Assembly: GCA_002633005.1 (NCBI GenBank)
Contig: NMRA01000171.1
Location: forward strand, 540,669 to 604,668
Source of the DNA: Phoronis australis
Taxonomy: Eukaryota > Animalia > Phoronida
DNA length: 64,000 bases
Direction: 5' to 3'
The translations under genes were made by a program, and so were the position numbers. Positions 1 to 64,000 of the stretch are shown here, one piece after another (the first letter of the stretch is position 1; every line of letters begins with the position of its first letter). The notes beneath the pieces were generated by a model. It made no database searches and was not told where the DNA came from. It saw only the letters and a program-made list of their open reading frames with translations.

Positions 1-470
1 TCTCAACAACATAATATCATTGCCAAATGTAACGAGATTCTCTTGACTTCTGTACTTTCAACGTAAAGAAAACACGTGAACATTGAAAATTCCTTTTTGG
101 TGAGTGCATTATTTTACACTACAGTACACAAAAAGTGTTATCTGATAAAATACCGCTTCTTCTGGTAATGACCCGTTCTGCTTGCTCTCGGCCATCATGA
201 TGAAGTTCCGGTTTATTTTCTCTGATTAATTGTATTAATGTTTTGAGATCTTCAGCATCTTAACCCTATTTTCCCAAGTTTCGTTGACTCAAATTATTTT
301 TTAGTTTACCAAAACATTTCCTTAAAATATGGGCACCCTTTGAGTGCTCATATGTGTGTTGACACTGCCAATATTGTGACCTGTGCAGGGATTAAGTCTT
401 AGTGAGAATAGAAAATAGAATTGAAGGAATATGTTTCAGTTTGCGCTTTGATTATGCTATGTCTTCACCA

Positions 471-805
471 CACTGGATTGAGTGGTGTTGGCAATGCCTG
501 TGAAACACTATTCAGTTCAGTGTTTCAGTGGACTGAGTGGTGTTGGCAGGGTCCATGAAACACTATTCAGTTCAGTGTTACAGTAGACTGAGTGGTGTTG
601 GCAGGGCCTGCAAAACACTATTCATTCCATCAACTTGTGTTTCAGTTGGCAGAGTGGTGTTGTTGGCAAAGCCCAATCACACACTAATTATAGTGAGTTA
701 GACTAAGTGCTGCTGGCAAGGTCTAGTGACAAAAACACCTCTCAGTCCACCTTTAGTAAACAATACACAACTGAGTTGTGATTCAGAGAGCTTTGCCAAC
801 AGCAT
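471..805. repeat. ~55-bp degenerate minisatellite (about 5 units) with an inverted partial unit
   Basis: gagtggtgttggca recurs at ~480, 535, 590, 652 and (degenerate) 705. The inverted ctttgccaacagca occurs at ~791. Confidence 0.75.
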
Positions 806-896
806 AGAATTGTTTATTAAAATGAGTTTGTAGTTGTCTAATTTAGAATCCAAAGAGTGCATTCAGCATGCCTTTAATCACATTTGCTTGTTACAG

Positions 897-1949
897 TTGG
901 TAACTCACCAGGCGGGTCATCTTATGGCAGGGAAGCCTACTTCCCTGATGCGGTAAGTGGTTAGTTAGGCTTCTTCTAGGGATGTGCTCTGCAGCAGGTT
1001 TAAAGAATGATATTAAATTTCCACTTCTTTTTTGTAAAAGAAAAACGTAAAAGGAATTTGACTAAAAACCAGTATAATTTAAACTTTTTTATGCTCTTTC
1101 AACACTTTATTAAATGTTTTCACAATAACCAGAATTAAATATGGGATATTCAAAATTATGCTTGCATTTCTGATGGTGCCTCAACAAAATGGCCACCAAT
1201 GTTGAACAACATTAAACTTTACATCTCATTAATTTCCATTAAAAATTCAAATACATGCAGGGCTGCAATTTACAAAATGTTCCTATTTTGTGACATCTCT
1301 CTGTTGACAAAATTCTATTTGTGTGCTAAACTGTTGAATGTAAAGGAAAGAATGTCTTTAGTTTATGGCAAGAGGAAGGAAATCCTGAACAATCGGGCTG
1401 CTTAAAGTTTCTAGTTTTGAACAAGAAATATCATAAATTCGTGTAGTGTGCGGCCATCCCAAAGCTTTTGAGATAGTAATGGGGTACCGTGTTCAGAGAA
1501 GGGTGCACCACGCTCAAATTAAGTGGTCAAAAAGTAGTTCTCACAGGGCAAGACTTGGATTATTTATATCTATTTTATAGGAATTTTAAATTTGAGTACC
1601 ATTCAGGTGTATGTTTATTGAACTGAATGTGTGTTATGAATGTGACCAAGAGATGGATACAATGCAGAAAATGAAGTTGTGGCATCACTCAGATTGTTAT
1701 TGAAATTTTAATTTTTATGATTTACTGGACTGGCAGCTGGGTAATTTTTGTAGTTGCTCTTCAATATCTTAAACTATCCAGGAACTGTATGTATAATGCT
1801 TGTATTTTCTTCAGCTGCTGGATATGTGGCATCCATTAGAAAAAGCTCAGTACCCAGAATATTTTGCTCGACGAGAAAAACGCAAAGCAGAATATGTCGA
1901 GAGGTGGGAACAGAAATGGGGCGTAAAGGCGGAGCCTGATCACCATTGA
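897..1949 (+). CDS. NDUFB9: NADH:ubiquinone oxidoreductase subunit B9 (B22), last two coding exons (897-952, 1815-1949); 5' part lies outside the window
   Basis: ttacag|897..952|gtaagt encodes GNSPGGSSYGREAYFPDA. tcag|1815..1949 encodes LLDMWHPLEKAQYPEYFARREKRKAEYVERWEQKWGVKAEPDHH*. SPGG and WHP.EKA.YP.YFA.RE are characteristic NDUFB9 motifs, and the phase-0 junction is in frame. Confidence 0.9.
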
Positions 1950-2242
1950 TAGACAGTTAATAGACTGTTGCTTTGTATTGGAATTAGTCTTCACTCAGAA
2001 CAGAAAGATAAATTGCAGTGGAAACCGACAAATTCTATTTTATAGTCGAAACTTAATGGTGGATTGTGCGACGTGAAGGGTTTTAATATGACATCTTTTG
2101 ATGTCAGCTAGTGTAAAAAATCCATGGAAGATTTTTTCTGTTGGAAAATTGAAGACTGAAGTGTTACAGCTGTATTCAGTTGACTGTGGCGCTGACTGCT
2201 GTCTTAGCGTGTCTGTGTGAAACTTGTTACATATTTATTGTC

Positions 2243-2248
2243 AATAAA
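2243..2248 (+). terminator. Probable polyadenylation signal of NDUFB9
   Basis: AATAAA about 295 nt after the TGA, followed by T-rich sequence. Confidence 0.5.
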
Positions 2249-4013
2249 TTTAGTTCATAAAGAAAACTTCTTCTGATTTAAAGATAACTCTTTTGTTTGA
2301 AGAGAGGCACAGTCCTTCTGTCAAAAAGTGTGCTCTTGGATTCCAATACCTCTTACGTTTTAGTTGTTTTTGTGGGCTCATTCGATTTAGCATGACGGTG
2401 TCAAAACATTCTAAAACTTGCATTTAGGTAAGCTGTATTCAACTTCTGAAGAACGTAGGAGTTTCTGTCTAGTTCATTTCATACAAGATTTTCGTTAACT
2501 TGTAATGTTTTTTGATGATAACTGCATCAAAATATTGGCTCACCAAAAATCACTAAAATTTAAGATAAGCAGTGTATTCTTTGGATAATCCGTCACTTTT
2601 AGCACCAAGGTGAAAATGAATTATTTGTTTTATCTACCAACTTCGAAAATGTACCTAACAGGACTTTGGAACGAGTGATTCTGCTGTCAGAGCAATAATT
2701 GCTTGGAAAAAAAGGTGATTACGCCTGTACCTATGCGCGCATTGCTGGAAAGTTCAATGACCTCACACACACAATACACAATCGAAACGGGAACTAGGTC
2801 ACAAGCAGACATTTTGTCTGAAAAGCAGAAATACTGTCTCGATTGCCCTGATCGGAAACCAGACCATTTGATTATTTGTGCATGGAAAGTAGAATGTAAA
2901 ACCATCATATATTTTGGAGTACGAGTGACACTTTAACTATGGACGGAATAGACTGCTTGAATTGGGAATGTTGAGTAACATATAATCAAATTAGTACTGA
3001 TAAAAAGCAAAACTAAAATGGTAGTTTATGCCATCATGAATTATTCGAGGTATGCTGTACTTTCAAAAAAAATTACTCCATATTGGTGCTGTTTTCTCTA
3101 TTCGACTTGCAACATGATAAAGTTTGCTTGGTATTATTTTATCAACTAAATAGACCTGCTAAATGGGGCATATACAGCCGACTTCACAACTTTTCGCCGT
3201 TGCTAGTGTTACACATGCATCACTAGCCAGGAAATTTTGAAATGTCCACTTCTGTCGTTTTACTGGCACTGTGAGCGACAGAATGCTGTCAGACAAGTTC
3301 AAAGAATAGTGTGACTTCCCAGTTATTTTTACATGATAGTATATCCCAAGTGGTAGTGTCATTTTGCAGTTACTGTTAATTTTCTCAGTTCAAAAGAGCA
3401 AGGACAAAGGTCTGGAATTCCCTTGCTTTACTTTGCAGTCAGTTTGTGGAGGGTTCAACTAAAGTAAAATGTACACCCGAGCTGGGTAATGATAAACAAA
3501 ACGTGTAACAAGGAGTATCTTGAATAGTTTGTACTATAAGTTAATATGCTTCTAACTTAAAATATCAGAATAAAACAAAAGTATTGTTATTCAAGATAGG
3601 TTTATTACCTCAAGCAAAGTTGACAAACAACCCTTGAGTGGTAATTTATTCTATAAAAAGTAGAATAATTCTTATTACCAGACATACATTTCTGTCGTTC
3701 AGTGGTGATTATAAAGACACTGATCTTGGAATGTTACAAAACATGGAATAAAGAAAGCAGGGACGGAAATATGAATGTTACTAACAATAAAAAAATTTAA
3801 TTTATGTTCTCTAATCTGAATCACAGTCCAAAAAATAGTTAACATTTTTATCTTAAACAACAAATTTAGCTAAAATATGCAAATTAGTGCTCCAGTATAA
3901 TAACGTTATACTCGTAATGTATGATCAAAGCAAAAAACAGTACAGTAGGCCTAATTTTGTAAATTTCAAAACCAAAAATAAATATATAAAAATCTGCCAA
4001 AACTGCTCTTTGT

Positions 4014-4400
4014 CTACTTAATGTCACACAACAAAGCCACGCCTCTGAGAATCCAGTGATCAGGGTTCTGCGTAGTTTTCAATTCGACCGGAGCGATGTA
4101 CGTCAGATCTGTTCGCTTTGGCTTCTTGTAAATAGGGCAGACGTACATCTTGGGATCATGACCGCCAGTGCTGTTAATGGCGTAAATGTGAATGACTGGC
4201 AGAGGCTCGAATAAGATCTTCGGTTTTGGCTCAATGAGCTTGCAGCCTCGTCGGTCCCAGCTAGCGCCCTCTAAGAACAGCCCGTGGACATACACTCCCT
4301 CGGTTGGCGGTTGGTTGATGTCATCCTTTAGGGAGCGCGTGACGTCATTGTGAAGGACAACTGTGTCAAGGGCCCAACCTTTGTGCGCACGCGTCACTTC
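4014..4400 (-). CDS. DNAH5: Dynein heavy chain terminal exon
   Basis: [12 protein letters not shown]...[14 protein letters not shown] with TAG at 4014-4016. Candidate AATAAA on the minus strand at 3645-3650 and 3601-3606. Confidence 0.95.
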
Positions 4401-7400
4401 CTGTAAATAAAGGTATCCCACTTGTGGTTAGAAATCTGATATATGTCAAATTATTGTGCAGCTAATGTATTTAAAATGGTGAATGATATTGTTAGTAGTT
4501 TGTTTTTGTAACAAAACAAGTTATATGAACATCAACTGAGTCAACTATGGTAACAAGCACAGGATGAAAAATGTTAATTTCAATCTCACAAGCTTATTTC
4601 TGAAGCAAAATCAAGATGTTCATTGCATTTTACTTGTTGAAAACAAATTAAGAAATAATTGAGAGTATTTCAGTGCAACTAGTTTCTAAGTATACAAGCA
4701 AAAAATTGACAAAACCAGGGCCATTTTGCTCCTTAGCTTGTGCTAAATTCACACACTAAGGTTTAAAAACGTTAAAGTTTGAAACTTTAAATTCAACAAA
4801 GTAACATGTCTTTCTAACACACACACAAAAAAAACACAGACTCCAAAATGTTTAATTATTGGACTCTGTTAAATGACTCGAGAGACTGTTGGCTTCACTA
4901 CGGACCTGTCTCATGGCTGTGAGGAATCCCTGCGGGTTGAAGAATCCAGTCATCCAAAAGACATTGGGCCGGCCATCAAAGCACCAGGTATGGAATTGGC
5001 CATTGCGTTCAATGAGTTCAGTGAACCAGAAACCAAGAGTACTGGACTCCCAAGAGATCTATTGAAACAAAACAATCAAAAATGTCACTTTGTTATCAAA
5101 GCCGTACTGTATATCGCACTTAAACAAATGAACGAACTCGCATCAAAAAAATATGTTTGGTAAAAAAGAACTCAATAGACTGTATCAAAACATTTTCACA
5201 CAAATACATTCTAGATAACAAGGAAGTCTTGAATAAAACTTAAGAAGGCTTGAGAAAAGTACATTTATAATGAAATTTGTGTCAATTGAAATAACGATAA
5301 TTGCAAGACTAACTGAAAAACAGCAAACATTACCTTCTGCCATTCAGCTGGTATACGGGCATCAAACATACAGTCCAGCGCATCTCTCAGATTCTCGCTC
5401 ATGATTATGGTACCATCAATGGCCAGTTTCAGGTCTGACAAAGTCGTGCGTACTTTTGCGATCACTCTCTGCATGCGGTCGATTTCCTGTCGCAAAAAGA
5501 TGTTCATCGGTTGCAGTGGGCCCATCTTCTGCAATCGTGCTTTTACCTCGTATGGAATATAGTCCTGCGGTAGTTTGTCCAACATGTCGTCTGCCAGACG
5601 ATAGACAACAGCCTCACGAGTCTCGCCGCTACCGCCGCTGCTGTCCTTTGGCTGAATGCTGAGAATCGTGTCCAGAATATTACGCGCTGTCTTGCTCTGA
5701 TATGTGATATCGGCATTGGGGTGGAGACCAAATGCCTCAGGGGTGTCCACTGGTGGTAGTTCATTAATGAACTTCAAGTAATCATCGAGTTTCTGACATT
5801 TGGGTATGGTGTAGCCTTTATAAAAGTTGAACGTGTTCTGGAACATGTTCTCACCAAACCACACCTTGCAGAATGTATTGAGCAGACGTTTGTCATAATC
5901 GTCTGTAACGCGGCCGCCATACTGGATTTCACCAAACATGTAGCGTACGCAGACCCAGGTAACACCCTAAAAGGAAACCAGTGCATAATATAGAAACTTT
6001 CAAAACTGCTGGTGGTTGGCATTTGAACAAACAAATTTATCACAAAACAGTGTAGTTGATGGATTGTATCAAACCTGAGAAATGTTGAACTTATTAATTA
6101 TCAGTTTTCACTAATGCTCAATAGATTTCACTTAAGTGCTATAAATCAATTTCAAGTGACCCAAGAGATAGCCTCCAATCTGTATTGATTCACTTCTTAA
6201 TTAACAGTTTTCACTAATGCTCAATAGATGTCATTTCACTGCAGCGATAAATCAATTTCAAAATGACCTAAAAGATAGCCTTCAAACAGTTTACCTTCTA
6301 AATCAAAACACCTTAAGAAATAGTCTCCAATCCGTTAACATTGTTAATCAAAATAGCCTCCAATCCGTTAACATTGTTAATCAAGATAGCCTCCAATCCG
6401 TTAACATTGTTAATCAAAATAGCCTCCAAACTCCTTAATACCTTTTTAATGTCCATGTCGTCCAGATGATTCTGCACAAACTGCACACTGGCATTGAAGT
6501 CGGCTGCATTGAACTCGTAAGGAATGTTCCAGCCAAGTGGGCCGAACTTCCTTCGCTCTTGGACTGTCGTGTGGAGGAACGTGACGCCATATAGCATGGG
6601 GCGCCACTGGGGCATGTTGGACACCTCTAGGAAGTCCTGCGTCATCCCAGCATAGGTACGCTTCAACCCTGCCTTGATGCCTTGTGGCGGCTCATTGGTG
6701 AACTTGATAGATATCTGTGTGATGAAAAGAGTCAAATTAAAATATGAGAAATGGTTTTGGAATGTCATTTCATGCATTGTCTGATTTCACCGACCCTTGA
6801 AACTCGAGACAATCACTCAAGACTGACAACTGTTGACAAAAAACAGGTTAGTCCTGGAATCCTATTGCCATTGCATATTCACTCTTTGTTCTGTACATCT
6901 ATCTCATTTAATCTTCTATCCCTTGATGCTATAAACAGAGCAACCCAATGCAAAACAACACAACATAACACATGAAGTGCATATATCGCAATACCAAAGC
7001 AACATGGCAACTTAAAATAGTCAGTTTACCTGCAAGAAACTGATGGGGAACTTGGGGTGCACCTCTGTGGTGATCCATAGCCTGAAGTCTTCGTGAATTG
7101 TTTCCGACTCTGTCATGAGGTCGAGCACCTCTTGCATGTAGGTCAGACTCAGATGACAGTTCTGCATCAGCACCCAGCCCCCGTTGGCTGTGGCATTCGC
7201 CAAGTAACGACGGCAGTGCACCTCCTGGCCCTGACCCATTGAGATAGAACGACACTCTGAAACAAACAGAAAACATTACTACTGGGATATTTTGTACTCA
7301 GGAAATTGATATGTAGGTATCAAGCGGGTACATGATAGATTGAACCACGATGTAGTCCTGTGGTACTGTCAAAATGCACGTTGTCTTCATGAACTGGTGG

Positions 7401-10400
7401 ATCCTTGAAGCAACGAACCTTCAAACCAACACCTTATAACTTTAGCTTCAATCTATATAATCAGGGGTCCCGTCTAAGAAAACTAACTCAGCTAAAACAA
7501 ATCTTAAATTTGTGTCACTTTCAAGGAGTCCATTCCAAGAAAGTGATCTTAAGATTGGCTTAAGTTTTTGACTTCAGTTTGACTAACTTTCCAGATGTGG
7601 AAGTTTCAAAGTTTGGAAGCTAAGACAAATCTAAGTAAAAAATGAACTTAACTCAATTTCTTGGAACGGGCCCAAGGATAGCAAGGATTAAGAGATTACT
7701 GACATACCAACTCTAAATTAGTTGATTGAAAATGACAGTTTGACTAATTTGTAGCTGCCCAACATTTTATTATAACAGCCAGACATTAGACCAATTACAT
7801 AACTCCTCAACATATGATTGTTATTTACTGAAACTTAAAATAGTATTGAGTAAAATCGTTATCCCTTTGACATTTTCACTTCGAAAAAACAAATCCCAAT
7901 TTCTTTCACTGTTCAATACTTTTGAGATCCATAACCAAATCAAAATCCAAACAAAAAACTGTGTAATGTCAGAGCCCTAGTTTTACATGAAAGTCAAACT
8001 ATACCTAGTTTGTGTTTCTTTGCCAGTGCTTCAATATTATTGGTTGGATCAGACCCCATAGACAGCAAGCAGACGATTGGTGTACGGCAGGTACTCTCTC
8101 CCCACATCTTCTCCAGATCCAAGATGACTCCCTCAGCAAACTTGGCACCCAACGAGTCTCCTATGTACTTCTTGGACTGCGAAAGAGTTCTGTCTGGACA
8201 CCAGGATCGAATGAGTAGCAGACGTCGGAACACGTCTAAAGAGTTGTTGTAGCCATCCGGAATTATCTCCTCCTCCGGGGCTTCTTTGTCAAACCACTGC
8301 TTCCACTGTTTCTCATTTCTCGAAACCTGCAAAACCAAGCAAAGCATGTGAAATGTTCCTCACCAAAAGTAATATCAGACAAAATAGAACTTGTACATAA
8401 TGAAGCATGACTCCGTATTTTGCAAAAATGACTGGGAATGGCTGGTCCTTATGACAAAGCACTAATTATACTTTCAAATAAATTACCCATCATTGCTGTC
8501 ATGTCTGATTACTACTGTGACACTGAAGTCCACTTACGCCCAGTCATTATGATGGGGAATTCATTTACATGTGAGTGGTGAGTGGAATTAGGGGTCACAA
8601 ATAATACTTGGTATTACCATTTCTCATATTTTCTTCAGTAAAACATATTCACGAAAAGGTAAAAAAGAAATTCTCACAAAAAGAAGATAATTTGTATCAT
8701 TATAGTAAAACACCAGGAATTCAGCTGCAAGACAAGAAAGTTCTGAATCATAGATTCTTTAAAATATACCTGCTCAAGAATTCCAGAGAACTGATGGAGG
8801 TTGCTGAGTTCGACCAAATTAAGCCATGTGAGATCCAAGATCCATTTACAAGGCTTTGGTTGGACAACGTTCAAATCTAGTGCGGCACCACCTAAAATAA
8901 CGACCATGTATCAATGACCATGTATTAGTGACCATGTATTAGCTAGAACAAATGTTCTACAGTTCGCCAAAACAATGACTTTTAGTAGACAAAACTATTT
9001 TTATTCTACGAAAATTCACTATATTTTGCAATTTCCGTTTGAAATGTCATCACAACCGTACAACAATTGGAACAGTACAATCCCACCAAATTCGAACAAA
9101 AAATACATGTCGAAATTATCCTTTTTTCAATTTTCAGTAAAGCCCTCTAACATTGTGAATACAGCCTATCATTTCACAGAACATGAATTTAGGCCAGCAA
9201 TACTCGTATAAAATCTAAAACTGATAAAGCAGTTATATGATGCTACTTAGCTTTCATAAACAATTAACAGACAAAATCACACAATGTTCGTCATATTGTG
9301 TCCTAAATTGGTCCAACATTTTATTGTAATTAGTATTACAGTGGAAGCAAAAATTTTTAAAGCTAGCTAGGGGAGAGGCTTTAGTGACAACCCTGTACGC
9401 ACCTTTTATGAACGTCTGGAACTCCTCGTGTCTAACCTTGTTAGACTGAAGGTCAATCTTCAAGGTCAACATGAGTGTAAACAACAATTTGTGTTCCTCA
9501 TAGAGGCCACGGACGCCATACTTGAACACCTCATAGGTCATGAACTCAATGATGTTTTGGATTCGCTTCTGTGGAATGGGCGACTTCTGGGACCTGCAGG
9601 ATATGAGACATCGAAACGTAGTTATTTATAATTAAGAGAAAAAACTACTTCTAAGTTAATTATGAGTCAAATGTTAAACATACAATGTGAACAAAGATTT
9701 TTACTGCAGCATTGTTTACTACAACTTAGAATGAATGAAATTTACTATAATCTGACGAGTTATGAGTTAAAGGGCATGTAAACTAGTAGTATAGCATACA
9801 CAATTAGAGTATAACAAGGTGCCAAATTCAAACCACACTCCAAAATATTAAGATAATCAAAGACATTTAAGGTGTCAATATCACAATTACCTATTTGACA
9901 TAAACATAATATTTACCAAATTTGTAAGATTTATCAAGTGATAAACATTTAGTCACTGATAGGCTGTTTTCCATTTCTTGCACAAAACAGACAGATGGGG
10001 GTCTAATCGTTCTTACTCAAGATTGAACTCTACAATATTTTTGTCATTTTCTTTCGGTTTTACTTTTTATGAATGCGATATAAATGTCTATCATTCTGTG
10101 CTCAAGTACATTCTGGTTTATGCAAACGAGATTCTAGTCTAACTTTGTACTTGATGATCCCTAGATCTAAATTTTGAGTTCAGACTTGAATTTTTAGCCT
10201 TAATGTTGGGGCCATTAAATGCAAACTAGAAATGGGTAGTTATCCATGTGAACCAGAATAACAGACACTTATCTTAAGCTCGCACAAAACTAGAACATGC
10301 TTTCAAAAAAAAAATGATTAGACTCTGAATCTTAGAATTATCAATTGAAAATCAGCTCTGAAGTCTCGTTCATCTCACAGAACCACATAGTTCCCTAGCC

Positions 10401-13400
10401 AATTCTCACCTCTCCATGGATAAATCAAACAGTCCCAAGAACTGACGGAGTGACGTCTGGTACATAATGTTCACCATGCTCATGTCAGTGATCAAGAAGT
10501 ACAGGATACTCCCCCTAGTGGCCACTGGCCGGAACTCCTCCCTGGCAGTGTTGATCTTGGCTTCAGTGTCAGCAGCAATGACTAGCTTCTGACTGACATC
10601 TTGTGCTGTCACCTTAATACAAGTAAGTACAGACAATGTTAATGAGATATTTCCCACACACGGAAAGTAAGAAAGTATATCATTATTTTTACAACAGAAA
10701 AAGTAGTCAACAACAATCTTTCATCAGATAATAAACTTGTGGGTTTGGAAAGAACTGAGAGTTCATTTTTGCTTGCCAGACCTCAATCAGTTGGCTTGTT
10801 ACGTCAGAAAGCAGTAAAGAAGTGGTCGAAACTAAGATTGAAAGAAGGCAAGCCTTAATGCAGTTTTGACAATTGCCAAGTCAGATGTGAAAATATACTG
10901 AAAAAAATAAAGCACAACAGAAAAAAGTAGATTCACCTATAAGTAAAATAAAATTTAAAAATCTAAAACATTCTGGCCATTACTAAAATGTCATCAGATC
11001 TCCGACAAAATGAAAAGAAGTTCTAGTTCTCTAAATAAGCTTATGACTGAGAGTCGGAGCAGACCAAGTTCGTGGTAAAGTTCAAAACATGTTACCTTGG
11101 TAACCTGCAGCACATTGATCAAGTCCTCATCGTCCACTAGTGATCCCTGTGTACTGGTCAGCCTGTACAACAAGTTGTCCTCTAGCTCCTTCATCTTACG
11201 CTTGTTACTGGTCACGTCTTCCATCAGCTTAGTACGCTCACTCTCAAGCTCCTAAAAATCCAACAATTAGTTTTAACTTTAACTCGTTAAAAATTTCAAG
11301 GGCATCAAATCAGGCCAATGACCATTACTTGATATCGCAGCAACATCTTTAAATATGCTATCGTGTAAGAGGGCAATAGGATATCTTAAATTATTTGAAA
11401 TCACCACACCATTAAATTGCCACAAAATGCAGCTGAATGACCAAATGACTACAAACTAAGCAAAAAAAGCAAACATCACAAATCGACTTGCAACCCACAG
11501 TCTGGAGACTGAGGTAAAGTGGAGGTTGCTTTCACACATACACCATGCCAAAATATGGCAGACGTTCAGTAATAAATTGCGAAGACAAATGGACGTTAAA
11601 CACAAAATTGTACATACCGCTTTCTCAGTCAAAATGACACGTCCGAGTAACTGGTCTTCCAGTCCCTTCATGGTGACTGTGAAGTCAATGATTGATGTTC
11701 TTGCCGAAATCTCTGGTGTGTAGGACGGGTTTGGCAACTTTGTCGTAAGGAACAGCTTGAAACCATCCATGACATCGCATTCCTTGTCACCGACCTTGAC
11801 CTTCAGAGTCTTACCAGATTTGATGAAGTTCTTCTCAAAGATATTGTCTAAAGCAGGATCCAGCTCCTCACCAATGTCTTCAATAAGTAATGGTCTACCG
11901 AGGGAGAGGGCATCCTCAAGATGGTTGCGGAAATATTTGTGGTTTAAGTTTGTTATCTGAAAAACAAAGAATTTGGCTTGTAACAGATTAATTTTACAAA
12001 AGAAAATAATATTTTTACACGATGTGCATGGAAAATAAAACGACTCGTACATTTTTAAATTAAAGAGAATAGTGAACAAATTTCATGTTGGGCATCAAAT
12101 GTAGAATTCAAACAATATAGAATGTGCAGATCCAGGTGACATAGACTCCTATGCTCAGCTACTTTTACATAGAAGATAGCACACACTAGGAGACTCCCTT
12201 GTTGGACCAATGGATTGGACGATCATGGATCTGCGCCTGTGTCTCTCTTATTAATATTCCCAAATTTCCCGTAAGTCACTGCCTTCTTTGCACATACCTG
12301 CAACTCGTTGGGAGTCTCCCTGTTCTTGATCCATATTTTACCCTGACCCTGAGGGTCAATGAGAAGTGGATAACGTGCTGCCTGAGTAACAATGATACCA
12401 TTCTGTACAGACAGGTCATCTTTTGGGAGACCCTGTAGGTTCCACTCTCCCACCTATGGAGATAAAATCACAAACCAATGAAAGAACAGTAACAGGTGGA
12501 AATGAAATACAAGACATATTTAAGAATTAAAGGGAATTTTAAATAAAAATAAAACACAAAATAAACAGTTTTGCAATGTGAAATTTAGGTTTCACAAAAT
12601 TAATGCAGTCAATGCTGCTAATTTGCACAAGACTTGTGATTGCAAAAAGTATAATGACTCACAGTATCAGTGTGAAACCATTGATATCTGCTGTGAGATA
12701 CCTAGATTAGAGTTATTTAACATGTAGATGACACTTTGGCAGGAAAATATGATGTGCATACTGCGATGTTATATAAAGATGCTTGAATGCATGGTTTGAT
12801 CCATTGTCTAATATAGGGATGATAAGCAAAATGACGATTTAAGATAATGGGATATACTGATACATGTTCTTGGTTATTATTTCACTTATAAAGAACCGTT
12901 GTGAGATTTGAAGAATTATCATCCTCAGGGCTAGCAACCCTCATACAATACATCTTCGAAACCCAATTCGAGGTCTAGATACAGGAAACTAGAGCCTCAC
13001 AATGTATTGAAACTAATTTGACATTAATATTCATACCAAAGTGAAATCTCTAGATAGTACAATTTTGATAGTGCCAAATGCAAAGGAAGCCACTGTTAGC
13101 CAAACATGGATGTCTACAGTGCAATGCAATGCTATTTCCAACAGATAAAATTAATTTCAAAAATGTTTTCCTTTAACGTCCCTTCTCTCACAACAAACAA
13201 CATACCATAGTTGGGTCGACCAACATGTTGGTGATGTTTAGACTGGATGTGAATGGAATACGACGGGTCTTCATATCCTTTTGCCAGCTTTTGTTGAGGA
13301 GCGTCCGGAAGTCCTGGTTGAATGGACCAGAGTAGGACAGGAAGGCTGTACACAGCAAGACGTCACCCACCAATCTGTTGACAGAAACGGACTACATTAT

Positions 13401-16400
13401 GGTGGAGGTGAAAGGTTAACAGGAAGTAAAGTACAACTAACACATTTTTGTAACTTGTGATTACTTGTTTACATTGTACGTTGAATAATATACATCCTGG
13501 GTCTACTGACCAATCCACCATTAACAGCACGCCTTACAATATGTTTATACTCAGTGCACCGATGCACTAACTCATGTGCAGACTAAAAAACACAGCTCTG
13601 CAACTCCCAAACACGGCACCAAATTAAAAAAAAACATATTTTCAAGTGTGCAGAATCCATTTAATTTCAACTCCTTCATTCCAACACATCACATTCTCTT
13701 ATGAAATGCATAATATTAACAAAATACCACTATATAACAAAGTGTTGAAGTGACAAAACAGGCAAACTGAGTCAAGGGTAAAATGTGTGCAGGCATACCT
13801 TCCAATCTGAGCCTTGAACTCTTTGCTCTGTTCTGTCCAACGCTCTTTCTCTCCACCCAGACCATTAATCAATGTAGACGCAGAGTCCATCTTCCTGCGG
13901 CATGTGTTGGCATCGTCGATCAAGGTCTGTGAACAAAATATTACAGATCACAAAACTGTTATTGTGCGACTAATGACAATCATGTCTCATAACAATTAAT
14001 TCTCCTAGCTGTCTCTCCCAGACCTAATTTGGTCCCTCGCTGCCATGTTCAATAACAAAACTGCTATTATCATAAATATTCCCGAGTCCCCACATTTCTC
14101 ATAAGTAATTGTGACTCATCCTTCAGTACAACTTCGTTCCTAACACAACTGCCATAAACAGGGCTCGATATAACGAGCTGCAGGTTGCATTTGCTCCCTA
14201 AAATTTGACAATGCAAGCTGAGATTTCTGTCAGCTCGTATCAAGTCGCAAAATGCAACCTAACTTCCAACATATGCAGCAGGTACCTCGGCAACTCATGT
14301 GAATCCGACCGTTACTTGGTTGTTGTCAAATCAAGTTTAAAAGAAAACTAACCGAGAACTGCTCTCCCGATGACTTGTAAGCATGTCGCGTGAACATGGG
14401 ATAAGCAGAATCGATTTTTGACGTAATTCATTGGCTACCATTTTCGAATACTTTTGCAAATTTCCTGATGCGCCAAAGAATGTTTCGGACAGCGACATAA
14501 CACGTGATAAAACGTCTCAAAATAGTGGTGTTTCTACTAATTCTTAAACAATGACCATAACAAACTTCATGGAGAATTTTTTTTATTTTTCACGTACGAT
14601 GTCCTTATTGTCAAATACCCACATCATTATCCTTGATATCACACTGTAGCACTGGTCGGTCCTGTAGTTAGCGTGCAAGAGGTCCGACAAATGATCGTGA
14701 TTTGGAAATGTGCCTCTCGTTTTTTTATCGCAAATGACAGTAAACATCAAAACGACAACCCTATTAATCGCCAAATGATGGTCACGTTTGTGAGTCGCCA
14801 AGAAATTCTCAAACCCTTACTTGATTCTGGTCTACGTCTACGACATATCAGTCGTCTGTCACATGTTGTTGCCAACGTAAAGTGTAGGACTACTCCAGCC
14901 ACTGAAGTGCGTGAAGTCCTACATTTTTGTTTTGAAATTTGCACTGAAATGTTTTCATGAATCGTAATACGTCATTCGGCTAGGGCAACGTTTCACGGAC
15001 GTCGAATTAAGATGTGAAGTTTAGACCTTGAACAAAAAATGAGGGGGAGTTTGCACTAAGAGTTTGGATATTTAACAACTTTGATGACAGTCATATAGCA
15101 GGTTAGACTTAGCAAAATCGCGGATGCCTCTTCAACGAGTATTTTCTCCCTTTTTACATAACAAACTTAGCTACTCGGATGCATGTTTTGGTTAGAGAGT
15201 ACAGATTCAACTTTCACGTCAGCACTTGGCCTTGCCCTCTAGAGCGATCATGAAGAACAGTAATGCCGTATGTATTTCAATTTTGCTATCCTGAAACTTG
15301 TGTTTTACGCCACAGGTAAGAGCACAATCTAAGCATTTTCTCAGTGATCTAAAAATTCAATTTTGGCGCGTTAAAATGGCGGGAAAATATTGCGACCTGG
15401 CATTTATGAATGCGAGCTGGATTTTGAAAACGCGACCTGGGCTGTTGGTAAGGTCGCAGATTGGGGCCTGGCGATTTTCATAGCCTCGAGCTCTGATAAA
15501 GACTACTATGTGCTTCTATCTGCAACAACTGTTTGTCACTCACATTCTTAGTCCACACATAACAGTCACAAAGAGTCCTATGTATCCCTTAACTCCACAA
15601 CTGTTCGTCTCTCACTATCCCGTAGCCTGTGTACAGTACACGCCAAAAGCAATTGGACAAAATAATCCAGGATTTTCTGTCACGATGGCTGAGTGTAAAT
15701 GGAATCAAAATCAGAGAAGCTAGAACACGAAGGGGAAACAATATTTTGTCTCATTATTTTTGGCATGTACTGTACATGGGCTGTGCAGCAGGACAGTGAG
15801 AGACAAACAGTTGCAGGAGCAGAGAACAAATACACCAACAGACTCCCATACAATCCTTCCATCCATACCTGTTTGTCTCTCATCGCCTTGTCATACAGGG
15901 CCTGCACTTCGTCCAACTCTTTCTGCTTGGCATCCAGTTTGGCCTGTGCTTCATTCAAGTCCTTCATAGCAGCTGCCAGGCGAGCTTCTTGGACAACAAG
16001 GTTGGCCTATGCAAATTTTTATAATAAATTAATTCGTTTTCAGAATTTTTTTAAAAAACACAAAACATTTGATAACATTTAGTTATAACATCAGGTGAGA
16101 GTTCATGGACAGTAAAATGCAATCCAAATTAAACCACTACCCATCACAAATTCAAGTTTTAATCATTGAACCACAATGCCATTCCTTTGCTAAACCTTGA
16201 CACCAACCTCAACACATGGACACATACCTTGAGAGGCAGCACCTCCTTATTGATTCCAAAGAAGACAGCCATAGCAGTGGTCCAGGAGCAGAGACCGGCC
16301 ACATTTCCACAGACTTTCTTGGCCGTTTCTAGGTTGTAGTCCTCCATCTCCAGGTAGGGAGCCAGCAGCTCCACGGTCTCATCCGTAATGGAGTCCTTGG

Positions 16401-19400
16401 GGAACGCCACCAGACTGTTGAGGAAGCCTGAAGCACCCATAAGCTAGAAGAAGAATGAGAATGTGTAAGTCTCACAGTAAGACTGCTGCTTCCAGTGGGA
16501 TGATATTCTCATACACATCACACATGGCGTTTTACGGACATGTTGGTCAATTGGAAAAACAACCCTTGAGACAATTCAAATGTGTTCGTTCCTTGTGACA
16601 AGTGGCACTTGACACATGGAATAACAAATTTTATTGACATCAGTCAGAAGTTAAGTTCAACATTCTTTAAATTGCACTTCACTTCTAAACAATGTCGAAA
16701 GCCCAGTTCTGAAGAACACCATCTATCCAATTGAATTAGTTTCATTTTGTTTTACATCCCCACAAAAATTGTGTTCCAATGGAGAATAGACACAATTAGC
16801 TATTGCTTCAATTATTAAATCAAGATCAACAGACTCACCTTCAGAGATTCTCCCCACGATGGTTTGATACATTCCCTTTCTGGATCCTTTTGCACAGTAT
16901 CCAACCTCCTCTGGAACAGGATCAGAACACAGTCCATGATCCTCATGATCAAATGAGGTGGTTTGCCTAGCTTCCTCACAGTAGCAATATCTGCTGGTTT
17001 AATGGTGTTGAGAGCATTCTCCGCTTCTTCCAGAGCTGGCTTGGCTTTCTCCAGCTTGCCTTCAGCCACTGCTTTGTCAGCTTCAATGGAGTCTACAATG
17101 GCTTGAGCCTTGTCTTTCACTTTTTGTACCTGGCATAACAGACACAGTGTTAACTTCTTATGCTATAAGCTACATCTGATTCAATAACATAGCATAAAAA
17201 CGAAATTGCTGTATAGAAAATCTTCAAGTCAAGAACTTGCACTTATAAAAAAAGAAATTTGTCACTTATTGCAAGCCACTCAAACACAAATTAAAAGAAG
17301 TAATTTGTGACAAAAATGTTTTGAGTGTGAAATGTTGTCGTTTCTATAGCAGCATATTCAAGTGAATCTACAGGGACTCCACGGCTTATAAAACAGCATG
17401 TGTGGAGGCCACTCACATTTACTCTCCGTCCAAAGTGTCACGACCTAAACTTCAAAATGTCCACTCAACCAACCATTAATAAAATCACCAAATCAACATG
17501 ACGACCTATTTGCCATGGCCACTACAGTTGCCATCTTGTCAGCCTACCTGGTTCTTGACCTTCTCTGCTGCCTGTGCCTTGGTGGTCACTTCCTTCAGCA
17601 CCTCCTCTGCCTTAGCAGAAGCCACAGCCAGTTCCTTCTCTTTCACTGCCAGCTCCTTACTCAGCTCTGATACAGCCACCTGGGCCTCCATTAATTTGTC
17701 CAGACCTGAATAACAAACAGCCAAGGTTACAGTAATAGAGCAGTTGAACCTGAGTAAAGTGGAAGGAATTGCATCACTCAGAAGGCTATTGTCATTTAAA
17801 CACTCAAACGGGTAATAAATGAAGGTGATGAAAGTTTTACAGATGGGTCAAATAGATAACTTTATGCGACAGTTATGTGGGAAAATACATTATAATCTCC
17901 ATACATTCTAGGCGTACCAGCTGTTTGTCAGGGTTACAGCACTTACTTGCTTTGATTAACACGCCAGACAAATTAATATCTTTTCATATTTTGTACTTGC
18001 AACATATTCCATTCAATTAATAAGTAAAAATGAACTTAATAGGCATTGTCATCCAAATTCTTGTTTTATTGACTTTCCACGAATGTTCTCCCCAGAATTT
18101 AATCTGTTTACAAACCTGTGTTCATTCTCTCAGCCAGTTGTCCGATTTCGTCAGTTTTCTTTGAGTAGATGGACATGTAGCCGGTAATAAAGGAGAGATA
18201 TGACTTGGGTGTCACATGTGTTGATCGGCGGTACCTAGGAAAAACACATATTTAAGGTGACTTCATGAAGGTCCTTAGATCAATGACAATGCACGTGAAT
18301 ACAACTCTCATGAAGGACTGTGTAATGAAATCTATTTTTAGAAAGAAAGTGAAAAAATGGGCTGAGTGTCGAGTATTTTGACATTGTACATGCCAAAACT
18401 AAGCAGGACAAACTGGCCAGGAATATCCCTTCATGACGTCAAACAACCAGCAAAATTCACTCTCCTAGCAGCTTCCTGTCGTCATTGCGAATGGCAGAGA
18501 ATTTGCCAAAAAAACTTAAAAGGTGAAAAGTTAACATAATTAGGAGTTTGCCTAAATGATGAGTTACTGCTGGTCATTTTTGATGTAAAAGGAATTAGAC
18601 CCTATGATGGTGAAACGGATTTTTGCCCTTACTTTTCCCATATACTGAACATTATTTTACTACTTGTTTTATTAATCAAAATAAATTCATTGCAAATACA
18701 AGCCATAAATTGTTGACGATCCCCATATCCTCAAAATGTCTGGAAATGACTATCACCATGGTAATATTCTAATAACAGATTCTGAATGGCTTAGCCATCT
18801 CACTAACTTTCCTTTCATTTTCAGGCAAGAGAGAAAGCTACTCTGATGATGAATTTGGCTTCTGCTCAGCCATTATGACAGGGAATTCTGGGTAATTTAG
18901 GTTGAATACTTTTGGCATGTACTGTAGATTGTAGTAAATTGACCAGTCATGCAGTGACTATCTCACCTGATGAAGTACTCCACACAGTTCTCAGCCACAC
19001 CATCATGGAACACACCCATTGCCTGCACCACCTGTTTCTTCACTTCTCCTGTACACTGGATGTCAAATGTTGACAGGAAGTGGTCGGCCACTGCAATCAG
19101 CGCATCCTTTGGCCAACGTTGGAACCAGTCCATGGTGCAGCCAGATATCAGACCAGGGAACTTGAGGGCGCGACTGCGGAATTTCTCACCAACCTGCGGT
19201 TAAGAAGAGCACCAGTTAGAACATTACAGATTTAAAACAATAGCATAGTGAATAGTGACAGTCTGCCTGTAACCAGATGTGAAAAAAAATCCTGCTGAGG
19301 TCAAATGGAGGCTTATAAATTACTTAAAAATTCAAATTAACACCTGACCCAGCGTATACTCAATTTAAGTCATGACATCTTTTTCCTTAAAAAGTGCAGT

Positions 19401-22400
19401 CACATAGGGTCCATGATTTCGAAAATAGTGGGAATATTTGGTTATTAAATAATAAATATTTATTTAGTGGTGTCCATTGTAAATACATTTCACATAAATG
19501 TCACGATTGAAAATAAAATTCATCTGTTTTCTGACAAAGTTCAATACTTATAAAAATTGAAGAGACCATTTGAAATAAAAATACAGATTTACTACCATAG
19601 CTGTAAGGATGTAAGTCAATAAAACTTCGCCTTAAACTTACTGGAGAGAAGCAAAGAACCACATGTAGGTTGGCTCTTGTACGAGACAGGAAGTAATCAT
19701 ACAGATTCTCCTGACTAGGTGGTCGTCGTGGATACTCCTTCTTCATTATGGGTATCAACTCATTGGTGATCTCATCCATTTCATCACGAGCAAACAGATT
19801 GGACACCTAGCAATGTACAACCAAGAATGAAGTCAAACATGATCGAAACCGATTACATAATGGACAAGACATATTGGTAAACAAAACTGAAATGCTGTTG
19901 TTGTATTTCATTTTGATGTTGAAAATTACACTTTTAATATGATAACAAGTACGATTGTCTAACTGTCCCATAACAAGTAAATGACAACACAAGCAACATA
20001 AACCAACCTCAGATGAAGAGGATTCAATAAAATCTGTCAAAACTCAATCATTAGTGCTCTGATCAACATAGTGATTGATGGCAAAAAAAATCAAAACAAC
20101 AATAAACTATTCAGCACTAATTTGAGTTTGCATGACAGTAGAGAGTATGGTATTCTAGCCAACACGAACACACATTGCTTTATAGTTTTATGAAGAACAT
20201 TCATGCAGGTTGCTAGAAAGGCAGGCAAACCAAGAGTATTAAAAGCACAAGATGGTTACGTACCACACCAGAGGACAGGACATTGTTGAGATACTCCAAG
20301 AAACCCTCCTCTTTGATCTCCTGGTCTGTGAAGATGAAGGTAATACCTTTACCCTGTTGTCCAGCAGTGCGATAGAGAGTCTTCAGGTCCTCCATTAAGT
20401 TGGACGTGTTGTATGACCTATAGCAACAGAAAAGGTTAAACATAGACCAAGACCATTGAACGTAGACCAAGACCATTGAATGTAGACCAAGACCATTATC
20501 AAATGGTTAACACAGGGTCACTACGGTGCACCATCATAGTCATATACTTTCAAGAGCAGCAGTTTTCATGAAAGACTAAAATAACGCTTTCTTCCTAGAG
20601 GAAAAACCTTGAGGAGTGTTCAAAATAACTTTGTAATTTAATTATAAGACATTAGCAATTGGTAAATATTAATAAATATTCACCATTTTTTATGTTCAAT
20701 TTTTCTACAAAATCCTTTGGATTTGACTAGGGGACACTTTTTTGGTTTGGCTCAGACAGCTGTATCAAACTATGGATTAATAAGAATACACTCTGACAGG
20801 TTTTTTAGTTAATCACTAAGATTGAAATTTTGATAACACTTTGATATTTTATGAGTGATCTTATAAAAATTGTTTTAATCCTACATTAAAACATGGAAAA
20901 AATTGGGTGATTAATGTTAACATGTGCGCAAAGTTTATCAGAGCAGTTTTATTTGACCTAATGACCTAAAGCAGATTTATTTGACCTACTGACCTTGTCA
21001 ACGTAATCTGGTAAGTCTTGTAGCCTGCGATGAACGAGGCCAACTTAGTCAGAGACTGTTTGCCTGATCCTCCGACACCGACGAGGAGAGCGTTACCCCT
21101 GGCTGTGCGAATGATGCGCGAGATTTTCACCAGATGAAGCATGGCATCCTTGAAGAACACCAAGTCCATTTTGCCTCCGCGTACCATCTCATTGTACTGA
21201 CCCATGAACATTCGGAGTCGCTCTTCAAGGTGCTCAAAAGATGGGATCTACAATATAATTATTGAAGATTAGTTTCATGAGAATGCCAAACGCACCATGC
21301 TTTTAAAACATTTAAGAAATAAAAATAGTGCAGACACGCACAAGCTGCTCAGCCAGGCCCCATAGCACCTGAAACCATTTTCTTATCTATCAACTATATA
21401 TGTGACACATAAACAGACTGAGCTGAGAAACAAGAGACCCGACTCAATGGTCTAGTGGTGAGGTCCAGTGGGACTTGAGTCCATGACCTTGAGATCAGTA
21501 GGTGGACACTTAACTCACTAGGCCACACTGCATCCTTTAAAACACTTTGTTTTAGAACGAGTCAATGTCACACTGCACAAATGGTAGGATCAACAAGTAA
21601 ACAATTAATTAAATGAGAATGCATTGCTTTCTTAGAGTTTCAGGACTATTCCTTGTTAAGAAGAAAGAAGATGTCATTCTGCAAAAGTGCCACCAGAATT
21701 GTGAATAAAAGCCAACTTCAAACAGAACATTGATAACTTTACATTGAAAATGGTTTTCATCAACAAACAGAAACACCATAAATACAGCAAATAAGTTTGA
21801 AGTCTCATCAAAATAACACATAATGTATCTAACTCAAACAGGGAGTACACCACCCTGCATCACCACAGACTATACTAACTACGAATAAACCATTTTTAAA
21901 ATGCCCATTCAAAATAAAAGCTGCCAGACATTACATTCTACCATTCATGTACAAGTTGATTACTGAGGCCATTAACTCACAGGTTCATAGATCTTTGGCA
22001 TGTCAAAGTCTGCATCCTCTGGTTCATCTCCAGTAGCTTCAGGTGCATCCCTGTTAAACAGCAAGGGTCAAAGGCTCATAGAGCAAGGTCAAAAGAGGAA
22101 AGGTCAAAAGAGGAAAGGTTATAGAACTGCCTTAGGTTAATACATTTGTAGAAAGAAGCTTCAAACATTAAGCTCAAAACTGCATTTATAAGAATCAAGA
22201 AACCAATTCATGATCAATTACTAAAAAATCATTCACAAATAGCAAAAATAACAAGACTTAACTTTTAAATATACTGAGTTGTAATTACAATACTGCAATG
22301 CTTCGAATGTAGTAACTGTTAGAAGTGTTGTAAAAAGTAAATTACAATTACAATTGACTTGCATCAAGAACAACTAAATTAAAGGAAAATTGTTATTATA

Positions 22401-25400
22401 ATAACCAAATTTGCTATAAGTTAGTAAATGAGAATGTTTTTGGACAGAATTTCTGTGAGCTACATCTCACAATATTAGAGTTAACTATGAATGTAAGTTT
22501 ATCACTTTGAAATGAAACAAACAATAGGGCTGAGTTCCGTAGATGCAAGAATTTCATGAAGGAAGCTAATGTGATCACGTGTTTGGGTTGTTAATAAAGG
22601 CAATATCTCGCAAAGTCTTGTATGATCATGCACTTTAGCCATGTTCTCGCGTCTACGGAAAGCACGCCTCGGAAACACTTTTAACTCTTTGTCACGCATA
22701 CAATGTGTTCACACAATCTAGCCACTGCACACTATGTTGCATTGTATTTATTGTATTGTATCGTATTCCATTGTATTAGCAGCATTGATTTCATTGCATA
22801 GTATTGCACCATTATATTGCTCAGCAATGTATTATAGTATGTTGCTCGACTGCATTGTAGTTAGGCCAAAACAATTTTGACAAACAGCTTCTACTGAATG
22901 TTGACAAAAATCAATAAATTTCAGTATTTAATGCTCAACTTCCACTCAGCATGCATTTTTTAACCCAAATCCATTCACAAACCAAGCAATGTGCATTTTG
23001 AACAAAATTTCAACTCTTTTATACTGAGTTCAAACAGGGTGCAAAAACTACAAATACAGAAAAAAAAACTCTTTAACAAGAACATTGTATACTAACTCTA
23101 ATTCCAAATCAGGATCGTAGTCTCTAATAAATTCAAGAGAATCTGAGTTATTATGGTCTAGTGTTAGACTGCTGCCATTGAGTTGTCCTACAGAGCACAA
23201 AAAATCTGTGAAAAGCCACCAATCGTACTGCCAATAAAACAGCGGATGGAAGAAGGACAGTCCTGACACAGGAGCATAACACAACATGTGCCAATAAGAC
23301 CAGTCATGATCATCATTTAATTAAAGTATAAAAAACGTAAACTTTTGGAAAGGAAAGGTTGAGGCATGCTGTTAGTGTACACTTTGTTATTATGAAAAAG
23401 ACGACATAAAAAGAAATGATTTTATTAACCCTTTATTTCTGTAACCCAAGAACTAGATTGTTATAATTCTTTGACAGGCGCATTCGGACATTTTCATAAA
23501 TACCAAAAAATCAAATATCAACATTTTTGTAAATTTTCCGGGGTCAGAAAGGTGTATAACGATGTCTTGTAAACCCTGTTCAAGAAAACGGTCAGAAAAT
23601 GTCAATGGTGCTGATCATGGTTTCAAAAGTTAATTTCTTCAAGTATTTCATGGCAATCCCATATGACATTGTTTAAAATAGAACGTACAAGGATGTAGAA
23701 TGACAACGCAGAACTTTAGGACAAAATGTACATAAGATGGAAACCAGTTTTATTCGCAGCACGTCAAGTAGAGCTTAACGAAATGTAAGTTATTCATAAA
23801 AATAGTGTTATATTACGATGGGCATGTTACCAAAGAGAGGAAGTTACCAAAGAAATACACATCTGATCTATTAAACACTGACAACAGCATAATGGCGAAT
23901 GAAAATAACTGATAAGTACCAGTAATTAATGTTTAAAATAAATTTGACATTTCACAAACCAAAAAACATCATTTTTCATGCGGACATCTAGGAAAAATCA
24001 AAAAACAGGAGATCAACCAATAATAGTTAAAACAATAAAAAAACAACTTTCATCCATAAATGACCCGACAATGGGATGCTTTGGTGAAAAGCTCAAATAT
24101 CGATTTGGGCTGGGTTGCATAAAACTTCACAATAATCCACTGGATAAGTTTGACTGTTGCATGATGTCAGGTGCATTGTTCAACAATAACAACATGGCGC
24201 GTGATAATGCGACATCATTGTTGCTATGCAGCATATAACTTTCATGCAACTGGGCCCTGAAGATTTAAATATCCTTTAATACAGAAGATATTTGGCATTC
24301 GTGTATTTTTTATTATAATACCTCATAAAATCTTGGAACCACATTGAGGGTACGACCTCTTCACTGAGAGCCTCCCCGAACTCTTCTGCGATTACGCGTA
24401 CGATGGTTTTTTCCATCCATTTTGTGTCATCATTGTTGGTGAACCTGAGTCGGTAGGGTCAGTTAAGAAACACAACACACACACAGAGGGTGAGACACAC
24501 ACATGAAAAACATCCTCAGCACACCTACAAGATGGTTCAAATATTTAAAACCCATTTTGCTAACAGTGATCTCAAATTGAAACAAAGGTTGGCATGTGGC
24601 GATATGAACTGCCGGAAACTGAAAATTTAATTGTAAAACACATCTGGGTGTCATTATTGTCTCCCCTCATGACCGAGACTCAAGGGGAATTAACAGGAGA
24701 GTTAGTAAGGAGGCTAAGCATTTCAACAATTAGAATTTTCCCCACATTATAGCTGTTTCAGACATTTTTCCTGATAAAATATTAGCTGTCATGACTGCGA
24801 AATGGTAGTTTGTCTGAATACTTTTGCCTCATACTGTATTGATACAAAATGCACTTCAGAATAAAATGTTTTTCAGTCGCCATCTACCAGGATTACATAA
24901 AGCATGTTTGATAGTAACACAAATGTTTTCAATTGCTAACTAAATGAACACTTGAATTCCTGCAAAACGGTGAGCTGAAGATGTTCTTGCAAATGGGTGC
25001 CTCTGTTAGTCAAATCAGGCATTAAATGGTGAAGGGAATTGTGTTCCCATGACAACTATGCATGCGCTGTCACAGAGAACATGTTACAAAGCACTGTAAA
25101 ACAAAAAGCCTTCACGCGAGAGCCAGCACGGCACTGCTATGTTGTTTTACCTCAGGAAATCGACATAATAGTCGGTTTGCTCGGAAGCGGACAAGTATGA
25201 TTCGCCAAAATCCTCACCCACAACACGGGACAAGGTTTTCACGAACCAATTAAAATCCTCTGGACCTGTAAACCTAGATTACAAGGTAGGCTTCGAAAGT
25301 TAAACAATGGCCAATGCAGACTGTACTTTTCATAAGAAGACAAAGAAAAGGATAAACAAATTTTACATTTAAACCAACAAACTTTAATGGAAAATTTACA

Positions 25401-28400
25401 TTTAATCACATTTTTCACTAAAATAGAACTTTCTGAATAGTGAACATCACACAGAGTCTAATTCAGAATTCAGAGCGACCGTGTCAAGATCCGTAAGTCA
25501 CAAGCCCTATTCATAATTCTCACACTGAGAGGACCTGAATTAAGATAACTGGAATCAGGGCTTGATATTTTGAATAATAGAAATTTTTAAAAAGAGTGTC
25601 AAACATCAAAAAGTATTTCAACAGATCCTCAACAAAGGGCTCTAAATGGGGTCAAACTTAAAAATGGGCAGTCTTAGTCCAATGGCCCCTCGTTGGAACC
25701 CTTGGGTGAGTCTGTTCAGAGCAATGTAAAGAAAAAATAAAATGAATACATAATATTGTCATTTAAAAACTGATTTGGGCACTGAATACATAAAAATAAT
25801 TTAAGACAAACAATTAAACTTTCCTATTTCTTGTGCGGCTATTAAAAATATTTAAAAGTATCTCAAGTAGTCAAAAACTCAATAAATTAGCATCACTGGT
25901 GCACAGAAACAAAGAGATAAACTTCAGGTGTGTATAAATAACATACCTGTCAGCGATCACGCGACAACATTCGTGCTTCCACAGACCAAGAAGTCGGACT
26001 GGGCTGTTGATGACCTCAGCTAACGTGTTAATCATACCCTGCCAGATGCGTGACAGATCGCGCAGATTAAACACGTAGTGGAACTTGGCCGGAGTTGGCA
26101 ACATTCGGTTCTGAAACACACAGAAGTGACTCAACTAAAGAAGGCCGAAAACAGGATTGAAAGGATGGCGTTTACTGCAGTTTGGAAGGATTTCTAAAAC
26201 ATTTTGAATGATAGGAACTTTTGAAATAACAGACAGCCAACAGATCTACGGACTTCACCTTTTAGGGGAAAAATACTGTCGCTATGTTTTTTAATTATAC
26301 TTTTCATTTGAGTGAATTCATCATTGCTCAACACTGGTTTCCATGATGATTCTCAACACATTCATACCACATTCCCTCCCTTTCAAGCACTCGACAAAAC
26401 ACAAGGTAACAAGAGACTATTTGTTCAATGTTCTGACAGCCAACACTGGATTCGAACTCAGGCATGAAAAATGGCAGTTTGCAGTCCAAACCACTGGACA
26501 AAAATATCTTCCCCACCTTTTGTCCGTTTATATTCTACAACTCATTTTACCTTAGTTAACTGCCACAGCCTCCTGGTTACAGGGATCAACTGCAGTACCA
26601 TGGCACGCACATCGTCACTGAATCCTCGCTGCTCACAATAGTGACCACAGCCAATGGTCCTGAAGATCTTGTCAATGGATGAGTTAGATGGCAGAGAACA
26701 ATTGAAGATGTTGAACTGACGTTTGAGACGCTGTGGGATGTCGTTACGACCACCACCTGGTTGAATCATGGCCGCCATGAACTAGACAGGAAATACAGAA
26801 AGTATACAGGATAAGAACCAGTTAAAAGAGCATTAGAAACATAACCATACAATTCACCCAAAGCCAAAATTTTAAATGTACAACAATTCATAACTAAAGC
26901 GCAGAAGGTATTTCACAAATCATACCGAGAGTATCAACCTCCAGCCAAGAGTTGTGTTCCTACTTTTCATAACTTTTTTCATTGTTGACCACAATATAAT
27001 TATTTGCAGTACAGTGCAAGTTAATAGATAACTATCTGGAAACACTGAGTACCAAGTGAACTCAACTAAAGCTTAACATACCTGCATGTCAACAATGTGA
27101 GTGAAGTCACCAGGTTTCTCCAAATTGTAAAACCCTTTCATCTCCATCAACTGGCGCACAATCTCATTGGCGATCTGATCACGCCACTCATTAATGATGG
27201 GCATGTTGATGTCATCGATGAACACTGACATCTTCCTGCCAGCAGGGGGCCCAAAGGTGCTGCCCATTCTCTTGTCCACATAACTCTCAATAGTGCGCTA
27301 GGAAAGAAAGGGTAGAAAATAAGGATGGAGACACTGAACGACACAACGGCATATAAAGACGATCAGTTACTTTGTTGCATGTCAGAAAGTATCAACTGAA
27401 AATTATTTGTCATCCTTTTACCAGTTCTGAAACCATCGACAAGTATTACACTTAACTTAAGCATGTTATGTTAAGTCAAAGGTATGGCGATTGCTTTGTG
27501 ACTTGGGAATGTACAACAGTATAACAAAAAACCTTAATTTGTCTTTAACGTTTTTCAGCCACATTCAATGGATGAGAAATTGGTGAAAGCAGACAAAAAA
27601 TAATTGCAGGCTGTCTGATACACATCGTCAGTACCAGACGTGCGCAGGCTGCATATGTGGGCCTATTGCACCAATCACCTGACAGCTGACAGCTGGAGGG
27701 TAGGATTTCCTCCACAGCATAGAAAACTCTCCCTCCATAAGGCACAGGCGCCTTTCCCTCAGATGTGCAAGGGTCCTGATAATGCAACATATGGTAACAG
27801 GAATAACACTAATAGACCACTCACCTGGAACATAAGTGGTGTGGTTGCACTGGAGAAGTTAAGAGCCTTGGACATGTGCTGCTCAGGGTTGTACTTGGCC
27901 ATGTAACCATTAATCATCACTGTTTTAGCGGTACCCTGTTCACCAATCAGCAAGACAGCCTTCTCTTGCTTGGCTATGGTGTCGATAAGGAACGTTGTCC
28001 GCACGTTATCCACCATGGGTACAAGGATGGAGTTGTACTCAGGTGTGCTGTCTGGGGGGTAGACATACTGTTCCACGCGATGCTCCCAATGTTGCCACTC
28101 ACCTGAAGCAGAAGATAATTTTTTACAGGGGAGATAAATTACTAGTGGAACAACAGTTCAAGCACAACCAGTCAGTATTTGATATCCTGTTCAAAATAAA
28201 AAGTTCTAACTGTCCAATATAAGCTACATACCCAATCTTTAAATTTATAACACTTGTACTAAAAAAGAGACAAATTTGTAGCAAATAGACGGAATTACAA
28301 CTTTTATGTCAGATAAGCTTTCAATGAGCAAAATCTCCATAACTCGCCATAAGAAATTAATGACTAAGTTGAATATGACCATACCTAAAGCCCGCATAAT

Positions 28401-31400
28401 GTAAAGCCTTGGTCTGACTACCTACCAGTCTTTTCATCAACAAAGTAATCAAACATAGTGGAGTCTGAATCAGCTGGGATGTCAGGTACATTGATTGTAA
28501 ACTCTTCATTCTTGCGGACAAAGTCCTCCATTTTGGCACGGTCATCCAGCTCCAGGAAAGCACCAATCGACCACATGATGGTGAATGTGTATAGCCGACT
28601 CAGATGCTCTTTAGTTACCCCACCCGACTCTTTATCATCTTTCTTTGGGATCAAGCCATTCAGGAGATCACAGCACTAAAACAGGGGAGATAACACTGCT
28701 GCAACAGTTACTTCAACATGCTATTTATCAACACTAGCAGAACCCTGCTTTCAGACTTGTTGTATCAGATTTAATGTAATCGTGTAAAATTATCATTTTG
28801 CTCAGTTAAACCAGTTGCAGTTATAAGCCCATCACAAAAACAACTTTTGATTTACCACTTAATGTTATCAGACTGACCTGATATTGTTCTTTAGTTAATA
28901 TAGGTGTGATTTCTGGCCTTAAAAAACTGTCAGTTTGTTATTGCTCGAGACACGGTTCTACAAGGTTGACTTGTCACACCGTTTAACTTTTTTCACCAAG
29001 CATGGTCTCAAGCAATGACGAACTGCCAGCTCCTCATAAGACCAAAAATCACTCCTCATCTTAGCTAGCAAGAAGTCGAGACAATTTTATAGTTTTGTAG
29101 TAAGTGGTCTAAATCAAAAGTCAATATTTTTGACAGAACGTGCCAGCTCTATTGACAGAACGTGCCAGCTCTATTGACGAAGCGTGGCGGGTTTGTTGCC
29201 ACTTTAATGAATAATCAGCTTTCTTCTCACCTGTCTGATGACGAAAGCCTCAAGCACCTCCATTTTCCAGGTCAAATTCTGCCAAGCAAAGCGATAGATC
29301 TCAGCGAAGGACAAATCGAACAGTGATAGAATGATGTCAGCTTCCATGGATGAGCGACTGTTGAGCCAGCCTTGTAGTATTGGACGCCAATCAAGGGCGG
29401 AGCTACTCATGTAGACCATGCCGTTACGTGACACAGTAGCGGGAGAGGCATTGTCAATGTTATGTGGCTCAAATACAATTTTACAGTTCGGTGCCATGGG
29501 AATGCGGTCACCATTGGCCAAGGTCAACGTCTTGTTATCATCAAGCACGGAGTTGAGGTTCTCAATCCAGATGGCGTCAACAGGACCATCCAGAACTAAC
29601 CAGATGTGCTCACCTGCATAAGAAAAGTTGTAATAATAGGAGTAATAATAAAATATAGTTGATACATCCACGAAAGTTCATTGTACTTATTAACATTAAA
29701 TCTGGCCTCCTGGACAATATTCACAAAATTAAACTCCTAGAACCTTGGAGGCATCACACCTCCTTCAAAGGGAAGTAATGAAAAACAATGATAATGATAA
29801 TAATAATAATTACAACAATAATAACAACAATTAATGAAAACAATAAAATTAATAATAACAAAAAATAAATTATAATTTTAAACATAATACAATTAACACT
29901 TACAACAGCAATAACAACAATTAAAAACCATTATGGACTTTCTAAGACTGATGAAATAATTGTTCCTCCCTAACTTGTATGTTATAATATTTAATTCTCA
30001 CAAATAAATTTGGCTCTAAATGAATTTTCCACACATTACCTTTCTTTGCTCGTAGTGTCCTACGCCACAGTGTGGAAAAGATACCATCCGTCCAGTCGTT
30101 GGTGGCCACATCCAGTCGACCAAACATCTGTGGAGCAGTGATGGCTTTTGGGTTCATCCTCATCTCTCTGTGAGGTTCCCCACAGTCGCTCATGGCTTTC
30201 ATCAGCATGTGAATACAGCAGGTCTTGCCGGCGCCACTGGGGCCAAGTGCCATCATTCCATGGCGGACACGCTGGGTCTCAAATAGCTACAAGAACATTG
30301 ATTGCGAAATTAATATAACAGAAAAGCTGTTGGTGGTGTTATCCTAGCTATGGATGACCAACCAAACATGTAACAATGGGCAATAGTGGTATCACTTTAT
30401 TGTCAACACAATAATTGTAATCAATATGGCTTCCTGCAATACCATCACAAGTATGTACCTGAATAAGCTTGAGAATCCAAGATGGATGGTTGATGAGTCC
30501 AGCTTCTTCCACGTTGCGACTAATGGCTCCTTCCAGTTCCGGATATCCAGCTTTGTCCAGAGTGATTCCGGGAAACAAGTCATTGATGAGTGACAGGAAG
30601 AGGGGCTCGTCTTGATCGACAAGTTTGGATAGGTTCATGTCACGTAACACACGCATGACAATTGTCTGCTCAGTGTCGTCTGGATTGGCTCTCTTGTTGG
30701 CACCCAGAGTACGCAGGACGGACAGGATGTTCCGTAGACCAAAGTCATAATGAACCTGGAGAAATTACGCATCAATAAAACATCACCTTGATGATTAAGC
30801 CATTTCTAAGGATTTAGCAGCATTATTGCCCAAAACTGACCCATCTCATGCATAAAAACAGAGTGCAGATTTTCAAGAACTGCTCCATTTTGACAATGAA
30901 ATGAAAGTGAAAAATTTCTAGATGTAAAGTATCCGAGTGGTGACTGCACCACAATATATTGCATATTACTGAAATTTATTGAAAACCCAGAATCAAAACT
31001 AGCACCACATATACATTCAGTAATAAATCAAAAAGGATAGAATGCAATCATGTGACTGGAATTTTTTGAATAATTCAATTCAAGAGTCCTCAAAAGACTA
31101 ATTCAATAAAACACACCTGTTTGGTCAACTGCTCTTCACACAGTTTGTAGAGTGTGTAAAACTTGCGTGCCAGTACGATGTTTTCCAGGAAACCACAACT
31201 GGCTAGCTTGACACGAATGATGATCTGTCGATCAGGGACCATCATGGCAACTGTACGGAAGTTAATCTTTAAATTCTCAGGTAACTCCTGTCGACCAGCA
31301 TAGCCGGGATTCTGCGAGAAAAAATCTTTTAATGTATTTCGTAATAGTCCTAAATTTTAGTACATAGTGTCTTGTATTATATTTGTCAATGATTTATATA

Positions 31401-34400
31401 ACACATCTTGTCCCATGCACCCGGACTGAAACACCGGAGATTTCCAAAGAGACTCCACCAAGAACAAGAATTTGTGAGGGCTCCTTCTGAAATATGGTTT
31501 GAAAAAGGTACCATGTACCTTTTTGGCATGTCTGGCTAATGTATGGTACATGTATGTAAAATGTCAACATTTTCTAAATTCTGGTCCTGAAAAGGCTGTC
31601 AACAACATGAAGTCAACAAACTGCTGACAAAACGAAACCTTCTTCATGCAACACCATACTTTCAAACCACATGTCTCAATGAGAATGTTAAGGTTGGCAA
31701 CAGAAGTTTGCAAAAGAGCTCTACTTTTTCTTCGAAGAATCAGCAGGAAGTTCTTTTTGGGCACAAATACACTTGCAGGCAAAATGAACTTTTGGTGGGC
31801 TCTTTTGGAAAATCTTGGTTCTACCTAAAAATGTGCAGTTCTGATCAACTAAGAAAATGCAGTGTGTATAGTATTTTTTCATTTTTACCATACTGTTCAG
31901 TTAGTATAGACACAACCACTGAAGTAATTGTGTGAAAAACCTTTAGGGACTTCTACACTAACCACATTACATCATGCAGTGCAGCTCTAAATGAAATGAC
32001 ATATGCCATGTCTCCATGGCAACAAGTTCCCCAAAGATCAACCTCTTGTGGAGGTGCAAAGCAGCATCACTATCTCCTACACCTACCATAGTCAAGAAGA
32101 TGCCAAACTCTGGGTTCATGTCCACTGTGTCTCCGTCTGTGAACACAAACACCTTCTTCCTCTCTTTCTTTGCCGACAGCACGATGGCGATCTGTTGTGC
32201 TGCCACCGACAACACAGGGAGGTCGATACGATTGAACTCATCAAAACAACCCCAGGAGCCTGACTGGGCAAGACCCTTGTAGATCCTTCCCAGACCACGG
32301 AAGTCCATCTGGTCAGAGCAGTTGAAGACCACCACATACTTGCCGAGGCAACGTCCCATGTCCTTAGTGGTCTCAGTCTTGCCGGTTCCAGCGGGACCTG
32401 CCGGAGCACCACCCATGGACATCCCAAGCGCTTGAGCTAACGTAATGTAGCACCTGAAAATGGTTAAAAATTGAAGAACCTAACACCAATGTCTCGCAAC
32501 TATATTCGCTCACCATTTCTATTAGACTTAAAAGAAAATAACTTAACCACTGCTCATTGAGATTTGGACACACTACCACTACCAAAAGTCTGAAAAAGTC
32601 TGTCCTGCCTTAGCAAACATGCACACAGGACAAGCCCTGTGACAACTACCCTTCTATTGGGTGGGATAATGAGCCACTAAATATTCACAAAGTGCTGGTT
32701 ATTAAGAAAGAGAGTTGTAACCCGAGTAGACAGTAAATAGGAAGTTGTTTACAAGCAAGTGGCAGAGTCGAGAGATAAGCGTCCCATGTAACCCCAATAC
32801 AAGAATGTTTTATTTCATTGGCGCTGCCAAGTGAATAAATCTAGAGAGAATATAAAACATTAAGTCACCTGTCAGTCAATGGTGTGATGACCAGTCGCTC
32901 AGTACATCCGAGAAACTCGTTCTGATATATGAAGTCAACGTCAGTGATGGAGATGATGCATTTGTCCTGATCCTCAATGAAGTAGAAGCGAGACTGTTTC
33001 TGCCACTCAAAGTCTGTTGGTGTGCGGATATGCATACGGCACTGAAACATTACATAAAAATGAAGGGGAATTGCCAGGAATGCAAGAGTCCACTGAACTT
33101 GAAACAACTTAATTCATGGTTTTCTTTCACCAGCATATAACAGTCTATGTTCAGTTGGACAGATGACAACACACTTCACCAATGAGGGTCAGTAAGCCAA
33201 GGAAAGCAAGAATTTATTTCATGATGACATCATGATTCATTTCATTATTTACCAGATGGCATCATTACCATTCTATTTTATGATCACATGACTGATTTCA
33301 CTGGCAGACGGCAACATTACCAATAAGAAAATATGACTACTTGTGTGTAAAATTTGAACAGAATGATATTGACCATAATGCAAAAATGCAATAAATGAAT
33401 AATATGCCATAAGAAGCAAAAATGATCTTTCGTAAAACACGTACCAGGTCATCAAAGATGTCCCTCTGGTGCACATGTATCGTAATCAAAGTCTCAAACT
33501 TTGTTCTTTCGACTTTGGTCAGATTCCTTGTCGTCTGATCGATGAGCGTGTTCAACAGCTCCAAGAACACCTGATTGGTCTGCTGCATAACCTTGCGGTC
33601 ATATTTGGCATTATTCAGAGCATCAGTGGCGTCACGAGTCCAGATCATTTGGATACCAAGTATACCAACCTGCCATGGACAGAAGTAAGGTTCAGTTTTT
33701 TGTTCAGATAAGTACAGAAATTTTCAACCAATTTTGCAAGAGAATAACTGCTAAAATTATCATTTTCAATTTTTCAAATGATGTTTTATGCCAAATATTG
33801 TTTCCTGACATCAACACAGTTCGAACTAAGGTAACAAAACATAACATTTTTCTTAATATTTTTAAATTTGTGGAAAACTTATAAGAATAAAATTTCCCTC
33901 ACCCACCATATCGTGTGCTAAAAAGAATCACACCAGACAACATGGTGCATGCACTAACACAGCCCTAAAATGCAAAATGTCCAATGACCACTTTTAAAAC
34001 TACTTTTAGTGAGTAAGCTCTGAATTTGCTCTCTTCAAGATTTCCCCCATTGAAGAATTATCTTTTCAATACTGAACATTGCCATAAAATTTAAACCCTG
34101 ATGCAACAAGCTGTAAGATTCCCCCAGAAACAATACGGTAACACTTTTAGCAGCGCATACTCATCACTTGAAATATCCGCAAATCCCCATGAACGGACAA
34201 AACACAAAATATTTCTAACCTGAGCAGGGAACATGTTCAAGAACTCAAGCAGTTGAAATCCCGAGTCCTGGATGGCCATGGCTGCTGTGCGAATGACACC
34301 GTGTAAAGATTTCTGTGCCATCAACATCAAGTTCATCAACCATACCTCCACATTACCCTCCGCCTTTATAGGTTTCTCCAGCTGCCAGGAGAGAAAGACA

Positions 34401-37400
34401 AACTTATAGACAAAGAAGTATTGATTTGATGGAAAGTGTAACCAGTGTTGAGGGACACTTCCGAATAAAACATGGCACCATCATTCCGCAAAGTTTATTA
34501 GACAGACGTTTTACAAAGTTATATTGAGCAACCCACAACAGTAAAGAAATCGAAGAATAAAATGATCTTTAGAATTATACACACAGAAAGAGTACTGTAG
34601 GCAATGAAATAATCAGTACCTAATGACTTTGAACGCTTGTCTTAACTATAACATAGCTTCATTTATTAAGCATGTCAGTAAAGAATGGTGCTAATAAATT
34701 CTACACAGGAAATGACTTATTTAAGAGATGCTTCATGCAGTAACATTGTGCTCAACACTCCATCAACAAACGACCTTGAGCTCATCCAGTGAATGACCTT
34801 GAAACACAGTTGCAACGTCGATCTCTTTTAACAAGCAAGTGTCCACACTGGAATCAATGCCCACTATTCTACATGTGGATTGAGCAAAGAACTGATAGAA
34901 TGATTCAAAACTATTCTTCCTTTTAGATCCAACTTTATCATAGAAGCAACTGTAACATTGAGACATGGTAGTCATGACATATAATCTTACCTCCACTGTC
35001 TCCCCTTCTGAAGAGTGGATGGACAGTATTTGGTCATATTGCTTCTCGTGGAATTTTACAGACTTTGTGTTGTCGAAGACGCTGAGCAAGTGTGCTTGGA
35101 TAGTATGAGGGTCACTTGCCTGACCCAGGATTTCCAAAAGCGCAGGATCCGACACGAAGAAAAATCGAGGAAACATCAACCTCTTTTTCTCCAAATACCT
35201 GCAATTTGATGACTGTGTTAACAACAAGCTAATTAAGAATACAATTGACAGCATTAGTAACAACCAAGGATCGCAAGAAAAAACATTAAAAAAATCCTGA
35301 CATGGGACTTCACAATTGCGAAAACTTCAAAACACCTGGTGAAGTTTCTTCATAATAGTCACACAAAAATCCTGAACTATATTCAGTGTCCCACATTTCA
35401 AAGGCCCTATATCAGTAAGAACAATTAACTTAGAGGTTTCCGCATCAATTTAGTTATTATCAAATATACACAAAGTCGGACATTTAGCAATGCTATGTTG
35501 TAATCTAGGGCCCATTCCATAAACGTGACTTATTACTTAAGACACAAATTTAGTCTTATGCTCCTGCTTCACGAGTGCTGACAAAAAGTTTAGCCAAGTA
35601 ATTATGAAAGTATCACAGTATAGAAATAATTTATAAAAATTACCTGTAACTAGCAGTTATGTGAACATTCTCAGAGACCACATTTTTGCTCAAGTCAGAA
35701 ATAATAATTTCTCAAAAGAGTTATGTGAAGCAAAAGACCAAATTTTTCATGAAACAGACATCTGACATCAACAGAGACTGCCACTATTTGACCGACCAGT
35801 CAGTTACAACATTATGCTTTATAAAATTCTGACAAAAATTTGGAGAAAACTGATTTATTCTGTCAAGCTCAAAACAAGATACAATGTGAAATAGAATGTG
35901 AACCAAAGTTCTTACCCTGTGAGAGACTTCTGACAAACTTCAAGTTGCTCCAACAGATGGGGTAGGAGCTGACTCAGCATTTCATCTCCAACACAACACT
36001 GGATCACATTAGTTGTTTCGTGAGCACGAGTCATGATACGCAGCCAAGACTTGTCGATGTTTGAGAAACGTTTGGCTTCCTGCGAGAAAGAAAGAAATTG
36101 TGATTAAAGCTAAAAACACAATCAATTTCCAATTGAAAACAGTAGACAGAAAATAAGCATTTAATAGTGAATATTGTAAAAACATTGGACAATGAACATA
36201 GTAGAATCCTGCAGGTCTGCCAGTCAGAAGTCCAATCACAAATTTAGCAATGTAGCCTACACGAGTCTATCCAAAGTAAACAAGAATATCTGTACTGGTT
36301 ATCAAATAAATGTATCTCCACCTCAATCAGCATTTCACTTAGGAGACACATCGACTCTTGTTCAGTCTCTGGCTAACGATTTGGACACAAATAAACGGAA
36401 CATGTAAGAAAAATAAGCCCAAACTTGACTATGTATTAGTAACGTGATCATTGCAGTGCCACATCAAAAGACCTTCACTGTATGTTGTCAAGCAAATTTT
36501 CCCTTGTATAACAAAGCATCTCACTTCATAGCAACAGCAAACAAAGGGAATCCAACCCAGCCTTTGAAACATGTAAGAAAAATAGGGAACAAGTTTATCT
36601 TAATGTTGCGTACCTGAGGCAACTGCTTGGCGATGTCACCACCCACAAACACAGCTTCCAGGTAAACCCACAGGTTCTGTACAGTCATCCACTGCTCAAT
36701 GATCTCCGACGAGTTGGACAAGTTCTGAACCCACGTCTGAATCTGTTTCTTGAAGGGGGCATTGTATCTGGGAACAAGAACACAGTGATACATAAGAATT
36801 GATATCAATCTCACTGAAGGGGGTATTGTATCTGGGAACAAGAACACAGTGATACAAAAGAATTGATATCAGTCTCACTGAACGGGGTATTGTATCTAAG
36901 AACAAGAACACAGTGATACAAAAGAATTGATATCAGTCTCACACAATATCCACATAGGTTGAATGAAACTTAGTGACAAATGAAACCTGCAAACAAATTT
37001 TCTAATATCCATCAGTTGGTGCAGCATAATACTACTCCAGTACTGAAGCCACTCCAACTGCTTGCAAGCAGTTTTCATTCTTACATAAACTAGACAATAA
37101 TGCACACCGTGTCAGATAAAACTATTCAAATCCGAGCCTAATAAAAATCACAAAATTCCATACTTACCTGGGTTAATGACCACAAATGACAAAAAAACTA
37201 TATTCTAATTTCCAAAAATTTCTCTTTTAATGACAATTGCTCATACACCAACCGCTGAACACAGAATAAGACTTTTGTAGTTTCTAAGAAGCACCCAGGT
37301 CAGTGAACAATTAATATTTTACATAATAAGTGACAAACAAACAGTAGTTTATGAATATTCAGTCAAATAGTTAGATTTGACACTTACCCCTGAATGACAA

Positions 37401-40400
37401 TAACTTGGTAGTCCACATAAATACTATACTTTTTAAAGGCTGAAGTTCAACTTATAATACCCACCAATAAGTTCTTAGTTTTCCAATTCAAACGTGCAAA
37501 CGAATACAGCATAAAAACGAGTTTACAGTCAATGATATCATTTGGTACGTATAGTTGTATTATTCATTCACGTGACGAACAGAACAGTGTAATGACTACC
37601 ACATAGTACAAGGTTAACAGTAACATGCTTTATTACGTGAAGCTTCTTGGGTTTTTTGCAGTAAGTTGTTTTCTTTCTAATTGGCTGGATGTAGTGAACG
37701 TAACATGCTGGGGATAAGCCACAGAACTAGCCAACAATAACAATATCAGGCATGCAACACATCACCGATGCAAGACACTGTAGTTTATTATAGACAACAG
37801 TGTGTTCTTGTACAACAGAATAACAGTCAGAAACTCACTTAATCTTTCGGCTGATAATTAAACGTTTATCAACTTATATGAGACCGGCCACTGTTAATAC
37901 AGTCAGTGCTATCAACAGCTTGTGATTTCAAAGTTAAACTTAAAGTTAATTGTTAGCACTAGAATGTGAGTATACAGTAATGAGACACAATTTGTAGAAA
38001 GAAGTCAATAAGGACATACACAATAATAACAAATTTGATTGCCTGTGTCATCAAGGAAAACTTCACCCCCTACAGAATGTTCAGGCAAATCTAAATGTCA
38101 CCATTAACTATAAAAGATTTGTTAGGAAAGAATCAAATGAAAGCAGTTTGCAAAACATAACCATAATTTAGAAACGAGCAAAATTCTTTTGATTGGCAAA
38201 CGTTCTCTATACATGTTTATTAAAGAAAGAAGATTTACAAAAAGAATTTCTTGTTCACTAACAACGGATTCACCTGTTACTGAGCAAGGAACTGAGAACC
38301 ATCAAGGAATCTTCCATTAGTGACACAATTTCACTAGTGGTGTCGCCACGCAGAAGTAGTTCTCCTCGAGTCTTGAAGTTACCAAAAGCAAAGTCATGGC
38401 CGCCCCATTCAGCAATGACTTGCTTGAGTTTGGCTTCAATGTCTTTCTCCTTCACAGCCGAGATACAGATATCCTAAAAATGGGAATGTTACCAAATGAT
38501 GAATATGTTTACAGATATATTTATAATACAATGATGCCTCAAATATCCAACATAAAAAACAATCACTGACAGTAAAATTTCCACTTATTTTCCCACGGCT
38601 AAAACTGAATGACAAAAACGAACCTTGAAGCCTTTTTCAAGAGCAAAAACGATCCATTTTCTTCTTTTGAGGTTGACAACTTTTCAATATGATTCTCAAC
38701 TGTTTACCTCAATTTCTTCTTTGTACTGAAGCAGAGGTGCCTCCAAGATGTTGCGTAATACAAAGTTCTCATTCTCCACATCAAACACGTGACCTGTGAG
38801 TTCGGCCATTCTCTGCCAGTGGCGAGGTTTCATCGCCTTATTGGTCATTAGCTCCAGTAGAGGGACCATCTCGTTAAAATTGTCGATGGTCTTGCTCAGC
38901 TCGTTAAAGGCCGGCCATTCTTTGAGGGCACGGGGCAGTTTACGGCACCTGATGACAATAATGAGGGTCTCAATAAATGTAACATTACTGACAAATCACA
39001 AATTAAAGTAATCCATATCTTTCAGAAACTATAGTAACTCATACCTTGTAAGGTAAAGTTTCCTTAAAGTTTTTCAAACAAACTGCCAAATATTCATTTC
39101 CAACATTGCCATCTGTAGTAAGCAGCACATTAATTTCAACCATCAGACTACTGTTTTTATCATATGGTAATTTTCCACTTATTTCACACAAAAATAATTG
39201 CCAAAATTGTCATTTTCAAAGGCTGATTACTTAACCACAACAAATAACAGAACATTCATTAAAAGTTGTTTCACGACATCTTCACAGTACAAACCATGAT
39301 CGTAATAGAGTAAAGACTTTATTTTTGTGCAAAAATGCATCAAAACAGAATATCACTTGTCAGCCATATAATGTACCAATCAAATGAAGAATTACCACAA
39401 TATCCTCAGAGTGTACACTCACTTGTTCTGAAAGTCTATCAGCTCTGTGTTGATCTTTTCAATATCCACTTCTGTCCAGAGGATTTCATAGTAGCCGTTA
39501 ACTGAGTCGATGACATTATTGTACAGACCATAGAGCTTCTGAAGCAGATTCAACTCCTTACGAATCTTATCAATGCGTGGATAGTCGGTGACGGGGAGGC
39601 CGAACAGTTCCTCTCCCCCAGTGTATGTGACAAACTTGCGGTACAGAGTGTCGAACTGGTTCTGGAAGATGATCAGACGGTCGGAGGCTTCGCGAGGGGG
39701 CACGCCCGCCACCATGGGACCACCCTGGAATGAAAGGGAAATGGTATTTGAAACTGACCTCAGTTTTGAACAAAATACACAAAAATGAACCTAAACCTGA
39801 AAAGAAATTTACCTGACACCAGCAAAATTGCAATTTTTTTAGAATTAAAAATGCTCACTTGGGCAAAAACTTGTCAAACTGATCATTTGCAGATGCTCAA
39901 GCAGTGGTGCATACTTGGAATACTTTCCCAAATGATTTCTCTTCACCACATAACTGCTTCTTACAGAGAATTCTCATCCACTAAACTGACATGATAACTG
40001 CTATCAAGAAATCGTTATCGTTTTTAATGTTGAAATAAATACTGCCTTTTTGACTCGGTATCGGAACGCATGCTTATCAATCTTTCCATTGCAATTACAG
40101 CTTAATATGAACAGTATTCTGAACTGCAGCATTAGATTTTTGTAATATAATTATAATAATTTACAGTAACCAGCAATGGCATTATAGAAATGGTGATGAT
40201 CATTGAATAACAACTTACTGACCTGATCGTAACTGACATAGAAATCAGCGCAGTCGTCAATGAAGATTCGAACATTTTCGATGAGTTCTCCCCTGAAGTT
40301 AGGCTGTATCTCCACTAGGTGGTTACCGATCTCACAGGCGAGCGCCTGCATACGTTCCCATGAGTAGCGAAGAGTGTCAACACGTTCAGTCTCCTCACGA

Positions 40401-40553
40401 GCACATGGCAGATCGTGTTTGACTAACATTGCGTAGGATTCCTGAAAGGAGAGCATTTTTGTCACTTCCAAAAATATATCCCGGCTTTGTTCCTGAACTA
40501 CTTCTGAATACTTCAGACTCAATACTGTATATAACGGTGAAATAACCACGATA

Positions 40554-40592
<39 letters not shown>

Positions 40593-43500
40593 GTTGTGGT
40601 GATGGTGATGATGAAGATGATGGTAAAACTTGATGCTTACGATGACAATATAATCCAAGCCGTGGCCTTGACCTTGGTATATTCACTTCACTTGTCCTTG
40701 GCATGAACACAAAACACACAATGGAAGCAAGCTACCTTTATCAGAGCACTAACAATCCTCATAATTACTCCTCTCTGTCCTAGACTACTGCTCATGTCCA
40801 CTTCAATGGTGCAGAGTTTAAGCCAGTGATGGGATTCAAGTTATTAAGGAATGGACAACTAACAAGGATGGTTTACCGTGCAAATATTCATGGAAGATCA
40901 TTCAACACTCAAGCGAAAATCTCACCTCAATGGGACCAATTGCCATGTCAATGCGGATTTCATTTTCACGAATCTCCTTCAATGCAGCCATAGCCAGACG
41001 AATGTCATCCAAGTCTTTGATTGGCCGACTGAGTCTTTTGGTCAAGTCTTCAATGACCTCAAATATTTCCTCCATTTCTGCATGATATTTAGTGTTACAT
41101 GCTTTCCCATAATGCAGGCGCCAAGCTTTAGTCTCTGTTGTCAAACCCAGTTGCAGTTGTTCTGAAAGTAAATGGTTCCACATTGTTACGCATACGTCGA
41201 CAACAAATGACTAATAACAGGTTTCATCACCTCCAGTATTAGAGAGATTAGGTGAAGTTAAGACGACAAAANCCAAATTTCATGAACGTATGTCAAAGGG
41301 TTTTGGAGATAGAGCAGCGGACGCCGGACGCCAGACGCCGGACGGACGCCGCCCGGACGGACGGACGGACAGAGATGACGGCATAATGCGTCCACATATA
41401 AATATGTGGGCGCATAAAAATGACAAATTCCAGAATACACATTCCTGACATAGGTAAGTCGAGTCTTAAAACTTCCTCTAATTCTGCTAAAGGCATGCTG
41501 GACATGAGTCACAGACCTTACATTAAAGTATAGTCTATTCAGAATTTAAATCTCTGGCCATAGACACAGTAGCCAAACATAGAATACCCTAAAAATAATA
41601 AAATGACCCAGAATTCTCCATCACGATGACTGAGCGCTGGCAGAATTCCCCATCATGACAACTGAGTGCAATGCACCACCAGTTAGCTGGAATGACTGGT
41701 TATTACCCGTCATCACCCAAATGATGGGGAACAGTATTTTGTTTGACTTCTTTTGGTACGTGGTGTACTTTGTCTCTTAAGTTGCACAAAATGAACCAGA
41801 ATTACTTGTCATGACAACTGAACGCAAGCAGAATTTATAAACCGAAGCTAAAATGACCTGCCATGATGGATCTAGAAAGGTTATTCTGACCAATTACTTT
41901 TGACATGTATGGTATAAATTGTTAATTAACAAGAAATTTGTGTGATTAGAGAAAGTACTAACAATAAATATGCAACAACACAAATAGAGAAAAGGCACTA
42001 CTATTTCAATATAGACAAGTCTAGCAGATGAGATCAAACCTTACCAGTGTAGAGTGCAATAGCTCCCACGTCGTATGACTCGGGCTCTGCTTTGATTTGT
42101 TCCTCTAAGTCTTCATAGTAGAGAATCTTTGACTCAAACTCGGATAGTTTAGGCTCTTGTTTCATGAACTCGGCCAGGTCTTCATTGCGGTCCAGTGTCC
42201 AGACTCCACTGTACTTAGAGAACTTATCTAAGGCTGTAGTAACCTCCTGCAATCAATTGATTAGCTTTTTAAGTACAATAGTGCAGAGGATGTTGACCAC
42301 CTAGATCAAGAAATAGATATTTATTCGATACATAAATATGTCTATGGCAGTAAACATCATTTAAAACATTAGTATGACGAAGGAAACATTTCAGCAAAAA
42401 GGAGGATAGCATGAAACAAAGAACACTGGAGTATGATCAAGAAGTCAACAATCTTATGCTCAATCTTAAGTTCAAAGGTCACTGCAAACTGGGAGGTCAA
42501 AGATGATCCCACGTCTAAACACCCACCTTCTTTGTGGAGTTAATGGCAGTAGACAGCAGTGACACCAGTTTAGCAATTTCCTTGTTCTCGGAGACGCTCT
42601 TAAAGTAGTTCTTCATCTGTGGTGTGACCGCCGTTGGGGCCACGCTGTCTTTACCACGCGTGGCGATGTCACTACGTGAGCCTTCAGACGGTGCATTACT
42701 TGTCACGCTGTTTCTTCTCTCGTGCAGATGATCTGAAGACCCCGCCGTGTTCTCCACTTTCTTCCGTCGAGAGCGGCTCCATTGAGACACCCCTTTGGNT
42801 AAGCAGCGCTCCAAGCCGGTAATTTTTTGAGCTTCGTTAGAGAACATAAGTTTAATTTTTGGTGTTGAATTATTTGTGAAATTAATCAACAATTCATAGA
42901 AAACTATCCAGAATTTATTCAGAATAAAATACAGTTCCCTTTTAAGTTCAAAGGTCACTGCAAACTGGGAGGTCAAAGATGATCCCACGTGTAAACACCC
43001 ACCTTCTTTGTGGAGTTAATGGCAGTAGACAGCAGTGACACCAGTTTAGCAATTTCCTTGTTCTCGGAGACGCTCTTAAAGTAGTTCTTCATCTGTGGTG
43101 TGACCGCCGTTGGGGCCACGCTGTCTTTACCACGCGTGGCGATGTCACTACGTGAGCCTTCAGACGGTGCATTACTTGTCACGCTGTTTCTTCTCTCGTG
43201 CAGATGATCTGAAGACCCCGCCGTGTTCTCCACTTTCTTCCGTCGAGAGCGGCTCCATTGAGACACCCCTTTGGAGACAGAGAGGATCATCTGGGCAGCC
43301 TTGTTGACTGCCTGCTGGACCTCGTCCAAAGCTGGCTGCATGGTGATGTTGGGGATAGTCAGCACGGCGTTGGTGTGGAAAAATGGACTGTGGTTCTTCG
43401 ACGATTCATTTATGGAGTCTGAAAGATAATTAACAAATTAATAGACAGATTTGCCAGACAATGATACCAACAAGTGTTTTAATTCATAACAGTAAGTTAA

Positions 43501-46500
43501 AGTTTTCAAGCTACTGGCCATTGTTGCAACGCAGTAAAAACCTATCATAACAGTTTCAATACACAAACTGTTATGGCTAAAACTCTAGGTAACCAGCATG
43601 TGTCAAACATAACTAAACCATCCCAGTTATCGCTGTTGCTGTATAGGAAGACCCAAAGAAATTTTATTTCAACTTAATACGCACATCTTTTCAAAGCTTT
43701 CTTCAGTACTTTCAGAATAGAATTATGCTTTTGTCAGTAGTCAAAATGAGTAGGCAAAGAAAACTGATACAAATCCTTTATTTATCAACGCATCAATACA
43801 TTGTCTCATGTATTCAAACATACCCAGATAATGCAGCATTGAGCTGGATGTGATTCTTTTCCTTAATGACTCCAGAGTGTTACGAGTCACCTTCAGAAGG
43901 GCATCAAGGTTACGATGGTTGAAGTGGTTCAGCAGCTCCAGTGCTGCCTCCTCAAGGGCTTCCTTGTCCTCACGCTTCTTTTTCTTGAGAGCCTGCGCCG
44001 TGGTGGTCGCCTTCTGAGGACCCTGGCGACTACCAGTGCGGGAGGTACGAGAACCCGTAGGGCTCATTGAGCGACTCTTCCTGTCACCATCTAGCAGGGA
44101 CAAGGGAAATATATGGTCAAATTGCTTGGCAAAATAACCTTTGAACTTATTAAAGGAAACTAGCTTGAAGCATTCATAACCACGACAAAGTTAAAGCCTA
44201 AGAATATTTTGTACATCCACAAGATCACAACCACCTGTTGTGACTCATCTAAGTGAATTTCAATCATAGTTTAACAGTCTCAGTTGATTCAGTTGCCTGC
44301 TCTGTTGATCCAACTGTCCGTTCATTTAATTCAAATGCTTAATCATGCATTCATTCCATTCAATTGCTTGCTCATTTGATTCAATTGTCTGCACACTAGA
44401 TTTAGTCACATTTGATTCAGTTCTCCATTTTGATAACAAATGCCTACTCACTCCATTGAATCATCTCACACTTAATTCAATAGTCTACTCATTTAATTAA
44501 ATTGTTCATTCATTTTGATTCAAACAATTGCGCATTCATTGCACCTTCACATGCAATTCAATAATCTACCCAATCAATTAAACAGTTTATTCATTTTGAT
44601 TCAAAACAACCATTCATTCTTCTCAGTTATTCCATTCAGTTGTCTGCTCAAGACATTCAACCAATCGTCTGCCTCACCTTCATCGTCTGCATCCTCTTCC
44701 TCTTCCTTCTCTTCCTCTTGCTCCTCCACTCCACCATACAACATCTCTATCAGTTCATTGGCTGCGTCCTCAACGTTAATACTCTTTGACTGCAGCGTGA
44801 CGGATCCTCGCACACAGAGTGCCTACATCAAAATAACCACAATTTATGTTGATCAGCGATAATTCCCAAAACACCTTTTGTCATGTCCTCTGTTTTCCTA
44901 GGCATTTCACATATTTTACTTCACCATAATCATGAACATACTAGTAAACCTTCAAAAAATCCAACAAAACAGGGGCCAACAAAAATGGTATCTCTATACA
45001 ACACCAAAATAGTGACTTAGAACTACAGAAAGTAAAAAGCAGTTTTTAAAAGTTTTCTGAGCAGGTATAAATCTATTTTGTAAACAATTCGCGCTAACAG
45101 CTACTGCCCTTTCATAATGCTATACCAAGAAGAAGGAAAGTTAGCCTCAGTGTTTTCAAATTAAGATTTACATAACTTATTAAACTAAACCACCAAAGGC
45201 TGTATTAATTCACTATCAAGTGGTCGGATATGGCATAGGAGCCTTCTAAATACTTTAATAAAACAGAAAACTCCTTCATGCTGGAAAGTTTTATCTACAG
45301 GTAAAAAATAAAATATTTACAAAAACTGTCTGCAACGGTCAAATGAATTGTACATTAAAACGTACATTTGTTCTTTCCAGGAAATCTTCAACCTTCCATG
45401 GTTCATCATCTGGCAGCTCACACAGTGAAGTTGTACTCATCTCATGCAGTACCGCATCGATGCGGAACTCTGTCAGGTCATTGGCTCGATCCATAAGTAG
45501 GTCAAGTTTGCCAAGGGCGACGTAGACACAGTCAACATACTCCTTGATGTTCATCGATGTCCAGGTCATCGAGGACACCCCCGGCTCGATTGCAGCGTCC
45601 ACCTTGTTAACATGGTGTTCCATGAGAACTTCAAATGCAGCCGGAATCTTGTCACGCACACGGCGGTTCTCAGTCAATAACAGCTGTAAACAGAACAATT
45701 GTTAGCTATAGAGAGAATGATACAAGTCATTAAACCAGAGAGAATGATACAAGTCATTAAACCAGAGAGAATGATACAAGTTATTACAAGAGAGAATGAT
45801 ACAAGTCATTAAACCAGATGCCAACCAATACAATGTAAATTCAGAATTTATTATACATTTGCAAAATAATACCTGTCATTTCAGTATTATTATATGTTTG
45901 CAAACATACTGCAAGAAAATTCAGAGTCATTAAGCATTTGCAAACATAATACATTTGACTTCAGACTAATTGTATATTTGAAAATAAACAGAATGCACGT
46001 GAATTCAGAATTATTACATTTACAAGAATCAAGTAAATTCAGAAATTAGTATTATACATTATACACACCACCCATCAACACTCGTAGCCCAGAATGATAA
46101 TGAGGCACCAACGATGAAAGACTTTTTTACACCTTTTCCAACAGAAATATAGGACTTTTTTTGGTTTACACCGTACACAATCAGTTTCTCCCCTTAGAAT
46201 GCCTCATACCTACTGAAATTGTAAGGATGGCCACAACCACATTGCACTTCAAATCAAGCAGACTGGCACTACATACAGTAGTTTTCAAAAACATCAGAAT
46301 CTGACAAAATGTCAATTTCTTTTAGACTAGTCAGAATTCATTTTCGTTCTGGCTAAATCTTTGCAGATGCTGTTCCATGCTGTGCATGATGTCGAATTCG
46401 CAACAAAATACTTCGCAAGAGCATTTATAAATAATTAAACAATTACTGGCTATGTGCAATAAGGTTACATTTAACATGACAAAAACGTTTATTTACAGTG

Positions 46501-49500
46501 AAAAGTCTGACTATACTGCCAAAAAATATGGCAAGAAGTTTTTTCAAGTTTAGCAGACTGGTAGAATTGAGTCAAGTTTTTTTAGTTATCGAAGTGGAGC
46601 AGGAAGCTGAGATGAACAGCAGCAAAGAAGCTGAGATAGAACTTACAACAAGAGCATTGTAGTTCTCCTTGAACATTCCTTGTTTTGCTCGCAGAATGTT
46701 AGCAGTATGTGGAATCTCCAGGCCCAGTCGACACATGCATTCTGTTTCACGTATTAGAGTGATGATCTGGGGGTCGAAGTTCACAAACAACTCCTTAGTC
46801 TCTGGGTGACGCACCAGCAGAGATGCGTTGAGACCAGACTTGGCTGCCTCCACCTGCAGAACAAAGTAAAATTTTAAATTATTAAATGACCACATCTTTA
46901 TTTGAAGAAATTGAATAGACTAAAATTTTCTAAACCAAATTAAGAACAGTAGAACCTGAAACTCCACAATCTTCATCTTTAAAAAATTGTTTCTGAGTTT
47001 CCACATTTTAATTTTGAGTTATTTTTTAACATTGAAGTTGATTTTCATGTACTGTAGTCTTTCAATAGAAATCCCTAAGCTAATAGACAGATATACTCTA
47101 GAGAGTCTTGGCAGGACACTTACTCTAACCAAGTAGCTTAACTAATCACTGGCAGGGAAACAACAAAAGTCATTGCTTACCTGGCGAATCCAAGCTCTGT
47201 GATACAGTACTTCATACTCCAGCAGCACCTTGGCCAGTTTGTTAAAATTCTTGATAATTTTTCTTGCCTCCGATGTCTTCAAGATATCGACGTGTTGCTG
47301 GAACACTTCCATTGGCTCTTGAATACGGCGGAACAGCTGACGAGCCCAAGCAATTTTACCTTTAACACACACAAATGGACCGTCACTAACACTTCCCATA
47401 TGGCATTGTTTAATTATGTAAAACAGAAAACATTTTGACGATAAGCCTCAATTATTGCTCCATCACTGTGCGATACACGAGTGTATTTTGATTGACAATT
47501 CTTGATTTGTGCTTGGTTTCTCGGAACGAATAACACAAGTCCTGAAATAACATATGGTTTTCCACAATCTCAACCTGTCCAAGGCAAAGCTTTATAGCTG
47601 CTATGCTGTATTAATCAAAAAAGCCTCAAAATTGGTTCACGTAAGTTTGAAGTTGCACATTTCTGGTGCCCTCTACATTAAAACGTGTTTTTACCAAACT
47701 TGTCACCAGAGATATCTAAGAGTAAAAGTAACCTTGCTTCACCTACCAGAAATAGGAGGGAGGTCCCTTGCCACAGGAGGTTCGTTCTTGTTCTTCTGGT
47801 AGATCTTGGAAACCATCTCAATGTCGCGGCCGTAGTGTGACAGAATACGAGCATACTTCTCCGGGATGCCCAGGTTAGGCAAGTTGAGTCGTTCAAACTT
47901 ACGCAGGAGTTGGAGGGCTCGCGCAGTGCTGGTGATACGCTCAAACCGCTGATCCATGAAGGTCAAAATGCTGGACTGTAATATTTTAATGCCGAGAATT
48001 ACAAACACAGTCACGTGAACAGCTAAAAGTTCGTCACAGTAGATGGTTCCAAAAGATGGACGATAAGAGCTAATCGAAAAAGAGTACAAGCAGCTCGGAT
48101 CAATGGCAGAAGAGTGTTCCAAAACAAAAATGCACCAACTGAAAAGGCCTGATCACAATATATTTTAGTGCCAGAGACGGGTATTATCAGAATATGTCTG
48201 TACCCACTGGATACTATGACCTCACAGATGTGAATATAATGCTATTACCACTTGACTACTGAACAGCACATATTACAATTAGAAAGTCATCCAGATATAC
48301 TTATCTGTAAGTGTTGACAATGTCAGACTACTTAATCCATGTACAACATGCTAGACTAAGTTTACTTAGAATAGATTACACGCAATATAGACTATGTCAG
48401 ACTAGTTTGCTTACGTGCAGTTCCTGGATGGATCTCTTGAACTCATCGTAATCTTGGTCGAACTCCATCTTCCTCTGATCCAGGTAGTCATATGGCTTCT
48501 TCTTCATGCTTGTTACAATCACTTGGAAACGAGAGTTCATCACCTCCATTCCTAGAAGAGCAATAAATTGTACACTACATACGGGTGTAAAAGTGCAGAT
48601 ATCAGAGTCACTGGATTAATGAATCTATCCAGTCTAACCTACTGTCCATGCATCAAGCTACGATATTTTTCTAAATATTAAATTCAGTTGTTTGAGATTG
48701 ATAGCTGATACAGAAATGGTACTTTAGGACAAACCTTAACGTAACCTTTATGAATGAGTTGGCTAATATTATGTTGATCAATTTAAAACAGAACGTCCAA
48801 CAATGATGTTTCAAGACAACAGTATTCTCTTTGCGACAGACAAACCTTCGATCTTGGAGTCAGCCAAGTGCGAGTACATCTCCATTACTTTGAACATTTC
48901 AATGATCTTGGTCATGCGTCTGGCAAATGTGTCAAACTTTCCAAAGATGTACATCTCGGAGAACTCAAACTGTCGCTCGTTGGGCATCTCCTCCAACTTT
49001 TTCTTTGTCTTGTGGAAGCAGCGCTAGTAATAACATTACCATAGCAACAACTCAGAATTCATTTCCCACTTGTTTTACTAAGCACTTAACAATTAAGTTA
49101 ACAGACAGTAGTTTCTGGAGCTCTTAAGCTATTCTTCCTAGCCAAGAGACGTATTCACATTGACGGAAGAGGGGTGAATGCGACAACGAACTGAGAAGAA
49201 CATATAAGCCATACTCACGATTGTGTAACAAGGTAATTATTCACTCACTAAGCAAACAATATGGCCAGCAAGTGAAATTTTGTTTAATGTTTTCAAAAAT
49301 ATAAAAATAAATGAAAATTTTAGTCAATAGTAGCATAGTTCGTACTGTGTAGATGTTGTAAAACAACATTTGGTAAAGTTTACATTAACTGCAGGAAGGT
49401 AATCAGGCTTTGAAAAATGGAAAATGAAAATGATAATTTTCACAATTTGTGCAAAATAAGTGGCGAATTACAACTATATTATACTTTGCTGTGGAAAATC

Positions 49501-52500
49501 AAAAAGTGAGTTATATAATAAAGAAGAATTTCATCAGGCTTGTCACATACAAATTGGCTCTCAAAAGTTTACAGAAATTTTTAGAACAATTATCAACAGA
49601 TTCCTGTGTACTGTTGCTCCTAGCAAACAACAATTTTTTTCTTAGAGAAAGCAGACATTACAATCTTTCAAAAAGAATCAAAGATACCTACCTGGTACTC
49701 CTTGTTGAGAGCGATGCAGTCCTCCAGTTTCTTGATAACATCGTCTGTCGGCTGCGACCAGACCGACTCCACGCCACCATCGGTGATGTAGGCCTTACAG
49801 GCAGTGATCATCTGATTGGTAATCTGAGAGAACAGACGGAGCGATGATTGTTTGATTGATGTTACAGTTCACAATGGGTACAAATATCGGAATAGATTGG
49901 TACTGAAAATCCTTTTGGAAACGGAACAACACATTCATAGGGTCTTGAGTTTTTGGATTACTTTTATAAGAAGCAAAACCAAAACTAATGACCACGAAAT
50001 ATTTGAACAGATACAAACAAGGATTAACTAAAAAAACTGGTAGCAATTCACAGGTTAGACATCTTGACACTTTTTATTTTGAAAACTACTTAATATAACA
50101 AGGAATTTCTCGTTTGCTTACTCAAAATCCTATAGTGTCATAAAATCCTACCTTTACAAAGAGGGAGGTCATCCTCTCGGAGGTATTGTAGTATCGTGAG
50201 ATGCTATGGATCATTCTGATAGCATTGATCAGTCCTGGGATGCCGTCCATCATGCCAACAGGGTTAGAGTTGTAAAGGGGATCACAGAACTTTTCAAGTG
50301 TGTAAAGGAATTTCACATTGTCCTTGGCCTCATTGGCAGCATCCGTGATGCGACGGTCAAGCTCTTGCCATTGCTGTGTGAAAAGAAAACGACATTAATA
50401 GATAAAACATTAAATCCTACATAAAATAAAACAAAATACGACTATTACAAAAAGAATGATCAAAACTAACAGTGAAATAAGACACGTTACTGAATGCTTA
50501 AATGAAATCTGTTAGATAAAAAGATAAAAAAAGAGTTAAGAATTGTCCAAACTTGAATAAAAAATGAACATTTCACCTTATTAGGCATTTTCAACTTGAC
50601 ATGCATCTACCACAGAATGTGTTCAGTTATTAACTTCATTTCATTTAAAAACACTGTCCAGTCTGGACATTCAACTATTCATAATGCTGTCAGGTGCAAT
50701 CAAAATATGGGAGACCGACTTTGCCTTGGTGAAAGTCTACACTCTCTCAGAGCTCTTTAACAATTTGTAAGCTGAATGTTTGCTAATTCGTTACCATGTG
50801 CACAACAAAAGGAGAGACATGAAAACAGATGAACACTGTTCAAACTTCTACTAAAATAATTTATGTGAGAACTCTGTATCAACAGTACAATAATCAGTCT
50901 CTGTTGTGTTTGCCCACATTTTTCCAGAGTTTTGGCCGACACACATACGACCATGCATGCGTATGCCAAACACACATCAACAATTCTAGTTCAAACATAC
51001 ACGTAACCAGTCCTTTAAAGCATCAACCTCATAACCATGACTACAGAAGATGCATTACCTTGATAAGTTTTGACTTTGCCGCATTGAGGACACCCAGAAC
51101 GGCCTTGACATTAGACCCCTTGATCTGATCTAGCAAGTAGTTAAACTTTGACATGCGCTTCTTCCAATGGTCCAGCTCCGCCCTCGGTCCAATGTCGTCT
51201 GCTTCTTTACGCATCTGCTCACTCTCGGCGAGAACCTGAAATAACCAAATTATGTTGAGAAGAAATTTCTAACAGAACAACGCAAGGCATAACTATGAAG
51301 TGGAACTAAAATATGAAAACAATCGTCATCGGGTTGTCTCAAAAATGAGGTACCTTTCTATAGGTCACGCGATGTAACCAACATATGACATGTAAGAAGA
51401 CTCACACTTATTTTTTTAACTGTTTGCGCAATAAGTTAATATCTCAACTCAAATCTTTAACCACTGCCGCAATAAACAGCTGTACAAAGTGGTAGATGAC
51501 TTTTGTAAACGGGTTTAAAATTTAAACAATATTAAGAATCATACCATTTCCATGGATAATCCTGACCCAAAAACAATTTATTTACCCTAAAAGCTATCGA
51601 GAACAATTACCAGTTGCCAAATGAAATCATACGTATTTTGCAATTCTGTACAAAATACACTTAGAAGTAGCTTGTGGCCCTACCTTGTGGCCCTACCTTG
51701 TGGCCCTACCTTGTGGCCCTACCTTGTGGCCCTACCTTGTGGCCCTACCTTGTGGCCCTACCTTGTGGCCCTACCTTGTGGCCCTATTTTATCGCCCTAC
51801 CTTGTCGCCCTACCTGTGGCCCTACCTGAAGCCCTACCCTGGGGCCTACCTGTGGCCCTACCTTGTGGCCCTACCTGTGGCCCTACCTTGTGGCCCTACC
51901 TGTGGCCCTACCTTGTGGCCTTACCTGTTCTATTTGTTTGATCCATATATGCATGCATTCCTCCACAGATTCTAAAGCCTCAGTGCTGTTGGCAACAGCA
52001 ATACAATCTGACGGGTTCTGGATCTTGCTCAGATCATAGGTTGTGCACTCCTTGAGGTCAACGCGTTCATCCAGACTCTCTTGGGCACCTGGAAATGAAG
52101 AACGAAATATCGATTTAGTGTTTAATCACCTCGTGCAATACTAAAAATATGTTACAATTCCTTAAATGCCTCGTTTTTAAACGATGGTACAGGCAATCCC
52201 AAAGGATGGACAAAAGGTCTGGTTTAATAAAATGATGAGCAATTAATAAATAAAACTGACACACAGGGAATACAACCATTCTAAGAACTGAACCAATCCC
52301 TATGGATGTGTAACAATTCAGAAACACACAAATCGGCCAGGGTAACATTCACTAAGGCACGCTCTCCCCAGCTTCCAAGGTATACTGTCATGCGCAACCA
52401 AAGCACACGCAAGCACTCCCGGATCTTTCTTCTTCACTTGCATTCAGCTAGCCTCTTCATGTACACAAGACCAAAATTAAATCTGCATTTTATCATGTTC

Positions 52501-55500
52501 AGCTGGCAAGAACACGAAAACACCAAATTAGGCCTTTCACTTTCATAAAACAGTTTCATAATATTGCTTACTGTAATTAGGATTCTACTTCTGTTACCAA
52601 CAAGAACACAAAAATCATCAGCAATGCAAGAAAACGCTGCAAACTTTATGGGGGTTGGCCAACCCTAAAATTGCAAATTCGAAAATGGTACACGAGCAAA
52701 ATTTCTTTTGACATGAGTTGGTAAAAAAATCAGAATCCTATTACAGTATACAAGATTGATTTTACGAGAATAATAGGTTTAATTAAAATTCCGTTTTTCA
52801 AAATTCCATTTTTCAGCAAGGTAAACAGGGCAAAATGCAGCTGTAACCAAAAGCTTAAAACTGAAAGCTAACACGCTCCAATGCAAATTGTACATACCAG
52901 TCAAAACAGAGACGAATGAGTCAAGGTGGTCAAGGAAGTTCTGTTTGGCGTGCTCTCCAGCCTTGGTCTCCAGAGCACCCCAGCCCTTCTGTAGGTGCTT
53001 GAGAGAGGGAATGTAAAGACTGGACAGGATGTTCTCGAACGCATGTAGAATACCGTGTCCATTACTACCGTCCAACATAGTGAAGGCTACATCCTACAAT
53101 GGAAGGGGTCAAGTGTTGTGTTGTATGAGTGATAAATTGACAAACTATTATATTTTGAGATTATAGAATGTGAAAAGATCTTTTTAACGCATATTTTGAC
53201 AACAATTTTTGCAGTATTAAATCTGTAACAAATGTACACATGCCGAGTAAATTTGAGAGGCTAATATGTGTAGAAATACTTCAAATATGCACCCAAGCAT
53301 TAATTAAAGCTATCACAATAATAACAATAAAAGCCCCACTTTGTAACAACTCATCATAACTTACCTGCACCATATTTTGGTCAGTAATGGTGACGTTGAC
53401 ATCACGTTTAGTGAAGAACAGACACATTCCACGAAGTGGAACATCCCGTCCGTTGGTCAAGAACACTTTAGGTTTGAGGGTACGGACTGGCTTACCACCA
53501 GGGGGACCCAGTCGCAGCTGATCAACTAAAATAAAGTACAGGTCTATGTAATAACTTAGGCATTGGATCTGAACATGTGCTGCTGAAAATGTTACTATGA
53601 CTTCTTACAACATAAGAGAGATAACGGTGATCAAATGAATGTGAAACAGAAACTCTTTTGACGATTTTTGACTTTCAGAGAATTTCATATTTGACAGCAC
53701 AGGGGTACGTTCCAAGAAAACTGTCTTAGCTAAGACAAATCCTAAATTTCAGCCAATTTTAAGATGAAACTAAAATTTGTCTCAAGTCTGTCTCAAGAAA
53801 GAGATGTTAAGTTTGATTTACGTTTTTACTTAAGTTTGGTCTTAATTTTGACTAACTTACCATATTTGGAAGTTCCAAAGTTTGTAAGACAAAAATGAAC
53901 TTGAGTCATTTTCTTGGAACGGGCCCCTGTGCTATATTTCCACACAGATCTCTTCCCACTAGAGTTTTTAGCAATAATTTTTGCAGTATATTTTAGTGAT
54001 CAAGAACTTCTCTTAATATTTACAACAAATGAAGCAGATGAGATTGGAAGCAAAGTGAATAGATTGAAGTCAAAATGAGCGTAATTTTCAGTGCTGCTGG
54101 TTATGTAGGACCCTAGAAAAATGTACAAATTTGGCTAACTTCAGGAATTGCTGATCAGATTTATAAGAAACATTCAAATGTTTTATGCAGAGTTGTCCAA
54201 AATGCTGTAAGTCATTGTATTTAAAATAATCCACTTTTGCATGAGAGGCTATAAACAATACGACTTTTCTGCCTTTCATGAACAAAGTCTTAGATTGCAT
54301 AAAATGAAAGGATATTTTAGAAAACTGAAGCAGAATTTTTGAGAGTTCATCTTTATCCTTCACATAAAATGAAAATTGGTTATGTCATTAAATTGTTGTT
54401 TTAATATCAATACACCATTCTTTTTTGCTAATTTCTTTATAAAAAGACAAGGCCATGTGACCCAATTAATGTCAGAGTGATAGAAAGTCAAAAATCTAAT
54501 TTTTTCTGGCTTTGTACTTTCAGAAAATACATACAATTACCAATAAGAAATCTACAGTTTTGTAGACAATTTGCTTAAAATAAGCACACTTATCATTAGG
54601 GTCCAACAATACCTTAGAAAGAACAAATTTCCTCAGTAGCTAACAGATCAAGATTCATGTCATGCATATTTCAGACCAGAACTTTATACTAACACTAATC
54701 TACCTTGTGCACAAAAATAAACACAGCAATGACAAAAATACAACAAAGGTAAGAACATATGCGAGGGGAGATCCTGTCTGAGGGTTTTTGCATGCAAATC
54801 TGTGGGACAATAACAAGCATCCACAGAGCCAATACAACAGGAACATGCAGGTTATTTACTGGTTAGTAAACAGGCAATAGACAGTTAGCATGTCAATATA
54901 ATGCACAAATCCTCCGAGACAATAAGCTATTCAGAGTCAAGCTAATCCAATATAGAATATCTCACTTATAGTATAACGTCTGCCATCAGAATGTAGGACT
55001 TCTGAAATTGATTTTCCATAGGTGAATGGATAATGACATTTATAGCCGTGTCGTGTCATATGGTTTAATCCGAGGCCAAGAGACACGTTTGAGTGGGCGC
55101 ATAAATAAATCAGACGCAAACACCAAGCGCTCAGTGACAACAATCATTTGAAAACAGATGCATATATAAAATGTGCAAAAATGGCATGCATACTTGATTG
55201 AATATGTAATGCATATGTATATTACATCTTCCTGATATTATGCCTTTATACTAATTTAAGGAAATTTATCATTGTGTCGGATCTGTAGAATAAGAATATC
55301 AAACCTCTTCATCGAAAAGCATGCATTGTTTCTTTCCAACCATGACAAGCCATGCGGCATTACTATATATATATTAGCAAGTTTGAACCACCAAAATGTG
55401 AGCAATTTTCGGGTTTCCTTGAGTACAGTTTAATTTTGTTATTGACTGAAAATGTTTTCATCTACAAAAATAAGCGACTGTTTCAGATAGAGAAGACGTA

Positions 55501-58500
55501 GCCTAGAACCAGCATCTAACTTTTAACCTCACAGCAGACAACAAACTCTAACGCAACTTGCATAATCATACCAGCATTCAGTGTCACTACCAAAACACCA
55601 TTTGTTTTTAATACTGAAAGCTTCACCTCAGGGTATACACGCGTGTATCCAAGCCTATACACCTTCCATTAGGTATATTCAAAACATTTTGTGTCGGGGC
55701 GAGATTTTATAAACATTGTAACATCGTGAACCTCATGTCATCCTTCATTTCACTGGGTTGCCAAAAGTTATTCATATTAACCTCAGCGGTGTCATATCCG
55801 TGGAAAATGGTTTTCCAATGTTCACATGAAATCTGATCAAACAGAAGAACCAAACGCGATATAAAACAAGTTCCACATCTGGACGCCTGTGGCGACAAAC
55901 GAACTTTGTGATGATATTACAGGAAAAGATAAGCCTTGTTATCTTGAGATGACACTTCAATGACATAACTTGTGCCGTGAGACAAATGCTAGAATTACTC
56001 CTCAAAGGGTTTTCCCACTAAGTTGATGCTTCGGTGCTTAGGGGAACATCGGACAGTGAGAATGCTTAAATTTGGTCTTGCATCAAGGTTAACAGTTTAC
56101 TTGGCAGTGACCAGATGGACTTAACAATAAAGTGTCACTAAAGTGACCACGTCAGTGTCCATCCAAATTATCAGTTGGGGTCACTGCTGTGAAAATGATG
56201 AAAGTCACAATGCGCCATATTGTGATAACTTCCATTGCGATAGTGACACTTAACAATAACTTCGATATCTATTAACTACTGAAGTAATTGGAAAGTCCAA
56301 TCAAACTTCACAGTTTACGTTGAGGCTTTGCTAGTACTGGACTGAACTTGGTAGGAAAGACCATAAATACAACTGATATGAAGTCCTTCTGAACACAATG
56401 TTTAGTAGCTGTTCTGCCTTCTGGTCCAAACATCCTATCTGCCTTATTACAAAAAATCACATATGAATGCTATACTTTGATGTATATTTCAAATGTTTTC
56501 CATTACAAACAGGAAAACTTATCTTGAATTCACACTATTCTTGCTGGTGTAAAATGGTCAGAGTAAAACGACCAACTATCCTCATCAACTCAGTGCTCAG
56601 ATTGCACACATTTGAATAGAGAATACAGAGATTTACAGAGAATAACATCCCAGTATTCAAATACATATTACACAGGTGGGAAACTGAGCCAAGGGTACGC
56701 TCTTTCCAACTAAGCCAGTTCCAAAGCTTATGTATGCTTATGTTAACAAAACAACGATGGATTTAAACCGACCTGAAAAGTTTTGGCGTTTATTAAAACA
56801 CCATCCTCAGAAGAAAAAAAAGTGGCCACCTTGCTAGACTCAACAACAAGTAATGATACACAGACACAGTCAGTTACAAGGGAGTAACAGTAGACTAAGA
56901 ATGACAACGTGTGGTGCACCAGCTGCCTATTGAGATTGGGCTTACACCAGTTGATATGTAGAGCCTCACGAAATTTCAGCTCCTTTATTGTTTCAGCTTA
57001 GTCTAGCAAGGTGACCACTGTTTTTTCTTCTGAAGACCGTGTTATGATAATTGCCGAAACATGTCAAGCCGGTTTAAATCCATCTTGGTTTTTATTAACA
57101 TATGCTACTAATGCATAGCTGTTAATGGTCCTGCTTTAGGCGAAACTGTCCCACCTTTTTAAGCTGTGTCCCACGTTCCAGCATGGCATCTCACTTTTTG
57201 ATATACGCGATGATACTATCTATCCTTATTGCCCTGTTCATCTCACAGGCAGGACTAGAAAAAACCCTGATGTTTCTGGGGACTCTTGTGAACAATTCCC
57301 TTTTGCAGTATCCTAGGCCTAGATGTTCTGCTTTTTCAATTTGGAATGTTAGCAACAATGTGTATATAAACTGGTGTCAGACAACAGCCCACACTTACCA
57401 GGCTCTTTGTCCACTTCAGGTTCTTGGTAGTAAAAGATGAGTAAAGAACTGCCCTTCTCGGCAAAGAACCTGTCCATTTGTTCAATCTGCAAGCAAAACA
57501 CGAGCTTACAACATGGCAGATTCTCATTTTAGAAACGTCAAATTTAATACACAGGATATTTTTTATGACCAAGAGTGTGAAGCGTACCGAATGTGGTGTG
57601 CCACATTGAGGGCCCCTATGGGATCTAATGCTTGACATGGATAAAGTTATCATCATTATAAAAAATCAAACACTGAATAGCAAAAATGTCAACTTTAATG
57701 CGATATGCAATGTGAAATTATGATCTTGCAACTCAGCTGAACCCATTCATATTCTTTATTGTATCAATGAAGTGATAGGTTTCAAAAGGAGACACCAGTT
57801 TTCATTAAAATGCTAATGAATGCAAAGTGCAGTCAACAACTATAGGAAACGACAGTTGATTCATAAATGATCAACAGCAAAATGTCAGCTAAATATTGAT
57901 CTTTTTCTTGCATGACGCTTAAAAAATTTTTAATGTCTACCTGTGTTCCATCCAGGATTGCATCTTCAACTTCAGATTTCTCAAGTCCCAAACTATTTGC
58001 AACTGTCTGTAGAACGTAATAATGAGTTTCTTCTAACTGTGCCCGCTTTGATTCGCGTTCTTCTTTCAGTTTTTGCTGTAAGGAATAACAAAATTAGTTG
58101 CAACTCGTGCCAAACACAGAAACGCCTTTCACAATTACGAAACGTTCCTCAACAAATCTCCTTGGCAACTGTCAAAGTACAAATATGATAACTAATGGCG
58201 CCAAAAAGTGAAAAATAATTCTAACAGAACATGTTGCAATAGCATATAATAAAAATGCAATTTCTATTTTTCCCTCAGAGACATATTCATGCTCGATCCA
58301 ATCTCAAACTATACTAAACTGTTTAAGCTAATGACCAAACTCTTGACTAATTGACTGTCATATCACAGATACCATCACATTGGCTACTGTCGCTAATCGA
58401 TTCATGATCCTTCTAAATCTCTCAATTTCCCAGACTCTACAAAAGCCCAACACAGACTTGTCAGAATCTACTGATACACCAAAGAAGATACATGCTATCA

Positions 58501-58918
58501 ACATTCAAGATTTCAATGAAATCTTATTTGAACACATAATAAGGTTTACGGGTCAGTAGGTGCCAGAACAGTGCAACCAGAACATATAATTTGTTAACAA
58601 TTAATGCACGCCGAGAGACCAAAGATCATCGCCCTTGGCATGAAGTAATGACAGTTATACCTGGATCAAGTAACAGAATCGATTAACAAACAGAGCCATC
58701 TCAATGCATATGATTAAATGATACTTTAAATCGCATTAAACTGGAATTCAATTTCAAAAATAGTGATTGAGAAGATGTACAACATTGAGAAAATGGCTGA
58801 TCAAAAGCTATATAACATCTTAACAGCCAAAACAGTCGCTTGAGATACGGCAAGAATAGTTCTGATCACAAATACATACTTTCCGTGCTGCCACTTGGCT
58901 GGCTAGCTTATCCGACAT
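4014..58918 (-). CDS. DNAH5: Axonemal outer-arm dynein heavy chain (gamma-type, DNAH5/DNAH8 family), 65 coding exons, ~4625 aa
   Basis: Exons in transcript order: 58880-58918 (or 59929-59973), 57941-58075, 57399-57486, 53365-53525, 52898-53093, 51925-52088, 51059-51235, 50152-50373, 49692-49823, 48846-49023, 48415-48551, 47747-47975, 47181-47359, 46647-46853, 45366-45683, 44678-44822, 43824-44090, 43003-43418, 42045-42246, 40926-41161, 40223-40441, 39423-39724, 38708-38948, 38274-38473, 36614-36767, 35916-36079, 34991-35198, 34220-34381, 33445-33669, 32869-33041, 32087-32453, 31117-31311, 30459-30755, 30040-30286, 29231-29613, 28426-28675, 27825-28102, 27082-27297, 26551-26781, 25947-26110, [25151-25273 or 24322-24444], 21981-22050, 20994-21247, 20264-20417, 19642-19806, 18967-19193, 18116-18234, 17548-17705, 16839-17129, 16228-16443, 15869-16006, 13799-13926, 13206-13374, 12298-12453, 11618-11956, 11096-11251, 10410-10612, 9403-9593, 8770-8891, 8005-8326, 7030-7256, 6442-6714, 5334-5966, 4906-5058, 4014-4400. 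All introns are GT-AG with consistent phases, and the sum is 13878 nt including TAG. P-loops: GPAGTGKT (AAA1), GPSGAGKT (AAA2), GEQGTAKT (AAA3, DNAH5/8-type), GVGGSGKQ (AAA4). The C-terminus is [18 protein letters not shown]5 versus DNAH8 cannot be resolved; it may be co-orthologous. Confidence 0.95.
6318..6429. repeat. 33-bp tandem repeat (~3.3 copies) next to the donor of exon 62
   Basis: atagcctccaatccgttaacattgttaatcaa repeated. An older ~105-bp duplication lies at ~6090-6300. Confidence 0.85.
7462..7676. mobile_element. MITE-like non-autonomous DNA element (family A, copy 1)
   Basis: Termini caggggtcccgtctaagaaaa / tttcttggaacgggccc. The internal sequence is homologous to 53696-53933. 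Confidence 0.75.
14159..15495. mobile_element. ~1.34-kb non-autonomous hAT-like DNA transposon with a 5-bp TSD (ATAAA)
   Basis: TIR cagggctcga / tcgagctctg. ATAAA sits directly before (14154-14158) and after (15496-15500). Subterminal gcgacc/ggtcgc repeats and a CpG-rich interior; no intact transposase ORF. Confidence 0.75.
20443..20496. repeat. 20-bp tandem repeat, about 3 copies
   Basis: tagaccaagaccattgaa(c/t)g repeated. Confidence 0.8.
21400..21530 (-). mobile_element. tRNA-derived SINE head (degenerate)
   Basis: Minus strand: A-box-like tggcctagtgagttaag and B-box-like ggactcaagtccc at tRNA-like spacing; no full cloverleaf. Confidence 0.5.
24104..24260. mobile_element. Small MITE with imperfect TIRs
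   Basis: gggctgggttgcataaaactt versus aactttcatgcaactgggccc (imperfect inverted termini). Confidence 0.6.
24322..24444 (-). CDS. DNAH5: Dynein heavy chain exon 41b (putative mutually exclusive variant B)
   Basis: ctcag|G...ATGAG|gtatta; 123 nt, phase 2-2; (R)[42 protein letters not shown] branch-like ctgac lies upstream. Confidence 0.85.
25151..25273 (-). CDS. DNAH5: Dynein heavy chain exon 41a (putative mutually exclusive variant A)
   Basis: ctag|G...CTGAG|gtaaaa; 123 nt, phase 2-2; (R)[41 protein letters not shown]. Not in the supplied ORF track. Confidence 0.88.
26430..26503 (-). mobile_element. Degenerate tRNA-derived SINE head
   Basis: Minus strand gtccagtggtt ... gagttcgaatcc (A/B-box-like). 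Confidence 0.4.
32010..32023. promoter_or_regulatory. Intronic RFX X-box-like motif
   Basis: GTCTCCATGGCAAC, a near-canonical X-box. Confidence 0.35.
32087..32453 (-). CDS. DNAH5: Dynein heavy chain exon 31, AAA1 Walker A/B
   Basis: [19 protein letters not shown]...[10 protein letters not shown], with canonical splice sites. Confidence 0.97.
35507..35764. mobile_element. Degenerate MITE related to family A
   Basis: Starts agggcccattccataaa...taagacacaaattt and ends tttttcatgaaacagac. Confidence 0.4.
36751..36942. repeat. 64-bp tandem triplication spanning the acceptor of exon 25
   Basis: Units start at 36751, 36815 and 36879: tgaagggggcattgtatctgggaacaagaacacagtgataca.aagaattgatatca.tctcac. 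Confidence 0.92.
40552..40623. repeat. (ATG/CAT)n trinucleotide microsatellite
   Basis: Intronic run of gatgatgat with tgg variants. It accounts for the spurious poly-His and poly-Ser ORFs. Confidence 0.95.
41273..41420 (+). mobile_element. 3' end of a DINE-1/HINE-like (Helentron-associated) non-autonomous element, abutting an N
   Basis: (GGAC)n microsatellite followed by the terminal stem-loop atgcgtccacatat-aa-atatgtgggcgcat (41386-41415) and an A-run. A related (GACA)n remnant lies at ~59700-59760. Confidence 0.55.
42466..42798 (-). other. Near-identical partial duplicate of exon 18 plus flank, ending at an N; probably a haplotype/assembly duplication
   Basis: 42466-42798 matches 42942-43274 (offset 476) with one visible mismatch (42515 c vs 42991 g). 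The copy stops at N 42799 and has no acceptor. Confidence 0.8.
45710..45818. repeat. ~25-bp tandem repeat, 4 copies
   Basis: agagagaatgatacaagtcattaaacc repeated. Confidence 0.85.
49035..49048. promoter_or_regulatory. Intronic RFX X-box-like motif
   Basis: ATTACCATAGCAAC. Confidence 0.3.
51671..51924. repeat. 12/13-bp minisatellite (~20 units) starting at the exon 6 donor
   Basis: (ccttgtggcccta)n on plus; on minus GTAAGGCCACAAG(GTAGGGCCACA[A]G)n. Confidence 0.95.
53696..53933. mobile_element. MITE-like element (family A, copy 2)
   Basis: ~25-bp inverted termini agcacaggggtacgttccaagaaaa / ttttcttggaacgggcccctgtgct. Shares gctaagacaaatc and ttttgactaactt...ggaagtt.caaagtttg with the 7462 copy. 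Confidence 0.8.
56736..57105 (-). mobile_element. 5'-truncated Penelope-like retroelement (GIY-YIG C-terminus plus inverted terminal repeat with hammerhead motif)
   Basis: Minus 56997->~56890 reads [33 protein letters not shown], the PLE endonuclease tail motif EAL.I....P.LN.Q. A ~105-bp imperfect inverted repeat spans 56736-56840 / 57000-57105. Confidence 0.8.
57027..57068 (+). ncRNA. Minimal type I hammerhead ribozyme motif (PLE-type, possibly degenerate)
   Basis: ctt-CTGAAGA-[stem II]-GAAAC-at-GTC-aag: core boxes intact, palindromic ACATGT stem III, stem I ctt/aag. Stem II is weakened. Confidence 0.6.
57399..57486 (-). CDS. DNAH5: Dynein heavy chain exon 3
   Basis: ttgcag|[30 protein letters not shown]|gtaagt; the FYYQ motif and phase 1 fit the exon ending at 53525. 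Confidence 0.9.
57941..58075 (-). CDS. DNAH5: Dynein heavy chain exon 2
   Basis: ttacag|[45 protein letters not shown]|gtagac matches the DNAH5 N-terminal EVEDAILEG motif. Confidence 0.9.
58156..58169. promoter_or_regulatory. RFX X-box-like motif near the 5' end of the dynein gene
   Basis: ATCTCCTTGGCAAC matches RTHNYY-WT-RRNRAC. A GTTGCCAAG half-site also lies beside the ATG at 58918. Confidence 0.45.
58880..58918 (-). CDS. DNAH5: Candidate first coding exon A ([13 protein letters not shown])
   Basis: caacATG start, 39 nt, phase-0 donor AAA|gtatgt in frame with exon 2. Confidence 0.6.
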
Positions 58919-59300
58919 GTTGTCAGTTGCCAAGTCTTAGATTTATCAAGTGACCTCTGAAGTCAGTTACTTGACACATACACATCAGGCTTCAGTGTTG
59001 ACACACAAACACCCTCATTAACACTACAGGTGAGTTAATTAATCCCAGTGTAACCTAACGCCTGACTCATGGTGATATCACAAAGTAAGTAGTACAGAGT
59101 AGATGCAGCATCAAATTTCAGTGTCAAATACTAATGGCTTCCTTAGAGTTCCCAATCCAGTCAGGTATTTGTTGTCAAGGACATTGCACATGTAAATACT
59201 GCATTATGGGCCAACAAAGCTCAAATGTAAACAGCCACATGATTGGCTGGATTTGTTGATCCAGCAAACACATCTTTATGCCAAAGATTATCTCACACCA

Positions 59301-59387
59301 CTTTATCAAAATAAACCTGTAGATATTATCCACTATAGACTAGGCTTTATCAAAATAAACCTGTAGATATTATCCACTATAGACTAG
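59301..59387. repeat. 44-bp direct tandem duplication
   Basis: ctttatcaaaataaacctgtagatattatccactatagactag occurs twice. Confidence 0.9.
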
Positions 59388-59928
59388 ACTTCAATAATAG
59401 AGTTTTTTGAAAACTAATCCATTAGAAGACAGATGTAATATAAATGTACTAAGAATGAACAGTGCCTTTAAAGGTTTGCTGTTTGTCAAATAAGATTAGA
59501 TTCGGATGAAGACAGTGCAGCTTTGAGAAAATACATCAATTTTGTTCCATACAACAAAATTTGCATCAAAAAGGTGAACAGAAAATCACAAAGCTGATAC
59601 CAGGTGGCCAATGTTGATTGCACTCTAGCAAATGATAAATCAAAAAGTCTATCGTTTTTTAAGTATTTGCGTATTTCCTGGAACAATCAAAATACTAACA
59701 GCGGAAGGATGGACAGACGGACAAAAAGACAGACAGACAGACAAAACATTAAAACTCTCCATTCCTATAAATATAAGCAACACTTCCTGCATTGAGTTTG
59801 ATCAAAAGGTTCAAGCAACCAAGTGCAGAGAAATGTGTGACAACTTGGACCACTTGGTGATACACAATAGGCAGCATTAAACAATATTGATCACCGTCAA
59901 CTAACTGTTCACACCACCATGCGCTCAC

Positions 59929-59973
59929 CTGTTCGCTTCTATTTATATCCATCTTTTCGACAGTCTGTATCAT
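59929..59973 (-). CDS. DNAH5: Candidate first coding exon B (MIQTVEKMDINRSEQ or MDINRSEQ)
   Basis: Two in-frame ATGs (59973, 59952) and a strong phase-0 donor CAG|gtgagc in frame with exon 2. Confidence 0.55.
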
Positions 59974-62900
59974 ACCCTTGGTAAAGAGCGCATCACTCGA
60001 AATGTGGGGAATATGATATTTTAATATATGTTTTAGTAGCAACCCTCGTCGTTTTATTTTTACCACCGTTAGTTTTACTATTTCATATTCTTATCCGTTG
60101 CACTACATTCCAGCATCTATTTGATTTATTTACCGCGATAAGGTGTGTTAAGTTGTCACAAGTGGGGCAAGTTGCAATAGTATATATAAATTTTCGCCAA
60201 TGTTGCTCCAACACTAATATTCGCACTATACAGGCTGAATTTTTCATCCAATTCACACGAAATTCACAAAAGAGCAGGAACCCTATTCTTTTTTGTCATG
60301 ATCGGATTTAAGATAGCAGACAATTGGTGACCATTTTGTTTTCAAATTCAAATTCATATTCAAATGCTAAAACAGGCCGCAAAGTTTTAGGTACAAGGCT
60401 GAAAATCGGCACAATTACTGTACCAGACGTATTCTACAGATGTGCCAGAAATCATTCACTTCCGATCAAAGATGGTTGAAATATCAGCCATTGCATATGG
60501 ACATCTCTATTTCAGGATGAAAACGTTTTGTTCTATAGAGGGTGCATTGTAAGACCAATCGCTTCAAAATTAATGTTAGTTTACCATTTGTGGCAAGCTA
60601 TTATCGAGTGTTGCTTAACCAGAAGTTTTTCTTCAAATGGCGGATCCGACGCATTTTCATCAATTTTCAATCATGCTGAGGTGCCAATTTGAACGAAAAA
60701 AGAAAATGACGTGAATTTTTGCAAGAGCATTTTCTAAGGTATGATATACTCTTTCAATCAATTTTTTACTCAGACTTACAATTTTCGAGTTATTTGACTT
60801 TCAATTTCAAAAAAATGCAAAACTTGAAATTTTTTTTTAATTTTGTGTAATTTTGTGAAACTAAGCGGTCAGAGAGTTTCGAACTGGCTTTCAGAAGATG
60901 TTTTCTATTTTTTGCTGCGACATCTCATTTTCGAATTATTCAGAATTTTCTGATGACGTTCCTTTCTTGACTGATTTTTTGCTGCACTTTTGTTGTTGAA
61001 CAAGACTATTTTTCATACTCATTTCTGACATCTTCATTCGTCACATGATTGTTATCATCATGTTCATCACTGCCACCACCACCATTGTCATCATCATCTC
61101 CACTGTCGTCTTTTCAGTCAATTTTTGTTCGCCAAGTGTCGCTCCCAGCCTCCGAGCGCTGTCATTTAGTGGCATCCACACAGCTCCCGAACCTTGCAAT
61201 AACTGGTTCTAGGAGTACCTTGTTCTAGGGTAAGTCTGTGTGTGGACAGCACTAAAGAGTGGTATGGGGTGAGAAGAACCAACCGCAGACTATAAGGTCT
61301 GTGTAACATGTTTGACATTTTTGACAGTGGCATAATTGAGGTTGAAACCAATAGGGGTTTATGCTTTCAGATGCTGGAAATAAATTTGTACATGGCAAAC
61401 TTCTTCAGTTAACAACAAAAATAATGGCTAAAGCTGTCTTCTACCTTTCAAGGATTGATAGCAAATGATGTAGGGCAGACCCATTGCAGCATGTGTTTTG
61501 GACACTTACACAGTACAAGCCATGCTCATGACAAAGTTTATGTACACTTTCGCTGAGGTGACTTCCACTTTTCAACCATATTGTGCATTAACAGTGAGAG
61601 AAAAGAATCACCTTTTGTCAACTGAACATTGCCAGGTCAAAAATAACAATGATCAAATGGAGGTTTAACCTTTATCCCTTGAAAACTCTGTAACAAAACC
61701 AATTAAAATCTGCTACAGAGCGATTTTTTATTACCAATACCCAACTGTTACAACAGTGAATGTTGTTAAAAGCACCAAAAAGTACAGAATAGGACTCCCC
61801 AGTAATAGTCTATAAGTCCTCTTTGGCCAGTGGACTTGACTTCCATGCCTTTGTGTGCACAAAATGTGTTCACTTTACCTCAGATAAGTGTCCATCCAAT
61901 TTTCTTGAAACTTTCCGGGCTATTTGTAAAAAAGCCATTTCTTCAAGGCCACTTCATCACACACACGCGTGCACAACACAAATCTCACGTCTTAAAATGA
62001 ACTAACGATGTCTTGGTAGACAGATTCACTGTAGGAGTACAGAAAGTCCAAACAAGAAGTATTTATTTTTCCCATTGTTTGGTTGCTATAAAACATCCAG
62101 CCGTGTAAAGAATTTTGTTTATTCTACACGCAGGTTTTTATGTGCTCATAGAATTACTAAACAATCACCGCTTTTAACAGTCGGGGATTAGCACTCAAAG
62201 TCTGCAATGTTAAACTGGACAAATGATTACTTTAACTGATACGAAAACAAATAGAAGTAATTTTGCAAAATGAGATAAAAGTGAATTGCATTTGAAAATT
62301 AGCAATTTACAAAATGATCAACTGGTTATACTCAATTCACTAGCCAAATTTTAGAACGGTGAACGCTTGCATCCTTCACAATTATTCAACTATAAATAAT
62401 TAATACACTTACAAGTCTAAACTATTTCCAATAATAACTTCATGAACAATAACAAAACAGCAATAACTGATAAGGTGGAACAAAACAATCACCATTATCT
62501 TAAGTCAAATCAGTTCATGTGTTTTCTAATAACAGTGATCTATTCAATCTACTGCATGGGTACATACATGTGAACTGCTTCTGATCTATACAATAGCGCA
62601 GCGTGTTTACAACATAGCAGTCGAACCCCTGAACTTTCCGTAAGAGGGCAATAGTACAGTCCTCGTGGTATTTACTCACAATGCTGTAACATCCCTTGAG
62701 CAGTTGTCTAACCTCATTTCGTCCCACTAGAATTTCTGGGGTTAATTGTTGGTGCTTTGCTTTTTTCAAGTTTTTCTCGGCTGCATTTATTTTATTTGAC
62801 CTTCCAATGCCAGCGAAGTTTTACTACGATGCAGTGGGCTGCAGAAAGTTGGATAAACAAGTGAAGTACCCATGGATGGAATATCTTCCAACATGATTCT

Positions 62901-64000
62901 TAGATTCAGCCCGACATTTGTAAAACAAGGCCAAAGAAACGATGTGTTTTTTTACGTCCAGGACAAAGACGATTTCTTTCCACGATCGTTCTGTTGACTT
63001 TGCACCACGTGAATATAAATTTTCAGCAGTGTAATTTAACAGCATTTCTTATTTTTTTTGCAGATACCATCTGTCACAAGACTAACAGTAGTACATAGTA
63101 ATGAAGTAAAGAGCAATCTGAGAATAAATTTGTCGACAAAAGTAAAGTTTTCAAGCACAAGGGACCACAGCTCCATTCCGGCTGTTCAGATATTATGACA
63201 TTATAATGAACTATTATCATATTACACAGAACCAAGTTTTGGATAAGTATAGAATTTATTCCGACTGAACACAAAAATGATCCAGTACCTCAAAATTCCA
63301 CGTGGGAGTCCTGGGCTTTCTATAAAGTTTTTCAGTTTGGTGCCTTGAGTCGCTTTCTGAAGCTTAGTTTCGATAAGTGGGAAAGGTTAACTCCGGTAGT
63401 TAATCTGCAAGCGAAACTGCTTAAAATAGGATTTAAAGGTGAACTTTGGTACTAACCGAATACTAAAAGCAAAGCGTCATTGAAGTTAACGGTAGAGGTC
63501 ACGGCAACGATCACGCTAGACTCACAAAAGGTGTTCTTTGTTACTGTAACGTAGCTGACACATTCTCAACAGACGGACATAAATAAATAAAAGAAATTAT
63601 ATTTGATAAAGAATAACACTGATCATTTTCAGAAACACTTGTAATTGGCAGGCGGACAACTTTCAGTAAGCCTTGAACCCACAGTTCAATATTCATTTGA
63701 GAGTACGAATAAACTACGTCGTCTGTTGTCATACCGATAACTTCGATATCGCTATTAAGTGGTGAAGCTTCGCTAAAGCGAAGTTCCCCTAATGAGAAAG
63801 TGCTTTTGGAGTTTCTAACCAAATTAACTGACTGTAATTTGAATACATCAAGTGAAATTTATTACATATTCTTCTTATTATTATTCATTATATGTTTAAT
63901 TAAACTATACAGTATTTAATTGTAGTTTCAATGCCAGAATTCATTAATTTCCAAAAACAAGCTGTAGAAGGTCTGTTACTATGCCCTCTCCTTCCCAAAA

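What the first reader, a model, noticed from the sequence alone, without database searches (positions are those of the whole stretch)
24322..25273. Hidden pair of mutually exclusive exons in the outer-arm dynein motor (AAA3 lid, just before AAA4)
Seen: two exons of identical length (123 nt) and phase (2-2), each with good AG/GT sites and no stops. Each fills the same gap between ...CRVIADR and DAPEATG.... The peptides are [42 protein letters not shown] and [42 protein letters not shown] (16/42 identical, keeping RFT..D..W..KT..RV..E.FGE...DF.R). With one copy the protein is 4625 aa, the size expected for DNAH5; both would insert a duplicate segment in the ring. High divergence with preserved frame implies an old duplication with both copies under selection. 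Inference: one gene may make two motor variants (e.g. cilia vs sperm flagella), a split that vertebrates achieve with the DNAH5/DNAH8 paralogues. MXEs are known in some invertebrate dynein genes, so novelty of this one needs checking.
Basis: partly seen in the sequence, partly recalled or inferred. Interest (0 to 1): 0.8.

Follow-up and report, generated by a model that had tools for sequence, protein, structure and literature searches.

The report
Ciliary dynein with swappable motor exon
The gene for a main motor of this animal's cilia (DNAH5-type dynein) holds two old, diverged copies of one motor-domain exon, a pair also found in other invertebrates; its RNA mostly uses the second copy alone and likely sometimes the first, so one gene would make two motor versions whose functional difference is untested.

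Summary
Exons A (25273-25151) and B (24444-24322) are both 123 nt, phase 2-2, AG/GT-bounded and stop-free. Both align to the same 42 residues of the AAA3 lid of a DNAH5-type outer-arm dynein.

RNA reads show B spliced in alone (10 reads at the upstream joint, 11 at the downstream joint, two runs). A has about two reads in one run that fit its borders; no A joint reached the listing threshold. No A-to-B joint was listed.

Ten of 80 metagenome loci carry the same exon duplicated in tandem, about six distinct sequence types. One animal has an A-like then B-like pair with four copy-diagnostic residues, one has three copies, and rotifer-like loci have two. Introns are unalignable and synonymous sites saturated, so both copies have long been under selection.

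I found no report of this cluster in seven literature searches. It is a new member of a known kind (tandem-duplicated mutually exclusive exons in a motor domain). Interest 0.5.

The parts
25151..25273 (-). Alternative exon A, 123 nt, phase 2-2; the copy closer to the family consensus; minor form in the runs read
   Evidence: about 2 reads in X1 fitting its borders; scores above B against 61 of 82 homologous segments
24322..24444 (-). Alternative exon B, 123 nt, phase 2-2; more derived copy (Trp-Met in place of Trp-Phe); major form in the runs read
   Evidence: (joints 25947>24444 in 3+7 reads, 24322>22050 in 9+2 reads)
25947..26110 (-). Constitutive upstream exon, first part of the AAA3 lid (Pfam PF17857 positions 16-67)
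21981..22050 (-). Constitutive downstream exon (acidic loop and second strand of a predicted hairpin before AAA4)
24445..25150 (-). 706-nt intron between A and B; two short words in its first 100 nt (AGTGCTTT, GCGCATGCA) also follow the A-like exon of L006; a lead only
4014..58078 (-). DNAH5-type (DHC3, outer-arm gamma) dynein heavy chain gene, 64 exons modelled with one alternative copy; first exon not located

Best explanation
Exons A and B are an old tandem duplicate in a DNAH5-type outer-arm dynein gene; messages carry B alone or, likely less often, A alone, so the gene would make two full-length motors that differ in 26 of 40 residues at the end of the AAA3 small (lid) domain. Shown: anatomy, B inclusion with A skipped, conservation of a matching pair in another animal. 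Inferred: A inclusion (about two reads). Inferred: choice by cell-type or stage-specific splicing factors acting on two middling-to-weak splice-site pairs, since frame, intron length, splice-site class and RNA pairing give no other lock. Inferred: double inclusion is not tolerated because it would repeat a helix-helix-strand unit inside the motor ring. Predicted effect: both copies keep the invariant core residues and differ at variable positions, so the swap likely tunes the AAA3/AAA4 surface, where linkers dock after the power stroke, for different kinds of cilia or flagella.
For: Same gap filled by either exon. B joints in 10 and 11 reads; no A-B or skip-both joint listed. In X1, depth is 1.88 and 1.97 in the two bins of exon A, 0 in the bin before and 0.03 after. 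120/64 = 1.875 fits two reads running from A into exon 22050 (one shared base); A into B would give 1.91. The aligner's one-base overhang is seen on B's loose end at 24321. L006/L010/L011 have A-like then B-like exons with intact AG/GT: 23/40 and 20/40 identity copy to copy, 17 and 15 crossed, 4 copy-diagnostic positions against 1 species-diagnostic and 1 crossed. Trp-Met occurs in both B copies and in 0 of 82 other segments. Synonymous sites are saturated and introns unalignable. In a neutral simulation at 1 substitution per site, 27 of 4000 A copies stayed intact and none kept more than 17/40 residues, against 23/40 observed. No protein of the 122 with this segment (364 scanned) has two copies side by side. 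A homologue model gives helix, short helix, strand for the segment, pLDDT 78-94.
Against: No A joint was listed (threshold 3 reads); the two A reads may be one molecule, the partner exon is inferred from depth arithmetic, and X2 and X3 have none. Only 18-19% of each run was read, and about 20 joint reads cannot exclude rare A+B messages. The exon tree is weak: B pair in 76 of 200 bootstraps, A pair in 39 of 200. The first copy is frameshifted in rotifer-like L018 and absent in L002, L003, L021, L023 and L048, so it can be lost. No tissue data and no test of motor function.
Confidence: 0.78

Rival explanations
1. Both exons are functional and exclusive but interchangeable: A is a minor, unregulated alternative kept only because any message that picks it must still make a working motor.
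For: Core residues and net charge (-6 each) are the same in A and B; A is minor in the only run that shows it; some rotifer-like loci lost one copy.
Against: Copy-specific residues are kept between the window and L006 although silent sites are saturated; a rarely used redundant exon should be lost over such a span; X1 and X2 differ in A use, though on very few reads.
Confidence: 0.12
2. Exon A was once functional but is now nearly silent and decaying in this lineage; B is the only real exon.
For: No A joint listed in 4 runs; a decayed first copy exists in L018.
Against: A has exact length, open frame, splice sites that score above B's (donor rank 19 vs 6 of 63 from the weakest, acceptor 26 vs 15), fits the family better than B (61 vs 17 of 82), and has reads that stop at its borders.
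Confidence: 0.06
3. A is a cassette that is added to B in some messages, giving a motor with a repeated 41-residue unit.
For: 123 nt keeps the frame, so decay of the message would not remove it; the 706-nt intron is long enough to splice.
Against: No 25151>24444 joint listed; the depth sum fits A>22050 better than A>B; none of 122 homologous proteins has the unit twice in tandem.
Confidence: 0.04

Closest known systems
Mutually exclusive exon of Schistosoma mansoni cytoplasmic dynein heavy chain SmDHC1 (Pillmann et al. 2011, PMC3228551; passages read)
   Same: [quoted passage not shown]
   Different: Cytoplasmic DHC1, not axonemal DHC3/DNAH5. The passages do not give the domain, so the same position is neither shown nor excluded.
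Mutually exclusive exon clusters of arthropod muscle myosin heavy chain (PMC3228551 passages; PMC2257972 search listing)
   Same: Tandem duplicated exons swap parts of a motor domain to tune mechanochemistry in different cell types.
   Different: Many clusters, single gene replacing a family, function shown; here one cluster, paralogous DHC3 genes exist in animals, function untested.
DNAH5/DNAH8/DNAH15 (DHC3) paralogues of animals (Kollmar 2016, PMC5100056; passages, part 5 of 9, supplement passages)
   Same: Variation of the innermost outer-arm motor; the paper notes that some DHC genes have alternative splice forms in the motor domain without naming them.
   Different: Whole-gene duplicates from the base of Metazoa; the present switch is inside the DNAH5 branch and changes only 41 residues.

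Membership tests
Tandem-duplicated mutually exclusive exons | Adjacent homologous exons of similar length, same phase, valid splice sites | tested here: met
Tandem-duplicated mutually exclusive exons | [quoted passage not shown] | tested here: met
Tandem-duplicated mutually exclusive exons | Each exon is spliced to both constitutive neighbours | tested here: inconclusive
   Met for B; for A only about 2 reads, inferred from depth
Tandem-duplicated mutually exclusive exons | No joint inclusion and no skipping of both | tested here: inconclusive
   None listed in 4 runs, but depth is low and the listing threshold is 3 reads
Tandem-duplicated mutually exclusive exons | Both copies conserved in other species | tested here: met
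   L006/L010/L011 pair with copy-diagnostic residues; tree support weak
Exclusion by frameshift and decay, U2/U12 mismatch or steric clash (classes in PMC5740500, passages) | Length not divisible by 3, U12 donor, or under 50 nt from donor to branch point | tested here: not met
   123 nt; donors GTATGT, GTAAAA, GTATTA; 706-nt intron with branch-point-like words near its 3' end. Branch points were not mapped by experiment.
Docking-site/selector RNA pairing (Dscam type) | Conserved competing intronic duplexes | tested here: inconclusive
   No competing duplex above shuffles in window or L006; no close relative for covariation
DNAH5-type outer-arm dynein heavy chain (DHC3) | Best match and tree placement with DNAH5, apart from DNAH8 and inner-arm dyneins | tested here: met
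   Best PDB hit human DNAH5, E 1.4e-23, next 3.3e-17; groups with deer, fly, lobster, rotifer and clam DNAH5-like rows, local support 0.95

The most novel reading that the evidence does not exclude
An unreported splice switch in the main outer-arm motor, as old as the split between rotifers and other spiralian-type animals, kept, lost or expanded to three copies in different lineages, that gives different cilia (sperm tail, feeding, swimming or sensory cilia) different AAA3/AAA4 surfaces from one DNAH5 gene.
Probability: 0.3. Interest if true: 0.7.

Novelty: new member of a known kind. Interest (0 to 1): 0.5.

Why it matters
Ciliary motors are thought to be tuned by swapping whole genes. A natural pair of 41-residue variants in otherwise identical DNAH5 molecules would allow a clean test of what the AAA3 lid does in an axonemal motor. 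The same exon is duplicated or triplicated in several invertebrate lineages, which suggests this segment is a repeated target for tuning. Gene models that show one copy, or neither, miss it.

Tried and rejected
No whole genome is held, so paralogues in this animal could not be counted. No RNA holder was listed by index; the runs came by species label. Searches with each 40-aa exon found nothing in the protein collection, which was limited to 71-2000 aa, and only chance hits in PDB. Aligning many exon fragments to one long dynein failed and was dropped. NG86 dS was undefined (saturated) for all window comparisons. Intron alignments: 2 of 39 pairs exceeded their shuffles, both AT-rich and between non-matching introns; rejected. 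Duplex scan: 1 of 6 intron pairs beat 15 shuffles (-24.0 vs minimum -21.1 kcal/mol, upstream intron with downstream intron); it would loop out both exons and has no match in L006; not accepted. GCATG occurs in the first 150 nt of 7 of 45 window introns, so the shared word after exon A is only a lead. L040 and L055 gave two profile hits but are one segment split by an intron, and were not counted as duplicates. P0152 has the segment twice, 792 aa apart and identical; not tandem inclusion. The fold search only returned dyneins, with human DNAH5 first, and gave no contact data. Look-ups of earlier findings by place and by DNAH5 words gave nothing.

Full report
Observation. On the minus strand, 25273-25151 (A) and 24444-24322 (B) are each 123 nt, begin after AG, end before GT, and have one open frame with split codons at both ends. 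Either joins exon 26110-25947 to exon 22050-21981 in frame. They share 14 of 40 residues and 57 of 123 nt; the score of 77 exceeds all 5000 shuffles (maximum 35), and 10 of 14 identical residues use different codons. No other old duplicated coding exon was found among 769 stop-free segments.

The gene. The upstream exon's best match among solved structures is human DNAH5 residues 2780-2832. Toad DNAH8 residues 2833-2874 align to both A and B, and the neighbours leave room for one copy only. A spliced model of 64 exons with one copy is open for 4613 aa; the first exon was not found and one junction is weak. In a FastTree tree of the flanking motor region (49 of 67 rows; rows under 125 aa, near-duplicates and spare outgroups dropped; the exon itself excluded) the gene falls with deer, fly, lobster, rotifer and clam DNAH5-like rows (local support 0.95), apart from toad DNAH8. 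Its nearest named relative is the clam Mya arenaria, 79-80% identical. The phylum is not settled, because no named echinoderm or hemichordate row was available.

RNA. Three raw-read runs and one contig set with the same species label were laid on 20900-26800, reading 18-19% of each raw run. Joints 25947>24444 (3 reads in X1, 7 in X2) and 24322>22050 (9 and 2) show B included with A skipped. No joint for A, for A>B or for skipping both was listed; the threshold is 3 reads. At finer bins, X1 has depth 1.88 in 25146-25209 and 1.97 in 25210-25273, 0 in the bin before and 0.03 in the bin after. That equals two reads bounded by A's splice sites. With the letters shared at each possible joint, A>22050 predicts 120/64 = 1.875 and A>B predicts 1.91. 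This is an inference from depth and may be a single molecule. X2 and X3 show nothing on A. Tissues are unknown.

Relatives. A metagenome scan with the upstream exon returned the best 80 of 273 confirmed loci. A profile built from 82 homologous segments, none from the window, scored A 52.8 and B 37.5 bits and found tandem copies in 10 of 80 loci. These are L006, L010 and L011 (one sequence type), L007 (three copies), L019, and L015, L017, L022, L018 and L026, which group with the rotifer Rotaria (L015 and L026 in the tree, support 1.0). All intact copies have AG/GT and phase 2-2, at 123 nt or once 126 nt. Many other loci end too early to judge or have the segment fused to the upstream exon. Among DNAH5-branch loci with introns on both sides that reach the downstream exon, 7 have duplicates and 1 (L023) has a single copy. 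The first copy of L018 lacks 14 nt.

Orthology. In L006 the order is A-like then B-like: 23/40 and 20/40 identity copy to copy, 17 and 15 crossed. Four positions are copy-diagnostic (F/M10, V/I18, Y/W35, Y/F36) against one species-diagnostic and one crossed. Trp-Met is in both B copies and in 0 of 82 other segments. A 40-residue tree (28 of 38 rows) pairs B with B in 76 and A with A in 39 of 200 bootstraps, and never pairs the two copies within the window or within L006. The duplication therefore likely predates the window/L006 split. Whether the L007, L019 and rotifer clusters share that origin or arose again is unresolved. Silent sites are saturated and matching introns do not align. Under neutral change at one substitution per site, without indels, 27 of 4000 simulated A copies stay intact and none keeps more than 17 residues, against 23 observed. 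A scores above B against 61 of 82 segments, B above A against 17, and the clam protein carries an A-like segment (119 vs 80). A is the more ancestral-like copy although B is the main form in these runs.

Structure. The upstream exon covers Pfam AAA lid PF17857 positions 16-67, and the AAA4 family PF12780 begins about 50 residues after the segment. An AlphaFold model of a rotifer-like homologue (P0164, 24-row alignment, mean pLDDT 58, 78-94 over this segment) gives a 19-residue helix, a short helix and a strand; a second strand follows in the next exon's part, likely forming a hairpin around an acidic loop. Both copies keep the invariant F1, D6, W9, G23, D38 and F39; B departs at F10M and V37Q. 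Published outer-arm structures place post-power-stroke linkers on AAA3/AAA4 (PMC10267688, passages) and describe linker docking grooves that include AAA3S of the beta and gamma chains of Tetrahymena (bioRxiv 2020.12.08.415687, passages). I could not list contacts for these residues in DNAH5, so the tuning role is inference.

How exclusivity is kept. The length is divisible by three, the donors are ordinary GT sites, and the intron between the copies is 706 nt, so the frameshift, U12 and steric classes listed in PMC5740500 (passages) do not fit. No competing RNA pairing stood out. B has weaker sites than A by a matrix from the gene's own 63 introns, yet dominates, which points to regulation by splicing factors. 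Two short words shared after exon A in the window and L006 contain GCATG and YGCY, which I recall as Rbfox and Muscleblind motifs; this is a lead only.

Known or new. Mutually exclusive exons are described for Schistosoma cytoplasmic dynein and arthropod myosin (PMC3228551, passages). Kollmar 2016 says only that some dynein genes have motor-domain splice forms, and its supplement text has no hit for 'mutually exclusive' or 'splice' (one of two files not searchable, and the alignment and tree data were not examined). The same paper dates the DHC3 duplications to the base of Metazoa and lists three DHC3 genes in sea urchin, which undercuts the idea that this pair replaces DNAH5/DNAH8. Seven searches of the open library (listings and abstract openings seen, apart from the papers named above) showed no report of this cluster. 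Earlier notes of this scan concern the microtubule-binding exon of cytoplasmic dynein-1, a different gene and domain.

Verdict. The pair is real, old and shared with other invertebrates. Exclusive use is likely (0.78 for regulated, functionally distinct forms) but A is thinly shown in RNA. It is a new member of a known kind; interest 0.5.

Noticed in passing
window 42466-42798 and 42942-43274: A 333-nt stretch with the 3' part of exon 43418-43003 is repeated at 99.7% identity, with an N at 42799: likely an assembly overlap of two alleles, not an alternative exon.
   Followed up: partly
L002/L003/L021/L048 versus L015/L017/L022/L026/L018/L023: Rotifer-like DNAH5 loci come in several states: two copies, first copy frameshifted (L018), single copy with intron (L023), and second-type copy fused to the upstream exon. 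The fused state could result from intron loss through a spliced message, which would delete the alternative copy. L002 and L015 share an assembly prefix, so both states may sit in one genome.
   Followed up: partly
L007 1852-3497: Three intact copies of the exon (123, 123, 126 nt); the contig ends before the downstream exon, so there may be more.
   Followed up: partly
L019 and L040: Same assembly prefix: L019 is a DNAH5-type gene with a duplicated exon, L040 groups with DNAH8; if one animal, it has both the paralogue and the splice pair.
   Followed up: no
P0184 (Batillaria gene model): The predicted protein runs from the upstream exon straight into the downstream exon and lacks this segment, so gene callers can miss the exon.
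   Followed up: no
window 36751-36942, 51668-51928, 6318-6429: Short tandem repeats in introns; the first repeats the acceptor region of exon 36767-36614.
   Followed up: no
window 24100-24260, 22530-22580, 24660-24710: Intronic repeats that attract reads from elsewhere in the transcriptome (90-95% alike, loose ends); not dynein exons.
   Followed up: no
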